IMG/VR virus record: IMGVR_UViG_3300042306_000227
Coordinates: 1-64,000 of that record
Strand: one strand, 5' to 3'
DNA from: a virus
Length of the DNA: 64,000 nt
Both the position numbers and the translations under genes were made by a program. How positions within the stretch are numbered: position 1 is the first letter of the stretch; the number at the start of each line of letters is the position of its first letter. Positions 1 through 64,000 of this stretch are shown piece by piece. The notes under the pieces were generated by a model. That model was not told the origin of the DNA, ran no database searches, and saw nothing but the letters and a program-made list of their open reading frames with translations.

Positions 1-327
1 TGAATTGGGGTTAGATGCCATGTAACTAATTGATTGACAGCTCACTCCTAAATAGTTAGCCAAATGGGAAACTTTTATGGCGTACCTATTTATAAGTATA
101 AAAACTATCATCTTTTTTGCTTGCTTGGCATCTGATGATTTTCTCCATGAAATGATTTCTTCCACAGAAACATTATAAATTTCAGTAATACGATTGACAA
201 CATATTGAATAATTTTTTGATGAATGTCATCATCCCCAATTTTCTTGAGGATGACAACACATCTTTTATTATCCTTTAGGCATTCTTGCTTTAGCTCATC
301 AATAAGCCTTTGGATTTTGTCTGACAT
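1..327 (-). CDS. DnaA C-terminal (domain IV)-like helix-turn-helix protein, truncated at window edge
   Basis: Not in the ORF track. Read by hand from ATG 327 (MSDKIQ...) and open to base 1. 'IIQYVVNRITEIYNVSVEEIISWRK...AKKMIVFIL...SHLANYLGVSCQSISY' follows the DnaA-CTD/HTH pattern. Confidence 0.6.
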   Translation of the reverse strand, partial: MSDKIQRLIDELKQECLKDNKRCVVILKKIGDDDIHQKIIQYVVNRITEIYNVSVEEIISWRKSSDAKQAKKMIVFILINRYAIKVSHLANYLGVSCQSISYMASNPNS

Positions 328-620
328 TAGATTGTTATTTTGATACATTTAACTACAGACTTGGTTTTCTTTGGCTCTCTTTCTAGGATATTAGCTGATA
401 GCCTGTTACCCCATTTTTTAACCACCACAAACCTTTCATTGCTCACAGGTTCCTCAAACATCAGGTCAAACTTGCTCCTATGCTTGTTGTGGTGCTGTTT
501 GCCATCAGACTTGTTCCATGCTAGGAATGATTTTTGTCCTGCTACTAAACCTAAAATTAGGTCTTTTGTCTCTCCGATTTGGTTAACTTGTAAACCATTT
601 TTTGTTCTTAGATTTTTCAT
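327..620 (-). CDS. hypothetical protein
   Basis: 97 aa, A-rich upstream sequence, stop/start coupled with the next gene. Confidence 0.7.
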   Translation of the reverse strand: MKNLRTKNGLQVNQIGETKDLILGLVAGQKSFLAWNKSDGKQHHNKHRSKFDLMFEEPVSNERFVVVKKWGNRLSANILEREPKKTKSVVKCIKITI

Positions 621-647
621 TTGTTTTTATTTTTTGGTTAATGAAAA

Positions 648-782
648 TTATTGTTTTAAGAAATAGTACATCAATCCGAATATGAAATACATGGGTATCA
701 TCATCCATATATTATCAGATGCGCTTATGTCTTTGTCCCATAGAAACGCACCAATACCCAATGCTATTGCGACCTCAATCAC
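648..782 (-). CDS. small membrane protein (44 aa, GTG start)
   Basis: Read by hand: VIEVAIALGIGAFLWDKDISASDNIWMMIPMYFIFGLMYYFLKQ; fills the gap in the operon. Confidence 0.5.
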   Translation of the reverse strand: MIEVAIALGIGAFLWDKDISASDNIWMMIPMYFIFGLMYYFLKQ

Positions 783-1065
783 CTTTTTTATTTTCTTCAT
801 CCTTGAATATGTTTTTTAAAATTTCCTCACCTTCCATCTCTCGTTCAAATTGCCTGTAGCCATCGTTCATAGATAGTGTCATTGCTTTGCTTAATACTAG
901 CAAATCAATTACGCTCTTACCTGATAAATCGCTACATGCTTTGATTAGATGCGATGCTTGTAAACATCTTACCTTTTTAAACTGCTCGTCTTTTGACATA
1001 ACTGCTTCTAGTGTTAGCTGTGATGCTATGCTGACAATTAGTTCAACGCCTTTCAAATTCTCCAT
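775..1065 (-). CDS. hypothetical protein
   Basis: 96 aa in a tightly packed minus-strand operon. Confidence 0.7.
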   Translation of the reverse strand: MENLKGVELIVSIASQLTLEAVMSKDEQFKKVRCLQASHLIKACSDLSGKSVIDLLVLSKAMTLSMNDGYRQFEREMEGEEILKNIFKDEENKKGD

Positions 1066-1231
1066 TGTTGTATGTTGTGTTATTAATTAATCCTGTTCCT
1101 TTGCAATCTTTACATTCGTATGCTTTTTCATAATCTAAACCTTGCTCCTCACTTCCTGCATAGTCTAAATAGAATCCATCACCCTTGCATGTGGGACATG
1201 TGATTGTGATTTGTACATGCGCTTGTTTCAT
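1043..1231 (-). CDS. DnaJ-type zinc-finger protein
   Basis: Two CxxCxGxG motifs (CPTCKGDG, CKDCKGTG). Confidence 0.75.
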   Translation of the reverse strand: MKQAHVQITITCPTCKGDGFYLDYAGSEEQGLDYEKAYECKDCKGTGLINNTTYNNGEFERR

Positions 1232-1425
1232 GATGTTTCGTTTATTTCGTTTAAGAATGCTTTTTCTTTGATAGGGTCACTCACCCATAGGTTATATAAC
1301 TCCTCTAGTTGTTTATATCTATCTTCTGAATACCACGCATTGTGATACAATTCTGCGATAAATATTTGTCTTTCTCTAGGTGTCAAATCTGTGAATGTTG
1401 ATACCTGTTGTTTTAATATGCTCAT
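1228..1425 (-). CDS. hypothetical protein
   Basis: 65 aa, ATGA overlap with the next gene. Confidence 0.7.
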   Translation of the reverse strand: MSILKQQVSTFTDLTPRERQIFIAELYHNAWYSEDRYKQLEELYNLWVSDPIKEKAFLNEINETS

Positions 1426-1432
1426 TGTTTTT

Positions 1433-1735
1433 TTAATTTAAATTGTCAAATGCCCTGTTAATTATATCGTTTATTGCTTGGATGTTAGGCTTATGTTCAT
1501 CCTCATCAAAATCAATTGTATTGATTAACTCTTTAGCACGATGATTGATGATAGTTATGGCTGTCTGTATCTCTGCATCATCCCATAGTTGTTCTATCTT
1601 AGTGACATACAGGATGGATGTTATTACAGCATCCATGAAATCATTGTAGTCATCATCGTTCTGAATAGCTACATCTACTACTATCTTAGTTAATATATTT
1701 ATCAGGACTTCCTGACCTGTCATGCTCATGCTCAT
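1433..1735 (-). CDS. hypothetical acidic protein
   Basis: 100 aa, ATGA overlap with the upstream gene. Confidence 0.7.
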   Translation of the reverse strand: MSMSMTGQEVLINILTKIVVDVAIQNDDDYNDFMDAVITSILYVTKIEQLWDDAEIQTAITIINHRAKELINTIDFDEDEHKPNIQAINDIINRAFDNLN

Positions 1736-1947
1736 ACGATATGATTTATTTTTTTATACTTGTTGTTACATAAATTCACTACAGAAAAATACAATACATC
1801 ATTCTCATGAACTCCCATGTCACTAAACACCCACCACTTGTCATGTCCCTGATTATTGTATTCATGTGTAGCATAATACTTGTTCTCATCCATTGATACT
1901 TCAAAATGTTCTTTGGTATCAATCTTAATTAAATTTACTTTGTCCAT
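1732..1947 (-). CDS. hypothetical protein
   Basis: Start moved to MDKVNL (1947), immediately after the upstream stop at 1949. Confidence 0.65.
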   Translation of the reverse strand: MDKVNLIKIDTKEHFEVSMDENKYYATHEYNNQGHDKWWVFSDMGVHENDVLYFSVVNLCNNKYKKINHIV

Positions 1948-1948
1948 G

Positions 1949-2152
1949 TTAATTGGTTTTTGTTGCGATGAATAAAATATGTACATAAGGTGAATCATAA
2001 GGTACATTCAATTGGTCACATACTTGGTTCCATGACTCAATGTCTTGTACAAAATCTTCAGGATATAGTGTAAGATACTTTGGTGTGGGAGCTATGTCCC
2101 ACTTGCCAATAGTTAATACTTTCTGCTGTTGCTCTGTTAAAAATTTTTCCAT
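1949..2152 (-). CDS. hypothetical protein
   Basis: 67 aa, packed in the operon. Confidence 0.7.
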   Translation of the reverse strand: MEKFLTEQQQKVLTIGKWDIAPTPKYLTLYPEDFVQDIESWNQVCDQLNVPYDSPYVHILFIATKTN

Positions 2153-2154
2153 GT

Positions 2155-3162
2155 TTATATGTTTTCATAGTTATCAAATGAATTGTTATATTCCTCTATC
2201 TCTGAGTAGATAGGCTTAGCACCTATGTACATCTTCTCACATTCACTGCATAGATGGAATCCATCGTATCTGTGTGATGCCACATTTACATTACATTCAT
2301 CGCAATGGTACAATCCTTCAACTTCTTTTTCAAATTGTCCTGTCTCTGTACCCATCAATGTAAGGTATCCGTAATCCTTAGCACATGATGTGCAACAATC
2401 AAACTTCTTCTCGTATGATGTCTTGTATACCCAATCATCACAATCTAGGCAATGGATGTAGTCACCTGCCTGATGTTTAATTTCTGCTGAGTCTCTGTCA
2501 ATATGAAAGTCTAACTTGCTTTGTGTAGCACCTTTGTCCCAATCATAGTTGTACTTGTTAGTCTTCTTGCTGTCATACTTGTGAATCTTAGTGCCACCAT
2601 AATCTAACCATTCGCTAGGCTTGTAGTTGCTGTTGCTGAACAATACACCTGTCTCTGTATCTGTAACGCATGCATGCTCGTTAACGATATATACCTTGTT
2701 GTCAATAGTCAGGAATGCAAACTTGCTACCTACAATGTCTCTGCCTATCAAATCCATGATAGCCTTCTGTTTGTAAAAGTCTCTAGGTAACTTGCGTAAT
2801 ACCTGCTCCATGTATTGGTATGTGTCACTGCGCTTGGCTGTTGATGGGAATTGTCTGATGATACCATTGTGAACGAATACCAAACCTTTGTTGATAAGAA
2901 ATGGATGTGTATTCTCATAGTCTACATTACTGCCTGTGGCAATCCTGCCATGACCTATGAAATGTGATTGAGGATATTTAGCAACAGCATCCTGATACTT
3001 ATTCCATAATTGCTTTGCATCAGGCTTTGCTGACTTAACGATGACTAGCCTGTCACCTGTGGTGTATACGAATCCGAATCCTTGAGGATTGTTTTCTATG
3101 ATGGTGTTGAAATGGTCTTGCTTTAAGACTTGCTTAGGTTTTTTTACAAAGAATGTACACAT
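2155..3162 (-). CDS. class II (Ntn) glutamine amidotransferase with C-terminal Cys/zinc-ribbon region
   Basis: N-terminal M-C nucleophile; NPQGFG, HGRIAT, NTHPF, HNG and SDT motifs; four CxxC pairs near the C-terminus. Confidence 0.9.
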   Translation of the reverse strand: MCTFFVKKPKQVLKQDHFNTIIENNPQGFGFVYTTGDRLVIVKSAKPDAKQLWNKYQDAVAKYPQSHFIGHGRIATGSNVDYENTHPFLINKGLVFVHNGIIRQFPSTAKRSDTYQYMEQVLRKLPRDFYKQKAIMDLIGRDIVGSKFAFLTIDNKVYIVNEHACVTDTETGVLFSNSNYKPSEWLDYGGTKIHKYDSKKTNKYNYDWDKGATQSKLDFHIDRDSAEIKHQAGDYIHCLDCDDWVYKTSYEKKFDCCTSCAKDYGYLTLMGTETGQFEKEVEGLYHCDECNVNVASHRYDGFHLCSECEKMYIGAKPIYSEIEEYNNSFDNYENI

Positions 3163-3185
3163 AGTTTTGATTATTTGATTGTTTA

Positions 3186-3216
3186 CAAAGTTAGTTATAA
3201 TATTTTGTTTGACAAA
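3186..3216 (-). promoter_or_regulatory. Bacteroidota primary-sigma promoter
   Basis: TTTG-N19-TAACTTTG on the minus strand upstream of the amidotransferase. Confidence 0.75.
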
Positions 3217-3219
3217 ATT

Positions 3220-3267
3220 TGTAGGGGATTAAATTAATCTAGGAATAGATATGTCGCTTCCCCTACA
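3220..3267. other. inverted repeat / hairpin between amidoligase and amidotransferase
   Basis: TGTAGGGGA...TCCCCTACA, 9-bp arms with a 30-nt loop. Confidence 0.45.
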
Positions 3268-3278
3268 GCCATGAAAAA

Positions 3279-5432
3279 TTAAAAAGGATTTTGAGATGAA
3301 TCAGTTAATAAGTTTAGACTCAATTCATGTTCATTGAATATATACACGAATCTATTACCATCTAGTCTCTTAGCTAGAGCGCATATATATGTGCCATCCT
3401 CGTGTCTGATAAAGTTCATGTAGTACCTTTCAGATGACAAAGTAGATAGCTTAAATTCAGCCCTGAAACACATGTTTGTTGTATCTGTGAATCTAGATGT
3501 GGTAATTAGCATTGCAAATATTCTGTTGAAAAATGACATCTCGCTCTGAGAATATGTTTGACATACTTGCATATCATTGTCTCTGCATGAATCAAATAAT
3601 CTTTCTGTCTGTGAATTAATAACCGATACAGGCAATGTCTCATAGTTTAATACAGAGCTAATCACACCACCAATAGTATTCAATGCTTTTTTCACCATGA
3701 TACTAAAGTTACTGCTGTATTCACATGGTGTGCCTAATGATACCATGCTGTTTGGCGCAAAGAATTGACATAGCTGTTCATTTGTCGCTCTCAAATTGTT
3801 TACATAAATTTCATCTGAAAGGAATGCTGTATTCAATTCTGTTCTTGACCTTGATGATAGTTCTCTGTATCTTACTACATCCTGAGCGAATGATGGTTCT
3901 TCTGTCACATCTGTAGAACGCTCCTGTCTGTATGAATCATCCACATTATTTGCGCTGTATGTACCTAATGTAGGCAAATCATCTGAGAATCTACTAGCAT
4001 CAAAACTTCCACCTGTCACCTGTGTATCAGGTAAGTCTACATGGAATACTCTTTCTCTAGGTGCTTCTGTAGGTACTTCTGTAGTCTCTGTAGGAGTAAT
4101 GATACTCATGCTCATCATCTGCTCAACTTTCTTAATCGTGTTAATTGTAACGATACCACATTTGTACTTAGCTGATAATGTGATGAATGTCTTGAACTTG
4201 TTCTTGAACTTATCCATGTCACCATTGCACACTACATTAAGCATAAAATTATATAGCTTAGAATTCTTTTTAGCCATCTCAAGGATAACCTTGTTATGTG
4301 TCTTACCATACAGGTCATTTAATACTATGCGCATCAAATCAATTCTGTTCTTAAGGATGGTGTTGCTCTTAATTGCAGGGAATATTCTGAATTCAAGAAT
4401 CTCATTGTTCTTCACATAGAATGATTGGTATTTTCTAGGTGAGCGAAGGTATGTACCAAACTGCTGTGCTTGGCAATAGCTGTTGTTTAAACGCTTCTCA
4501 TAGATTGAATAGAATATTGGTAAACTTCCTTTCACTTTCTTAAGGATGTCCTTAGATTGTACACCATTGATTGATACATTGATGTGACCGCCACATCTGT
4601 CGCTAGTTTCCGCATCCAATATGTCTCTAACAGGTGCAAGTACTTCATTGATGACTGCATCATTGTTCAATGGCAATACAGGAGAAATCAATTCAAATCC
4701 ACCATCACCTAAACTTCCATCTCTCTCTTTCTTAAATCCTGTCTCAAACGCTAGTTTAATAGCATTCTCTCTGTCCCTGAATGTATAGTCTTGCTTCTCT
4801 GCTTCAAAACCAAAGTTAACTGCACCTAGAGTCTTGTCCATGTACTTTGTGAAATTAGATGCAATCTTTGGATGCCATGCTGAATAATGATAACCTAGCA
4901 ATGTATCTGTTCCCCAAATTTGGCTGTCATCTGTAACCTTTACAAGTCTTCCAACTTCCACCAATGACTCTGTTAAATCAGGTGCAATCATATCATCACT
5001 GATAACAATAACTTTAATCTTGTATCCGTTATGCTCTCTGTTTTCATCAATGTAATACTTCATACCGAATTCATTTACTAGCAAATCAAATAGTGAACTG
5101 CTGATATGAATTTCTGTATCATTTAGCTTTAATCTTATTCTGCTTCCACCTGAATGTGTTGAATACAATTGTGGTACGATTATTCTTCCGCTGTTCATTT
5201 TAGCTAGTCTGAACATGTTAGCATATCTGCTTTCACTATTCGTTCCTGATGAGTAAACGCTCTCGTAATCATAGACTGCATCACTTGTCATTGAACTTGA
5301 TGTCATGACTACAAACTTTTGGATGTACTTGTTAGAGAATGCATCCAATGGTAATAAAAATTTGTTTCTGCTTCTCTCATTTACAGGTGTCAATACAGAG
5401 AATTTTCTAGGTTGTTTTTTAACTTGATTCAT
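3279..5432 (-). CDS. putative amidoligase (COOH-NH2 ligase, Amidoligase_2-like) with long N- and C-terminal extensions
   Basis: FGFEAE, ERDGSL..GFELISP, CGGHINVS and LEFRIF motifs. Start at MNQVKK (5432) is preferred over 5489, which overlaps the upstream gene. Confidence 0.85.
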   Translation of the reverse strand: MNQVKKQPRKFSVLTPVNERSRNKFLLPLDAFSNKYIQKFVVMTSSSMTSDAVYDYESVYSSGTNSESRYANMFRLAKMNSGRIIVPQLYSTHSGGSRIRLKLNDTEIHISSSLFDLLVNEFGMKYYIDENREHNGYKIKVIVISDDMIAPDLTESLVEVGRLVKVTDDSQIWGTDTLLGYHYSAWHPKIASNFTKYMDKTLGAVNFGFEAEKQDYTFRDRENAIKLAFETGFKKERDGSLGDGGFELISPVLPLNNDAVINEVLAPVRDILDAETSDRCGGHINVSINGVQSKDILKKVKGSLPIFYSIYEKRLNNSYCQAQQFGTYLRSPRKYQSFYVKNNEILEFRIFPAIKSNTILKNRIDLMRIVLNDLYGKTHNKVILEMAKKNSKLYNFMLNVVCNGDMDKFKNKFKTFITLSAKYKCGIVTINTIKKVEQMMSMSIITPTETTEVPTEAPRERVFHVDLPDTQVTGGSFDASRFSDDLPTLGTYSANNVDDSYRQERSTDVTEEPSFAQDVVRYRELSSRSRTELNTAFLSDEIYVNNLRATNEQLCQFFAPNSMVSLGTPCEYSSNFSIMVKKALNTIGGVISSVLNYETLPVSVINSQTERLFDSCRDNDMQVCQTYSQSEMSFFNRIFAMLITTSRFTDTTNMCFRAEFKLSTLSSERYYMNFIRHEDGTYICALAKRLDGNRFVYIFNEHELSLNLLTDSSQNPF

Positions 5433-5460
5433 GGCTGTGAATTTTTGGTTATTGGTTAAA

Positions 5461-5652
5461 TTATTTGATTGATTTTTGAGCATTGTCATAGTACATGTAA
5501 CTTCCTAATGCACCTGTCGTAAACACAAAGCATATGATTGCTAGATTGACAGCTGTTGGTTCCATTGTCATGAAACCTAATACAGGAATGAACATTGTCA
5601 CGATTGACAATAAAACTGCTAATACCATGTTGATTTTGTAATAATTACTCAT
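5461..5652 (-). CDS. two-TM membrane protein
   Basis: 63 aa with two hydrophobic helices. Confidence 0.7.
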   Translation of the reverse strand: MSNYYKINMVLAVLLSIVTMFIPVLGFMTMEPTAVNLAIICFVFTTGALGSYMYYDNAQKSIK

Positions 5653-5674
5653 TTGATTAAGATTTACTGATTGA

Positions 5675-5857
5675 TTAAATTGTTATAAATACAGGTTCTT
5701 TTTTGCTGTCACTTTCGTATACATAAAAAAAGTAATTAGGGAAATAGCTTTGCAACCTTTCTACTTCTTTCTCTGCCTCATGTTTAGTTTTATAATAGCC
5801 ATGTGAACCAATGTTTCCATAGCCTGAATCCTCAATGACATGATAATACTTCCTCAT
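5675..5857 (-). CDS. hypothetical protein (60 aa)
   Basis: Start at MRKYYH (5857). Its upstream sequence duplicates that of the 5652 start. Confidence 0.7.
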   Translation of the reverse strand: MRKYYHVIEDSGYGNIGSHGYYKTKHEAEKEVERLQSYFPNYFFYVYESDSKKEPVFITI

Positions 5858-5861
5858 TTGA

Positions 5862-6041
5862 TTAAGATTTATGATTGATAAAATTGTGAACGATGGTGAA
5901 TAAAGATGGCGCAAAGTTTCCCTGTAATTCATGCAGTACAATTGTTCCATCTGTGTTGATAGCTTCTACCTGATACACATCAAATTCATGTGTGTAATCA
6001 TCTGTGAACGATACATAATCGTATACTTTAAATTGTCCCAT
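5862..6041 (-). CDS. hypothetical protein (59 aa), first gene of the early operon
   Basis: Not in the track. Read by hand: MGQFKVYDYVSFTDDYTHEFDVYQVEAINTDGTIVLHELQGNFAPSLFTIVHNFINHKS; A-rich initiation region. Confidence 0.7.
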   Translation of the reverse strand: MGQFKVYDYVSFTDDYTHEFDVYQVEAINTDGTIVLHELQGNFAPSLFTIVHNFINHKS

Positions 6042-6059
6042 GTTAAATGGTTTTTTAAT

Positions 6060-6113
6060 TACTATTTCATCCTTTCGGAATCATCAGCACACATAACACA
6101 TGTGTGTATAGCA
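6060..6113 (-). ncRNA. type III hammerhead ribozyme
   Basis: Minus strand: UGCUAUA^CACACAU-GUGUU-AUGUGUG-CUGAUGA-UUCC-GAAA-GGAU-GAAA-UAGUA. Complete core, 7-bp stem I, GAAA-capped stem II, 6-bp stem III, AUA cleavage triplet. Confidence 0.9.
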
Positions 6114-6144
6114 TCGCAATCCCTAGTATGCTCATCTGTATGCT

Positions 6145-6371
6145 CTATGTCTGTTCCTGTACTTAGATAACGATTTACATCGTGATGGGTACATTATCTG
6201 TAGCTACATGCAGTCTATTGTATAAAAGTTCATGCTTTCAAGCTAACTACTAGCATGATGTGTATGCATTCAATCATGGCGTAGTGTACTTGGTGTGTCT
6301 CTGTAGCCTGTCTACTTTTGTTCCTGTACTTATAGTGTGCTTGTCAGCAGTTTTGGGTACATTGTCCGTAG
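6145..6371 (-). ncRNA. two copies of an unidentified ~60-nt structured leader motif (6145-6203, 6312-6371)
   Basis: CUACRGAYAAUGUACCCA-[variable hairpin]-UAAGUACAGGAACA-N4-UAG in both copies. Confidence 0.55.
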
Positions 6372-6446
6372 ATGTCGTTGATTGTCAATCAGTTATGTAT
6401 TGGATATACATGTAACGCATTGATTATCAATAACTTAGGCGTAAAC

Positions 6447-6483
6447 TTCAAAGAACTTGTCGTGCATTGACATCACAATACTA
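6447..6483 (-). promoter_or_regulatory. possible early promoter (-7-like TAGTATTG) followed by boxA-like GTTCTTTGAA
   Basis: Minus strand TAGTATTG at 6476-6483 (one mismatch to TAnnTTTG) and GTTCTTTGAA at 6447-6456. Confidence 0.4.
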
Positions 6484-6615
6484 CATCATGTATGTATACA
6501 AACATCAATTGCACCCAAATATTTTTCAAGATATTTTTTTAGACACAGATAACACAATGTGAATCAATCAGATGCAACAGAAAAAAAATTTTAAAAAAAG
6601 TTATCAGGACAGCAA

Positions 6616-7040
6616 ACAGGGATAATTGCAAACGTTTGCGGTAATTTTTGCATAGTTTTCTGGAAAACATTGAAGGTGCATAAAAGGACACAGATACAGG
6701 ATGTGATTGTTAACAGACAACAGAAGGAAACAGGACACAATGTATACAGGAGAAAACACAGGAGAGAATAGTTATAACTAAGAACTTAGTCACATACAGG
6801 TGTGACACAGGAAGACAGGCAAAGGTTATTTCGGATTATTACACAGGGACAAAATACACAGGAGATAGGTAAGCATGACAGATACACAGGAGACAAAGCA
6901 TATAGGTGTATGGGCAATGTTACGCATACAGGCTTACATAGGCATCTGATAACACTATAACACATTGATTGATAATGAATTAGGTTACTAACCTACATTA
7001 GGATTGACCTACCCACTCAGGCAAAGCAGTTTCCCACAGG
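6616..7040 (+). repeat. strand-biased ACAGG repeat region (origin or terminus candidate)
   Basis: 13 ACAGG counted on the + strand; ACACAGGAGA at 6756, 6856 and 6884. Confidence 0.7.
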
Positions 7041-7210
7041 TTAGGCATGGCCTGTCATTAATACTGGAACCCTACGCTATCAGATTGATGCCCTTATTCT
7101 TAATAGGCTGGAATGGGCAAATGTGTGTGCAGATTGCAAGGTGCAGAAAGACCTACCCATGTGCTGAAAGCATATGTACCCAGTCTGCAGAACGTTAAGT
7201 TGCTGGGCCA

Positions 7211-7243
7211 GGGTCGGCCGCCCCCTATTAGGGCGGGCCGCCC
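7211..7243. other. GC-rich hairpin
   Basis: GGGTCGGCCGCCC-CCTATTA-GGGCGGGCCGCCC in an otherwise AT-rich genome; no U-tract. Confidence 0.7.
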
Positions 7244-7244
7244 A

Positions 7245-7372
7245 ACACTGCACTTTTGCACGTGTAAATCGTAATACTACGATACGTATATATTCGTAAT
7301 TATACGAATTGATATACGAATGTCCAGTTATTGCTTTACTAAACTGGACTTAAGTAAAGCTATTGCTATACT
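7245..7372. repeat. array of five different short palindromes
   Basis: Includes ATCGTA-N4-TACGAT, ATTCGTA-N4-TACGAAT and GTCCAGTT-N12-AACTGGAC. Confidence 0.7.
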
Positions 7373-7468
7373 ATGAGAAATACTATGTAATATATATAAG
7401 AAGGAAACCTCATAACTCTCTGACAATCAATACCTGTTTCTCAATTTTTTTAAAAATAAAAAGGAAAA

Positions 7469-7500
7469 TTTGGTTTATGAGGGTATAATAACTAGATTTG
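7469..7500 (+). promoter_or_regulatory. Bacteroidota primary-sigma promoter
   Basis: TTTG-N20-TAGATTTG. Confidence 0.75.
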
Positions 7501-7523
7501 TTACTCAATCTAAGCACAAATAT

Positions 7524-7982
7524 ATGGAAGAATATAATTTCAAAAAAGCTTTATTAAAGTCTCAGGAAGCAGTGGTTTTTATGGGGGATTTTTTTAAAAG
7601 CAAAGGATATGAGGTAGATATACCTGAACTAGTTATAGCTCCATATAATGTGGGGGCATTTTCAGAATATGCAGACCAAGGAGATATGTTCTTAAGAAAG
7701 GATGGGGAAGAGATTAAACTAGAAATAAAGAATATAAATACACCATTTACTACAACATGGCCTTATAAGGATGTAATAGTAAACTCATACCCTGGCTATC
7801 AATCAAAAATAGTTAAACCAGATGTGCATATAATACTAAATAAAGATAAGACACACTACATATCAATAAGAAATGAAACATTTGACAAATGGGAGCTTAG
7901 GAGAACCTTTGATAGGGTAAAGCAAAAAGATTTACTATTCTATTACGTAGACAAGAAGTATATTAATTTTTTTAAAATATAA
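7524..7982 (+). CDS. putative PD-(D/E)XK-fold nuclease
   Basis: 'DQGDMF...KLEIKN'; start moved to ATG 7524, downstream of the promoter. Confidence 0.55.
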   Translation: MEEYNFKKALLKSQEAVVFMGDFFKSKGYEVDIPELVIAPYNVGAFSEYADQGDMFLRKDGEEIKLEIKNINTPFTTTWPYKDVIVNSYPGYQSKIVKPDVHIILNKDKTHYISIRNETFDKWELRRTFDRVKQKDLLFYYVDKKYINFFKI

Positions 7983-7984
7983 GT

Positions 7985-8443
7985 ATGAGAAACCATGAAG
8001 CCTACCTAGACTCACCATTTAAGGTGCTAGGTCTAGAAGAACGCCATTTCGTAACAAAAGAAAGTGAGGAGATATTACAACTAACAGATGGGGATGACCT
8101 GTACGCAGTCAGGAGGATACCTAAGAATAAGATGCAGCTACACGACTCAATGACTTACACTAAGTTATTCCAAGACAGCTTTAAGGCATTCATGAACCTT
8201 AGCCCAGCATCTCTAAAGATTGTACTTTACTCTATGTGTCACATAAGGCCATTAGCTAAGGTGACTATACTTAACCCACCTGACTTAATGGAACACTGCG
8301 GAATCAAGTCTGAGTCTACGATAAAAACAGCAATCACAGAGCTGGTAGCTGAGAAGATATTAGCACGTAAGTTAGGTTCTACTATAGAGTTCTGGGTGAA
8401 CCCTAATGTTTATTTTAATGGGAATAGGCTGAGACTATTATAA
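7985..8443 (+). CDS. RepL-like winged-helix DNA-binding / replication protein
   Basis: HTH 'PDLMEHCGIKSESTIKTAITELVAEKILAR' followed by 'FWVNPNVYFNG', typical of RepL-family proteins. Confidence 0.7.
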   Translation: MRNHEAYLDSPFKVLGLEERHFVTKESEEILQLTDGDDLYAVRRIPKNKMQLHDSMTYTKLFQDSFKAFMNLSPASLKIVLYSMCHIRPLAKVTILNPPDLMEHCGIKSESTIKTAITELVAEKILARKLGSTIEFWVNPNVYFNGNRLRLL

Positions 8444-8485
8444 ATTCATTATTTTTGTATAATACAATCATAAATAAGTATTAGC

Positions 8486-8848
8486 ATGGCAGTAAATTTA
8501 AAAAAAATCAAAGAGGCAATAGATTCAAAGAAGTCTGCTGGAATGAGTAAGTCAAAAACTGAGATGGATGAAAAAACTGTTGATGGCAAGAAAACAACTA
8601 GCACACTAACAGAAGCTGTAGAAGATGAAGATTTAGATGCATCTTACTATTCTAAAACAAAAGAAAAGAATGGTGAGCAAAAGGTTAAAACATTTACTAA
8701 GATTGAAACTGAAGATGGGCCAGAGTACTCAATGAAAAAGAACTTCAAGCCATTACTTGGTGTAAAATATAAAGAGGTAGACAAGGAAATATCTCCAAGA
8801 AGAGGTGAGAGAAAGATGGCTGAAATGAAAAAATTTATGAATAAATAG
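8486..8848 (+). CDS. Lys/Glu-rich hypothetical protein
   Basis: 120 aa, preceded by TATTTTTG at 8450-8457. Confidence 0.7.
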   Translation: MAVNLKKIKEAIDSKKSAGMSKSKTEMDEKTVDGKKTTSTLTEAVEDEDLDASYYSKTKEKNGEQKVKTFTKIETEDGPEYSMKKNFKPLLGVKYKEVDKEISPRRGERKMAEMKKFMNK

Positions 8849-8850
8849 AA

Positions 8851-8979
8851 ATGGCAAAGGTAAAAGGAACAACATCTCAGAAAATAACATTTGGTAAACG
8901 AAAAACAGGTTATGCTAAAAAAACTTATAACAAACATTCTCCTAAGCCTAAAGATTATAAAGGCCAAGGAAGAGGTTAA
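8851..8979 (+). CDS. small basic protein (42 aa)
   Basis: Not in the track: MAKVKGTTSQKITFGKRKTGYAKKTYNKHSPKPKDYKGQGRG; the ...YxGQGR ending recurs in phage small basic proteins. Confidence 0.7.
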   Translation: MAKVKGTTSQKITFGKRKTGYAKKTYNKHSPKPKDYKGQGRG

Positions 8980-9127
8980 GATTGAAGAACCAGCTCCTAT
9001 TGAGGAGAAAGGTGAATGGACTGAATTCAAACCAGTAAAGAAGCCTAAAGCTAAAAAGGTAGAAAAGGTTAAGCCTAATATTAAAAAACAAAAGAATGAA
9101 AGTAAACAAGCTAGGAGTAAAAAATAG
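8912..9127 (+). CDS. Lys/Glu/Pro-rich small protein overlapping both neighbours
   Basis: ATG 8912 (MLKKLITNILL...) with a biased K/E/P composition. Confidence 0.5.
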   Translation: MLKKLITNILLSLKIIKAKEEVKIEEPAPIEEKGEWTEFKPVKKPKAKKVEKVKPNIKKQKNESKQARSKK

Positions 9128-9236
9128 TTTAGTTAATAACATTAACGCTAAGAAAAAGGCAGGTACATCTAAGCCTAAATCTAAGTCTACAGTAAGTAAG
9201 GCTGATTATAGTAAGTTGAAAACAGGTAAATGGTAA
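9096..9236 (+). CDS. small basic protein (46 aa)
   Basis: Not in the track: MKVNKLGVKNSLVNNINAKKKAGTSKPKSKSTVSKADYSKLKTGKW. Confidence 0.7.
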   Translation: MKVNKLGVKNSLVNNINAKKKAGTSKPKSKSTVSKADYSKLKTGKW

Positions 9237-9240
9237 TAGC

Positions 9241-9549
9241 ATGATACCAGGCGTAACAAGAGTTAATGGAGGAATCATGTATAGAGGGGAGAGGTTCCCT
9301 GGCTTTAATAAGCCAAAGAATGCGCCTGCTGGTAGCCCAAAGAAAAAGGTGGTACTTGCTAAGAAAGGCAATAAGGTTAAAAAGATTGGATTTGGATACA
9401 GAGGCATGAGTGATTTCACTAAGCACAAGAACGAAAAAAGAAGAAGAAACTACTTAGCTCGTTCTGGTGGTATTAGAAACAAGTCAGGCGCCTTGACAAG
9501 AAATGATATATTCTCCGCCAACTATTGGGCTAGGAGAGTTCTATGGTAG
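9241..9549 (+). CDS. basic protein, DUF5754-like
   Basis: 'IGFGYRGMSDFTKHKNEKRRRNYLARS...SANYWARRVLW'. Confidence 0.7.
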   Translation: MIPGVTRVNGGIMYRGERFPGFNKPKNAPAGSPKKKVVLAKKGNKVKKIGFGYRGMSDFTKHKNEKRRRNYLARSGGIRNKSGALTRNDIFSANYWARRVLW

Positions 9550-9582
9550 ATTTTTCTGGTTTTCATATTGATTTTTGGTTAG

Positions 9583-9611
9583 GCCCCTCCACCGCAAAGG
9601 AGGGGTTTTTT
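9583..9611 (+). terminator. intrinsic terminator
   Basis: GCCCCTCC-N8-GGAGGGGT followed by a T-tract. Confidence 0.8.
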
Positions 9612-9671
9612 AATTGCATTCTTGCAATCCTCTAGTGAAATGAAATGCATGCAATTTTGTAGCTTTGCGCC

Positions 9672-10106
9672 ATGCACCTATTTAAGATTTTTAGTTTCGG
9701 TAAAGTAATTTACAAAGGCCTCTACGACTCCTTGCAGGTGCTAGATAAGACTACGCCTAGCTTTAAAGGATGTGGTAATGAATTCCATGAAAATAGGGAA
9801 TGGTGGGTGTCTGTAAACAATAAAAATGAGATTATTGCATACTGTGGTTCTATATATACAGAAGGCATCTGTATATTCAACAGAGCATGGGTGTCACCTA
9901 AGTTAAGAGGAAGGGGTATGCAAAAGAGAATGATAAGATTAAGACTTAAGAGAGCTAGAGAGATATCTAGAATCGTAATCACATATACTACACCAGATAA
10001 CTACAATAGTGTAAACAATCTAATATCATGTGGGTTTAAGTTATACGGCCCAGAGTATGCATATGGTGGGAGACAAATGTTATACTTCATGCACAACTTA
10101 GGATAA
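9672..10106 (+). CDS. GNAT-family acetyltransferase
   Basis: 'AWVSPKLRGRGMQKRMI' acetyl-CoA motif A; 'NYNSVNNLISCGF' motif B. Confidence 0.85.
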   Translation: MHLFKIFSFGKVIYKGLYDSLQVLDKTTPSFKGCGNEFHENREWWVSVNNKNEIIAYCGSIYTEGICIFNRAWVSPKLRGRGMQKRMIRLRLKRAREISRIVITYTTPDNYNSVNNLISCGFKLYGPEYAYGGRQMLYFMHNLG

Positions 10107-10139
10107 AGTTCGCTAACTTTGCTTTTAAACAAAGGGATA

Positions 10140-10712
10140 ATGAACATACTACACGGCAAGGCATTGGTGTTGGTAGACCCAGAGGCAAAGGCTAAAAAGA
10201 AGATAAGCACACCTTTTGGGGATATTGAATTACACCTAGCTACTGACTTTTCTTGGGATAGTAAAGTCAAAGAGTCTACCAATGGAATTTTATTAGAAAG
10301 CTTTCAGGGCGTACCAAAAGGTACCGAAGTTATTTTTAACCATCGTGCTACTACTCAGGACAATGAGATAGACGATAAAATATTTTTAATAGATGGGCCT
10401 TTCATATACTTCTACATGGACAATGGTGAACCTGTCCCATTTGACAATCACTATCTCATCAAAAGAATCAATAAGCCAAGAATTGAGTCAAAGTTTATGC
10501 ATATACCAGATAACGTGCCCACAGAGGTTTATGACAACATCTTTGAGATTGTCAAGACCCCTAAAGGTTGCGATAAGTTCAAAGCAGGACAAAGAGTAAT
10601 TGCATACAAATACAGCGACTACGCAATACCTTATGCTGTTGATGGAGTACACGGAACGGCAATTAGATTAAAAGAAGAAGACATATTAGCATTATATCAT
10701 GAGCAAATATAA
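10140..10712 (+). CDS. GroES-like co-chaperonin-domain protein
   Basis: 'PFDNHYLIKR...KAGQRVIAYKYS...RLKEEDILA'; possibly two tandem GroES-like halves; promoter TAACTTTG at 10114-10121. Confidence 0.6.
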   Translation: MNILHGKALVLVDPEAKAKKKISTPFGDIELHLATDFSWDSKVKESTNGILLESFQGVPKGTEVIFNHRATTQDNEIDDKIFLIDGPFIYFYMDNGEPVPFDNHYLIKRINKPRIESKFMHIPDNVPTEVYDNIFEIVKTPKGCDKFKAGQRVIAYKYSDYAIPYAVDGVHGTAIRLKEEDILALYHEQI

Positions 10713-11004
10713 TTTAGAAGAAGAGATTAGTCTCTACAGACAAGATGGTATCGTAGGCATGTACTACGCATTAAACAAGAAACTCAATGAGCTTACTAAA
10801 GCTATTGATGGTGCAGACATTAACTTCTCAGATAAAGACGACAAATCTTTTGATAGGTTGATGAAGGCAATGGTTGAGTGTAAATACATTGCTGAGAATA
10901 TGAAATGGCTTCGCACAGAGTTTGCACTTACTGGAGATGAAGCTAAGGATAAGTCACATGCTTCTAGAAAACCATTAATTGAAACACTTACAAGGAATGC
11001 TTAG
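10699..11004 (+). CDS. hypothetical protein (terminase small subunit candidate)
   Basis: Helical 101 aa protein upstream of terL; assignment is by position only. Confidence 0.5.
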   Translation: MSKYNLEEEISLYRQDGIVGMYYALNKKLNELTKAIDGADINFSDKDDKSFDRLMKAMVECKYIAENMKWLRTEFALTGDEAKDKSHASRKPLIETLTRNA

Positions 11005-11578
11005 TCTTATACAACTAACCAGAACTGAATTAATAGAGATTGTAAGAGATTTAAAAAAACAGCTATATGCACTTGAGGCAAAGCGTAAAAGAAATATAGA
11101 TGTATTAGAGAGAAGAGTTGTTAGGAAGAACGATAAGATAAGAAAGCAAAGTGGAATCATATTTATACTAGAGAAAAGACTTTATGGGCAAAAGCTAAAA
11201 ACAAGCAAGGTAAAGACACAAGCTAAGAATGAGGCGTATGAAGAGGCTACAAATAATATTGTAAACAAAGAAAAGTCTCTGATTGATATTAGCAAGTACC
11301 ACATGTCTATACTTGAGTTGTCAGAAGTATTTGGTGAGTCGCCAGCTACAATTGTAGTACTTTTATGGGCAGGGAGATATGAATACTATTCTAAGAAAGA
11401 GTTTAACATCAACTTCCCAGACTCCCCAATAAACTTTGTTAAGTATAATACTACACTGAATAAAAGAGGGTTATGTAATAAGTGGGATAATAAAAGGTAC
11501 TACTATTACATATCAGCATCTGGCAAGGATATGATTGCAAGAATTAACAAGTACATAGAAAAACGAATGAATGGTTGA
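10997..11578 (+). CDS. coiled-coil plus winged-helix protein
   Basis: N-terminal heptads; C-terminal 'LNKRGL...YYYYISASGKDMI'. Confidence 0.55.
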   Translation: MLSLIQLTRTELIEIVRDLKKQLYALEAKRKRNIDVLERRVVRKNDKIRKQSGIIFILEKRLYGQKLKTSKVKTQAKNEAYEEATNNIVNKEKSLIDISKYHMSILELSEVFGESPATIVVLLWAGRYEYYSKKEFNINFPDSPINFVKYNTTLNKRGLCNKWDNKRYYYYISASGKDMIARINKYIEKRMNG

Positions 11579-13595
11579 GACAGTAGAAATATACGGAATC
11601 AAGATTAAGCTACCTGAACGATTTAAAGTTCACAAGCGCTCAGAATACAAACGAGACCAAAAGTTTGAAAGGATTACATTCCCAGATAGCTTTTACTCAA
11701 TTGAATTTGCTGAAGACGGAGTTGCGCTGTATAGCGAAGAGCAAGTGCAATACATTACGGATGAGTACGAAAAGATGAAGCATGGCTATTGGTTTTATAA
11801 CAATGGCGTGCCAACATATATCACAGGCCTCCACTACTTCTATTTAAACTACTGGACACTAGAGGATGGCTCTAGGCCAGATTACAGAGATGCAGATAGA
11901 AGATGGTTTATTTACAGAGAGCATTGTGAATCATTGCCATACTGCTTTGGAGTTATACGTATTAAGAAGCGTCGTGAGGGAGCTACATCACAAGAGGCAT
12001 GTGCGCTTGTTTACAAAGCGATTATGAAGCCTAAGTCTAACTGCGGAATAGTAAGTAAGACAGGTAATCCAGATGCTAGAGATGTGTTCCAGAAAATGGT
12101 TGTGTGGGGATACAAGAACCTACCAGTATTCTTAAAGCCATCTGTGGAAGATGAGACATCTAAAACAAGTTTAGTATTCTCTCCTCCAAAAAGAAAAACA
12201 AAAAGTAATACAAGAACTAAGGGTCAAGTATTTGATGATGACATGGGATTAGAGTCTGTGATTGATTACAGAAGCACTGCACTAAACTCATATGACTCTG
12301 GTCGTGTTACAGCAATACTTATTGACGAGGGTGGTAAGTGGCCAAAGGATGTGCCTATTAACAAGTACTGGCCTATTGTAAGAAAGACCCTAACGAAGGG
12401 TATGATTAAAGTAGGTTTTGCTGTTATACCATCTACTGTGAATGACTCTGATAATGGAGGTAATGAGTTTAAAGAATTATTTGATGGTAGCTATGCTAGC
12501 GAAACAAGCAAGTTTACGGCTACAGGATTGTACCAATACTTCTGCCCAGCATACGATGGGTATGAAGGTTTTATAGATGAGTATGGGATGTCTATTATTG
12601 ATAAGCCCACGAAAGAACAACAGCAATACATTAAAGAAAAGTTTGGTATTGATATAGAGGTTGGAGCAAAGGACTTCTTGATGCAACAAAGAACACTTAT
12701 CAAAGACCCTACTGCCTTATCTGAAGAGGTTAGAATGAACCCATTCTCAGTAGAGGAGGCATTTAAGATTGATGCCAAGAAATGTTATTTTGATAGCGAG
12801 ATGATATACGAGCAGTTGAATATACTTTCAGTAGAGCCTGTCAGAAAAAGAAGAGGTAGATTCTTATGGAAGGATGGGGTAAAAGGTGGAGATGTTGTAT
12901 TCAGCGATGCTACAGATGGGGAATGGAGTGTAATAGAACTACCAGATGTTTCCAACTTATCACAGCACGGAGATAGGGGTAGAGTCCCAGGAAACACACC
13001 TGTCTATGTGATGGGGGTTGACCCATTCAGAAACTCTATCGTAAACTCAAAGTATGGCTCTATGGGTTCAGCATGGATGATGAAAAAATTCAATGCCGCA
13101 GACCCAGAAAACACAGGATTGCCAGTTGCCCATTACTATGGAAGACCAAGATTAAAGACATTGTTTGATGAGGAAATGTTAAAGGCTGCTATCTACTATG
13201 GTTGCAAGATAGTATATGAGATGGATGCCAGTGATGATATTGTAAGAACTGCAATGGAGCTTAAGCTATTAAACTACTTAAGTAAAACTCCAGATTCTGC
13301 TATCAAGCCAGGCAAGGAAGGACAGAAAAATAAAGAGTGGGGAGTTAAGAGTTCTGACCCATACGCAATGGGACAACAGCTTGAATTAGCAATCCAGTAC
13401 ACAAATAGTCACATACACAAATTATATTATGAAGAGCTTTTAGAGGAAATGCTTGTTTACGACCATATGAATCGTACGGAATATGACCGTACAGTTAGTT
13501 TTATGATATCACTCCTTGGGATGATGGGTCATAGGACAAAACAGGAGTCTATGGTTAAAACATTGCCAATTCAAACCTTTAAGCTTAAATTGTAA
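11571..13595 (+). CDS. terL: terminase large subunit
   Basis: KKRREGAT (Walker A), ILIDEGGK (Walker B), PST coupling motif, GVDP nuclease aspartate. Confidence 0.92.
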   Translation: MVETVEIYGIKIKLPERFKVHKRSEYKRDQKFERITFPDSFYSIEFAEDGVALYSEEQVQYITDEYEKMKHGYWFYNNGVPTYITGLHYFYLNYWTLEDGSRPDYRDADRRWFIYREHCESLPYCFGVIRIKKRREGATSQEACALVYKAIMKPKSNCGIVSKTGNPDARDVFQKMVVWGYKNLPVFLKPSVEDETSKTSLVFSPPKRKTKSNTRTKGQVFDDDMGLESVIDYRSTALNSYDSGRVTAILIDEGGKWPKDVPINKYWPIVRKTLTKGMIKVGFAVIPSTVNDSDNGGNEFKELFDGSYASETSKFTATGLYQYFCPAYDGYEGFIDEYGMSIIDKPTKEQQQYIKEKFGIDIEVGAKDFLMQQRTLIKDPTALSEEVRMNPFSVEEAFKIDAKKCYFDSEMIYEQLNILSVEPVRKRRGRFLWKDGVKGGDVVFSDATDGEWSVIELPDVSNLSQHGDRGRVPGNTPVYVMGVDPFRNSIVNSKYGSMGSAWMMKKFNAADPENTGLPVAHYYGRPRLKTLFDEEMLKAAIYYGCKIVYEMDASDDIVRTAMELKLLNYLSKTPDSAIKPGKEGQKNKEWGVKSSDPYAMGQQLELAIQYTNSHIHKLYYEELLEEMLVYDHMNRTEYDRTVSFMISLLGMMGHRTKQESMVKTLPIQTFKLKL

Positions 13596-13620
13596 TATCT
13601 TTGTAAAATAAAGAGTTGTA

Positions 13621-15918
13621 ATGTCTAATAACAGTAATGCATTATTGAATTTCCATTCCGCTTCTCCTGAAAAGAAGAGGACTATGGAATTTGGGTTGAA
13701 AATAGCCCAACATATTGAAAAACATTGGAAAAGTGAGTACTACACTGATAGAAACAAGAGAATTGAAAAAAATATCAAGTTTGCTACAGGAAAACAACCA
13801 ATGCAAGAATACCTATCTCAAATGAGCTTGGATGGTAAGGATGTATATATTAACATAGATACAACACCTCCTCCTATCGCTCCTAAGTTTGTAGAGGTAA
13901 TCATAGGCAGCTTGATGAAAAGAGAGGAGAAGCCTAGAGTATCAGCTGTAGACCCAGTATCATTACAACAGAAGTTTAACGACAAGTCTGACTCTAAGTT
14001 CTTAATGGAGAACATGGATTTTGTAAAGGAATTAGAAGGACAGCTAAATACCAAACTTGTAGATGAGAATCAGTTTATCCCAGAAGATAATGATGACTTA
14101 AATCTTTACTACGAGCTAGAGCATAGAATACCAGAAGAAATATTCTTTGAACAAGGTATTCAGTACGTATGGGACAGCAACTCAACTAATGTAATTAAAA
14201 GAAGAGTAATATTTGATGTAGTTACGGCTGGTTATGCTGGAACTAGAACTATAATGGATGAGCAAGGAAAGATTAAACTTAAGAGATGTATCCCTCAAAA
14301 TCTAATCTACTCATTCTCTGAGTATGATGACTTTAGAGATGCATCATTTATAGGCGAGGTTCAACCAATGAAGATTAGCGAAATTCGTGTACTATACCCA
14401 GATTTAGATGAGGAGAAGCTATTCCAAATATCTCAGAAGGCTAAGAACAGACAATCTATTAGCAGATGGGATGAGAGATGGAGAAGCGCTGAGACTAGAC
14501 CATATGACGAGTTAGCGGTAGACATTTTGATGTTTGAATTAAAGACAATTGATAATTTATTATATCAGGTTAAAAAGACTGCCAACGGCTCTGTAGCTGT
14601 TGACAAAAAGGAAAGAATGCCTGAAAGACTTGGAGAGAATAAAGAAATGATTGACAAATCAATCTTCGTAATCTATCAAGGTGCTTATGTTATTGATAGC
14701 AATATCATGATTGAATGGAAGAAGCAGAAGAACATGATTAAACCTTCTATGCCAGAAAGAATGGCTGAGGCTTATTTCAGTTATTCTCTTTATATGCCAG
14801 ACAACTACGAGTTAAAGAACTTACCAATGATTCAGCGTATGGAAACATCTATACGTCAAATGACATTGACACATCTTAAGATTCAACAATTAGTTGCTAA
14901 GATGAGACCTTCTGGTTTAATGATTGACATCAACAACCTTAGAAATATATCTTTAGGTGAAGGAAAGACAGTTGAGCCATTAGAGTTACAAAAGATTTAC
15001 GACCAGACTGGTAACATGTACTATAGTGGTCAAGATGAAGAGGGTAACAGACAAGGGCCTCCAATACAAGAGCTTACAAATAGCGGTTCTGTAGCTCAGT
15101 TACAAGAGCTTATTAATATATTCAACTACTACTTAAGTAGATTAAGAGAAGAAACTGGTATCAATGAATTAAGAGATGGTGCAGGCGTTAACCCAAGACT
15201 TGGTAACAAACAAATGCAGGCTGGTATAGCAGCGTCTAACAACGCTACTGACTTCATCTATGATTCTTATATCAATATCATTGAAAACACAATGATGAAG
15301 TGTGGTATTTTATTGACTGATGCTGTTAAGTATAAGGTTAAAGAATACTCTAATTTAATTAAGGTTCCTGTTGATAATAGATATTTTGACATCAAGGTTG
15401 AGATGATGCCTGATGATGATTACAGACAATTCTTAGAGCAAATGGTACAATCTGCCTTATCTGGTGGAGCTATTGACTTTGAGACAGCGTTTAATATTAG
15501 AAATATTAAGAATGTTAAGCTAGGAGAACTTTATCTAGCTAGAGCTACTAAGAAGAAGCAAAAAGAATCTCAACAACAGGCTCAGCAAAACGCACAAATG
15601 AATGCTCAGTCACAGCAAGAGTCATTGCAATTAAAGGCACAAGCTGATATGCAATTAGAGCAAATGCAGGGTGAGTATAAAGTAGGGGCTGTAAAGGTTG
15701 AGCAAGAAATGAGAGGTGATAATGATATGCAGACATTTGTTATGGGTATCTTACAGAAATCATTTGAAATGGATAAACCATTGACTCCAGAGCTTCAGAA
15801 TATAGTTAACATGTATTTTCAGAAAGAACAACAAAAACAACTAGCTTTGCAACAGCAGGCTGAACAGCAAGCCCAACAAGAGGCTATGGCTCAACAACAG
15901 GCACAACAACAGGGATAA
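13621..15918 (+). CDS. portal protein
   Basis: 765 aa directly after terL, 'ETGINELRDG', Gln-rich C-terminal coiled tail; promoter TATCTTTG at 13596-13603. Confidence 0.85.
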   Translation: MSNNSNALLNFHSASPEKKRTMEFGLKIAQHIEKHWKSEYYTDRNKRIEKNIKFATGKQPMQEYLSQMSLDGKDVYINIDTTPPPIAPKFVEVIIGSLMKREEKPRVSAVDPVSLQQKFNDKSDSKFLMENMDFVKELEGQLNTKLVDENQFIPEDNDDLNLYYELEHRIPEEIFFEQGIQYVWDSNSTNVIKRRVIFDVVTAGYAGTRTIMDEQGKIKLKRCIPQNLIYSFSEYDDFRDASFIGEVQPMKISEIRVLYPDLDEEKLFQISQKAKNRQSISRWDERWRSAETRPYDELAVDILMFELKTIDNLLYQVKKTANGSVAVDKKERMPERLGENKEMIDKSIFVIYQGAYVIDSNIMIEWKKQKNMIKPSMPERMAEAYFSYSLYMPDNYELKNLPMIQRMETSIRQMTLTHLKIQQLVAKMRPSGLMIDINNLRNISLGEGKTVEPLELQKIYDQTGNMYYSGQDEEGNRQGPPIQELTNSGSVAQLQELINIFNYYLSRLREETGINELRDGAGVNPRLGNKQMQAGIAASNNATDFIYDSYINIIENTMMKCGILLTDAVKYKVKEYSNLIKVPVDNRYFDIKVEMMPDDDYRQFLEQMVQSALSGGAIDFETAFNIRNIKNVKLGELYLARATKKKQKESQQQAQQNAQMNAQSQQESLQLKAQADMQLEQMQGEYKVGAVKVEQEMRGDNDMQTFVMGILQKSFEMDKPLTPELQNIVNMYFQKEQQKQLALQQQAEQQAQQEAMAQQQAQQQG

Positions 15919-15936
15919 ACATAAAAACAAAAAACT

Positions 15937-17085
15937 ATGACTACAAATGAAGTAAATCCATTTGATACTGGTGCATGGAAAGACGATGAGTCTACCACTC
16001 CAGATACTAATGGAGAACAAACTACTACTGACGAAACAAAAGTAGACACACAAGACAAAACCACAGAAGATGGCGAAGCAAAACCAGACACAACCGCAGT
16101 GGATGACACCAAGAAGGATGATGGCGTTAACAACGAAGCAGTTGATAAGACGACTGATGAGGGCGAATCTGGAGATACTTCTACGCAGGCTGAACCTGAA
16201 CTAACATTCAAGAATGAGCTTTCTAAAAGAGTATTTGATGCTATCTTATCTGGCAATTATGCAGATGTTGCTCCTATTATCTACGAGCAGTCTGTGTTAT
16301 CAAACTTAGATAAACTAAGCCCTCAAGATGCCGTTAAGTTACAAATGCAGTATGAGAATCCTGACATGAGTAGCGAAGATATTGAGAAGGAGTTTAAGGA
16401 CAGATATGAGTTTGAAGAAGAAAAGGTAGATACAGAATTCATGACTGAAGAGGAAATTAAAGCCCATCAGAAAAGAGTTGAGAAAGAAAGAAAGTCTTTT
16501 GAAAAAGAGTTAAAGCGTGACGCTAGAGATGCTGTAAGGTTTCTATCTGAAAAAAGAGAAGATATTGATATTCCTAACATCAACGAGTACATTAACTCAA
16601 AAGCTCCACAAGCTCCAGACAATTCTAAAGAAATAGATGAGTACAATGCTTATATGGAGACTGAAAGAAAGAAGTATGAAGACTCTATTGAGCCTTCTTT
16701 AGAAAAAATTACTCCATTTGAGCTAGAGTTTAAGGATGACGAGGTTAACTTTAAAGTAAACTTTGTGCCTAACAAGGAAGACTTGGAAGGAATGAAGGAT
16801 AAGCTAAAAGCATTTACCTTAGAAGACTATTTTGGCCCAGAGTATTATAATCAAGAAAAAGGAGAGTATAACACAGCTAAATTAGCTGAAGATATATACT
16901 GGAGAGAAAACAGGGAGAAGATTGTTAAGTCAATCGTATCTCAGGCAGTAGCTTCGGCTAAAGCAGACATGCTAAAAAAGATTAAAGGCGTAAGCATTGG
17001 TGACGCCCCATCATCTTCATCATCTTCAAATACATCTAGTAGAAGTGAGTTAGATAACTTTGTAGATAAATTATATAGCATGTAA
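15937..17085 (+). CDS. capsid scaffolding-like protein
   Basis: Acidic disordered N-terminus and coiled coils; lies between portal and capsid. Confidence 0.7.
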   Translation: MTTNEVNPFDTGAWKDDESTTPDTNGEQTTTDETKVDTQDKTTEDGEAKPDTTAVDDTKKDDGVNNEAVDKTTDEGESGDTSTQAEPELTFKNELSKRVFDAILSGNYADVAPIIYEQSVLSNLDKLSPQDAVKLQMQYENPDMSSEDIEKEFKDRYEFEEEKVDTEFMTEEEIKAHQKRVEKERKSFEKELKRDARDAVRFLSEKREDIDIPNINEYINSKAPQAPDNSKEIDEYNAYMETERKKYEDSIEPSLEKITPFELEFKDDEVNFKVNFVPNKEDLEGMKDKLKAFTLEDYFGPEYYNQEKGEYNTAKLAEDIYWRENREKIVKSIVSQAVASAKADMLKKIKGVSIGDAPSSSSSSNTSSRSELDNFVDKLYSM

Positions 17086-17116
17086 TCCCCGCTATAGTCT
17101 CAGTATTATAGCCCTG

Positions 17117-17143
17117 ACCCCTACCTAAAAAGTAGGGGTTTTT
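17117..17143 (+). terminator. intrinsic terminator
   Basis: ACCCCTAC-N7-GTAGGGGT-TTTT. Confidence 0.8.
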
Positions 17144-17173
17144 GTTTATTGTAAACAATTAAAAAAATATATA

Positions 17174-17335
17174 TATCTTTGTGTTAGATTTTTTATTTAG
17201 CAGTGCGCTAAGTTCTTATAGGCCAAGTGCGGTCAACAACATCATCACAACATTATTGGTATTTGTGCATTAGCACACCATGAGTTCAATTCTCAGGAAT
17301 GTTCTATTTTTTTAAAACAAAAATGTCAAATAAAA
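17174..17335 (+). promoter_or_regulatory. capsid promoter and structured 5' UTR
   Basis: TATCTTTG at 17174-17181, then ~150 nt containing three GTGC-bearing hairpins. Confidence 0.6.
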
Positions 17336-18685
17336 ATGGCTATTAATCAACCAGCTGGTGTACAGCTAACAAATGGCGTAGGTCGCCAGTTTGTAAGTGA
17401 CTTGTCACTTTTGAAGCCTCAATATTTTGAAAAATTTGTTGAGAAGTATGGCAACCAAAACTACACTCAATTATTAGAGATGGTAGGTTTGAAAGCAGTA
17501 GTTCCTTCTCGTGAATTTTTCCACTTTGAGTCTTACGGTAAATTGCATTCTTCTGCAAAGATTACTGCATCTACCACTACTTCTGTTACTAACACAGGAG
17601 TAACTGTAACTTTAACTGCAGGTTCTCACTACAACAGTGGTGCTCAATCTCCTATTCGTGTAGGTGAGGTTGTTGAAGCTGCTAGCTCTGGAGTTCAGTA
17701 CAAAATTACAGCAGTAAACAAAGGTACTTCAGGTGCACACACTGCAACTATCGTTCCTTTAAAGAATGCAAGTTCTACTTTGGCTGCAGGTGAAGTTTTA
17801 TTGTTCCGTGGTGTTACAGAAGCTGGTGAAGCATCTGATGCTGCAGATACAATTGCAAACTTAACTGAGAAGAAGCTTTTCACAACAACTGAAATTCGTG
17901 AAGATTTCAAAATCACTGACCGTGCTAAGATTGAAGAAATTTACTTGGATTTCCCAGGTGGTTCTTTCTACACTTACAAAGGTTTAGATGAGGCTGTAAG
18001 ACGTTTCATGAATAACAAAGAGTTCAAGTTAATCTTCGGTTCTGATGCTAATAACATCGCAGGTACTGTAGGTTCTAAAGGTTTAATTCCTCAAATTGAA
18101 GCTGATGGCCAAACTTATCAATATGATACAGTTGGTAACACTGCAGGTTTCGGTATTGAAGATTTCCATAACTTAGTTCGTCAGATTGATTTCAATGGTG
18201 GTGCTCAAGAATACCATTTCTTAATGGATTCTTACTTGAGAACTGCAGTTGATGATTCTTTATTTGCTAAGTATACTAATGGTGCTATCCAATGGGCTTC
18301 TGTTGGTGGTTCTCAGGATGTAGCTATCAAATACGGTTTTGATTCAATCAAGATTGATGGTGTTACTTTCCACTTGAAGAAATACTTACCATTCAACGCA
18401 GAAGCTGTTTACGGACAAGCTTTAGCTAACAATGCTAACAAGTATGACTTCTTCGGTGCGTTAATTCCAATGAAAGATGGTCGTGATGCTCAAACTGGTG
18501 ACAAAATCCCTGCTTTACGTGTAGTATGCAATGAGGTTGAAGCTGGTAAAGAAATCAAGGTTTGGGAAACTGGTGCTTTGGCTAAGGTTCCTACATCTAG
18601 CAAAATGGAGTTAAATGTACACCACATGGGTTATTGCGGATTACAAATGTTCGCAGCTAACCAATTCTTAGTAGTTAAGAAGTAG
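17336..18685 (+). CDS. major capsid protein
   Basis: 449 aa, strongly biased high-expression codons, own promoter and terminator, position after the scaffold. Confidence 0.85.
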   Translation: MAINQPAGVQLTNGVGRQFVSDLSLLKPQYFEKFVEKYGNQNYTQLLEMVGLKAVVPSREFFHFESYGKLHSSAKITASTTTSVTNTGVTVTLTAGSHYNSGAQSPIRVGEVVEAASSGVQYKITAVNKGTSGAHTATIVPLKNASSTLAAGEVLLFRGVTEAGEASDAADTIANLTEKKLFTTTEIREDFKITDRAKIEEIYLDFPGGSFYTYKGLDEAVRRFMNNKEFKLIFGSDANNIAGTVGSKGLIPQIEADGQTYQYDTVGNTAGFGIEDFHNLVRQIDFNGGAQEYHFLMDSYLRTAVDDSLFAKYTNGAIQWASVGGSQDVAIKYGFDSIKIDGVTFHLKKYLPFNAEAVYGQALANNANKYDFFGALIPMKDGRDAQTGDKIPALRVVCNEVEAGKEIKVWETGALAKVPTSSKMELNVHHMGYCGLQMFAANQFLVVKK

Positions 18686-18715
18686 TAGTGTTATAGTTTT
18701 AAATCCCAATGTAAG

Positions 18716-18744
18716 GCCCTCCAGTTCTCTGGGGGGCTTTTTTT
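18716..18744 (+). terminator. intrinsic terminator
   Basis: GCCCTCCAG-TTCT-CTGGGGGGC followed by T7. Confidence 0.85.
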
Positions 18745-18813
18745 ATTTGGTAGATTGATTACTGGGGGTTATTTTTGTTATGCTTAGGTTTTCACTTTCA
18801 TTTAAATTGTCCA

Positions 18814-18840
18814 CGAGCCCTGTTTCTACAGGGCTTTTTT
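18814..18840 (+). terminator. intrinsic terminator (identical copy at 50098)
   Basis: CGAGCCCTGTTTCTACAGGGCTTTTTT. Confidence 0.8.
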
Positions 18841-18876
18841 AATTAAAATACCTATCTTTGCCTAAAAGGATAAAAC

Positions 18877-19803
18877 ATGGCACTATCAAAAACCAAAAAG
18901 GTTTTGGATGAGAATGGCGATATTATTGACCAATCTGAACCAACAACCGAACAGGCTTTATCTGCAGTCGCAGTAGAAGAAGCCCCAATCGTAAAGAAAA
19001 AAGAAGTAAAAAAGGAAGAACCTAAGACTTATGTTTTTAGGTTAATTACAAACGCCTCTCCAAGTGACAAGCGTCAATTTCCTCCTCGTTTCATGGTAGC
19101 AAACACAGATATTGTGTACGACAGTGAAACTGGTATGAAAAGAGCTGTAAGATACTTGCCTGGCGTAAACACATTATGGGCTGATGAGCAAGACTCTTTG
19201 CCTGAGAATGTTGTAAACAAAAGGCCTAATATCGGATTTATGGATGGATACATGTATGTACCATCTTCTGATACTATGCTTGTTAAGTTCTTGACTATTA
19301 GCAATAGATGCATTAATAACGAGAACAGAGACGAAAATGTTCAACCAACTTACGAGTTGATGAACTTTGAGGCTATGAGCAAGAAGAAAATAGAATCAGT
19401 TAAAACTAAGCATGAGGCTATGAAAGTAGCGCTTTCTGCATCTGATGAAACAATGATGGAGCATGCTGAATACTTAGGTATTACAAGTATTAATGCTCAG
19501 GGTATTGAAAAGGATGAAGATGAGATTCGTGTAGAATACGTAGCTGTAGCTGAAAATAAGCCAGATGTATTTTTGAAATCATACAATAATCCTACAACAA
19601 AAGCGTTTGCATTGATTAAGAGAGCTTTTGCTATCGGTAAAATCACAGAGTCTATTGTTTTAGGTCAGGTTCATTGGGCTGAGACTCGTTCTCTAATAGC
19701 TACAATACCTTCTGGAATTAGCACAATTGACCATTTGGTTAAGTTCTGTTTCAAGGAAGGGGATGGACAAAGATTCTACGATAGACTAAAGTCTGAAAAA
19801 TAG
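18877..19803 (+). CDS. conserved post-capsid protein, function unknown
   Basis: 308 aa with its own promoter (18853-18860) and terminator. Confidence 0.7.
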   Translation: MALSKTKKVLDENGDIIDQSEPTTEQALSAVAVEEAPIVKKKEVKKEEPKTYVFRLITNASPSDKRQFPPRFMVANTDIVYDSETGMKRAVRYLPGVNTLWADEQDSLPENVVNKRPNIGFMDGYMYVPSSDTMLVKFLTISNRCINNENRDENVQPTYELMNFEAMSKKKIESVKTKHEAMKVALSASDETMMEHAEYLGITSINAQGIEKDEDEIRVEYVAVAENKPDVFLKSYNNPTTKAFALIKRAFAIGKITESIVLGQVHWAETRSLIATIPSGISTIDHLVKFCFKEGDGQRFYDRLKSEK

Positions 19804-19832
19804 TTTCTTAGGTTTTGTTAGTAAATATTAAG

Positions 19833-19858
19833 GAGGTGCTGTAATTAGCACCTCTTTT
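19833..19858 (+). terminator. intrinsic terminator
   Basis: GAGGTGCT-N6-AGCACCTC-TTTT. Confidence 0.75.
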
Positions 19859-19884
19859 ATTTAAAATGCGTAATTTTGTAACAA

Positions 19885-20520
19885 ATGGCTACAACTCAAC
19901 AATTATACGACAGCGCCCAGTTCTTGATTAACAAGTACGATGGGTCATTCATGGACAATCAGGAGTTCTTACAGGCATACAATATGGCTGCTTTAGACTA
20001 CTACAATTTCCTAACAGATAAGGCATTTGCTCAAATGAGTCAGATGGGTATCTACAATACTCCTACGAACTCTGATTATTATATAACTGAAGCCTTGTCT
20101 CCATTTGTGATTGACGAACTATCTTTAGCTTCTCCTTATGCTAAACCAGCAAATTTTGGGAGAATAATATACTTAAGAGTTGCTTATAGTTCTGGAACTC
20201 AAGCAGCTTCAGTATTTGCGCAAAGAATTGATTTAACTGAGCTTGATAGCAAGTTAAACTCATCTATAGACACGCCTATTGTAACAGAACCTATCTTTAC
20301 AGAGACAACTAATAACTTTAAGATATACCCAGCAGGGCAAACTGGTGTTTGGTTAAGCTATTACAAGAGACCAGCTGTTTATACTACGGTTGACTCTACA
20401 GCAGTAGAGTGGAACGATACAGAAGTAAATCAAGTATTATTTAGAACTATAGGATACTTAGGAATTAATTTAAAAGACCCTAGTATCATACAATTCGGAA
20501 ACATTAAAAAGAATGATTAA
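19885..20520 (+). CDS. tail ring / head-tail adaptor-like protein 1
   Basis: 'FKIYPAG...LSYYKRP' adaptor-like motif; first of three ~200-aa genes before the tail stabilisation protein. Confidence 0.6.
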   Translation: MATTQQLYDSAQFLINKYDGSFMDNQEFLQAYNMAALDYYNFLTDKAFAQMSQMGIYNTPTNSDYYITEALSPFVIDELSLASPYAKPANFGRIIYLRVAYSSGTQAASVFAQRIDLTELDSKLNSSIDTPIVTEPIFTETTNNFKIYPAGQTGVWLSYYKRPAVYTTVDSTAVEWNDTEVNQVLFRTIGYLGINLKDPSIIQFGNIKKND

Positions 20521-21110
20521 TGACAAGGAATCAGGCGATAGAGTTAATTAAAAGAACGCACTACGGTGGGCTTGTTCCTGTTGACGCATCTCACTCAGAC
20601 AGAGAAGTTAATCTTATGTTAAACATTGGTATTTCTGTGGCTGCTATTCGTAACTACAGAGAAAGCGTAAATGTAAGCAATGAAGAGTTTATTGGAGATG
20701 CATTTTATGTTACATTAAGCAATTTAGCTATTGATTCTAATAACGAAGTTGAAACAAGCTATACTCCAATTGGATTAAGCGTTGGTATGGTTATCTCTGG
20801 TTTATCTGTATCTGGTTTAGAAAAACAGCCTATACCAATTGAAGGAAAAGATGTGTTCTTATGGGATGAACTTCCTATGGAGAAAGGTAGAGCTGGGTAT
20901 CACATTAACGGAAGTAAGATTAAGTTCTTGTCAAAAATACCACTAACATCAAAAACTGTTAGCGTAAGAATGGCTGGTGTGCCAGATACAAATGATTTAA
21001 ACAGCGAGTTGAATATACCTTCAGACCAATTATCAGTTGCAATGGAGTATGTAATTAGCTTACTAGATAAAAGAAGACAAGAAGATATTGCATCAAGAAC
21101 AGCAAAATAA
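20520..21110 (+). CDS. tail ring-like protein 2
   Basis: Size, position and C-terminal 'LNIPSDQL' pattern. Confidence 0.5.
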   Translation: MTRNQAIELIKRTHYGGLVPVDASHSDREVNLMLNIGISVAAIRNYRESVNVSNEEFIGDAFYVTLSNLAIDSNNEVETSYTPIGLSVGMVISGLSVSGLEKQPIPIEGKDVFLWDELPMEKGRAGYHINGSKIKFLSKIPLTSKTVSVRMAGVPDTNDLNSELNIPSDQLSVAMEYVISLLDKRRQEDIASRTAK

Positions 21111-21116
21111 TAGAAA

Positions 21117-21851
21117 ATGAAATTATCTAAAATAATATACGAATACATAAACCAAGCTGGGCATACAAATGCTCACTACAGAAGGCTTTATAGTATCGGT
21201 GTTCGTGGAGTTAAAGAAGCTGAACTTGATGTGCTTGGTGATGCTAAAGTTACAAGAGTATCTGTATTGCCTAATAAAACAGCTAAGTTACCAGATGACT
21301 GTCTTAATGTGCTTAACATAGGCGTAGAGAATGGTCTTGGTCAATTAGCTGTTCTAAAGAAAGACCCAACAATGACTGGGTATAGAAAAGAAAGTGATTT
21401 AAGATTAGAACAAGACTTTGGTAAAGTAGCGGTTGATACGACTAGAATAAGAGACTTTGCATATATCAATGCAATGGAAGGTTCTGCATCTTATAAGGCT
21501 TTTGGCGCTTATGATAAAACTAGCTTTGTTGGTTCTTATAAAATAGAAGACGGATTTATTATATTGAATCCAGAGTTTGGATATGACTACTTATTAGTAG
21601 AAGGTATTATGTCTGTTGACGAAACAGATGTAGATGTAGAACCGATTGCAGAAGAGACTATTATTGCTTATCTTGCATGGAAGGATGCGCAATATATGCC
21701 TACAGGAAGAAAGATGAATTTATCAGAGAAGGCTATGAGAAAAACTGAGTTTTATAATCAAAAGAGATTATTAAAGGCTAGAGTTATGAAAGTATTGCCA
21801 TCTGATGCGAGAAGCGTTACATTTGACAGCGAAAAGCTTATAGTAAAATAA
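21117..21851 (+). CDS. tail ring-like protein 3
   Basis: 'AKLPDDCL', 'AEETIIAYLAW'; position in the tail module. Confidence 0.55.
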   Translation: MKLSKIIYEYINQAGHTNAHYRRLYSIGVRGVKEAELDVLGDAKVTRVSVLPNKTAKLPDDCLNVLNIGVENGLGQLAVLKKDPTMTGYRKESDLRLEQDFGKVAVDTTRIRDFAYINAMEGSASYKAFGAYDKTSFVGSYKIEDGFIILNPEFGYDYLLVEGIMSVDETDVDVEPIAEETIIAYLAWKDAQYMPTGRKMNLSEKAMRKTEFYNQKRLLKARVMKVLPSDARSVTFDSEKLIVK

Positions 21852-21852
21852 T

Positions 21853-24800
21853 ATGGCTCAATTTCAACAGACTAAGGTTATAGAAGGAGGCTTGAACTCC
21901 GATTTAGATAAGGTAGAATTTTTACCGTCAGGTGATTTTATTGATGCTAAAAACATCACCACACATGGTGGAATAAATAATATTATTGGTAATAGTCAAA
22001 TCCAATTAAAGGATACAGATGGTACCACAAACTTTACCTTAACTACATCTCACACAATTGTAGGTTCTGTTCTTAACTCTTTAAGAGATTCTGTTCTATA
22101 CCTTATTGCACATGCTACAGGCAACCATTTATTGGTTGAGTACAAGCAACAGACCAATACGGCTAAGATATTAGTAAAATGTGGAACTGGTGGCAATGCT
22201 GAGTCTGGTGCACTTAACTTATCAGAATCAGTTCAAAGCCATAATGTTAGAATTATAAATAGAGCAGATACAGCCGAAGAGGGGGACTTATTATTCTGGT
22301 TGGATAAAGATTACATTCCAAGAAAGATAAACCTTAGAAAGGCTTCTAATGGAGGATATGGTGCAACTATACCTGCGGAATATACAACCGTTATTAAAAA
22401 AGCACCTTTATACGCTCCTTTGAGTGTAAATTTAATAAAGTCTACTACTGGAAGTCTAAATACTCAAAGTAAGATTTATCAGTTTGCATATAGATATATT
22501 TACGATGACTATGAAAAGTCTGTATTTTCTCCTATATCAAACGCACTGATTCCTTATTATATTTTTAATGAAACAAATATTATACCTACAGATAATGCAA
22601 CTGCATACAATTCTGTGTCTATGGTATTAAAGTCTGGAGCTGGAAATGTTAAAAATATTGAAATTATATACAGAGAATTTTCTGATGGCATATGGAGCAA
22701 CTTCTATAGTATAGACACTATAGCATCTAGCACAGGTGATATTACATACGTATTTACTGGAACTGGTCAAAAGATTCCATTAGATAATTCAGAGGCCCCA
22801 GATGTACTTCAATTTGACTATGTTCCAAATACTGCAAGAGCTCAAGAAATTGTAAATGGTAATGTTATAGCTTATGGAAACTTTACAGAAGGATATGATA
22901 AGACTGCTATTAATGGCACGGCTGCATTGTATTCGGATACTTACCTTGGTACAAACTCAATGTTTTCAACTGGGGTTGTATTAAACAAGGCTTCAAATAT
23001 GTTCTTAAGCCCAGGTGGCAAGTATAAAATTGGAGTTGTTTACATGGATGAATATGGTAGAAATGCTGGTGTATTTACAAAACCAGAGTTTATTGTAGAT
23101 GTGCCACACGAGCAATGGGATTTAGGGGCTGGTAATAATGTTAGAAAAACACATCTTCCATCTCTTGCAATTTCAACAGCTGCACCATCTTGGGCTAAGT
23201 TTTTTAGACTTGCTATTACAGATGATAATAACTACGAATCTGAAATAATAACAGATATAATTGATTTTAAGTACGCTTCAGTGTCTTCTACAGCTGGAGA
23301 GACTTGTTCTTTATCAAATATAACATTCCCTGCTGCTCCAAATAGCGGCCCAGATAGTTCTTTAATAACCTACTTACCTTATAGCGGAAGTAATACATTG
23401 AAATTAACTTACAATAATTGTGATACAAATGCTTCTACTACATTGTATTATCCAAATAGCAGTACATCATTTGTAGCAAGATATAGAAATAAATTAATCT
23501 CAGACCCTACTAGATTCTTGTTTGAATATAAAAAGATAGCTGCTGCTGTTCTAGGAACTCATTATACAGTAACAGTTAATTCAGCTGGGAGTGGTGGTGG
23601 AACGATACCAGCAACAGATTTTCAGTATGTAACCGCTTCTGGCCAAACTGCAACAATTAGATATGTAGGTACTACAGTTGTTTCTAATATTAGTTTTAAT
23701 ATAGCATTTAATACAGCATTTGGAAGAGTACCATCAACTGGGAATTTTACATACACAATAGCAGGCCCATTATCACAAAATGATACTTTTACAGTGACAA
23801 TGTATGCATCTAGTGCAACTGTAACTGGAGCATTTTTCTTTACTTCATCTTATGGTGCAACACAACCTAATATTACAATAACAAATAGTACAACATCTGA
23901 TTTATTTGCTTATGTAAATAGTACTAAATATACTATTGCTGGAAGCGGAACACTAACAACTGATGTGCCTTCAGGTTATACTGTAAGCGCATTTAGATAT
24001 AATACAGTAACTGGTTCTGCTACTAATGCAGACATTACAGTATCTGTTTCTGACTCAGGGATACTTCCTGGTTCTGGTGCAATTATACCAAAGCAATTAA
24101 TAGCTAGGGTGTCAAATATGGGTTATACTTTTGAAAATGGTGATTATGTATCTTTTGTATACGATTACTATAAGGATAAACAAACAAGTGGTCAATACTT
24201 AGGCAAAGGTGTAAACAACAGCGTGTTTAGAATTATAGACCAATTACTAGACCCAGATTTTATTGAATCTAATGGTACGACTTCTACATTAGAAGGCTCT
24301 TGGATACAATTAGAAGAAACAGCTAAATCGTTTTTAGATACAAGTGGTGATACATCTGGTACACCTCAAATTATAGGTTTAAAGGCTAGGATATTAAGAC
24401 AAAAGAAAACATCTTCAATAAGCGCAGGTGGTGATGTATTCTATGAAATACCATTAACTTACGCAACAGCTGCATACACATTGGATTCAGTTATACAAAT
24501 GGATTCAGCAGGGGATTGTGTATACAAGTCTGATTATGTTATATTAGAAGGGGAGGGAGCAGCTGGTTCTGCTACTGAAGTTGGAGGAAAGAATGATACC
24601 GTTCAAAGGGTATTCTATAGTTCAGTCCCTACTAAAAGTTATTTAATATCACAAGATAAGGGCTCGCCTTTATTCTTAGCTAAGATTAATAAACATGGAA
24701 GGCCATCTATAGAAGATAGACAAGCTAGACAAAGAACATTCCCTGGAACTATTAGATGGTCTCAGAACTTAGAATTTAATAGTAACATTAATGGTCTTAA

Positions 24801-25746
24801 TAGATTCTTATACTTAGACTTTAAAGATTTAGATGCTTCATTTGGTGCTATCAAAAGGTTATCTGTAAGAGACAGAATGCTGAGAGTGTACCAAGAAGAC
24901 AAAGTGGGTATGTTACCTGTGTATCAGTCAATCATAACTAATGCTAGTGGTGGTACAGACTTAACACTATCTACTGAGCTATTTAATAATGTTCAATACT
25001 ACTCTGGTAACTACTCAATAGGTAATGCCACAGGAAGCCTTATTTCAGACTCATATGCGGACTATTTCGTAGATGACATAAGAAAGGCTATCTGTAGACT
25101 TGGACAGGAAGGAATCACTCCTATTACGGTTACAAACAATATGAATAAGTGGGCTACATCAAATATTAAAGATGATGCAACTTATACTGCTGGTTATGAT
25201 GCTGAAAATAGATTAGCTATCTTCTCTTCTGTAAAAGGTGCTGATACATTTACAATAGCTTTCTCAGAAAGGAAAGACAGATTTGAATCATTCTATACAT
25301 ACTATCCAAAGTCAATCATATCTCTAAACAATAAGTTGATTACAACAAATGATAGAGGTGGATTCTGGATTCATTCTAGTGCTGTTCCAAGATGTAATTT
25401 CTATGGCACACAGCAAAACACAAGCATAAGAATTGTGTTGAATGAGAGTCCTATGACCAAAAAAATATTTATGACTATGACTCAGATAGGTAACTATCAT
25501 TGGAACGCTAGCTTAGTAAGAGGCTCTGCAAACACAGTTGACTCATCTATCCCATCGTCTTTCTTTAGAAAGCAGGAAGGATTTTATAACGCTCCTTTCT
25601 TAAGAGATGGAGGAATTGCAACACCAACAGTAGGCAGACCAATACGTGGTAATTCATGTGTAGTAGAATTAACTTCTCCGACACCTAGTAATTACGTAAC
25701 TTTGCTTATGTTAAAATACACATATAACGAATCTAAAATAAATTAA
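21853..25746 (+). CDS. tail stabilisation / muzzle protein (P22 gp10-like, crAss-type)
   Basis: 'GGLNSD...LPSGDFIDAKN', 'FAYRYIYDDYEKSVFSP', 'NVIAYGNF', 'GVVYMDEYGR', 'YFVDDIRKAICRL'. Confidence 0.75.
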   Translation: MAQFQQTKVIEGGLNSDLDKVEFLPSGDFIDAKNITTHGGINNIIGNSQIQLKDTDGTTNFTLTTSHTIVGSVLNSLRDSVLYLIAHATGNHLLVEYKQQTNTAKILVKCGTGGNAESGALNLSESVQSHNVRIINRADTAEEGDLLFWLDKDYIPRKINLRKASNGGYGATIPAEYTTVIKKAPLYAPLSVNLIKSTTGSLNTQSKIYQFAYRYIYDDYEKSVFSPISNALIPYYIFNETNIIPTDNATAYNSVSMVLKSGAGNVKNIEIIYREFSDGIWSNFYSIDTIASSTGDITYVFTGTGQKIPLDNSEAPDVLQFDYVPNTARAQEIVNGNVIAYGNFTEGYDKTAINGTAALYSDTYLGTNSMFSTGVVLNKASNMFLSPGGKYKIGVVYMDEYGRNAGVFTKPEFIVDVPHEQWDLGAGNNVRKTHLPSLAISTAAPSWAKFFRLAITDDNNYESEIITDIIDFKYASVSSTAGETCSLSNITFPAAPNSGPDSSLITYLPYSGSNTLKLTYNNCDTNASTTLYYPNSSTSFVARYRNKLISDPTRFLFEYKKIAAAVLGTHYTVTVNSAGSGGGTIPATDFQYVTASGQTATIRYVGTTVVSNISFNIAFNTAFGRVPSTGNFTYTIAGPLSQNDTFTVTMYASSATVTGAFFFTSSYGATQPNITITNSTTSDLFAYVNSTKYTIAGSGTLTTDVPSGYTVSAFRYNTVTGSATNADITVSVSDSGILPGSGAIIPKQLIARVSNMGYTFENGDYVSFVYDYYKDKQTSGQYLGKGVNNSVFRIIDQLLDPDFIESNGTTSTLEGSWIQLEETAKSFLDTSGDTSGTPQIIGLKARILRQKKTSSISAGGDVFYEIPLTYATAAYTLDSVIQMDSAGDCVYKSDYVILEGEGAAGSATEVGGKNDTVQRVFYSSVPTKSYLISQDKGSPLFLAKINKHGRPSIEDRQARQRTFPGTIRWSQNLEFNSNINGLNRFLYLDFKDLDASFGAIKRLSVRDRMLRVYQEDKVGMLPVYQSIITNASGGTDLTLSTELFNNVQYYSGNYSIGNATGSLISDSYADYFVDDIRKAICRLGQEGITPITVTNNMNKWATSNIKDDATYTAGYDAENRLAIFSSVKGADTFTIAFSERKDRFESFYTYYPKSIISLNNKLITTNDRGGFWIHSSAVPRCNFYGTQQNTSIRIVLNESPMTKKIFMTMTQIGNYHWNASLVRGSANTVDSSIPSSFFRKQEGFYNAPFLRDGGIATPTVGRPIRGNSCVVELTSPTPSNYVTLLMLKYTYNESKIN

Positions 25747-25747
25747 C

Positions 25748-26728
25748 ATGATTGGTCAATTAATAGGTGCTGGCTTAAGCGCAATAGGTGGTATAGCTGG
25801 AGTAATAGGAGGCGGTAAAGCTGCTAAAAGAGCTAAGGCAGAAATGGATAGACTTGGGTCTATGGAGCCACAGGCTGAAACTGATGCGTTCTATGCCCAA
25901 AACGTAGCTGCTGCTGGACAAGCTGGACAAGAGCAAATGAAATATGCAAACCAATTGGCTGGTATGGGTACTGCTTTTTCTAAAGATATAGCAGCTCAAC
26001 AATCTCAATTTGGTCAACAATATCAAGCAGGTGCAGAAAAAGCTGCAAGAGGAACAGAAAGATTGGGCCAAATGGCATTCCAAAGAGGACTAGGGGCGGC
26101 TGGTGTAATGGGGATGGATGCGCTTGCGCAAACAGGTGCTACAGCAATGAGAAGTGCTTCTGATAGAAGAATGGGAGCTGGCATGGCAGGAGCATTAGCA
26201 AGAAATCAAATGCAAGGAATTAATCAATTAGTTGGTCAAGGATATCAAGCTCAAACTCAAGGATTAGGAGCTTTAATGAGTTCTCAGCAAGCGGCAGCTA
26301 ATATGAGACAACAAGCACTTGGAACTGTTTATCAAACAGGACTTCAAGCTAAGCAATTAGGATTTGGAGCAGAAACTGCTGGTGTTCAAGGTCAACAACA
26401 AGCTGGTCTTACTGGATTCCAATTAGGCTCTCAAGCTGGATTGCAAATGGCTGGAGCAAACGAAAGAACAAACCAAGCAAAATGGGAATCATGGGCTAAT
26501 AAATACCAAGGAGCAAGAGGAGACTTAGCAGCAGCAAACGCACAAAAATCTGCTGGGTGGGGAGCAATAGCAGGTGCAGCTGGTTCTGCATTAGGAAGTG
26601 GGATATTAGGTGGGTTAGGAGGAGCTGCAAAATCGGCTTCATCTGCTGCATCTGGATTAAACTTAAATAGCTTTGCAAGCGGACAGAATCCTGCTGCATT
26701 CGGTACTAACTTTATGAAATTCAAATAA
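25748..26728 (+). CDS. DNA ejection / pilot-like protein
   Basis: Gly/Ala/Gln-rich with a hydrophobic glycine-zipper N-terminus. Confidence 0.6.
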   Translation: MIGQLIGAGLSAIGGIAGVIGGGKAAKRAKAEMDRLGSMEPQAETDAFYAQNVAAAGQAGQEQMKYANQLAGMGTAFSKDIAAQQSQFGQQYQAGAEKAARGTERLGQMAFQRGLGAAGVMGMDALAQTGATAMRSASDRRMGAGMAGALARNQMQGINQLVGQGYQAQTQGLGALMSSQQAAANMRQQALGTVYQTGLQAKQLGFGAETAGVQGQQQAGLTGFQLGSQAGLQMAGANERTNQAKWESWANKYQGARGDLAAANAQKSAGWGAIAGAAGSALGSGILGGLGGAAKSASSAASGLNLNSFASGQNPAAFGTNFMKFK

Positions 26729-26729
26729 T

Positions 26730-28013
26730 ATGAGTAGAAGACTTGAAAATATACAAACTGGTTTTGTTGACTATGGCAAAGCAGCAGAAAATCTTAACCA
26801 AAACTTTTTGCAGGCTACTAAAATACGATTTGAAGAAGATGATAGGCAAAGACGTATTCAGCAAGAAGAAGACGCTAGATTAGCTTCTGGTGCACAGTTG
26901 TATGCAGGATGGATGGATGAGGTTGATAAGATGGAAAATGGGCTAGATGAAACTTCTAGACTAAAGCTTGTAGAAAGATTTAATGAAGTAAAGTCAGGAT
27001 ATAGAGGTTTGCAAGAGGCTATTAGCAAAGGAGTTAAGGTTGGTACTCCTCAATACTATGAATTATATAATCAGATTAATACAAAGAAAAAATCAGTACT
27101 AGAACAAATAGGCGTTATTAAGCAAATAAATGAATCTATTGATTCTGTTGTAAAAAATAGAGCTGCTGGATTAATAACAAGACCAGAGGTAGAATCTAGA
27201 ATAAAGACACTAAAGGATTCAGTATTAAATGGAGAATGGAAACCTTCTATGGGCTTGATTACCCCACAGGAGGTAGCAATGAGTTCATATAAGCCAGCTC
27301 AATCTTTATTTAATTCTATATCTAATTCTATTAAACCTAGAGAAATACAAGATGCAGACTATGACTCTAGCGGTAAAAAAATAAAAACAACTACTAGACT
27401 TGTACCAGGTTTAAGTGAGACACTATCTTCTGTTCAAAGCGTATTAGATAATTCAGCTCAAAGAGATATTTTAGATGTGCCTGTTCAGTTAAATGAATGG
27501 AAGTCTAAAAATCCAGAAGAATCAGAAAGATATAAGATATACTTAACTTATATGAATAGTGATGTTGCAAAAACTGACGAGAGGTACAACGATATTGGTA
27601 TAAAAACTCCAGAAGAATTTAATGAGTATGATTACACTTTTATGGAGGTAATAGCTAAAAAGTATAGACCAAATGCAAAAGAAATAGAGCGTATGGCTCC
27701 AAAAGGTTCAGGAAAAGGAAGTATCTCAAAAGAGACTCAAATGAAACTTGATACCATGTTTGATAATATATGGTCTGGAGATGCACAAAAAAGATTAGCA
27801 GAAATACAGAGAGTTACTGGAGCATTACAGACAGTAGGATGGAAGGTGACAATGAATGGTAATGTTATGACAGCAACTAAAGGAGGAAATAAATTAAGTC
27901 CATTTGCTAAGACTGTAACATACAATATAGATTTTTCTCAAAAGAATCCTCAGAATGTATCAGCTACTCAGGCAATGCTAAAAGATTATGGGGCTCAAGT
28001 GCAGGGATTTTAA
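26730..28013 (+). CDS. internal virion / ejection protein
   Basis: 427 aa, helical, located between ejection genes. Confidence 0.55.
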   Translation: MSRRLENIQTGFVDYGKAAENLNQNFLQATKIRFEEDDRQRRIQQEEDARLASGAQLYAGWMDEVDKMENGLDETSRLKLVERFNEVKSGYRGLQEAISKGVKVGTPQYYELYNQINTKKKSVLEQIGVIKQINESIDSVVKNRAAGLITRPEVESRIKTLKDSVLNGEWKPSMGLITPQEVAMSSYKPAQSLFNSISNSIKPREIQDADYDSSGKKIKTTTRLVPGLSETLSSVQSVLDNSAQRDILDVPVQLNEWKSKNPEESERYKIYLTYMNSDVAKTDERYNDIGIKTPEEFNEYDYTFMEVIAKKYRPNAKEIERMAPKGSGKGSISKETQMKLDTMFDNIWSGDAQKRLAEIQRVTGALQTVGWKVTMNGNVMTATKGGNKLSPFAKTVTYNIDFSQKNPQNVSATQAMLKDYGAQVQGF

Positions 28014-28056
28014 AATCATCAAAATAAAAACATAACTTTGCTTATATACCAAGGTT

Positions 28057-31000
28057 ATGAATTTTGAACAAAATTTTAGTCCATTAGACCCCAACAGTGA
28101 AGAGTATCAATCAGTAGATAATTTTGGACAAGAGTTAGACCCTCTTGCGCCTAAAAAACCAAAAACAATACCAGGTACAAATGTTCCAATAGGGGGCACT
28201 GGTATACCTGTTACAAAGGTAGATAAGCCATTTACTCAAATTGAGAATTCTATTAAGTCTGTTAAGACAGCTAATACAGAATACCAAAACTTACTTGCCA
28301 AAAAAGGTGGTGCAAGCTCTGTTTATGGAGAAGCCCCTGGCGATGAAATAGAGAGAAATAAGCAATTTACATCTGCGTTAAAATCACAATCTGACGAGTT
28401 ATTAAAAAAATATTCTAATGATATTAATAAACCTATAGACCAGGTTATTTCTTCTGGTAAATGGGAGGAATATATAACTGAATCTGGAGGGTTTAATTAC
28501 GACAAAGCAAGAGGTTACTTTGACTATGTAGTAAAGCAAAATGGTGGTGGAACATACGTAAGAGACTTAATGATATCTAAGTTTCAAAATGCAGTAGTTG
28601 CCAAGAAAAATGAAAAAGATGTAAAGCCATTCTTAAAAGAAGAGATTGCTAAGACTGGATTAAATCTAGATAAAGATGGCAATGTAGACTTTGCAAGTAT
28701 TATAGGTACTGAAAACTTAAAAGCTGGCCAAGAGGCTAAATTAAAGTCTATTGCACCTGCTCAATTTAACAAATTACAGTTAATAGAAAGCGATTCTGAA
28801 AAGCAGGTTAATCAATTACTTAATGCATCAAAAGATGTGTTTAAGCAGGAAGAACTTAAGTTTAATACATTAAAACAGCAGGTTCAGGCTCAGTTAACAG
28901 CTGGTCAAATAACACAAGAAGAGGCACAGAATACAATTAATGATGCACTATCTGGTATTAATCAAATGTCAGAGTCATTAAATAATGATTTTCAGAAAGC
29001 TGTTAGAGATATCAGAGTAAAGACTTCTTCTAAGTATGCAAGAATATCTAAAGAGATTGGAGCTATTGGCTCTGGTATGTCATTAGATGATATTATATCT
29101 GGTTTACCAAAAGATAAGCAAAAAGAAGTAAGAGATAGAGTTGAAGCTGCTAAGGCGAAGGTAAATATTGCATATGAAAATGCTTACTCAAAATTATCTT
29201 CTACAAAAAATGAAGGCAAGAAAGCACAAGAATCTATGATAGGACTTGGTGGACTTGCTGGAAAATCATTCTTAAGTGGGTGGAATAATGGCTTAGCTTC
29301 ATTAGGAGGTTATCTTAACATGAACGGAATTGATAACAGTTTTGCAGATTGGTTAAGAGCTCATTCTACAACAGGAGAAGAATTAGCTCCAGCACAATAC
29401 GAGTGGAGTGGTAAAGAATGGTATAAAAGAGGTATCTCTTCTGCTATGCAATCAACAGGTATGAGTCTACCTACAATGGCACCTACATTAGCTATTACAG
29501 CAGCTGGAACAGCAGCTGGAGTACCTGCGGTAGGTCTTGCTGTTATAAATGGTGTATTAGGATATTTAGGAGAAAGAAACCAAAACTCATTTGAAGTATA
29601 CGATAAAGAGATTAAGAAAGGTAGTAATCCAAATGATGCTTTAATTAAAGCGGAAACATTTGAAAGAATGTCTGTTTCTGAATTGCCATTCCATTTATTA
29701 GGAGGTTTAGCTGACGTTAAATTATTCCAACTTGGAGCAAGTGCTACAAAGAGTGCAGGCAAGGGAGTTAAGTCTATTGTTACAGAATATGGGAAAAGCT
29801 TTGGAGGGGAATTATTAGAAGAGTATCCAACTGAGTTATTACAAAACTATAATCAAGCAAAACTTGATGGGTATAAAGGTAGCTTATTTGAATATGGAGC
29901 ATCTAACCCAGAATTATTTTTAGATACATTAGTATCTACATTAGGTCAAGGCAGTGTGTTTGCTGGTGCTGGTAAAGTATTTGGGGCATTCACAAGCGCA
30001 GCCCCAGAATCAAGAATTCAGTTTTATACTGACATGATTCAAAAGAATGGGATTGAATATGCTAAGACGGTTGCGAAGAAGTATTATGATTCAGGTATAT
30101 TAGATGGTGCAACTGCAACTTCTGTGTCAGCTGAAATTGATGATGCTTCTAAAATATATTCAGACTTATTAGAGTCTGGTTTAGATGACAATGCTGCTAA
30201 ATTGTATGTAGCAATGCATTATCAGTCTAAGAGCTTATCTTCAAAAGCGGATAATAAAAAAGAATCTGTAATGGGTTCTCTTGCTAAGTTACAGCTTGCT
30301 AATACACAATCTCAAATGAAGGAATTAGCTAATGGAACACTCCCATATGTTGTTATGGAGATACCAGGAGGCGAAAACTCTTCAAGAGTAATATCATTAC
30401 AAGACTTTAACACACTTACTCCTGCTCAAAAAACAAATGTAATACAAGCATCTAACTCAATCAGTGTAATAAATGATGAAGACGCTAACACGTCATTACA
30501 AGAGCAAAAGAAGCAGTTAGGCAATACACCTAATGCTCCTGTTGGTCTATTTACCAATAACATTAAAACAACTCAAGATGCCACTCAAGAAAGCACAAGG
30601 GAAGAGCAAATCAGCACTGAACAAGGCGGTATCAGCCAATATCAGGGAACTCAACCAATCCAAGAACAAGCGACCAATGAAACAAAAGATAGCAATCGCC
30701 CTATCAGCGGCACGAAGAAAGTAATAACGCTTCAGAATATAAATGAGATTGAACAGATTGAAGGCAATAATACTCAGAAAAAAGTATTAGGCGATGTAAA
30801 AAATGTTACGTCATCAATAGCTGGATTTGTTCAGCAAGATACAGGCAGCGAATTAAAGGTTAATATACACGACCAAAACTCATTTACACAGGCTGTATTA
30901 GAAGCTGGTGGAACACAACAAGATGCAAAGTCAAAAGGGTTCTATATGTCTTCAGATGGAAACATACATTTAAACATGGACAATGTTTCAGAGGACACAA

Positions 31001-34000
31001 TGTTACACGAAGGATTCCATCCTGTGTTAGACTATATAGAAAAAAATAGTCCAGACACAATGAATAGCCTTTTTGAGCAATTAAAGTCTATACCTCAAGC
31101 TCAAGATTTTGTTCAGAAAGCTGAGGCTGCTTACAATGAGAATGGTAGTATTACTGTTAAAAAAGAAGCAATTACAGACTTTATAGCTAACGTAGCTAAT
31201 GGTAACGTTAAGGTTGATGCTACTAATTTAGAGACATTAAAGAATTATATAATAGGGTTGTTAAATAAGTTAGGGTTAAATCTTAAGCAGAATAGAATTT
31301 TAAATTTAGAAACTGCAGAAGACTTAAAGAATCTAGCTACATTTATAACAGAAAAGTTTACCTCTGGAAGTGAAATAACACAATCAGAACTTGGAAAATT
31401 TGTAGAAACCAAACCTACTGCTGAAAATCCAATTGCAAAATCTGGACAACTTCAATTTAGTAAAACAATATATGGTGAGTCTGGTATAGAAAAATCTCCA
31501 GCACTGGATAGTGACGAGTTTGTTCAAGCTGTTCAAGATGGTAGAATATCTGTATCTAACCCATATCAATCTTTGATGGGTAAGTTTTTTGGGATTACAT
31601 TCCCAGATGATTTATTTACTGGAGAACTAAAAGTAAATGGAGAAACTGTAGGTTTTGGGTTCGGTGGAGTTTTTTATGTTGCAAAATTTGGAGCTAAAGG
31701 ATTAGCTTGGGCATCAGTTGGCAAGCAGTCAGCAAGCAACTTTACTATACAAGCTAATGCAAGCTTAAAAAAGAATAACGGAGAAGGTATTATTGTTTTA
31801 TCAAAAGGAGATGATATTAAGCATGCTACATCTCTTCAAGCAAAGGTTGCATTTATTAATACATTATTGAAGTACGCTGAAAACAATAATCAAGGAGAGT
31901 CTTTGGTTAAGTCTATAAGAAAAATATATAATATTGGTAACGCAAAGAGTCCTAGTAAAATTATTGAGTACTTTAATAATTACCTAGCTTCTGGAAGAAT
32001 GGAATCTGGTCAAACAATGTTTGATGCTAAGGGTTCATTTGACAACTTAATGACTTCTATAATAAAAGAAGCGCAGCCTGTTATTACAAAAATGTTTCAA
32101 GATATGGGGCTTGAAGGAGATACATATTTTGATAAAACTCAATTAAGAAAGGATAATAAAATAGCTACTACAAAGGGTTTAAAGTCTTTGTATGCAGACA
32201 TGCTTCAAGAAGACTTTTTAAAAGGAGCTCCTAAAGGTGGCATATATGCAGCTATTAAATTTAGTAGCGAGTTAGAATATGTAGTTGATAAATCACATCC
32301 TTCTTATCCATATGTAATAAAAACTAAAGATGGCTCTCCTGTTAAATTAGAAGTTTTTAGTAAAACATTTAATGCATATGGTAAAGATGTTGCAGTAAAA
32401 GGTGTTGAAAGAAATACACAAAATGCATTTGGAGTAGTAACAACAACAAAGCCTAATTTCCAAATTAATGAGGAAATGGAAGGCAATAAATCAGAGCATA
32501 TTTTATCTAATAAGTTAGATGCTTATGAAGCAATATCAAAAGGTAAATCTGCTCCACAATTCCAAAAAGATATAGTACCTACAGGTGGTGTCCCATCTGT
32601 GCCAGGAGAAACAGGAGTTGGAGAAGCAAATCAACCATCAGGATTGCCAGAAAAGAAAAAGTATTCTTGGGAGAAGGGTACATCTGGTAAGCCAGAGCCA
32701 GGAGAGACTATGATTAAGACATCTACTGGAAGATATGTCGCTATTGAGACTATGGCTGGTCAAATGATGGATAGAGATAAGGTTATTAATGAAATAAAGA
32801 AAGCAGAACCTTCATTCTTTTCAAAGCACATTAGAGATATAAGAACTAAATGGCGTGACAATCAATATAATGTATTAAAATCTCTTTCTGAAATAGGCAA
32901 AAGCGGGATGCTTGTAAAGCATTATTTACTTACAAGAAATAGCGCATCTGCAACTGCAACTGCAGCAGTAGAATCTGCTATTAAAGAAATATATGGGAAG
33001 ATATCAAAGAAGAAAACCTTTAATATCAATGGAGCTAAGGTCACAGAATATGTTTTGTTTAATCAAATGATTAATTATCAAAGGGTTATATCAATACAAG
33101 AACAAATGAACGATGCTTATAAGACTATGATAAGCTCTGAGCCTGGTTCACAAGAATATAACAAAGCAAAAAAGAAATTGCTTGATAACAATATGATTGA
33201 TGTGAATGGTGATTATGTAGGAGAAAGTTTAGATACTGAATTCGCAATGGGTAATGTCACTGCAACTCAATCAAAAGCTTTGCTTTATGAGATAAGAGAA
33301 TCAATAGGAGAAGAGTCTTTTGATAAGTTAATGAATGCTTCTGAGAAATATAGCAACCATTTTAATAAGATGATGAAAGAAAGATATGAGGCTGGTTTAA
33401 TATCAGAAGACACATACAAATATCTTTCAAAGTTCTACTATGCTCCAGGCAGATACGTTAGTGATGTTTTAATTGACCCTATACTATCTATTGCAAAAAC
33501 AACTCCAACATATCAAAGTACTTCTATATTGAAAATGAGGAGTCTTGCTGGAGGTACAGAAAGATTAAATCTAAATGATTACGAAGGATTATTAAGAGCT
33601 GTAACATATGCGTCTGAATATTCAATAGCAGAGAATAGGGCAACAAATAGATTCTATGACTTAATATCAGAAAATAAAACACAGTTCAATAGTAGTGGTA
33701 TTAGACTTGGTACAAAATTAGTTCCTATTGAAGCAGAAGGCCCAGTTAAGTTTGATATTATTGATGAAAAGGTAATAGCTATACAAGAAGGTAAAGCAAA
33801 GTCTGCATTAGAATTACCTAGTGGACAAAAGCAATTGCCTTATAAAGGTATTCAAAAGCCATCAGATATGCCAGTCGGTAAGTATATTCAACCAATTGAT
33901 ATTGTACTAGATGAAGATGGAAATAAGTTTAGAGTAGTATACGAAACTCCTAAAGTAGGTGAAGATATTATTAAAACATATTATAATGGTCAACAATATG

Positions 34001-36012
34001 ATATTATAGTTCCAGCTTGGTTTGCTGATGCATGGTATAACAGGAATATGGCTACAGGAGATACGTCTTCCTTAATAGCTAAAATAACTGGAGCAAATGT
34101 TTTAAGGCTAGTAGCTACTGGTATTAACCCTGTATTCGGTATTGCTCAAATTGTACCAGATACAATATCAGCATATGCATCCACACTAGAAGAAAGAAAA
34201 CTTCCTTTGCTTATAGACTACCCTAGGTTCTTTATAAAGACATTAGCTGCTTCAAGGGATATTATGAAAAAAACAGATGATTTTAAAGAAGCGACTAAAT
34301 ATGGAGCTACTACAAATTTCTACAACGGAGGTTCTGTTTCTTTTGAAAGAGGATTGATGGGTCTAGAGGATAAGTCTTTAGAGAAGGTTGTAGAAGAGTG
34401 GAATGTGCCTGTGTTAAAACAGTATGTTATGGGGTCTAAAAGAATCACAGAGACTACAGAACAAATGACAAAAGTTGCTATATATAAAGAGATAAGAGAC
34501 AGAAAAATAAAAGAATTTAAGCAGGAGAATAATAGAGAGCCAAACTCGCAAGAACTAGAAGACATAAAAATAGAGTCTGGGTCTATGGCAAGAGGTACTG
34601 CTGATTTCCATAGAAAGGGTTCTAGCGCATCTAATGTGAATAAGGTTATACCATACTTAAATGCAGCTATACAAATTAACAGAGCTGTATTAAGGTCTAT
34701 TAAAAAGAATCCAATGAAAGCTGTATACTACTCTATGGAGTATATGGGTCATGCTGCTGTATTTAGTTTAATGGCTATGGGAGCTGGTGATGATGATGAA
34801 TTAAAAGAAAAGAAAAGAAGGGCATACTTAGGTCTTAGTGAATTTGAGAGGGATAATAACTTTTTAATGTACTTTAATGAGTCAGAAGGAAAGTTTGTAG
34901 CTCAAAAACTACCTTCATTCTTAGTCCCATTTAATGCATTTTCAAGAAGGCTTACAGAAAGAATATACCTTGAGAAAAAAGAGATTACACCAAAAGACAT
35001 TCGTGAAATTGCGTCTAGTGTAGCAGATATGTTCCCTTTATTGCAAATATTAAATGTTGAAAAAACTTTATCTAGAAACCCAGCATATAGCTTTGCAGCA
35101 AAACTATTCTTCAATAGAGACCCTTATAGACAAGAAGCGGTAGCTAAATACGATGAGTCTACAAAAAACTACCTAGAAGGAGCTATGATAGGGAAAGAGC
35201 AATCTTCTGCATTTTCAAGAAAAATAGGTGAGTTAACAAAAAATGGAGTGCCATTATTCCCAGAAGGTATTTCTCCAAAAAGACTTGATGCGGCACTTGG
35301 CTCTATACCATTCCAATCTAACCCAATATCAGCATTCCCATTATTTGCGGCAGATGCAACAAGTATAACAATGGAAGAATTTGAAGAAAAGTACGGCAAG
35401 AATGCTGCTAGTATCATTCTGTCTGCAAGTGGAATCTCAAAAAGATACTTTAAGGGCGGAAGTAGAATAAATCAAAATTTAGCTGGATTATCACTTGAGA
35501 ATATAAAAGACAGAGGCGAAATGAAAAACAAGATAGCTGAAATGATTCTGCCAAAGTTTGAAGAATTTACAAAGAATATGACTAGAGAAGATGCATTTGT
35601 AAAGGCAACTGAAGATTTTATATCAAATGAGTTTGATAAGTTAACGGTTGAGCAAAAGATAATAGCTCAAGGATATATAACTGGCGACCTTAGAGGTAGA
35701 ATATTTAATGTTACAAAAGACAAGCAAGTATCTCAAATATTAAATATGGAAGACCCTAATGCTAAGATAGATGCTATATTGTACACAATGAAGAATGTTA
35801 GAACCACAGATAGCTCAAGAGATGCATTTATAAACGAGCTTGTTCAAAATGGGATAACAGCTAACGAGTCTTTTGGTAGAATGTTAGCAGTAAGAGGTGA
35901 ACAAGAACTTCCAAACCCAGAGACTGGTGTAATGGAGAAGAATAACAGGTATGAAAAAGAGGTAGGAGAGCTGTTGAAGAAACTGACAATAATCTTTGAA
36001 AAGTCTCAATAA
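28057..36012 (+). CDS. giant internal virion (ejection) polyvalent protein with zincin-like metallopeptidase motif and LPD38-like C-terminus
   Basis: 2651 aa; 'KGFYMSSDGNIHLN...TMLHEGFHP...KEA' (HExxH); C-terminal 'ADFHRKGS...IPYLNAAIQ'. Confidence 0.7.
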   Translation: MNFEQNFSPLDPNSEEYQSVDNFGQELDPLAPKKPKTIPGTNVPIGGTGIPVTKVDKPFTQIENSIKSVKTANTEYQNLLAKKGGASSVYGEAPGDEIERNKQFTSALKSQSDELLKKYSNDINKPIDQVISSGKWEEYITESGGFNYDKARGYFDYVVKQNGGGTYVRDLMISKFQNAVVAKKNEKDVKPFLKEEIAKTGLNLDKDGNVDFASIIGTENLKAGQEAKLKSIAPAQFNKLQLIESDSEKQVNQLLNASKDVFKQEELKFNTLKQQVQAQLTAGQITQEEAQNTINDALSGINQMSESLNNDFQKAVRDIRVKTSSKYARISKEIGAIGSGMSLDDIISGLPKDKQKEVRDRVEAAKAKVNIAYENAYSKLSSTKNEGKKAQESMIGLGGLAGKSFLSGWNNGLASLGGYLNMNGIDNSFADWLRAHSTTGEELAPAQYEWSGKEWYKRGISSAMQSTGMSLPTMAPTLAITAAGTAAGVPAVGLAVINGVLGYLGERNQNSFEVYDKEIKKGSNPNDALIKAETFERMSVSELPFHLLGGLADVKLFQLGASATKSAGKGVKSIVTEYGKSFGGELLEEYPTELLQNYNQAKLDGYKGSLFEYGASNPELFLDTLVSTLGQGSVFAGAGKVFGAFTSAAPESRIQFYTDMIQKNGIEYAKTVAKKYYDSGILDGATATSVSAEIDDASKIYSDLLESGLDDNAAKLYVAMHYQSKSLSSKADNKKESVMGSLAKLQLANTQSQMKELANGTLPYVVMEIPGGENSSRVISLQDFNTLTPAQKTNVIQASNSISVINDEDANTSLQEQKKQLGNTPNAPVGLFTNNIKTTQDATQESTREEQISTEQGGISQYQGTQPIQEQATNETKDSNRPISGTKKVITLQNINEIEQIEGNNTQKKVLGDVKNVTSSIAGFVQQDTGSELKVNIHDQNSFTQAVLEAGGTQQDAKSKGFYMSSDGNIHLNMDNVSEDTMLHEGFHPVLDYIEKNSPDTMNSLFEQLKSIPQAQDFVQKAEAAYNENGSITVKKEAITDFIANVANGNVKVDATNLETLKNYIIGLLNKLGLNLKQNRILNLETAEDLKNLATFITEKFTSGSEITQSELGKFVETKPTAENPIAKSGQLQFSKTIYGESGIEKSPALDSDEFVQAVQDGRISVSNPYQSLMGKFFGITFPDDLFTGELKVNGETVGFGFGGVFYVAKFGAKGLAWASVGKQSASNFTIQANASLKKNNGEGIIVLSKGDDIKHATSLQAKVAFINTLLKYAENNNQGESLVKSIRKIYNIGNAKSPSKIIEYFNNYLASGRMESGQTMFDAKGSFDNLMTSIIKEAQPVITKMFQDMGLEGDTYFDKTQLRKDNKIATTKGLKSLYADMLQEDFLKGAPKGGIYAAIKFSSELEYVVDKSHPSYPYVIKTKDGSPVKLEVFSKTFNAYGKDVAVKGVERNTQNAFGVVTTTKPNFQINEEMEGNKSEHILSNKLDAYEAISKGKSAPQFQKDIVPTGGVPSVPGETGVGEANQPSGLPEKKKYSWEKGTSGKPEPGETMIKTSTGRYVAIETMAGQMMDRDKVINEIKKAEPSFFSKHIRDIRTKWRDNQYNVLKSLSEIGKSGMLVKHYLLTRNSASATATAAVESAIKEIYGKISKKKTFNINGAKVTEYVLFNQMINYQRVISIQEQMNDAYKTMISSEPGSQEYNKAKKKLLDNNMIDVNGDYVGESLDTEFAMGNVTATQSKALLYEIRESIGEESFDKLMNASEKYSNHFNKMMKERYEAGLISEDTYKYLSKFYYAPGRYVSDVLIDPILSIAKTTPTYQSTSILKMRSLAGGTERLNLNDYEGLLRAVTYASEYSIAENRATNRFYDLISENKTQFNSSGIRLGTKLVPIEAEGPVKFDIIDEKVIAIQEGKAKSALELPSGQKQLPYKGIQKPSDMPVGKYIQPIDIVLDEDGNKFRVVYETPKVGEDIIKTYYNGQQYDIIVPAWFADAWYNRNMATGDTSSLIAKITGANVLRLVATGINPVFGIAQIVPDTISAYASTLEERKLPLLIDYPRFFIKTLAASRDIMKKTDDFKEATKYGATTNFYNGGSVSFERGLMGLEDKSLEKVVEEWNVPVLKQYVMGSKRITETTEQMTKVAIYKEIRDRKIKEFKQENNREPNSQELEDIKIESGSMARGTADFHRKGSSASNVNKVIPYLNAAIQINRAVLRSIKKNPMKAVYYSMEYMGHAAVFSLMAMGAGDDDELKEKKRRAYLGLSEFERDNNFLMYFNESEGKFVAQKLPSFLVPFNAFSRRLTERIYLEKKEITPKDIREIASSVADMFPLLQILNVEKTLSRNPAYSFAAKLFFNRDPYRQEAVAKYDESTKNYLEGAMIGKEQSSAFSRKIGELTKNGVPLFPEGISPKRLDAALGSIPFQSNPISAFPLFAADATSITMEEFEEKYGKNAASIILSASGISKRYFKGGSRINQNLAGLSLENIKDRGEMKNKIAEMILPKFEEFTKNMTREDAFVKATEDFISNEFDKLTVEQKIIAQGYITGDLRGRIFNVTKDKQVSQILNMEDPNAKIDAILYTMKNVRTTDSSRDAFINELVQNGITANESFGRMLAVRGEQELPNPETGVMEKNNRYEKEVGELLKKLTIIFEKSQ
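30578..30724 (+). CDS. small basic protein nested in the +1 frame of the giant gene
   Basis: MPLKKAQGKSKSALNKAVSANIRELNQSKNKRPMKQKIAIALSAARRK, A-rich upstream region. Confidence 0.7.
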   Translation: MPLKKAQGKSKSALNKAVSANIRELNQSKNKRPMKQKIAIALSAARRK

Positions 36013-36052
36013 TCAAACTAAAGTATTAAGTATCTTTGTAAAAATATAGAAA

Positions 36053-36598
36053 ATGGCAATATTTCAAGCAGATTTAAAGGTAGACGTAGCATACGATGCT
36101 ACTAGCGTCACCTTTACCGATAATAGCAACTATGGTGGCACAGAAACCTCTGGAGGAGGGGCTGCTATAAACACATCTAATGTGACAGCTAAAGTGGTAA
36201 GAGTTTACCGTACAACAGACACGGTGACTCCATTCAAGACATTCACATTTACCAATAGTGCAACTATGACTTTCGTAGCTAGTGGGAATAATAACCTACC
36301 TAGCGGAGCTTATAGATTTGAGTTTGAGCTTACAACTACTGGCGTGACACTTACAGCTGCCCAAAAGCAGGATTATGGTGTATACCCAATTAATGTGGTT
36401 GAGAAGTCAAAGTACCTAAAGGCTGTGTTAAATATGAAGAATAGTCAGACTTTGAGAGATGATAAGGTGTACATGAAGAACTTGACGCTATTTGCGGCTG
36501 AGTTAGACCTGTCTGATTACATGGCTGAGCTAGGAGACATCCAGTCTAGCCAAGATGCAATAGACAGAATTAATAACTATGTAGTAAAATTATTCTAA
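36053..36598 (+). CDS. virion structural protein
   Basis: Beta-rich N-terminus and helical C-terminus; promoter at 36031-36038. Confidence 0.6.
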   Translation: MAIFQADLKVDVAYDATSVTFTDNSNYGGTETSGGGAAINTSNVTAKVVRVYRTTDTVTPFKTFTFTNSATMTFVASGNNNLPSGAYRFEFELTTTGVTLTAAQKQDYGVYPINVVEKSKYLKAVLNMKNSQTLRDDKVYMKNLTLFAAELDLSDYMAELGDIQSSQDAIDRINNYVVKLF

Positions 36599-36861
36599 TG
36601 TATACAAGTACAGAGTTAAACAACATAAGAAATTCTGGCATTAGATTATGGTCAGCATGGGCTAAAGAGGGTTATTCTCAAATGACTAATACTCTTAACC
36701 CTGACACATATGACCGTCAGGTAATGTTTTATTTAGTAAATGTAGCTTTAAAGTTCGCAATAGACACAGACCAGACAGACGAGGCTGTTCAACTAGTAAA
36801 TCTACTTGTTGCAATGGATTCATTTGCTGATGGAACTAAACTTGCGTTCCCAATCATATAG
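36598..36861 (+). CDS. hypothetical protein
   Basis: 87 aa, translationally coupled. Confidence 0.65.
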   Translation: MYTSTELNNIRNSGIRLWSAWAKEGYSQMTNTLNPDTYDRQVMFYLVNVALKFAIDTDQTDEAVQLVNLLVAMDSFADGTKLAFPII

Positions 36862-36862
36862 T

Positions 36863-38068
36863 ATGCCATCATTAAATATAAATAGCTTAAACATAACAGA
36901 GGAAGGCAACTCAGTCTCTGGTGAGGGTAATGTAGGGGTAATAACTCCTACCTTATTCAGCACAGAAGACCAGCCTGTTCTATCAACTGGTTTTGCTATT
37001 AATGCATTAAGCACTGAGGAAGAGGCTAGCTCAATTACAGGGCACTCTAACAGCAGTGGGCTTGTGCCAGAAAGAATTGACCTTAGTGGGATAGATTTAG
37101 GAGGCCCAGGAGGTATTGTACCAAAGGTTGTGATAGATAATATCTACAACTCAAATAAGATTCAGCAGTGGGAATATGCTTATAATAAGAGCGTAAAAGC
37201 TGTGTCTCTTACCAATAACGGAAGGATTTACACAATCAGAATAACCTTCTTAGATGATAGTTTTGTAGAAGACGATGTTGAGATTAATGTGTCTGTAATG
37301 GACTTATTAGGCCAATGGAACGCATCTACTAACACACCTACTTTGACTAATGGTATTGGTAACAGAGGAGATATTTACAAGTGTAATTTCGCAGGTACAG
37401 CTAACTTCGGTGGAGTACCTATTGTGTTCAATGCTGGCGACTTAGTGATGTATGACGGAAGTGTTTGGGATAAGGTATCTTCTGGTATTGGAACAGGAAT
37501 CTTTGCTAGAAATGTGTACTCTTTTACAGCAACCGCTGGACAGACTACCTACACATTCCCATACATACCAAATCAGGTAGATGTATTCTATAACGGTTCT
37601 AGGCTACCAGCAGCTAATTTTACTGCAACAAGTGGTGCAAGTGTTACATTGTTATTTAGTCCTATCGCTGGTGATTTGTTAACATTCAATGCATATGTGA
37701 GTGTTACTACAGCTTTGGCTGGTGGAGGTACTGCTGGCTCTATTGCAAAATGGAGTGCTACAAGTGAATTAACTAACGCTGTACCTGGGACAGATTATCA
37801 ACAACCAATCACATTAACAACTAACGGAAGCGGAGGAAATGCTACCTTTGTTGGCAATGTATTGAACATTCCTAGAGAGAATTATGTGCATGACCAGCAG
37901 ACTGCTTCGGTGTCTTGGGTTATAACACATAATATGAATAAGTATCCAGCTGTAAACATAGTAGATACTGCGAATGACGAGGTGATAGGAGATGTAAAAT
38001 ATAATTCATTAAATCAAATAACAATAACCTTTACTGCTGCGTTTAGTGGAAAGGCTTACTTAAATTAA
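36863..38068 (+). CDS. tail fibre / fibre-hub protein
   Basis: Start MPSLNIN; WNASTNTP, 'VDVFYNGSRL' and C-terminal 'WVITHNMNKYP...FSGKAYL' modules. Confidence 0.7.
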   Translation: MPSLNINSLNITEEGNSVSGEGNVGVITPTLFSTEDQPVLSTGFAINALSTEEEASSITGHSNSSGLVPERIDLSGIDLGGPGGIVPKVVIDNIYNSNKIQQWEYAYNKSVKAVSLTNNGRIYTIRITFLDDSFVEDDVEINVSVMDLLGQWNASTNTPTLTNGIGNRGDIYKCNFAGTANFGGVPIVFNAGDLVMYDGSVWDKVSSGIGTGIFARNVYSFTATAGQTTYTFPYIPNQVDVFYNGSRLPAANFTATSGASVTLLFSPIAGDLLTFNAYVSVTTALAGGGTAGSIAKWSATSELTNAVPGTDYQQPITLTTNGSGGNATFVGNVLNIPRENYVHDQQTASVSWVITHNMNKYPAVNIVDTANDEVIGDVKYNSLNQITITFTAAFSGKAYLN

Positions 38069-38075
38069 AAACAAA

Positions 38076-39050
38076 ATGGCAAAGAAGTTTTTGGTCAATT
38101 TAGACCTAGCGAAAAACCAGATTCTGAACGCAGCGATTCAGAACTTATCATCAGCACCTAGCTCTCCAGTTCAGGGTCAGGTGTATTACAATACTGGAGA
38201 TAACAGAATTTACTTCTGGGATGGCACAGCTTGGATAGACATGTCAGGAGATATTCGTGACGTAATCGGAGGTGCTGGGTTAGCTGCAGCTACTTCTAAT
38301 GGTATTATTACCTTAGATGTGAATGTAGATAATTCTACAGTAGAGATTGCAACAGATACAATTAGAGTAAAGGATGGTGGAATTACAACTGCAAAACTTG
38401 CGAATGTATCTACCGATTTGACTACAAATAGTGGTTCTACAGCAGTACCTACAGCAGCAGCTGTTAAGTCTTATGTAGACGCAAATATAGGTGGATTAGG
38501 AAATCTAGAAGGTGCATGGGATGCTTCTAGTGGCTCTTTCCCAGTTGGTTCTGCTCCAACAGCAGGTACTAAGTCTGGAGATTATTGGTACGTATCTGTA
38601 GCAGGTACTACAGGTGGTGTAGCGTTTAATGTAGGAGATGTGATTATTGCAAAAATCAATAGCGCATCTACTTCAAGTGCTGCTGACTGGATTCAATTAG
38701 AAGTAAACAGAGACCAAGCTACAGAAAGTACTTTAGGTCTTGTAAGAATTGCAGACCAAACAGCTGTTAACGCAGGTACTGATGATACAGAAGCAATTAC
38801 TCCTCTTAAATTAAAGACTTACCTAGATGCAAATGTAGGAGGATATACTACATTAATAGGCAATGGGACTAATACTTCTTTTAATGTAATTCATGGTCTT
38901 AATACTGCAGCTTTAATTATTGCTGTATACGATAATGCGACAGGCGAAGAAGTAATGGTAGATATTGTTAATGTTGACTCAATTCAAGTTATAGTATCTT
39001 TCGCAGTAGCTCCTTCAACAAATGCATATCGTGTAGTAATTAAAAAATAA
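38076..39050 (+). CDS. tail fibre-associated structural protein
   Basis: 'PVQGQVYYNT', 'GAWDAS', 'QATESTLGLVRIA', 'FNVIHGLNT'. Confidence 0.7.
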   Translation: MAKKFLVNLDLAKNQILNAAIQNLSSAPSSPVQGQVYYNTGDNRIYFWDGTAWIDMSGDIRDVIGGAGLAAATSNGIITLDVNVDNSTVEIATDTIRVKDGGITTAKLANVSTDLTTNSGSTAVPTAAAVKSYVDANIGGLGNLEGAWDASSGSFPVGSAPTAGTKSGDYWYVSVAGTTGGVAFNVGDVIIAKINSASTSSAADWIQLEVNRDQATESTLGLVRIADQTAVNAGTDDTEAITPLKLKTYLDANVGGYTTLIGNGTNTSFNVIHGLNTAALIIAVYDNATGEEVMVDIVNVDSIQVIVSFAVAPSTNAYRVVIKK

Positions 39051-39053
39051 TAG

Positions 39054-42000
39054 ATGTCTAAAAGATTCTTAAGTGGAATAAATGTAACTGGTTCAGCTGC
39101 CCTTAATACGGTGGCTGATGCAGGTTCTAATACAGACAAGTTTCTCGTATTAGACTCAAGTAATGTGGTGTCATATAGAACTGCTGCTGAATTATATGCT
39201 GACTTAGGAATAGGTTCTTTACCTTCTGGATATACTTCTACTTTAAAACATGAAGTAAAGGCTGGACAGACAATAAGCAAAGGACAAGCTGTTTATGTAT
39301 CATCTTCGGATGGTACTAATATGATTATATCAAAAGCATCAAATGTGTCAGAAGCAACTTCTTCTAAGACAATGGGATTGCTTGAAACTAGCTTGTCTAC
39401 TAATGGTAAAGGAAATGTAATTACAGAAGGTTTACTTGCAGGATTGAATACAAATGGAGCTACTGCTGGAGACCCAGTATGGTTAGGGGTAGATGGAGCT
39501 TTAATCTTTGGATTAGCCAACAAGCCTTACGCTCCTGCTCACTTGGTATTTATAGGTATCGTAACTAGAGCTAACGCTAATAACGGAGAAATCTTTGTTA
39601 AAGTGCAGAATGGGTTTGAGCTTAAAGAAATTCATGATATTGATTTAATTACAACTACTCCTATTGATGGTCATATATTAGGATACAACGGAACATTATG
39701 GGTAAATAAAACAATCGCAGGATGGTTGGGATATACTCCAGCAAATGATGCTTCAGTAGTTAAACTATCTGGCGCACAGACAGTTGGTGGTTTAAAAACA
39801 TTCAGTGCAAGTATTATTGCAAATATTGGTGTTTTATTAAAAAATGGTGCTGTATCAGCTTTAAATGGTTATACAGCAATAGGTGGTTCTTCAAGTAATG
39901 GGATTGAAATTGTTTTTAGTCCAGGTGGTTCTACTCAAAGTTTGTTATTTCAAACTTCTGCTGCTTATTCTTATACATTCCCTACTGCTACAGGTACTAT
40001 AGCATTAACAAGTGATTTAAATTCTTATGTTCCTAATACAAGAACACTTACGATTAACGGAACCACTTACGATTTAAGTGCAAATAGGTCTTGGACTATA
40101 TCTGCAAATCAGAATGCAAGAACAGAATACGAGTTTACTACGAATGGCTCTACAGCTACATATACGGCTACTTATTCTGTAGGGCAGGTTGATGTCTTTT
40201 ATAATGGTTCTAAATTATCATCTGCAGAGTTTACAGCTACAAATGGAACTAGCGTTACTTTAGCATTTACTCCTCCAAGTGGACAGGTTGTTGAAGTAGT
40301 AGCTTGGGAGACTGGTGGAGGTATTTCTAATAGCAGAACACTTACAATAAATGGTACTGCTTATGATTTATCTGCTAATAGAAGCTGGACAATTGATAAT
40401 GCAAGTTTAGGAGCACAGCCTCAGCTAAATGGTACTGGTTTTGTAAAAGTATCAGGAACAACTGTTTCTTATGACAATAGTACATACTTAACAACAAGTT
40501 CTGCTCTTAGTACTTACATGCCTTTATCTGGTGGTATTTTTACAGGAACTACAAGGATGGATGGAAGCGGTGGAACTACTCCATCAATTACAATGATTTT
40601 TAATTCAGGCATTAATAGACTATTAGCGCCTCTTTTAAGATTGTATGGAGCAACAAATGAAACTTCAAACTATGTTGAATTGTTTGGCTCTCTTGCAACA
40701 CAAAATAGAACAATACAATTACCTGATGCGAGTGGGACAATTGCACTAACATCAAACCTATCATCTTACTTACCATTATCTGGTGGTACGCTTACTGGTG
40801 CATTGAGCGGAACAAGTGCTACATTTTCAAGTACTGTAACTGGCTCTAGATTCAATTCAGGAGGTGCAGGATATAGAATAACAGCGTTTGGCACATTAAG
40901 TCAAACGGTATCAGGCGAAATGACTATTTTAGGTCATAATGTTGTAGCTGACCAATCTGCTGCAAACACCGTAACTGTGTTGAATGGTGGGTGGTATTCA
41001 TCTATGATTAAAATGTATTACAATGAAGGTATAACTTTCCATACAAGCGAAACAGTATTTTCTGCAAATGCTATCTATCCTATGGCATCTACCGAAAGAA
41101 TAAGGATAACAAACGGTGGGACTTTAGGCATTGCAACTTCAAGCCCTATCGGTGGTGTATTCAAATTACAAGTAGGTGATGGTAGCGCTGATACAAGAGC
41201 AATTATTGTTTCAAATCAAGTTTATCAATTAGGATTTAGAAATGGTGCTGGAAGTCCAGTGTTTTATGAGGGCAGTGATACAAGTGGTAATAAAATATTC
41301 TCAAATAATGCTGGAAGCGAGTTAATGAGAATTACAACTAATGGCCATTTTTGTATTGGTACGATAAGCCCTGTTAGCTTAGGTGGAAGTTTAGGTCTTA
41401 CAATGGGTACTACAACTTCAGGTAGGAATATAGTTTTATATTCATCTAGTAATGGGAACAATGGATTAATTCAATTTATAGATTTAAATGGCAATGATGG
41501 TTTGCAAATAGGTTCTAGCACAGTTGATAGTTATTTTTATAGCTATCGTGATAAACCAATGGAATTTTTTACTAATGGAACTAAAAGAGTAACAATACAA
41601 GGTGATGGCCAAACAAGATTTCAAAGTTCAATTATTCTTACAAATGGACAAATAAACTCTTTAGGTACAGGAGGTGGCGGACAGCCTATGTATTTAAACT
41701 TTGCTGGTAACGGAGCAGTATATGCAGGTAGCTCTTACGCAGTATTGTATGCTGGTTCTGATAGAAGAATTAAATCAAATATTGAAAACGCTGAACCTAC
41801 TCTTAACAAAATATTAGGCTTAACGCCAAGAACTTTTAAGTATAAGGAAAGACCAGAGTTTACTAACTACGGATTCATTGCTCAAGAGCTAGAGGAGATT
41901 ATGCCTGAATTAGTTAAAACTTCTGAAGGTATTACAATTTGTAATGGGGAAGAAATAGTAAATCAAAAAAGTATTGAAAGTTATGGTTTAGCTTGGGCAT

Positions 42001-42083
42001 CAATTTTAGTAAAGGCGATGCAAGAACAACAAGACCTAATAACTGAACTAACAGAAAAAGTAAACGCATTAGAGAATAAATAA
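39054..42083 (+). CDS. tail fibre with peptidase S74 intramolecular chaperone
   Basis: LPLSGGTLTG, ERIRIT..G repeats, 'SDRRIKSNI...YGFIAQEL...PELV' and C-terminal coiled coil. Confidence 0.88.
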   Translation: MSKRFLSGINVTGSAALNTVADAGSNTDKFLVLDSSNVVSYRTAAELYADLGIGSLPSGYTSTLKHEVKAGQTISKGQAVYVSSSDGTNMIISKASNVSEATSSKTMGLLETSLSTNGKGNVITEGLLAGLNTNGATAGDPVWLGVDGALIFGLANKPYAPAHLVFIGIVTRANANNGEIFVKVQNGFELKEIHDIDLITTTPIDGHILGYNGTLWVNKTIAGWLGYTPANDASVVKLSGAQTVGGLKTFSASIIANIGVLLKNGAVSALNGYTAIGGSSSNGIEIVFSPGGSTQSLLFQTSAAYSYTFPTATGTIALTSDLNSYVPNTRTLTINGTTYDLSANRSWTISANQNARTEYEFTTNGSTATYTATYSVGQVDVFYNGSKLSSAEFTATNGTSVTLAFTPPSGQVVEVVAWETGGGISNSRTLTINGTAYDLSANRSWTIDNASLGAQPQLNGTGFVKVSGTTVSYDNSTYLTTSSALSTYMPLSGGIFTGTTRMDGSGGTTPSITMIFNSGINRLLAPLLRLYGATNETSNYVELFGSLATQNRTIQLPDASGTIALTSNLSSYLPLSGGTLTGALSGTSATFSSTVTGSRFNSGGAGYRITAFGTLSQTVSGEMTILGHNVVADQSAANTVTVLNGGWYSSMIKMYYNEGITFHTSETVFSANAIYPMASTERIRITNGGTLGIATSSPIGGVFKLQVGDGSADTRAIIVSNQVYQLGFRNGAGSPVFYEGSDTSGNKIFSNNAGSELMRITTNGHFCIGTISPVSLGGSLGLTMGTTTSGRNIVLYSSSNGNNGLIQFIDLNGNDGLQIGSSTVDSYFYSYRDKPMEFFTNGTKRVTIQGDGQTRFQSSIILTNGQINSLGTGGGGQPMYLNFAGNGAVYAGSSYAVLYAGSDRRIKSNIENAEPTLNKILGLTPRTFKYKERPEFTNYGFIAQELEEIMPELVKTSEGITICNGEEIVNQKSIESYGLAWASILVKAMQEQQDLITELTEKVNALENK

Positions 42084-42098
42084 TAATAACTTTGTATA

Positions 42099-44768
42099 AT
42101 GGGTAAGACAAAAGATTTAGGACACTTAGCACACATAGTAGTATACGATGCAGAAAACCATATAACAGTTCCTGCTGGAATTACTATGCATACAAATCAG
42201 CTAGTAGCATCCCAAGCATGGGTAACTACAGCTTTGGGTTCTTATGCATTGTCATCTGCTCTAGGTTCATATGTGCCTACATCTAGGACTATAACAATAA
42301 ATGGTACAACATTTGATTTAAGCGCTAATAGAAGCTGGGATATAACTTCAATGATATATCCTGCTGCTGGTATTGCTTTGTCTACAGGTACAGGATGGGG
42401 TACTTCTATAACCAATAACTCAGGTAACTGGAATACAGCTTTTGGATGGGGTAATCACGCTTCAGCGGGGTACTTGACAGGAATAACTTCTACTCAAGTA
42501 ACGACAGCTTTAGGGTTTACTCCTGTAACAAATGCTAGAACTATTACAATTAATGGGACGGCATATGATTTGAGTACAGACAGGAGTTGGACTGTAAGTG
42601 GAACAGATAGTACTAAACTCCCCTTAGCTGGTGGCACAATGACTGGAAGTATTGAAATGGCTACTTCTGGAACTAGTTATATTAGAATGGGTAGATTTCC
42701 TAATTCAACATCAAATGGCGGTGAGGCTTGGATAGGTAGAGCTTCTGACAGAAGTGCTGGTACTATGACTGTTCAATTAGGTTCTGCAAATAGTTCATTT
42801 TTTGAAGTAGTTGATTATGGTTGGACTACAGTTACTTTAAAAGTAGGAATGAATGATTTTTCTTATAAGGGGAATGCTGTAATTCACGCTGGTAATATTG
42901 GTTCTCAATCAGTATCAACTGCAAGTGCTGCATCTAGTGCAACCTTTTTAACACAAGCTAATGCTACATGGGGAGCTAGACTACAAATAGGGGGTAATGG
43001 TGACCCAGGAGCTATTGCTAATATAGCTGTTGTTCAAGCTACAGATGGTAATTTACACATGGATAGCGGTACTGGCAAATCCATGTATTTAAATTATTAT
43101 CGTAATGGAGTAATATATTTAAATGGAGCTACTTATTATATTAGTTCTAATGGAGCTAATTATAATGGAACAGCTGCGAATGCAGGTAATGCTGATACAC
43201 TGGATGGATATCATGGTTCAAATTATCCTGGTAAAAATGGCAATACTTATTATCAAGTAGAAACATGGCTTCAATTAACAGGAGTTCATGGATTATACTG
43301 CCCTTCTGTAAATAATGCTCACTTATACCCAAATGATGCTTCTTATGGAGCTTGGAGAATATCAGGAACTAGAAATGGATGGAATGGTATTCATTTTGGA
43401 GGTGGTAATGGCATGACTCTAATGATGAATGAAACAGAGTTTGGATTTCATAGAGAAGGTATTGGATGGTCAGCTAGATTTACAAGCGGTACTGGTCATT
43501 TTAATATATCAGGTAGTGCAGCAAGTGCTAGTAGCGCTAGCTCAGCTACTTCTGCGGAATATTTCCCAACAGCATATGTTGGAGGTCAGCAAACTAATCC
43601 TCAAGTTTATTTTAATAATGGAATTGGCTTAAAGGCTGCAATGACAGGTGCTTGGTCTGTATGGTCTGATACATTATGGGTTAATGGATATTCTGGTGGT
43701 GATGTCCCTTGGATGTGCGCACTTCACTTTTTAAGAAATAGTGAACCAAGATTTGCTATTAGTGCGCAACAAAGGCAAAGTACAAGTTATGGCTCTTTTT
43801 ATGAAGTAATTACATCTTATAATATTGCATCTCAAACAGTTGCTAATTTATCAGGATTTAATAAGAGTGAACCAACATTTGCAAATGTGTATAATACTGG
43901 ATGGTTTAGAAACTATGCGGATAGTGGATTATATAACCAAGACTATGGATGTCATTTGGTTAGAAACGGTCAATCATCTCATGGTGCTTGGTCTATTTTT
44001 GGATATACTAAAGCTGGGTATATTGGTATGAACTTAAGAGACCCTCAGACTTACAATAATAACCTGATGTACGAGAATGGCAACGGAGGCATGTATACAG
44101 AAAATGCAAACGGTTGGCAATGGTATTATAACAGAGGTTCAAACTGTTTAGGTCTTGGAGGCTCTACTACATACAACTGGGTTAGAGCTGTTGTAAATGG
44201 TAAACTTAAAATTGAATCTGATTCTATCCATACAGGATGGGCATATTTTGATAGCAATCTTCAACTTGCTGGTGGTGGTAATATTCTTTACAACGAATAT
44301 AATCTTTGGTATGTATGGAGAAACTGGGGGGGATGGGGTGGAGAATGGATTAATCGTAATGGTGGTGATATGATTATGAACCTATATGCTGTTTATGCAG
44401 TGACAGGTAGCGTATCGGATATTAGGTACAAAAAAGATATTACACCTTTATCGTATGGATTGAATGAAATCATGCAAATGAATCCGATTAAGTATCATTA
44501 CAACTTACCTAAAGAATCAATGTTAGCTAACGACCCTGATTACTTCTTAGGATTTTCTGCACAAGAAATGCAAAATATTATTCCAGAAGCTGTTCACGAA
44601 AAGATGGGAGATTCATCAGAGACTATGACTGGCATGCTTGCAATCACTATGGATGAGATAATACCTGTATTAGTGAATGGCATAAAAGAGCAACAAGTAA
44701 TGATACGCAACCAAAATAATAAAATCAATAAACTAGAAGCACTAGTAAACCAACTATTAAATAATTAA
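42099..44768 (+). CDS. tail fibre with peptidase S74 chaperone
   Basis: 'NADTLDGYH', 'SDIRYKKDI...GFSAQEM...PEAV'. Confidence 0.88.
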   Translation: MGKTKDLGHLAHIVVYDAENHITVPAGITMHTNQLVASQAWVTTALGSYALSSALGSYVPTSRTITINGTTFDLSANRSWDITSMIYPAAGIALSTGTGWGTSITNNSGNWNTAFGWGNHASAGYLTGITSTQVTTALGFTPVTNARTITINGTAYDLSTDRSWTVSGTDSTKLPLAGGTMTGSIEMATSGTSYIRMGRFPNSTSNGGEAWIGRASDRSAGTMTVQLGSANSSFFEVVDYGWTTVTLKVGMNDFSYKGNAVIHAGNIGSQSVSTASAASSATFLTQANATWGARLQIGGNGDPGAIANIAVVQATDGNLHMDSGTGKSMYLNYYRNGVIYLNGATYYISSNGANYNGTAANAGNADTLDGYHGSNYPGKNGNTYYQVETWLQLTGVHGLYCPSVNNAHLYPNDASYGAWRISGTRNGWNGIHFGGGNGMTLMMNETEFGFHREGIGWSARFTSGTGHFNISGSAASASSASSATSAEYFPTAYVGGQQTNPQVYFNNGIGLKAAMTGAWSVWSDTLWVNGYSGGDVPWMCALHFLRNSEPRFAISAQQRQSTSYGSFYEVITSYNIASQTVANLSGFNKSEPTFANVYNTGWFRNYADSGLYNQDYGCHLVRNGQSSHGAWSIFGYTKAGYIGMNLRDPQTYNNNLMYENGNGGMYTENANGWQWYYNRGSNCLGLGGSTTYNWVRAVVNGKLKIESDSIHTGWAYFDSNLQLAGGGNILYNEYNLWYVWRNWGGWGGEWINRNGGDMIMNLYAVYAVTGSVSDIRYKKDITPLSYGLNEIMQMNPIKYHYNLPKESMLANDPDYFLGFSAQEMQNIIPEAVHEKMGDSSETMTGMLAITMDEIIPVLVNGIKEQQVMIRNQNNKINKLEALVNQLLNN

Positions 44769-44770
44769 TT

Positions 44771-45244
44771 ATGGCATACAAAATAAACAAAGAAATAGTA
44801 ACATCTAAGGGTGTTACATCTGAGGCTTACGTAAGAATATCTAAGTATGAAATTGATAAAGCTGGTGATGCTAGCTTTAAGATTGAAGTATTTTTAAATC
44901 AAGAATCTTCTACAACAGTAGATGGTGGATTGTTTAATCCTGCTTCTGCAACAATTGCAGATATAGGCCCTTATGTTGTAGTACCTCTTAAAAAAACTAT
45001 ACAAGTAGCTGTGCCAAATAAAAGAACAGAAGTGGTAGATGTCCCAGAAGAACTAGACGAGGAGGGTAATGTAATTAAGATGGCTACAAAACAATACGTT
45101 GAATTTGAAGGGGAAGATTTGGTTGATAGAACTGTACCTGATTTAACTCCTGTAGAAAATGGAACTGTTTTTGAGTTTGGTTATGCTAAATTAAGAGATG
45201 TATTAGTATCTTTGTACGGAGAGGAAAATATTGAAATTGTATAA
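44771..45244 (+). CDS. fibre-associated protein, paralogue A
   Basis: KGVTSEAYVRI...FEFGYAKL, shared with the next ORF. Confidence 0.7.
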   Translation: MAYKINKEIVTSKGVTSEAYVRISKYEIDKAGDASFKIEVFLNQESSTTVDGGLFNPASATIADIGPYVVVPLKKTIQVAVPNKRTEVVDVPEELDEEGNVIKMATKQYVEFEGEDLVDRTVPDLTPVENGTVFEFGYAKLRDVLVSLYGEENIEIV

Positions 45245-45262
45245 TATTTAAATAAACAAATA

Positions 45263-45748
45263 ATGGCATTAAAAATCACAACACAGATTGGTACAGACAA
45301 AGGTATCACATCTGAGGCTTACGTAAGAATCGCAGACTATCAAGTATCTAAGTACGGTAGTGCTAGCTTTAGAATTGAATTATTCCAAACTCAGGCTGAC
45401 TCAGTAGTTACTAATGGTATGATGTATCCGACCCCTTCTACTGGCGGCCAGGCTCGTAACCAACAAGTAGGTGATAACCTATGGGTTGCTATGACTAAAG
45501 AAGTAGAAGCTACAAGAACAGTACAAAGAAATGTAGAAGTAGTAACAGACGCTGTTTTAGATTCAGAGGGAGAGGTTATAACTCCTGCAAGTTCTACTTG
45601 GGAAATGCAAGATGTGGAAGAAACATACACAGCTACAGTTCCTGACTTGACTCCTTTAGAAGACGAGACTATCTTTGAATTCGGCTATGCTAAGCTTAAA
45701 GATAAATTAGTAGGATTATTTGGAGCTGAGAACGTAGTAGATTGTTAG
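45263..45748 (+). CDS. fibre-associated protein, paralogue B
   Basis: KGITSEAYVRI...FEFGYAKL. Confidence 0.7.
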   Translation: MALKITTQIGTDKGITSEAYVRIADYQVSKYGSASFRIELFQTQADSVVTNGMMYPTPSTGGQARNQQVGDNLWVAMTKEVEATRTVQRNVEVVTDAVLDSEGEVITPASSTWEMQDVEETYTATVPDLTPLEDETIFEFGYAKLKDKLVGLFGAENVVDC

Positions 45749-45771
45749 TATCTTTGCTTAAATAGTAAGCA

Positions 45772-48486
45772 ATGAGTTTAAAAGCAATAGATACTGGTTT
45801 TCTCAGGAATTTAGTTTCATACGATAATATAGGTAACATTTCGTTACCTGCTAGTTTGTCTATTTTTGTCAATAAAGAAGTAGCTACAAAAGAATACGTA
45901 GACGCTCAGAATAGTGGTCAGGTTCTACAATCTAGAACTTTGACTATTAATGGGGTTACTTACGACCTTTCAGCAAATAGAAGTTGGACTATAGATTCTA
46001 TGGTATATCCGTCAGCAGGTATCGCTTTATCAAGTGGTACTGGCTGGGGAGCTTCTATTACAAATAATTCAGCAAATTGGAATACTGCGTTTGGATGGGG
46101 TAATCATGCTTTAGCTGGATACCTTACATCATTTACAGAGACAGACCCCACAGTCCCATCTCATGTAAAGGCTATTACTACAACTAAGATAAGCGATTGG
46201 GATGCTGCATTTGGATGGGGGAACCATGCATCTGCAGGTTATGAAATTGCGTCTAACAAATCAAATAATGCTGCTTTAGGAAACTCTAGTACGTTATATC
46301 CAACGCAAGCAGCAGTAAAATCTTATGTTGATTCTGCTGTGACTGGTGGAGTAAACATACAAGGTGATTGGAATGCAAATACCAATACTCCTAATATATC
46401 AGGCACTACTACTACTGGATTTACATGGAGGGTTTCCGTAGCTGGTTCAACTAATTTAGGTGGAATTACTACTTGGAATGTTAATGACTTAGCTGTTAAA
46501 ACAGCAGCTGGTTGGATTAAAATTGATAATAGTTCATCTGTTATTTCTGTATATGGTAGACAAGGTGTTGTTGTAGCTAATGCTGGGGATTATAATACAT
46601 CTCAAGTTACCGAAGCTGTTGGTAGTTTATACTTTACTACAGCTAGAGCTAGAGCGTCATTTAGCGCAGGCACAAATGTATCAATAGATGCAAATGGTGT
46701 AATTAGCTCAGTAAATACAACTTATAATAATTTTACCAGAACGGTTGCAGGCTTAGTGCCAAACCCAGGAGGCTCTTCAACTACTCGTTATTTAAGAGAG
46801 GATGGTACATGGGTAATACCACCTGATACAATTGTAACATCATTAGCATGGACTAGCATTACTAGTAGACCAACTAAATTATCTGACTTTACAAATGACT
46901 TAGGAAACTATGGTTCATTTTTAACAGCATACACTGACACATTAGCTACTGTTACAAATAGAGGAAATTCTACAGCACAAAATATAGTTTTTAGTAATGG
47001 AAGGAAGGGGCTTGTAGGTGTTTATGATGCTGCACAGACTCAAGCAATATTTGCTATGGGTGCTGCTTATGTTTTAGCAGATGGAGGTGCTTCAAATAAT
47101 ATAGGAAATCTTTACGGACTAGCTTGGTCATATAATCCAGACTACGGAGGCGCAGGTAATAATCCGCAATCAAAAGCAGGGTTAAATCATCAGTTATTGT
47201 TGATGCAAGCAGGTGTTACTACCGCAGCAATAGGTTCTGGTATATGGACAAGTGGAAATATATCTGCAGCTAATTTTAGTGGTTCACATAGTGGTACTTC
47301 TTCAGGAACAAATACAGGAGACCAAGTAAATATTAGTGGTAATGCTGCGACAGCGACGTCAGCTACATCAGCTACAATATCAACTTTTTTGTCATCTCCT
47401 GATGGAGATAGATTAGCAGGCAGTAAATTACCTAATGGTACTGTAAGAGCAATTAGGTTTGATTTTGCAAATGCAAACTCTATTACAGGTGCAACAGGAA
47501 ATTATGCAGGTGTAATGACTTATTCTCCTTGGGATGGTACTGTAGCTTCTACTGGAGACTCTTCATATCAATTAGCATTTATTAATGAAACAGGTGTTAA
47601 CGCAAGTGGAGCCCCTGGCCTTAGATTTAGAAATGGTATTGACTCAACTTGGAATGGTTGGACATCAATAATAACATCTTCTAATATAGGTTCTTATACA
47701 GCAGGTGGTGTTGCTTGGGGTAATGTGTCTGGAAGACCAACGGCATTAAGTCAATTTACAAATGATTTAGGGAACTATGGAGGCTGGGTTGTTAGAAGTG
47801 GCGACAGCATGAGTGGTAGACTTACTATTAATAGTGGGGGGAATAATTTGCCATTGCATGTTCTTTCTGTAGAACCTTATATACAACTTCAGGCAACAGG
47901 AGAAACGAATTCTACATCTTTTAGAATGTATCCTACAGGTGGTTTTAATGCTTCAATAGGTAATTACGCTACAGGGGAATTGTGCCTTGTTGCCGCAAAC
48001 AGCGAGGCTGTCTTTATTAACAGCAATAGCATACGTGTAAATAAATATAGATTTAATGGGAATGGCACATTATCTGGTAATGGATTAGTTGAAATTGTTG
48101 ATATGGCTAATGTTGGAATGGCAACACAAGCAAATTCATATAGATGGTATAGTGCTAATGCTGCTAATATATTAATGTCATTAAATACATCAGGACATCT
48201 TACTGCTAACGCATTCTTTGAAGCATCAGATATTAGATACAAAAATGTAACCGAGACTAATCCAGATATTAGTGGGCTTGGTATTGATGTGATTAAATTT
48301 ACTAGACACGGAAGTGATATAGTAAGATATGGTTATTCTGCACAGCAAGTGCAATCAGTTATACCAGATGCTGTAGAAGGTAAAGATGTACTAACTGTAA
48401 ACTATATGGATGTTCATACTTTAAAGATTGCATCTTTAGAAAGAAGAGTTAAAGAATTAGAAGAAAGACTAAAAAGCACATTATAA
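45772..48486 (+). CDS. tail fibre with peptidase S74 chaperone
   Basis: ETDPTVP, 'SDIRYKNV...YGYSAQQVQSVIPDAV'. Confidence 0.85.
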   Translation: MSLKAIDTGFLRNLVSYDNIGNISLPASLSIFVNKEVATKEYVDAQNSGQVLQSRTLTINGVTYDLSANRSWTIDSMVYPSAGIALSSGTGWGASITNNSANWNTAFGWGNHALAGYLTSFTETDPTVPSHVKAITTTKISDWDAAFGWGNHASAGYEIASNKSNNAALGNSSTLYPTQAAVKSYVDSAVTGGVNIQGDWNANTNTPNISGTTTTGFTWRVSVAGSTNLGGITTWNVNDLAVKTAAGWIKIDNSSSVISVYGRQGVVVANAGDYNTSQVTEAVGSLYFTTARARASFSAGTNVSIDANGVISSVNTTYNNFTRTVAGLVPNPGGSSTTRYLREDGTWVIPPDTIVTSLAWTSITSRPTKLSDFTNDLGNYGSFLTAYTDTLATVTNRGNSTAQNIVFSNGRKGLVGVYDAAQTQAIFAMGAAYVLADGGASNNIGNLYGLAWSYNPDYGGAGNNPQSKAGLNHQLLLMQAGVTTAAIGSGIWTSGNISAANFSGSHSGTSSGTNTGDQVNISGNAATATSATSATISTFLSSPDGDRLAGSKLPNGTVRAIRFDFANANSITGATGNYAGVMTYSPWDGTVASTGDSSYQLAFINETGVNASGAPGLRFRNGIDSTWNGWTSIITSSNIGSYTAGGVAWGNVSGRPTALSQFTNDLGNYGGWVVRSGDSMSGRLTINSGGNNLPLHVLSVEPYIQLQATGETNSTSFRMYPTGGFNASIGNYATGELCLVAANSEAVFINSNSIRVNKYRFNGNGTLSGNGLVEIVDMANVGMATQANSYRWYSANAANILMSLNTSGHLTANAFFEASDIRYKNVTETNPDISGLGIDVIKFTRHGSDIVRYGYSAQQVQSVIPDAVEGKDVLTVNYMDVHTLKIASLERRVKELEERLKSTL

Positions 48487-49391
48487 TGGGTACAGCAGCT
48501 ACAATGAGAGGATTAAATGCTTTGGGTTTACAAAGAAAATCTTCAACAATACCAGCAAGCACTAATAAATTAGTCACAAAAGAAGAGTTGAATACATATT
48601 ATTATGTAGACAATGAAAGTGCAGGGATAAGTTCGTACCCAAATAATAGAATTATAACATATGAAAATATAAGAGATGGTATATTCTCTAAACCAAGACC
48701 TCAGTATTATCAATATGATGTAACAAGAAGTAGTATCCCTGGGGCAACTGGTGCATATTTTAATTATATAGGAACAGATGGAGGAACATATACTGTTCTT
48801 CAAAATTCCTATGGATATGTAGGAAGGTTTTGTATGCAAGAAAATACATACACAAATAACCAATTTCAAGTTTATTCTATATCTCAAGTTGGACTTTGTT
48901 ATCCAACTCCAAATGCATCATATCCGCAACCATATATTTCTGATGGGTATTTGTTTTTTAATAACTTAGGTTCATACCAAGTTGAAGACATTAAAATTCA
49001 TCAAATAGTAGACGTTAAAAGGCTTTCTGATGAAACAAGAGATAATGTTATTATTGGAGAGGCTATTGTTGGTACAGGAACAGGACTTTATTTAGTAGCA
49101 GATGCAGATAGTGAAGAGGAAGTTGACCGTGGTATTTGGGATTTTATAATAACTTTTTTAGTAATAGCTGCTACGTGGTTTATTGGTGGTACAAAAAAAT
49201 CTACATCTCAATTAAGATATGAAAGTCAAGGTGTTTATATAAACGGCTCTCTTTCAATGGCTAGTATTAAAAACGCAACAGGCTCAAACCAGTTTTATGT
49301 ATCTTTTAAAGTAAACAGTGGTTTTGGAGTTTATGTAGCAATATTTGGATATGAAACAAATCAATTAAATCCTCCTGTAGTATTATTTTAA
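48486..49391 (+). CDS. hypothetical virion-associated protein
   Basis: 301 aa, coupled to the fibre gene; one hydrophobic segment. Confidence 0.6.
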   Translation: MGTAATMRGLNALGLQRKSSTIPASTNKLVTKEELNTYYYVDNESAGISSYPNNRIITYENIRDGIFSKPRPQYYQYDVTRSSIPGATGAYFNYIGTDGGTYTVLQNSYGYVGRFCMQENTYTNNQFQVYSISQVGLCYPTPNASYPQPYISDGYLFFNNLGSYQVEDIKIHQIVDVKRLSDETRDNVIIGEAIVGTGTGLYLVADADSEEEVDRGIWDFIITFLVIAATWFIGGTKKSTSQLRYESQGVYINGSLSMASIKNATGSNQFYVSFKVNSGFGVYVAIFGYETNQLNPPVVLF

Positions 49392-49392
49392 T

Positions 49393-49557
49393 ATGAAAGA
49401 TATAGTAGAATTAGCTCAAGAAAGGCTTGAAATATGTTTAAAATGTGAGCATAATATTGACACATCTCATGGGATGATTTGCGAAAAATGCGGTTGTCCA
49501 ATCATGAAAATTATATATAGCCTAGATGGGCATGGGTGTAATGAAAAAAAGTGGTAA
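49393..49557 (+). CDS. small Cys-rich protein (DUF6171-like)
   Basis: Not in the track: ...ERLEICLKC...ICEKCGC...GCNEKKW. Confidence 0.7.
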   Translation: MKDIVELAQERLEICLKCEHNIDTSHGMICEKCGCPIMKIIYSLDGHGCNEKKW

Positions 49558-49611
49558 AAATTTGGTACAATCTTTGTAGTACTATAACTTTGTAAACAAA
49601 TATATATTTCT

Positions 49612-50070
49612 ATGAAACTAACGTTAGGTCAAATTGTAACACTATTTGAAGAATTAAATGGCCGTCTACTTAACAGAGAGACTGGCGAAAGAAGCAAAGG
49701 TGTGTTATCTCACAAGCTAAGCATCAGAGCTAAGTACTTGTTAAACACTGAGTTAAACAAGGCTGTAGCTGAAGAAGTTAAGTCTTATGAAGAAGCACGT
49801 CTTGAAATCTTTAAAGAATTAGGTAATCAAGAAGGTGAATCTTATGTAGTGGCTCCTGAAAATCAGGAAGAACTTATTAAGAGAATCCAAGAATTGGAGT
49901 CTATTGAAAAAACAATAGCTGTACCTAAATTAAAGGTTGAGGAGTTATTTAGCATTGAAACTGATGACTATTTCCCAATCTTACTTGAGGTATTATTAGG
50001 CAAGAAGGAAGAAGCTAAGGCTGAACCTACTGCAGCAGTTGAAGAAGCAACTGTTGTCCCTATGAACTAG
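49612..50070 (+). CDS. helical hypothetical protein (post-tail)
   Basis: 152 aa; promoter TTTG-N20-TAACTTTG at 49561-49592. Confidence 0.7.
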   Translation: MKLTLGQIVTLFEELNGRLLNRETGERSKGVLSHKLSIRAKYLLNTELNKAVAEEVKSYEEARLEIFKELGNQEGESYVVAPENQEELIKRIQELESIEKTIAVPKLKVEELFSIETDDYFPILLEVLLGKKEEAKAEPTAAVEEATVVPMN

Positions 50071-50097
50071 TACGACTGACATACATATGGTTATTTC

Positions 50098-50124
50098 CGA
50101 GCCCTGTTTCTACAGGGCTTTTTT
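50098..50124 (+). terminator. intrinsic terminator (identical to 18814-18840)
   Basis: CGAGCCCTGTTTCTACAGGGCTTTTTT. Confidence 0.8.
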
Positions 50125-50143
50125 ATTTTAGTACCTTTGCATT

Positions 50144-50608
50144 ATGAAGTACTTATTATATTTATTGTTAATATTGAGCACATCTAGTATGGCTCAAGAT
50201 GTGACTATATCTGTCCAAAACAGCATTAAATTAGGTGATTTGGCAGGTAATAGAAAAATAGAGTTTGGTGTAGCTAATATCATTGAAGAGATAATCCAAG
50301 AGAAAGGATACTCAATTAACCCAAAATCTAAAAATATTATCTTTGCCGAGTTGATTTATATGGATGTAGTGAAGACTAAAAGCAATCTATCAGTATTCCA
50401 TAAAGACAATACAGATGTCGTGATAAGAATCAAGGGGTATATTTCCAAAGACGGAAGTAAAAGCAAGCCAATCTTGGTAGAAGGTAGCGCATCCGAGGTG
50501 TCAACATCAACAATACTTGTCGGAACAGACGGCAAGTTCAATCAACAAAATTTAACAACTGCAATAAAAAAGGCTTGCTATGAACTTATTGAGAAAATTA
50601 ATCCTTAG
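50144..50608 (+). CDS. secreted CsgG-like protein (short paralogue)
   Basis: Signal peptide ending SMA-Q; GVANI and KFNQ..TTAIKKA shared with the 53667 ORF. Confidence 0.6.
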   Translation: MKYLLYLLLILSTSSMAQDVTISVQNSIKLGDLAGNRKIEFGVANIIEEIIQEKGYSINPKSKNIIFAELIYMDVVKTKSNLSVFHKDNTDVVIRIKGYISKDGSKSKPILVEGSASEVSTSTILVGTDGKFNQQNLTTAIKKACYELIEKINP

Positions 50609-52226
50609 TCTTGTCACTATTTTTGGAATATTTGTGACAAATGCGCAGATTCCTACAATATATTTAGAAAAGTCTAATATAACTAAGAACATAAAGGACA
50701 CGTCTATCTTAAAGGGAGACACTGTTGATATGGTGGTTATGTATAAGGAGGAACTATCTTCTACCAGAACGCTATACTTTGACTTTCAGTATAACTATAG
50801 AACATTTACTATATTAGGTGTAACTAGTTTTAGTGGAGATAGTAGTGCTATGCCTGCAAATGCTACAATGAGTATTCAGAATAGCTTCCATCCAGGATTT
50901 ACCTATCAAAGAACAGCTCAAAATACAACAACAAATGGTTCACAGAACTATAACTATGCTAACTATACGTATTCACCAAGCAGCAATAATGCTATCCAAA
51001 GAATCTATACTACAGTTACTTCAAATAGTAATCTACGTAATGGGAAATATATCAGGATACGTATTAAGGTAAACGCAACTACAGCTGGAACAGCTTATGA
51101 TAGTTTGTATATGAACTTTGTATCTGGCTGGAAATCAGATGGTACTTATATTGATACGTATATGCCTCTACCTAAAAGCACATTCATAACACTAGACGCT
51201 AATGCTAATACTTTGGTTACTGGTAATATATATAAAAGTCCTTCTGTTCAGACTAATATCAAGTTTACCGACTCCGCTTCAGGAATATCTACTTTATTAT
51301 ATCCTGATGTAAATGGTGTTTTTAAAGCTTCTACGGAGCTTGCATCAAATAGAACATACAAAGTATCAGTTGGTATAGATAGTATCGCTAGTGTAGCTAA
51401 AAATGCTATTACGGTATCAGATGCTACAGCCGCCTTAAATGAGTTTGGTTCTGTTAACCTAAATGGCACTTTTAATAAGACTAACCTAAAGACAGGTGCT
51501 GCTTGGCTAGCTGCTGATGCTAACTATAATGGTTCTTTTGATGCTGCCGACCCATACTTGATATTGGCTCATGTGGCCAATACGCTGACAATGGTTCCTA
51601 ATATATACACATATAAAAGAGCTGATTTTAGTAAAGATACTTTACCAGTTCAGAATTTTATCTATTTCCGTACTACTACTGCCAATCAAGCATTAGATTT
51701 AAACTATCTAATTGCAGGTGATATTAATAGAAGCCATAGCTCACAGGTTGTAGCCACAGATGGAACAATCCAATCATTTTCATTGGTTAATACTCCAATA
51801 GTAAAAAAAGCTGTTTTAGTAAGCCTAGAAAATGCTGTGATTGAGTCTGATAATATATCTATACCTATGAATATCAATTCAGACGGATTAAGCTTATGCG
51901 GATTGCAGTTTGAGTTTGCATATGATGCAACTAAAATTCAGTTGCAAGAAATAAAGGCCAATACAAACGCATCTTGGCTAAACTTCTATACAAACGAGAA
52001 TGGGTATGTTAAGTTTGGTGGTATAGATAAGACTTTAAAAGAGCCTATATCTGGAACAACGATTCCATTTACAATTAAATTCAAGGCATTAACGCCTGGT
52101 GTTGATATAAATACTAATGTATGGGTAACAGATAATATGGATGCGTCTGATAACAGAGGTAATCAAGTTGGTATTAAGTTAAACACTGCACAGATTCGTT
52201 TAATCGGTATAAATAATTTTAAATAA
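50580..52226 (+). CDS. secreted cohesin- and dockerin-domain protein
   Basis: Signal peptide NA-Q; 'FDFQYN' and 'GLQFEFAYD' cohesin-like strands; dockerin-like 'ITVSDA', 'ADANYNGSFDAAD', 'GDIN'. Confidence 0.65.
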   Translation: MNLLRKLILSLVTIFGIFVTNAQIPTIYLEKSNITKNIKDTSILKGDTVDMVVMYKEELSSTRTLYFDFQYNYRTFTILGVTSFSGDSSAMPANATMSIQNSFHPGFTYQRTAQNTTTNGSQNYNYANYTYSPSSNNAIQRIYTTVTSNSNLRNGKYIRIRIKVNATTAGTAYDSLYMNFVSGWKSDGTYIDTYMPLPKSTFITLDANANTLVTGNIYKSPSVQTNIKFTDSASGISTLLYPDVNGVFKASTELASNRTYKVSVGIDSIASVAKNAITVSDATAALNEFGSVNLNGTFNKTNLKTGAAWLAADANYNGSFDAADPYLILAHVANTLTMVPNIYTYKRADFSKDTLPVQNFIYFRTTTANQALDLNYLIAGDINRSHSSQVVATDGTIQSFSLVNTPIVKKAVLVSLENAVIESDNISIPMNINSDGLSLCGLQFEFAYDATKIQLQEIKANTNASWLNFYTNENGYVKFGGIDKTLKEPISGTTIPFTIKFKALTPGVDINTNVWVTDNMDASDNRGNQVGIKLNTAQIRLIGINNFK

Positions 52227-52579
52227 TGAAAAGAATCAGTATCATCACATGCTTAGTATTGCTTGTAGTATCATGCAAAAAAATACAATATTATCCAGAG
52301 CAACAAGCTAAAACACCTGAAAAACAGGGGTATGTTAATGTGTCTCCTGTACCTACATTAGGTCAAATCACAATGAGTTTTAACCTACAACCATCTATCA
52401 AGTATAATGTTACAATCAAGGATATGAGCGGTAAAGTTTACAAATCTTATGGGGTAAGCTCAATAGATGGCTTATTGGTAAAGCAGGATAACCTAACTGG
52501 ATTAGCAAGTGGAACATATGACTTAATTTTGATGAATATAAATGGCTCAGAAACTAGAACCCCAATAATTATAAAATAA
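52226..52579 (+). CDS. lipoprotein consisting of a T9SS type A CTD-like domain
   Basis: Lipobox LVVS-C; 'VSPVPT...VTIKDMSGKV...LTGLASGTYDLIL...TPIIIK'. Confidence 0.65.
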   Translation: MKRISIITCLVLLVVSCKKIQYYPEQQAKTPEKQGYVNVSPVPTLGQITMSFNLQPSIKYNVTIKDMSGKVYKSYGVSSIDGLLVKQDNLTGLASGTYDLILMNINGSETRTPIIIK

Positions 52580-52585
52580 AATACA

Positions 52586-52885
52586 ATGGCAGAAGAACAA
52601 GAAAGCACAGGTAGTTCTATGAAAAATGTTATCATAGGATTCATTAGCACAATCACTCTAGGAGTAGGTGGTTGGATTACAACAAAATTAACAGGAGGAG
52701 ATGAGAAAGAAACCCCAACACAAACAGCGGCTCCAGTCATTAATATCAATCAAACGCAACAACAAGCTGCAGGAGGTGGTAAGACTGTTATCATTAAAGA
52801 AAAGGCGTCAGAACCTGCAAAGCCAGCTGCAACTCCTAAGAAAAAAGAGGGCGATGATTTTAAGGAAGAGGCTCCTAAATGGTAA
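52586..52885 (+). CDS. single-TM protein with low-complexity tail
   Basis: N-terminal TM and a Q/A/P/K-rich C-terminus. Confidence 0.7.
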   Translation: MAEEQESTGSSMKNVIIGFISTITLGVGGWITTKLTGGDEKETPTQTAAPVININQTQQQAAGGGKTVIIKEKASEPAKPAATPKKKEGDDFKEEAPKW

Positions 52886-52888
52886 TAT

Positions 52889-53032
52889 ATGGCAAAGAAG
52901 ACGTCAAAGCCTAAAGCGAAACGAAGTATTCGCTCAGGTGTTAAAAAGAGTAAATTAGTAAAACAAAATCAAGAAGTAATATATAACGTATGGACAACGC
53001 TAAACAGCCAACAGGTTTTAAAGAACTTTTAA
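52889..53032 (+). CDS. small basic protein (47 aa)
   Basis: Not in the track: MAKKTSKPKAKRSIRSGVKKSKLVKQNQEV...; overlaps the next gene by 43 nt. Confidence 0.45.
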   Translation: MAKKTSKPKAKRSIRSGVKKSKLVKQNQEVIYNVWTTLNSQQVLKNF

Positions 53033-53553
53033 ACGCAATGATGGAACGCAGATGGTATATTACCGCTGCTGTTCTTGGTGGGTTTATTTTAATTATCGCA
53101 GGGATATTTGTAGCAGTATCTAACAATGCTTCTATGGCAGGGGAATGGAAAGAGTTATTAATGTTATTATTGGGTGCCTTTATTGGTAGCTATGGTAAGA
53201 TTATAGACTACTGGTTCTCTGATACAGACAAGGATAAAATGTTAGTACAGAAGATGGATGAAGAAGATGGTGTTTCTATGTCTCACACAAATGACATGAA
53301 AGAAACTAACAAGCCATTTGGCCCTACCATTCCTGATGCATTTGTTCAAGGAGCTGCTGCAGCTAGAGATTTAGCTGTTACAGAAAACAGACAAAACTTT
53401 GAACTTAAAAGAGACCAACAAGAACACGAACAAGAGATGGAGAAGTTAGAGTTTGAATACCAAGCACACAGACAATGTGAGCATGAGTGGGGAGATTCTG
53501 ACGGAGACGGAGAACTTGAGTGTCAAAAGTGTGGATTATTGAAAGATAAATAA
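52990..53553 (+). CDS. two-TM membrane protein with coiled coil and C-terminal metal-binding motif
   Basis: Two TMs, 'IIDYWF', C-terminal CEHEWGDSDGDGELECQKC. Confidence 0.7.
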   Translation: MDNAKQPTGFKELLNAMMERRWYITAAVLGGFILIIAGIFVAVSNNASMAGEWKELLMLLLGAFIGSYGKIIDYWFSDTDKDKMLVQKMDEEDGVSMSHTNDMKETNKPFGPTIPDAFVQGAAAARDLAVTENRQNFELKRDQQEHEQEMEKLEFEYQAHRQCEHEWGDSDGDGELECQKCGLLKDK

Positions 53554-53560
53554 AAACATA

Positions 53561-53665
53561 AGTCAGAAACCGCAAAATCTGACTCATATATCAATCAATC
53601 TTGAGCCGTTTATCAATCGTATTCGGCTCATTTTTGAGCGATAAGTATAATTTAAATGAGCGATA
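53561..53665. repeat. palindrome and direct-repeat array
   Basis: AGTCAGA-N10-TCTGACT, TGAGCCG-N15-CGGCTCA, TGAGCGATA twice with a 22-bp period. Confidence 0.7.
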
Positions 53666-53666
53666 T

Positions 53667-54389
53667 ATGAAAATTATAAAATCTTGTTGTACCATAATTA
53701 TAATCCTTTGCTTTATTAATGGTCAAGCTCAGGTAGCGACAACTAAGACAGAGAACTATAAAGCTAGTTTTGAGACTAAGATTGACATCAGTCAGTACAT
53801 GGACTATGATGGGCCGACTATACCAATTCAAATACTTAAATGCGGAATAAATGACGAAATGTATGAAATGTATCCAGAACTTAAGGAAAAGAGGGTTGGT
53901 TTGGGCGTGGCAAACATCTCTATGGAGTACCTGGAAAACCTCAATCGCTTCACTTTCACGGAGGACAAGACTGAGATTAAGAATAGAATGGTTAAACAAT
54001 TCCAGGCCTCTCAAGCAGGAATTTCTCAAGATAAGTTGGATGGAAGAGGAAAGATTAGACTAGCACATTACTTTGTTGAGATTGAGTGCTATGATTATTC
54101 TGTTTCAGAAGATGAAGAGATTAGGGTAAAAGATGGCATTAAGGAGACTGTTGTCACAAGAATAGGATTACAGGTAAGATTTACGGATGCGCAGACAGGT
54201 GAAATCATAGCTGCATCTGGATTGGGAGAAGCTAAAACTACACGAGAAGCAAGCCTATTGAATGACGAGAATCTTAGTGAAGTTAAATTTAATCAGTCAA
54301 CGATAGGAACTGCAACAAAGAAAGCACTAGATATTGCGTGTGCTCGCATCCTATCAAGAATGATTAAAAAGAATGTATTCCCTAAATAA
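53667..54389 (+). CDS. CsgG/HfaB-family outer-membrane assembly/transport protein
   Basis: Start at ATG 53667, signal peptide QA-Q; 'YLENLNRFTFTE', 'LQVRFTDAQTGEII' CsgG-like motifs. Confidence 0.7.
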   Translation: MKIIKSCCTIIIILCFINGQAQVATTKTENYKASFETKIDISQYMDYDGPTIPIQILKCGINDEMYEMYPELKEKRVGLGVANISMEYLENLNRFTFTEDKTEIKNRMVKQFQASQAGISQDKLDGRGKIRLAHYFVEIECYDYSVSEDEEIRVKDGIKETVVTRIGLQVRFTDAQTGEIIAASGLGEAKTTREASLLNDENLSEVKFNQSTIGTATKKALDIACARILSRMIKKNVFPK

Positions 54390-55611
54390 AACACTTTTTC
54401 GTACGATATTCTGTACACTTTTGACACTTTCATTGACGAGTGCAAAAGCGCAGATACTTACAAGTACATTTATAGACCCATGTAGCAAGAAGGTCACAGT
54501 CTTTGTAGTGCCAATTCAAGGTACTACAATTGTGTTTATGGGTAAGTCTAAATACATAACAGCTCAGGATGTAAAGTCAGGTGCTTTAATGACTTGGGTA
54601 AATCAAGTATACGCAGAGTATTCAGCGCCATGCCCTGTTACACAACTTACTCAACAATTAACACAGCAAACGGTAACAAATTCAGTTTCAGCAGCAGTAA
54701 GTTCAGCAGCATCAAGTGCCGCTGCGAGTGCTGCTAGCAGTGTAAGTGTTCCAACTCCTGCTCCTGCTCCTGCGCCATCTTCTGCACCTTCTAGCCAACC
54801 AACTTCCTCTCAGAGTGATGGTAGCTCTAGCTCTAGCTCGTCTCAGAATGATGGTAGTTCTAGCGAAAGCAGTTCTGAGTCCTCTGAAAGTAAATCTGAG
54901 AGTAAATCCGAGGATAAAAAAGAAGAAAAGAAAGAAGAGAAGAAAGAGGAAAAGAAAAAGTCTTCCGCAAAGGCAGGACAAACCCCATTGATTTTTTCGT
55001 CTGATTTGAGTGCGGTTCAGCAGTTTCAAGGTGACTTTAATTTAATGGCAAATTTAGGCGTTTCTAGAGCATCTATGGCAGGAGACGTGTCTTACGGCTC
55101 TACATTGACAATCTTCTCAAATTTAAGACAATTTGCCCTATCTACAAGGTATTCTAAGATGGATATTCAGAATGGGACTTTATGTGGCGTAGGGACAACT
55201 TCTTACACAATGGCATATAATGATGGAGGCATCATACATATACTAGGTAAATCATATGTAATGTCCCATAAGTCATACATTTATGGCTATGCCTTGACTA
55301 TTATTAATACATCTATCCCATTTGAGGCTGTAAAACAACAATTCTGGACTTCTTCTATAGTGTTATTTGGCATGAAGCCATACGTTTACAGCAAAAGATT
55401 GACTATAACACCAGAGGTTTTTTTAATGTCTAACCCACTGAGTTATACAAGTAAATCAAAGGATTTGACATCTATGAGTCAATTAAGCTACATATTAGGC
55501 TCATCATTTGACATAGCATTGTCTAAGAGATTTAGACTTGCAACTAATATTAAATACATGGGGCCGCTTCATACAATTGGATTGCAGTTAGGAACAAAGT
55601 TTAACCTATAG
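54373..55611 (+). CDS. outer-membrane beta-barrel protein with Ser/Ala/Pro and EKKE linker
   Basis: Signal peptide AKA-Q, low-complexity linker, ~200 aa of alternating beta-strands ending GTKFNL. Confidence 0.65.
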   Translation: MYSLNKTLFRTIFCTLLTLSLTSAKAQILTSTFIDPCSKKVTVFVVPIQGTTIVFMGKSKYITAQDVKSGALMTWVNQVYAEYSAPCPVTQLTQQLTQQTVTNSVSAAVSSAASSAAASAASSVSVPTPAPAPAPSSAPSSQPTSSQSDGSSSSSSSQNDGSSSESSSESSESKSESKSEDKKEEKKEEKKEEKKKSSAKAGQTPLIFSSDLSAVQQFQGDFNLMANLGVSRASMAGDVSYGSTLTIFSNLRQFALSTRYSKMDIQNGTLCGVGTTSYTMAYNDGGIIHILGKSYVMSHKSYIYGYALTIINTSIPFEAVKQQFWTSSIVLFGMKPYVYSKRLTITPEVFLMSNPLSYTSKSKDLTSMSQLSYILGSSFDIALSKRFRLATNIKYMGPLHTIGLQLGTKFNL

Positions 55612-55612
55612 T

Positions 55613-55830
55613 TGCATGAATTTTTCTGATTTTTCATGCACTGAATTAGAAATATATATCTAAAATGTAATTTATTTGTACCTATTTTATATTCTATTGC
55701 GTATAATTAGAAGTATATTTCCAATTTTATATGCGAAAGGGTATAATGTGTCATAAAAAGCACTTTTTGACTTATATATGTCCCATATAAGTCACATTGA
55801 CTTACAAGCTCATGCAAATACACTATAAGT
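55613..55830. repeat. array of about eight different imperfect palindromes
   Basis: Includes TGCATGAA-N12-TTCATGCA, TTATATGC-GAAA-GGGTATAA and GTCATAAAAAGCACTTTTTGAC. Confidence 0.7.
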
Positions 55831-55851
55831 TTTATTCATTAAATTTGCAAT

Positions 55852-56454
55852 ATGAAAAAGATATTACAGGGTGCTGTATTGGTGATAGTTGTCGGTCTTA
55901 TATTCTCAAAGATGACAGGGGTTAAAAACCCATTCTCGCCTAAGATAAAATATATTGCAGGTAAACCTTACGAGGTTATTAAGCATGAGATAGATACTGT
56001 TGACATTATTAAGACTAAGGTGATTACCAAACAAGGTAAGGACATCTACCACGATACGACAATCTTCGTGCAAGTCCCAATGAATGTAGACACATTAGAA
56101 ATTATTAAAATGTATTTCGCCAAGAATGTATACAAGGATACCTTACGTTTACCTGACAGCTTAGGATATGTTGTACTATTGGACACCATTAGTAAGAATA
56201 CGATTGAGTCTAGGATGTTCACAGCTAATGTGAAGCAAAGAACTATTAAAGAGACTACCATTGTTAAAGAGCTACCTAAGACCAAGTTATTTTGGGGTGT
56301 AGGAGCGTCATTTGACAAGGTAAACTTTGTAAACAACGTACAGGTAAATCTACTTTTAAATACAAAGTGTGATAAGCTATACAATGTAGGAGCAGGAATT
56401 GACATCAATAAGACACCGTTTGTTAACGCATCTATTTACTGGAAAATAAAATAA
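55852..56454 (+). CDS. membrane-anchored lysis-module protein (spanin-like candidate)
   Basis: N-terminal TM, DT-rich stalk, C-terminal beta-strands ending YWKIK; upstream of holin and endolysin. Confidence 0.55.
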   Translation: MKKILQGAVLVIVVGLIFSKMTGVKNPFSPKIKYIAGKPYEVIKHEIDTVDIIKTKVITKQGKDIYHDTTIFVQVPMNVDTLEIIKMYFAKNVYKDTLRLPDSLGYVVLLDTISKNTIESRMFTANVKQRTIKETTIVKELPKTKLFWGVGASFDKVNFVNNVQVNLLLNTKCDKLYNVGAGIDINKTPFVNASIYWKIK

Positions 56455-56456
56455 TT

Positions 56457-56702
56457 ATGAAAGATTTTTTACTTAGAATGTTCAGCGATAAGTCTGACAT
56501 AAATCAAAAGGCTGTGTTAGGATTTGTATCGTTTCTGTTAATGGCTATATATGCCCTAACAGATGTGGTTACAGGAGCAATAGGAATTACGTTTGTTATT
56601 GAGCCTATAGTATTTAACGGATTGATGTACACAGCTTTGACTATGTGTGGCATCACAGGTGTAGAGGCTGTATTTGGTAACAAGAACATAAAAGATAAAT
56701 AA
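56457..56702 (+). CDS. putative holin
   Basis: 81 aa, two TMs, basic C-terminus, coupled to the endolysin. Confidence 0.65.
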   Translation: MKDFLLRMFSDKSDINQKAVLGFVSFLLMAIYALTDVVTGAIGITFVIEPIVFNGLMYTALTMCGITGVEAVFGNKNIKDK

Positions 56703-57301
56703 TGAATCTAGATAGATTAAAAGGTCACATCCCAGACTCAGTAATAAATCAGATACCAGAAGTGTCTACTAAATTTGGTGTTAATACTCCACAGAGATTA
56801 GCTCATTTCTTAGCTCAAACAGGTCATGAAAGTGGTGGGTTCAGAGTAACAACAGAGAATTTAAACTATAGCGCAAAAGGTTTGTGTGGTATTTTTAAGA
56901 AATACTTTACACCAGAAAGCGCACAAGAATATCAACGTAAGCCAGAAAAGATTGCTAATATTGTGTACGCAAACAGAATGGGTAATGGTAATCAGGCTAG
57001 TGGAGATGGGTTTAAGTTTCGTGGTAGAGGTTATATCCAATTAACAGGTAAAACTAACTACCAAGCATTTGATAAAACAGTAGAAGATAACATTGAAGCA
57101 AACCCTGATTTGGTTGCTACAAAATATCCTTTATTATCAGCTGCATGGTTTTGGAGTAAGAACGGATTAAATGCAATAGCTGATACAGGTGCAGGAGAAG
57201 ATGTGGTAACTAAAATTACAAAAAGGGTTAACGGAGGCACTATCGGTCTTGCTGATAGAATAGCTCATTTTAAAGAATATTATAATCTATTAAAAGCTTA
57301 A
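56702..57301 (+). CDS. glycoside hydrolase family 19 endolysin
   Basis: AHFLAQTGHESGGF, ENLNYS, FRGRGYIQLTG, SAAWFW, VNGGTIGLADR. Confidence 0.93.
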   Translation: MNLDRLKGHIPDSVINQIPEVSTKFGVNTPQRLAHFLAQTGHESGGFRVTTENLNYSAKGLCGIFKKYFTPESAQEYQRKPEKIANIVYANRMGNGNQASGDGFKFRGRGYIQLTGKTNYQAFDKTVEDNIEANPDLVATKYPLLSAAWFWSKNGLNAIADTGAGEDVVTKITKRVNGGTIGLADRIAHFKEYYNLLKA

Positions 57302-57303
57302 CA

Positions 57304-57489
57304 ATGAGTCAAGGAGTATCAGAAGCATCAGGAATGGTAGGTGTGCCAGCAACCATATTAACATGGCTTAATTACATGAACATAATGACTATGACCCCTG
57401 TGTTACAATTCTTAGTAACATTGTTATCCCTTGTGTGGCTAGTCATACAGATAGGAGGATGGGTTAGTAAAAAACTTAAAAAGAAGTAA
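57304..57489 (+). CDS. small membrane protein (holin-like)
   Basis: 61 aa, hydrophobic, KKLKKK tail. Confidence 0.6.
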   Translation: MSQGVSEASGMVGVPATILTWLNYMNIMTMTPVLQFLVTLLSLVWLVIQIGGWVSKKLKKK

Positions 57490-57770
57490 TGTCTAAAAAT
57501 AAGTTAGCAGGTAAGCACCCAAGCTATAACGCTCTTAATTGGTCAAAGGAATCTATTGAACGTAAGAAAAAATACGACAAGAAATATCATGCAACCAAAG
57601 AAAGAAAGAAGTATAGAGCTGAGCTTAACAGAGCTAATAGAAAGGCAGGCACCTATGGTAATGGGGATGGGAAAGATATGTCTCACACTAAAGGAGGCGC
57701 ATTGACTAGAGAGAGTCAATCTAAGAATAGAGCAAGGAATGGCAGGAATGGACTTAGCTCTCGTAAGTAA
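57489..57770 (+). CDS. basic HNH-like protein
   Basis: 'GDGKDMSHTKGG...ESQSKNRARNG'. Confidence 0.6.
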   Translation: MSKNKLAGKHPSYNALNWSKESIERKKKYDKKYHATKERKKYRAELNRANRKAGTYGNGDGKDMSHTKGGALTRESQSKNRARNGRNGLSSRK

Positions 57771-57771
57771 A

Positions 57772-58191
57772 CTACTTAATTAGTATCAAGTCTTTTATAG
57801 GTATAAGAATCATCTTAGATGTGTTGTTGTCTCCACCCATCACAATCTTATACTTATCCATATTTTCTTCTATAAAACGTTTCAACTTTTCTGTTGTAAT
57901 AACTAGTATCAAGTCTGCCGACACAATCTTATACACCCAATGACAAGCCTCTGTAGTATTGATTCCAGATTCTTTACCTCTGCTCATTAGCTCAATAGCT
58001 ATGTTGCCTGTTCTGTGTGCCATGTAGTCTGACTTAACCTCAAACTTGCTACCATTAAATACATCAGCCACCATCTGCTCTTGCTCTCTGCCTCTTTTAA
58101 GGTCAGTCCTGAAGTTGCCATACTTTTTCTTTGGAGCGGTATTCTTTATATCATATCCGCTGAACTTCACATCTGGTTCTTGTTGAATCAT
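57772..58191 (-). CDS. PD-(D/E)XK-like nuclease
   Basis: 'FEVKSD...TGNIAIE...SGINTTEA'. Confidence 0.7.
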   Translation of the reverse strand: MIQQEPDVKFSGYDIKNTAPKKKYGNFRTDLKRGREQEQMVADVFNGSKFEVKSDYMAHRTGNIAIELMSRGKESGINTTEACHWVYKIVSADLILVITTEKLKRFIEENMDKYKIVMGGDNNTSKMILIPIKDLILIK

Positions 58192-58418
58192 GTTGTTATG
58201 CCTTTTATCTCTTTGATTATATCTATTTTTAAGAGCCTAGCATCCTTCCACTTATCATATTTTGTCTTTGTCTTTCTCTCTATTCCTGCACAGGATAAAG
58301 CCCTGTTCCTTTGGTATTCCGTCAGTTCGTAGTCTATTAAAGACTTTTCTGTCACAACTATCTCAGACACTATCTTCTCCGATGGTATCCCCAATGTCAC
58401 CTTTGCTAGGTATATCAT
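58188..58418 (-). CDS. hypothetical protein
   Basis: 76 aa, ATGA overlap. Confidence 0.6.
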   Translation of the reverse strand: MIYLAKVTLGIPSEKIVSEIVVTEKSLIDYELTEYQRNRALSCAGIERKTKTKYDKWKDARLLKIDIIKEIKGITT

Positions 58419-58812
58419 ATATTTCTATTTGAAGTATGTCTTCCTTTTCTTTATGGTAGTACGATTCATAAACAATAGAGCTTATGTGTTTTACATTATC
58501 ATCCTTTACAAGGCTAGAGCCTTTCGCATAATCTAAAAACACCTTGCTCCAAAAACCTAATCTATTCTCTATATCAAATGTAGTCTTATTTGATGAATAC
58601 GTATACTTGATTAGTAGCTTGTTCTTTGTCTTCTTATTAAATAACTTCCTGTCTATAAATAATGATAGAGCTTTCTTTGCCTTGTCAACAACACCTTTCC
58701 TTACACTCCAATGAGTATTAGAATAGAAAAGATTCATAGATGTGTATCTCTTCTTCCTGCTAACGATAAAGTAGCTAGGTATATTGTTTATTGTGACATT
58801 AAATTTTCTCAT
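58363..58812 (-). CDS. RusA-like Holliday junction resolvase
   Basis: 'DIEN...KVFLD...LVKDDN'; start at MRKFNV, after the terminator. Confidence 0.65.
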   Translation of the reverse strand: MRKFNVTINNIPSYFIVSRKKRYTSMNLFYSNTHWSVRKGVVDKAKKALSLFIDRKLFNKKTKNKLLIKYTYSSNKTTFDIENRLGFWSKVFLDYAKGSSLVKDDNVKHISSIVYESYYHKEKEDILQIEIYDIPSKGDIGDTIGEDSV

Positions 58813-58840
58813 AAAAAGAAGGGGATGCCAAAGCACCCCC
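58813..58840 (-). terminator. intrinsic terminator
   Basis: Minus strand GGGGTGC-TTTG-GCATCCCC-TTCTTTTT. Confidence 0.65.
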
Positions 58841-58904
58841 ATTACTTAAATTTTAGTTAATTGTAGTCTATCTATTAATTGTTGTATCAATGGATAGATT
58901 TTAA

Positions 58905-59156
58905 TTAGAACCCCAAGTCATCATTAACTACAGGCTGATAAGCAGGCTTAGCTGCAGCAGGTGCTTGCTTCTCTTCAGCTAACTCAACTAATCCACCTAA
59001 GAAGGCTGTACCTGTCTTAGATTGCTTTAGCCATAAAGCTGTTCTGTACTTTACTCCATTGATTTCTAAGCTTCCGCTGTAGTCAGGACTCTTTTCTGAT
59101 TTCTTGTCTGCGTTTTTAAAAATCGCAATTGTGTTTTGGTTTTTTACTTCTGCCAT
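58905..59156 (-). CDS. small single-stranded DNA-binding protein (DUF736-like)
   Basis: 'KSPDYSGSLEINGVKYRTALW' and acidic-aromatic tail DDLGF. Confidence 0.75.
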   Translation of the reverse strand: MAEVKNQNTIAIFKNADKKSEKSPDYSGSLEINGVKYRTALWLKQSKTGTAFLGGLVELAEEKQAPAAAKPAYQPVVNDDLGF

Positions 59157-59180
59157 GTTGATTTTATTTTTGGTTTAAAA

Positions 59181-59411
59181 TTACTTTGCTGTTATCTTAA
59201 TAGAGTATCCTGATTTTTCTAGATAGTCTATTATAGATTGTAGTGATACCTTTCTTCTTTCCCCACTAGCTGTTGTGTATTCTCTAAAAAAATTCACATA
59301 TGTGTTGTAACATCCTTCAGGAGCTCTTTCACCCTTTGTTTCCATCATTGAATCATACAAGCTAGGGTAAGCTTTCTTTAATGAACCTTGTGTAAATCCT
59401 TCTTTTGCCAT
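59181..59411 (-). CDS. hypothetical (HTH-like) protein
   Basis: 76 aa, coupled. Confidence 0.6.
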   Translation of the reverse strand: MAKEGFTQGSLKKAYPSLYDSMMETKGERAPEGCYNTYVNFFREYTTASGERRKVSLQSIIDYLEKSGYSIKITAK

Positions 59412-59788
59412 TATAATTCTCTTTTAAAATTGAATATTTTTATTATCTTAATATCTGTTAATACTCCCTTTACGATACTCAACTTTATTTGGTAAAAATG
59501 TGTGCCTGGCATAGACGAACAAGATATAGTATCATCAAACAACTGCTTTATCTTGCTAGTTAAACGCATCTCCATGGTCTTACCAAATATAGAATGTGGC
59601 TTATCTACCAATTCTAATTCATAATCCTGCATGAACATTTGTTTTGACTTAGGATTGAATATGTATATATCATACTCGTTATTTAAATCCTTAGTCTGCC
59701 ATTCAGAAATGGTATCCCAAAATTCATCCTTTTTGATTATTTCAGGAAGCCATTCTGTAGGTATACTAATCGTGTCATATCTAGACAT
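59411..59788 (-). CDS. hypothetical protein
   Basis: 125 aa, 'MSRYDTI...EWQTKDL'; promoter TAGTTTTG at 59814-59821 (-). Confidence 0.7.
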   Translation of the reverse strand: MSRYDTISIPTEWLPEIIKKDEFWDTISEWQTKDLNNEYDIYIFNPKSKQMFMQDYELELVDKPHSIFGKTMEMRLTSKIKQLFDDTISCSSMPGTHFYQIKLSIVKGVLTDIKIIKIFNFKREL

Positions 59789-59845
59789 TTTGTTTGCTGT
59801 GTTTGTTCTTTTACAAAACTACCCACAAACATTAACATTTTCTAC

Positions 59846-60637
59846 CTATTTTATCCACATTGGTAGCCCAAGTGTATGAATCTCTTCAACACCTGTCTTT
59901 GAGTATCCACTTACAGGATATCCTGCATCCATCCACATCTTAAATTCACCGAGCAATCGTGTTAGTTCTTGAATACCATAATCAACATAAGCCCTGTCTG
60001 CTTGAAAAACTGTTGTGATGTATGGGTAAACACTCTCTACTACTATGTACATAAATGGAGGATACTCATCTCTCTCTATTATTCCAAGTTCTCTAAGAGC
60101 TAGTGTATACACAGCCGCTTGGATGTAATATTTTTTATTAAAGAAATCTTTAGGCACCTCATTAGGGTCTGCTGTTTTAGATGTCTTCAACTCTACTATG
60201 TATGGATTATCTAACATGTACCCAATACCATCAATGAATCCTCGCATTGGCATAGTCATTATATTAATAATGAACTGCTTCTCTGTTTCTTTCATGTTAT
60301 CAAGAACAGACTTAGCTTTCTTATACGAATACACTGACTCTTGCATGTCCTTTGCTTGTTGCCAAACATCAGGGTCAATAACCTCTAATCCTTTGTTAGC
60401 TAATTCAAACTCCTCCTTTGCCTCCTTGTCTGCCTTCTTACGAAGGTCAAACTTAGGAGACACGATGTATTTAGAAGCCTCTTTTGGTTCCAATATGAGG
60501 GTATGGACAAGGCTACCTAACTGCATCTGAGGGGATGTTGTTTTAGGTTGGGTAATATACTTTATGTAGTGTAGTGGCGATATAGCAAAGTTTGATAACG
60601 AGCTAAACGACAATGGTCTTTCGTTAATATCAATCAT
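59846..60637 (-). CDS. exonuclease VIII-like PD-(D/E)XK nuclease (DUF3799-like)
   Basis: LSFSSL, LGSLVHTLILEP, RGFID, VELKT, YYIQAAVY. Confidence 0.85.
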   Translation of the reverse strand: MIDINERPLSFSSLSNFAISPLHYIKYITQPKTTSPQMQLGSLVHTLILEPKEASKYIVSPKFDLRKKADKEAKEEFELANKGLEVIDPDVWQQAKDMQESVYSYKKAKSVLDNMKETEKQFIINIMTMPMRGFIDGIGYMLDNPYIVELKTSKTADPNEVPKDFFNKKYYIQAAVYTLALRELGIIERDEYPPFMYIVVESVYPYITTVFQADRAYVDYGIQELTRLLGEFKMWMDAGYPVSGYSKTGVEEIHTLGLPMWIK

Positions 60638-61050
60638 TAGAAAAAGTTTTGTGGTGTAGGTATAGTCTTACTAGAAGATGCCTGCTCTCCTGATGCGTCT
60701 GTGTCTTTATCAGTAACTAAGCCTAACATACTAGATAGGGCGTATCTTCTAAAGTAAGTTACACCTGAGCCATATGCTTGGTATTCATTCATGCCTCCTA
60801 ATAATTGTACATATGGTATTGGCGTAGATGACTCTAAGAATTCTTCTGATGGTACATGGTATAGAATTGTCTTAATCGTATTATCCTGTAATGGCTGAGA
60901 TACAACTAATCCATGCTTTTTTAGTAATGGGTTGATAACGCTGTAGATTTTAGGTAAATCTGCATATGTGTACTTGTGTCCTATAGTATCTTTATGGATA
61001 ACAGGGCATTCTTGTTGGAAATCTCCCAACGCTTTCATTAGGTTTTTCAT
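60637..61050 (-). CDS. erf: ERF-family ssDNA annealing protein
   Basis: YTYADL, PLLKKHGL, GSGVTYFRRYAL..MLGL, DTDA. Confidence 0.9.
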   Translation of the reverse strand: MKNLMKALGDFQQECPVIHKDTIGHKYTYADLPKIYSVINPLLKKHGLVVSQPLQDNTIKTILYHVPSEEFLESSTPIPYVQLLGGMNEYQAYGSGVTYFRRYALSSMLGLVTDKDTDASGEQASSSKTIPTPQNFF

Positions 61051-61290
61051 TTACTTGGTTTTATATTCTTTCTCAATTAATAAATCAATATAGTGCTTTG
61101 CCTTCTCTAAATCCTGCAATCCATTCTTAGACTTGTGTCTGCATACATACTTGATAACATTAGCCTCCATGTATGGTATATTGTTCTCGTATATGAACTC
61201 AATAGGCTGAATCTTCATCTTATTGTAATGCGTTCCTCCTATTTGTACCTTTGTTGGTGTTATTTGTTCATTTTCATCAAAAAACATCAT
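61051..61290 (-). CDS. DUF3310 protein (T7 gp1.7-like nucleotide kinase domain)
   Basis: GGTHY, QPIEFI, NVIKYVCR..KNGLQDLEKAKHY. Confidence 0.85.
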   Translation of the reverse strand: MMFFDENEQITPTKVQIGGTHYNKMKIQPIEFIYENNIPYMEANVIKYVCRHKSKNGLQDLEKAKHYIDLLIEKEYKTK

Positions 61291-61309
61291 AGCTTTTGGT
61301 TTAGGTATA

Positions 61310-61341
61310 CAAATATAGTTACTTGATTGTAAACATCCAAA
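61310..61341 (-). promoter_or_regulatory. Bacteroidota primary-sigma promoter
   Basis: TTTG-N20-TATATTTG. Confidence 0.75.
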
Positions 61342-61656
61342 TTAATCTATGTATTTTTTCAAAGATTCTAATATATCCTTGCAATCATCTTCTGTAACTA
61401 GACTCATCAATAAAACCACCTCTGATATGTAATGAACTCTATCGTCTTCCATATCTGATTCTATTAACGCCTTAGCCCCAGGATTCATAAACCTAATTGC
61501 GTTAGACAACTTATTATAATCCTTTATAATTGAGTAACATATGTTCTTGTACTCTGTAGCTATTGGATACTGCCTTACGCTTTCTGCATATAAAGCTGAC
61601 GCTTTCATTAACCTCATTAGAGATGCTATTTCTGCTCCTATTTTATTTACGTTCAT
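61342..61656 (-). CDS. hypothetical protein
   Basis: 104 aa, helical. Confidence 0.65.
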   Translation of the reverse strand: MNVNKIGAEIASLMRLMKASALYAESVRQYPIATEYKNICYSIIKDYNKLSNAIRFMNPGAKALIESDMEDDRVHYISEVVLLMSLVTEDDCKDILESLKKYID

Positions 61657-61750
61657 TGCGAATTTCTTTTACTCTTATATAAACATAGATTCCCATAAAA
61701 ATCCAACATATTACTGCTAGTGTTATTTGTAGATACTTAAGCCATTCCAT
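61643..61750 (-). CDS. small single-TM protein (35 aa)
   Basis: Read by hand: MEWLKYLQITLAVICWIFMGIYVYIRVKEIRNERK. Confidence 0.5.
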   Translation of the reverse strand: MEWLKYLQITLAVICWIFMGIYVYIRVKEIRNERK

Positions 61751-61752
61751 AA

Positions 61753-62028
61753 TTATTCTGTTTTATTTAAAATGATTTCTAATATTTCAAGAGCCTCTCT
61801 TGGATGCTGTTCCTTGTACATGTCAATGCCAATCTCATATCTGCTAATTATCTGCCTGTTAACAAAATTCTCAGTGAATAGTGAATCGTTTACAGATATA
61901 AGCCTGTTATTTTCAGCCTCTAGCTCAGCTATTTTAGCTTCTAGCTTTTTGCTAGTCATCTCTGAGTAACAGCTTATCAAAAACACAATGCATATAATTA
62001 GCCAAAAATATTTTGAATTTATTTTCAT
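61753..62028 (-). CDS. membrane-anchored coiled-coil protein (possible lipoprotein)
   Basis: Hydrophobic N-terminus with LIS-C, then heptads. Confidence 0.65.
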   Translation of the reverse strand: MKINSKYFWLIICIVFLISCYSEMTSKKLEAKIAELEAENNRLISVNDSLFTENFVNRQIISRYEIGIDMYKEQHPREALEILEIILNKTE

Positions 62029-62153
62029 ATAGACTTAATTATCCGCTTAACTTCAAAGATAACATGTGCTGTCAAATACAAAGTACAAGCCAATGGCACA
62101 GATACTAGAAGGAAAAATGATAGTTGTCCTGCTTTCTTTATAAGATGTTTCAT
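62025..62153 (-). CDS. small single-TM protein (42 aa)
   Basis: Read by hand; ATGA overlap with the next gene. Confidence 0.5.
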   Translation of the reverse strand: MKHLIKKAGQLSFFLLVSVPLACTLYLTAHVIFEVKRIIKSI

Positions 62154-62157
62154 AGTC

Positions 62158-62283
62158 TTAGATTTCAATTGTGAATACAAAACACCCAATCATAATATGC
62201 CAAGAATCCCAATATACTACATGGAATCCAAATCCTTTTACGATGTCAATGGCTACTTTCTTTGTGTTTAATAGGTTTTTCAT
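62158..62283 (-). CDS. small hypothetical protein (41 aa)
   Basis: Read by hand (MKNLLNTKKVAIDIVKGFG...); fills the gap in the operon. Confidence 0.5.
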   Translation of the reverse strand: MKNLLNTKKVAIDIVKGFGFHVVYWDSWHIMIGCFVFTIEI

Positions 62284-62289
62284 TTGTGT

Positions 62290-62499
62290 TTATTTTATTA
62301 TTCTGAATATGAACTCTCTGTTTTCTTCAATGAACCTCTTTCGTTTTATTGGGTTTAATGAATTCTTAATAGTCTCATGGTTTATGCCTGTTCTTCTACT
62401 AGCATCACATATTGACTTGTAGCTCACTTCCTGCTTCGTGTCCAAGTATATTTTCCTCACAGGTATCCTGTTCTCCAATCCCTTTACTTCCATCATTTT
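62290..62499 (-). CDS. NUMOD1-type DNA-binding protein
   Basis: 'YKSICDASRRTGINHETI'; start codon uncertain. Confidence 0.6.
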   Translation of the reverse strand, partial: KMMEVKGLENRIPVRKIYLDTKQEVSYKSICDASRRTGINHETIKNSLNPIKRKRFIEENREFIFRIIK

Positions 62500-62998
62500 C
62501 ATTTTCTTTTTCGTATATTTTTCTAATGTTATCAATCACGTGCTGATATCTAAGTGCAAATGGTTGACTAGTTGACAATAGGTCATCAAAAGTTTTTATC
62601 CCATGAATAACAGTTGTATGGTCATATCCTTTATAGAATTTTGATTGCAACTCTGAACCTATTTCTTTAAGGTTATAGCCCATTAATCTTGCTATTTTAA
62701 AGTAGATAAATCTATACTCAGTAGCATCTCTACTTCTTAATATAGATGTTATTCTAATTAGCTTCCTGTTTATCTTTCTATCTCCAAACTCACGCTCCAT
62801 TATATCATTGATTACATTTACCAATTCATATAATTTTATTCTAGGCAAATAACTCCTGTCATCATATAGAGTAATAACATGGGGCGTGTATCCTATCTTT
62901 TCATGGAACTCTTTTTTAAACCTGCTAATTAACCTGTCTTCTAGTGTTTTTTTGTACAGCTTAGTAACTTCTTCTAAGTACTCATTTTCACTAATCAT
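62405..62998 (-). CDS. DnaA C-terminal domain-like protein
   Basis: 'YNLKEIG...YDHTTVIHGIK' matches the DnaA domain IV signature; promoter TTTG-N19-TAATTTTG at 63010-63040 (-). Confidence 0.75.
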   Translation of the reverse strand: MISENEYLEEVTKLYKKTLEDRLISRFKKEFHEKIGYTPHVITLYDDRSYLPRIKLYELVNVINDIMEREFGDRKINRKLIRITSILRSRDATEYRFIYFKIARLMGYNLKEIGSELQSKFYKGYDHTTVIHGIKTFDDLLSTSQPFALRYQHVIDNIRKIYEKENENDGSKGIGEQDTCEENILGHEAGSELQVNM

Positions 62999-63046
62999 CG
63001 CTTTTTTTTCAAAATTAAGTAAATGTTGTATACAAACAAAATATAT

Positions 63047-64000
63047 CTAGAAATTTATTTCTGATTGTATATTGTTATGCGATGCTAATGGGAATAATCC
63101 ATATTGGTCAATGAATCCAACACGAGTATACCTGAACTCAATAGGCTCTTTGTATTTACCTTTTACTAATCCATACAATTGGTCTCTATCAGTCTTGGCT
63201 ACATAAACAGAGCATCCGTTATTTTTTATACCACCATCCACATCATCATAGCTGTGTCTGTGTACGCATATGAATTGGTCTGCCTTGTTGTATAGCATTG
63301 AACCCATCTCTGCATGTGCAGGTGTAGGCATCCTGTCCTCTCTCTGAGACTCGGTATTCGTATGTGCTGTTAACCAAAGGTTTATACCTGTTTTCAATGA
63401 GTAGTTCCTGAACTGAGTGTACGCATCAATCACAGCGTTATATCTTTCCTTACCTGCTAGCTTAAGATAATTGAATGGGTCAATCAACGCACCATCAATT
63501 GAATGCACCTGTCTAACCTTATCAATTAAATCAAGCACCTGATACGGCTCAAGTAAATCCTCATTCTTCAGGATGATGAATCTATTGCTTACCCACTTAT
63601 TAGATTTAATAATCTCCTCCTCCTTGCTATCTTCAATTCTCTTTCCTAGATAGTATTGATTAAGAATCAATCTAACGCTCTCAACAGAATTCTCACCACA
63701 ATAAACAGCCCATTTCCAATTGTGTAGTCTAGCGGCTAAGTTCAAAAACCATAACGCAAAAGAAGTCTTACCGCTATGCCCATGACCTAAAACTACCGTC
63801 AACGCCTTCTTTATAAACTTAAAGTGTGGGTCTAACTCTTGATAACCACAATCTAATCCTTTATCAAACTCACCTCTCTTGTACTTTAGAAGAAAGTCTA
63901 AGCCTTCCTGTTCTGTCTGTATGAACTTATATAAATCCTCCTCTCTCATAGACTCTTGAAGGGACATCTTTATAAACTCATCTTGTATCTCTACCAAGGG
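63047..64000 (-). CDS. DnaB/SF4-type replicative helicase, 5' end outside the window
   Basis: GHGHSGKT (Walker A), LIDPFN, LTAH, KAD. Confidence 0.85.
   Translation of the reverse strand, partial: PLVEIQDEFIKMSLQESMREEDLYKFIQTEQEGLDFLLKYKRGEFDKGLDCGYQELDPHFKFIKKALTVVLGHGHSGKTSFALWFLNLAARLHNWKWAVYCGENSVESVRLILNQYYLGKRIEDSKEEEIIKSNKWVSNRFIILKNEDLLEPYQVLDLIDKVRQVHSIDGALIDPFNYLKLAGKERYNAVIDAYTQFRNYSLKTGINLWLTAHTNTESQREDRMPTPAHAEMGSMLYNKADQFICVHRHSYDDVDGGIKNNGCSVYVAKTDRDQLYGLVKGKYKEPIEFRYTRVGFIDQYGLFPLASHNNIQSEINF

Follow-up and report, generated by a model that had tools for sequence, protein, structure and literature searches.

What are closely packed palindromes doing between the structural genes and the lysis genes of a phage? 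The window, a stretch of 64,000 nucleotides, belongs to a ~66-kb crAss-like phage from lake water, and in it 240 bp (55612–55851) lie between ORF 54373–55611 and ORF 55852–56454. A sequence-only reading had described this gap as a dense array of eight imperfect palindromes upstream of the lysis cassette, drawn from host operators, which might serve as a decoy or let host regulators gate lysis. The location is correct, ORF 56702–57301 being an endolysin (PHROG 181, E 4e-72; Pfam Glyco_hydro_19), and all eight strings are present, at 55613, 55646, 55687, 55705, 55727, 55750, 55778 (which that reading put at about 55779) and 55800; the TTATA-N10-TATAA pattern of 55687 is found again at 55727. Arm complementarity is complete at 55613 (8/8) and in the 5-nt pairs of 55646, 55687 and 55727 (5/5), and amounts to 9/11 at 55705, 6/7 at 55800 and only 7/10 at 55778; the arms of 55750 pair at 7/9 ungapped and, by eye, perfectly if a 1-nt bulge is allowed. 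The best palindrome, TGACTTATAT-N7-ATATAAGTCA at 55768–55794 (arms 10/10), had been overlooked.

The density of the array was compared with 1000 dinucleotide shuffles of the region, and here the earlier description holds in part. The longest arm (10 observed, 7.0 expected; fraction of shuffles reaching the observed value 0.027) and the share of bases within arms (0.52 against 0.35; fraction 0.021) lie above the shuffles, whereas the number of inverted repeats with arms of at least 5 (14 against 10.3±3.2) is within chance (fraction 0.156). Repeats with arms of at least 8 number 2, with 0.33 expected (fraction 0.049). Palindrome density is only marginally above composition-matched chance, and most of the 5-nt units are the ordinary yield of AT-rich DNA. 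Within the real genome the region does stand out: of 1218 sliding 240-bp windows, 0.33% equal or exceed its palindrome score, and of the 66 windows with a GC content of 0.30 or less, 1.5% do so. The units count as real features because they recur in other phages, not because of palindrome statistics.

Comparison with relatives reveals a clean insertion of 235 nt separating the last structural gene from the lysis cassette. The nearest relative, G004, lacks exactly 55605–55839: its flanks are 93–95% nucleotide-identical on both sides, and the alignment (93%) stops at 55604 and resumes at 55840 with 5 nt in between. The insert is missing from seven of the eight related loci that have both flanking genes, with 2–25 nt separating the genes. 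Another contig, L002, has module A, a B pair and C-D, the last in inverted orientation, at the identical site, in flanks 78% nucleotide-identical to the window; a search for the units in shuffled order among related phages, proposed earlier, thus has a positive outcome. The insert is optional and was acquired horizontally; it is pieced together from phage-specific non-coding modules that belong to at least three families, with weaker E-type units besides (Table 1). Since the nearest relative lacks it, any function that it has is dispensable. Gene comparison among the relatives found no gene common only to the array-bearing G000 and G002, and a cognate phage protein, if there is one, is therefore either present in all relatives or absent.

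Table 1. Coordinates, within the window, of the insert, its modules and the features around it.
Feature	Coordinates	Strand	Description
Second patch	53590..53727	+	same vocabulary; iterons TTATCAATC / GAGCCG / TGAGCGATA
Upstream gene	54373..55611	+	412 aa, last gene of structural block
Accessory insert	55605..55839	.	from upstream gene's last sense codon to ancestral TAA stop/promoter box
Module A	55613..55640	.	palindrome TGCATGAA-N12-TTCATGCA, 28 bp; arms 8/8
Module E	55644..55663	.	AATTAGAAATATATATCTAA, AT-rich palindromic unit; flanks A as inverted pair in other phages
Module B1	55687..55707	-	degenerate inverted B-site copy (TTATATTCTATTGCGTATAAT); like inverted second copy in L405
Module E'	55705..55726	.	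AATTAGAAGTATATTTCCAATT, 9/11 palindrome, second E-type unit
Module B2	55727..55747	+	TTATATGCGAAAGGGTATAAT, exact B-family member
Module C-D	55743..55800	+	57-nt quasi-palindrome; 21-nt inverted arms of type ATAATGTGnCnTAnAnnGnAC, 16-nt centre
Insert right end	55810..55837	-	inverted imperfect copy of left junction; includes lone A half-site CTCATGCAAAT
Promoter box	55840..55847	+	TAAATTTG, host-type (Bacteroidota) -7 box, 12 nt before first lysis-cassette ATG
Lysis cassette	55852..57301	+	200-aa protein with hydrophobic N-terminus, 81-aa protein, GH19 endolysin (56702-57301)
Exonuclease	59846..60637		recombination gene of phage
Erf-like protein	60637..61050		recombination gene of phage

The modules circulate among many Bacteroidota-type phages. 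Their order and orientation vary, and they are placed where genes or operons meet, in many cases between terS and terL. Module C-D takes in the noted units 55750 and 55778 together with the 10/10 palindrome. It is 91–93% identical over 56–57 nt to its counterparts in L042, L035, L071, L062, L073 and L055 and, inverted, to the one in L002, and its core pattern is found in at least 117 IMG/VR stretches, a set that overlaps with that of A. As a strict pattern, palindrome D is found at 4 IMG/VR loci only, one of them the L002 contig; it is not a family by itself but part of C-D. The element lies 64–142 nt from the start of terL in either orientation. Among 102 distinct C-D loci the flanking gene is a PBSX-type large terminase in 27 and an HTH small terminase in 26; 27 of the 102 run to the end of their contig without another ORF past the element. 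Other contexts are between genes of clusters c2/c3, c5/c12 and c13/c17.

The A pattern is found in at least 119 IMG/VR stretches, with an AT-rich near-palindromic centre in 88 of 118 A loci among the matches listed. The window's copy matches L035, L055, L062 and L091 at 97% over 31 nt and is without the inner complementarity found in most family members. A half-site stands alone in two of 26 cases, and three of five single mismatches in the arms yield G-T (G-U) pairs. Modules A and C-D co-occur: a C-like site lies within 1 kb in 27 of the 88 AT-loop A loci as against none of 30 GC-loop controls, and an exact A is present in 38 of 96 C-selected loci. The E pattern, likewise found in at least 117 IMG/VR stretches, is not specific because it is too AT-rich; within 600 nt of 108 newly fetched E-pattern loci there were one exact A, six A half-sites and seven C-like sites. 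Locus L241 has an E string identical to that of the window. For the second E-type unit, 11-mers of TATATTTCCAATTT are found again in at least 10 of 201 donor arrays. The string GGGTATAAT alone is not enriched (22 matches against ~23 expected in 1.84 Mb of loci).

Module B is a pair of 21-bp sites whose pattern, TTATAYGCGNNAGGGTATAAT, is found in 37 IMG/VR contigs. Of 20 distinct cases, 16 have their two sites 39–41 nt from each other, whether the copies are direct or inverted, and the 40 nt from the start of B1 to B2 are typical of the family. The surroundings were classified for 28 loci: 14 lie between convergent genes and 13 upstream of a co-directional gene, and the frequency of the former misfits a simple picture of an operator before a promoter. 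In 20 of the 28 the sites begin 1–53 nt past an upstream stop. Neither A nor C-D lies within 1 kb of B at any of the 37 loci.

The window's genome has one copy of each module, and there is one locus in each of ten other module-bearing records. Among the relatives, G001, G003, G004 and G005 have no module match and G002 has one. The records G006–G010 have one locus each; for B, one locus per genome was found in all five records searched (G315–G319).

The phages from which such modules may have come carry donor arrays, non-coding stretches of 0.3–1 kb between terS and terL, in which several modules are combined together with iterons and with direct repeats such as TTATCAATCA and GAGCCG..CGGCTC. 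The same vocabulary makes up a second patch in the window, where 11-mers of the donor arrays form a dense run at 53554–53693. This patch also supplies a new 5' end (signal peptide) to a 240-aa gene starting at 53667, and G004 has 36 nt there instead; between 52000 and 58500, both differences between the window and G004 are patches of module vocabulary. Unit F of the donor arrays shares homology with the gene at 53667, at the 5' end of its coding sequence, and is apparently a decayed gene start. Such a remnant fits junk as well as function, and is a point against the reading in terms of protein-binding sites favoured below.

The frequent company of terminase genes, 27 large and 26 small among the 102 C-D loci, the direct repeats of the donor arrays, the 27 C-D loci that run to a contig end and the single locus per genome would all suit an origin of replication or a packaging site from another group of phages, pieces of which a crAss-like phage now carries. 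This explanation is highly unlikely, given that C-D is found in several further gene contexts, that all 37 B pairs occur without A or C-D and that crAss-like relatives replicate and package without the modules.

Bacterial genomes yield very few matches. The C-D core gave 13 in 185,579 bacterial species genomes, two of them family members, both on short MAG contigs, and the A palindrome occurs in three of 301 genomes from what is likely the host's class, one of these being family-like. On these counts A and C-D appear essentially confined to phages. The host origin of the sites proposed by the sequence-only reading is not supported, A and C-D being nearly absent from the bacterial genomes searched, and at such low counts the suggested enrichment upstream of defence, toxin-antitoxin or regulator genes is impossible; a decoy for host operators is not supported by these matches. 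For A and C-D a CRISPR repeat mimic was also rejected, as both A and the C-D core give single matches only and no regularly spaced series. No cultured or annotated carrier was found among 50,697 phage records (blastn of 55300–56100; tblastn of the 412-aa protein), and the donor array L160:4280–5100 had no blastn match in the same records. The 412-aa protein itself has only a weak PHROG match (head maturation protease, E 4e-4) and no Pfam family. Among the listings of an open-access library, no account of such intergenic palindromic modules of Bacteroidota phages was found.

A decoy or sensor array need not address the host: the sites could titrate host regulators, or bind proteins of competing phages, soaking them up or coupling lysis to co-infection. 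The insert does unite module families found apart elsewhere, none of the 37 B loci having A or C-D within 1 kb; no cognate gene accompanies it, and it sits just 5' of the lysis promoter. Combination is not special to this phage, since donor arrays combine modules too, and a single copy of each site per ~66-kb genome, with B1 and A degenerate, is unlike the array expected for titration; the host version meets the further objection that A and C-D are essentially missing from bacteria. Overall this explanation is very improbable. We consider it highly doubtful, too, that the modules are cis-sites, be they operators, iterons, activator sites or packaging sites, from several host-sharing phage lineages, one of each gathered before the lysis promoter to sense the regulators of co-infecting phages and adjust lysis timing, or to soak those regulators up, as a phage-against-phage form of the earlier decoy idea; more broadly, freshwater Bacteroidota phages would then share a shuffling vocabulary of palindromes that is also a substrate for module exchange.

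The ends of the insert carry traces of its history. At the left, module A begins 1 nt past a new stop codon, TAG. At the right, inverted repeat I1 (28 nt) is 71% complementary to 55592–55619, and what it copies in inverted form is the left arm of A together with the last part of the upstream gene, a sign of accidents in replication or recombination. This bracketing repeat takes in flanking gene sequence, and the ends read TA(G/A)...TAA, a possible TA/TAA duplication that is too short to count as evidence; both are too weak to decide for or against the terminal inverted repeats and target-site duplication of a MITE- or REP-like element. An independent metagenome run contains one collinear contig and one contig in which 112 other letters replace 55605–55947, and population variants with other fillings have breakpoints at the module edges 55604, 55664 and 55744. 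Self-comparison of the 66-kb genome found no repeat involving 54373–55851; with no template repeat matching the 3' end of the gene, the target end of a diversity-generating retroelement was rejected. In the contigs of four runs C-D showed no joint at which the strand changes, though contigs drop rare variants.

The main rival to a binding function is a recombination scar or selfish passenger, that is, a remnant left when the phage recombined, illegitimately or through short homology, with co-infecting phages, and then rearranged by way of its palindromes. The modules would then be functionless here and functional, if at all, only in the donors. Such an origin accords with an insert missing from the nearest relative and most others, with variants that break at module edges, and with a right end that repeats the left junction down to the last codons of the upstream gene. 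It accords also with the degeneracy of B1, with the window's A lacking the inner complementarity of its family, with the apparent gene-start remnant in donor arrays and with the Erf/exonuclease recombination system that the phage encodes. Against it, C-D stays 91–93% identical over 56–57 nt between phages sharing no other detectable DNA, and B2 is an exact family member at the preserved 40-nt spacing; moreover, the window and L002, diverged to 78% identity in the flanks, both retain A, a B pair and C-D despite rearrangement. We regard this rival as rather unlikely, if by some way the most serious.

How the modules might act depends on the promoter that follows them. The box TAAATTTG is invariant in all five aligned sequences and is ancestral, outside the insert; in relatives that lack the insert, the TAA within it serves as the upstream gene's stop. 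It fits TAnnTTTG, which we take to be the -7 box of the Bacteroidota primary sigma factor, a consensus from Bacteroides and Flavobacterium promoters. The genome's own promoters show TAnnTTTG at -12 to -33 in nine of 27 gene starts examined. Within 55605–55839 there is no TAnnTTTG, so that only TAAATTTG fits and no array unit does. A sigma70-like match, TTTCCA-N18-TATAAT at 55718–55747, is one of nine such sites in a scan that gave 8.0±2.7 in shuffles. Around C-D, no TAnnTTTG stands at a constant position in the forward direction (89 loci); on the reverse strand it occurs ~90 nt upstream in 17 of the 89, where it is the terL promoter box of one context. A consensus scan of 55000–56500 returned no terminators. 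Terminator-like elements of the genome are GC-rich hairpins with T runs, including one 31-nt copy pair; an example, GAGCCCTG..CAGGGCTTTTTT, which precedes the genes at 18877 and 50144, is quite unlike the insert modules. Matching neither type found elsewhere in the genome, the modules were rejected as promoters and as intrinsic terminators. The crAss-like phage phi14:2 is reported to have tripartite sigma70-like middle promoters and abundant non-coding RNAs (10.1101/2020.03.07.982082).

Our preferred reading, held tentatively and at somewhat less than an even chance, is that the modules are horizontally acquired, DNA-level protein-binding sites that modulate the lysis promoter. They would be double-stranded sites, operator- or iteron-like, for sequence-specific and probably dimeric proteins encoded by phages. 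Several features point to binding at the DNA level: the 39–41-nt spacing of B and the placing of C-D near terL are kept in either orientation, the arms are conserved in sequence with one-sided variation and no compensatory change, and A half-sites occur alone. The earlier view of the spacer as a collection of differing, separately recurring modules, more like DNA-level binding sites than terminators or CRISPR repeats, is borne out to that extent. The modules lie directly 5' of TAAATTTG, and the proximal edge of C-D would stand ~50 nt upstream of the expected transcription start. They may tune or insulate transcription of the lysis genes; they would not be its source, since in relatives this cassette is expressed in their absence. 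The related suggestion that regulators gate lysis holds in a reduced form: the modules lie 39 nt 5' of the lysis promoter box, but the nearest relative does not have them. The insert was most likely acquired by recombination at short shared sequences during co-infection, for which the phage's Erf-like annealing protein and exonuclease could serve.

REP/BIME-type intercistronic hairpins of enterobacteria stabilise mRNA or attenuate read-through. An array of RNA hairpins at the 3' end of the structural-operon transcript could likewise protect that message or limit how far transcription continues into the lysis genes. In favour of this, A starts 1 nt past a stop codon and B 1–53 nt past one in 20 of 28 loci. 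The plus strand of the spacer folds with z = -3.08, better than 200/200 shuffles (minus strand, z = -1.62), but a low folding energy is expected because the region was chosen for its palindromes. Although three of five single mismatches in the A arms are G-T (G-U) pairs and B can be drawn as a 7-bp stem with a GAAA-type tetraloop, the stems are AT-rich with loops of 7–12 nt; in the right arm of B and in both C-D arms it is the sequence that is conserved, with no compensatory changes on the two sides, the hairpins of C-D differ between subfamilies, and the 39–41-nt spacing of B in either orientation has no obvious RNA reason. A search of Rfam 15 found no relevant family (best of 3 matches 18.4 bits against a threshold of 100). 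On balance this explanation is improbable. A tRNA scan found none. In RNA run X18 there is one 228-nt contig at 56176–56403 and none on the spacer, which says nothing either way on spacer expression.

Other readings of C-D were rejected. A 14-codon mini-ORF (ATG..TAA) loses its ATG in about ten of the listed variants (by eye), and its variation falls at first and second codon positions, against coding. A conserved hairpin fails in that the AAATGCAC/GTGCATTT stem is present in one subfamily only, and sigma-54, CRP-like and DnaA/IHF-box readings gave no consistent fit by eye to the C-D sequences.

Should the modules be binding sites, they would represent several unknown protein–DNA recognition systems across hundreds of uncultured Bacteroidota phages, and the arrays of non-coding DNA that separate terS from terL, long without an explanation, would be covered as well. 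They would offer a handle on DNA exchange between crAss-like and unrelated phages via short conserved non-coding linkers and an Erf-type recombinase, and on the regulation of lysis genes in a group of phages for which hardly any genetics exists. Even as no more than a scar, the insert would provide a clean case from nature of DNA rich in palindromes passing between unrelated phages.

Among known systems, the promoter-early stem-loops (PeSLs) of T4-type phages are mobile regulatory cassettes (PMC2839356, PMC4122927). PeSLs and the present modules are both small conserved non-coding cassettes at gene boundaries, common to otherwise unrelated sequence, and both mark the end points of indels or replacements between close relatives and are thought to be points of homologous exchange; here, the differences from G004 and the population variants fall at such end points. 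There are many PeSLs per genome, in hyperplastic regions, and they combine a sigma70-like promoter with a working terminator, whereas the modules occupy one locus per genome, match neither the promoter nor the terminator type of their genome and, unlike PeSLs, place several unrelated families side by side.

P2/P4 late promoters have upstream activator sites of dyad symmetry. The modules share with operators of this type and with iterons dyad symmetry, arms of ~8 bp, a centre of 10–13 nt and tolerance of either orientation, as well as paired sites about four helical turns apart and tens of nucleotides upstream of a host-type promoter. They differ in that B pairs lie equally between convergent genes, in that the sites are dispensable in this lineage, and in that binding is only a candidate property. 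REP and MITE elements are dispersed in many copies per genome in bacterial chromosomes. With REP/BIME and MITE-like elements the modules have in common that they are short imperfect intergenic palindromes, often just past stop codons, in either orientation and sometimes clustered; they are, by contrast, single-locus and essentially confined to phage contigs, and no dispersed multicopy distribution was seen in the window's genome, G001–G010 or G315–G319. In lambdoid phages, finally, conserved boundary ('linker') sequences mark mosaic junctions. Like them, the modules are short stretches of high identity between dissimilar phages that separate functional gene modules, but they are internally palindromic, fall into several distinct families and build donor arrays of up to ~1 kb.

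The eight imperfect palindromes that the sequence-only reading took for an operator-decoy array fill the entire gap between a 412-aa upstream gene and the opening gene of the block with the GH19 endolysin; their placement upstream of the lysis cassette was right. Eight related IMG/VR loci have both genes; this gap measures 2–25 nt in seven of them, and 220 nt in locus L002 only. At the loci with the short gap, the upstream gene terminates in ...AAT YTN TAA, and the TAA opens a conserved TAAATTTGC that directly precedes the downstream gene's ATG. The alignment with the nearest relative (record G004; most proteins 95–100% identical, 93–95% nucleotide identity around the locus) runs to 55604 and resumes at 55840, with 5 nt between. 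Together with the short gaps of the other relatives, this break indicates that the stretch between was inserted after the last leucine codon and before the old stop. The insert provides the upstream gene with its own stop codon, TAG. Population variants agree with an insertion: an independent metagenome run yields one collinear contig and a second, at about twice its depth, in which 112 other letters replace 55605–55947, while additional joints occur at 55664/55744. Lake-water metagenomes contain DNA near-identical to the window.

Judged by a match to the Crassvirus muzzle protein and by its portal and large terminase genes, the phage is crAss-like. The contig is 73,267 bases long, and the terminal repetition of its first ~7.2 kb implies a genome of about 66 kb; the two end copies may stem from different strains or form an imperfect terminal repeat. 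The place at which crAss-like phages usually have the virion RNA polymerase is occupied here by an ORF of 2651 aa.

Features of the contig and their positions
Feature	Position	Remark
Contig ends	1-7195; 66073-73267	repeat each other, ~94% identical position by position
Stretch richest in palindromes genome-wide	7199-7469	at switch from leftward to rightward genes
Terminator-like hairpin GAGCCCTGTTTCTACAGGGCTTTTTT	18814-18844; 50098-50128	31 nt, copies 97% identical; TAnnTTTG box, then gene start, downstream of each
Crassvirus muzzle protein match	21853-25746	
Large ORF	28057-36012	no Pfam or PHROG match, no DFDxD motif
Tail-fibre region, repeat	42324-42479; 45973-46128	156 nt, 78% identical, in two genes
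Tail-fibre region, further repeat	44757-44892; 45248-45384	
Second patch, donor-array words	53554-53693	
Second patch, iterons	53590-53727	TTATCAATC, GAGCCG..CGGCTC, TGAGCGATA
Upstream gene	54373-55611	
Insertion	55605-55839	
Palindromes first noted	55613-55830	
Module C-D	55743-55800	
Longest-armed palindrome	55768-55794	10/10
Inverted copy of left junction	55810-55837	imperfect; right end of insert
First gene of lysis block	55852-56454	
GH19 endolysin	56702-57301	
Exonuclease and Erf-like single-strand annealing protein	59846-61050	adjoining genes; a phage recombination module

All eight palindromic strings are present, though of unequal quality: arms are only 5 nt in three, and complementarity is 7/10 in unit 55778 and 6/7 in unit 55800. 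As to long palindromes, the one at 55613 (8/8) stands, the 10/10 palindrome had been overlooked and the other units are not long. Against 1000 dinucleotide shuffles, the number of inverted repeats is not in excess (14 versus 10.3 ± 3.2 expected, p = 0.16); marginal values come from the longest arm (p = 0.027), from arms of at least 8 (p = 0.049) and from the fraction of bases lying in arms (p = 0.021). Among 1218 windows genome-wide, the region is in the highest 0.33%. These statistics by themselves would not make it a finding. The stretch richest in palindromes anywhere in the genome consists of a GC-rich hairpin (GGGCCAGGGTCGGCCGCCC...GGGCGGGCCGCCC) followed by repeated ATTCGTA/TACGAAT units, and its AGTTATTGCTTTAC-type words look like donor-array repeats, donors being other phages that bear arrays of the modules described next.

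The units do recur elsewhere as separate families. Module C-D, a 57-nt quasi-palindrome, is 91–93% identical over 56–57 nt to loci that otherwise share nothing with the window, and is inverted in L002. Its core, GTCATAAAANGCACNTTNTGA, matches at least 117 IMG/VR stretches, with a consensus among the matches listed of 57 nt with 21-nt inverted arms. The 28-bp palindrome A occurs in at least 119 stretches; among the matches listed, in 88 of 118 loci the centre is AT-rich and near-palindromic and the flanks are recurrent. A and C-D co-occur: among the matches listed, a C-like site lies within 1 kb of 27 of these 88 loci versus none of 30 control A-pattern matches with GC-rich centres, and exact A is found in 38 of 96 C-selected loci. 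The 21-bp B pattern, TTATAYGCGNNAGGGTATAAT, matches 37 contigs, none with A or C-D within 1 kb of B, and is paired, direct or inverted, at 39–41 nt in 16 of 20 distinct cases. In the window, an exact B2 and an inverted, degenerate B1 are separated by 40 nt; L002 also has two B copies. The AT-rich units (E) yield too AT-rich a pattern for family membership to be judged.

Host genomes, the check put forward in the sequence-only reading, speak against the proposal that the units are operators copied from the host. In 185,579 species, one genome each, the C-D core has 13 matches, of which 11 are chance matches with unrelated flanks and two are family members; these are on MAG contigs of 1.9 and 4.8 kb, from Chitinophagia and Bacteroidota, that are probably phage DNA. 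The A pattern is found in 3 of 301 genomes of the class Chitinophagia, with one family-like match; one of the three genomes is flagged as unpublished. This near-absence of C-D and A argues against host-derived operators; a role as decoy or sensor appears quite improbable.

The modules are single-copy in this genome, are not found in whole records G001, G003, G004 and G005, occur once in G002, which also bears an array, and occupy one locus per record in ten further records. Among the matches listed, 102 distinct C-D loci most often adjoin a PBSX-type large terminase gene (27) or an HTH small terminase gene (26). The donor terminase has its nearest counterparts in Bacteroides phages (37% identity). 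Between terS and terL the array spans 0.3–1 kb of non-coding DNA, with A toward terS and C-D, which can face either way, 64–142 nt from the start of terL; C-D is also present in other gene contexts, and fragments of an origin or packaging site are a very improbable source of the insert. Loci such as L155 and L160 have ~1 kb of ORF-free DNA between the terminase genes, with palindromes of ~8-nt arms and 12–16-nt centres (e.g. TGTCAC..GTGACA), hairpin GGTAGTAnTACTACC and several iteron types. In 20 of 28 loci, B begins 1–53 nt past the stop codon of the gene before it; of the 28, the following gene is co-directional in 13 and convergent in 14.

Within the contig, donor-array words cluster densely in the insert and in a second patch and nowhere else; G004 lacks this second patch too. 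The second patch gives a 240-aa gene a new start codon and signal peptide (MKIIKSCCT...), its G004 counterpart being 36 nt with a different gene start; its donor homologue, unit F, is non-coding and adjoins A.

Of 27 gene starts examined in this genome, 9 have a TAnnTTTG box at −12 to −33, in many cases with a GC-rich hairpin and T run ahead of it. The box of the lysis cassette, TAAATTTG at −12, is kept in all relatives, whether or not they have the insert; the insert itself contains neither a promoter of this type nor a GC-hairpin/T-run terminator. Rfam families, tRNAs and DGR repeats do not fit the region. Dimeric proteins binding double-stranded DNA appear to account for the modules better than RNA stems do, given the fixed B-pair spacing in any orientation, arms conserved in sequence and not in pairing, half-sites occurring alone, C-D lying beside a promoter irrespective of orientation, and a single locus per genome. 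The earlier preference for binding sites over terminators or RNA stems finds support. Plus-strand folding (z = −3.1) is what speaks for an RNA hairpin role, itself improbable.

The proximal edge of C-D lies 39 nt upstream of the lysis promoter box, a distance at which activators or repressors commonly act. The insert may tentatively be regarded as an acquired region that controls or insulates this promoter from upstream, its modules serving as putative sites for dimeric proteins; confidence is held below even, since the insert is missing from close relatives and the gene content of relatives shows no partner gene accompanying it. The main rival, a functionless recombination scar, is rather unlikely; it draws on the phage's Erf-like annealing protein and exonuclease, the inverted copy of the left junction, the degenerate B1 and an apparent gene-start remnant in donor arrays.

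No description of these modules was found in the literature at index level. The nearest described counterpart is the PeSL cassette of T4-type phages, outlined as a small conserved promoter-terminator unit that marks indel end points and mediates modular shuffling (PMC2839356, PMC4122927). Going by that outline, the modules too are conserved non-coding linkers at mosaic junctions, but they are without recognisable promoter and terminator parts. They thus resemble a known kind, PeSL-type linkers, and differ in sitting at one locus and in assembling into arrays of several unrelated families.
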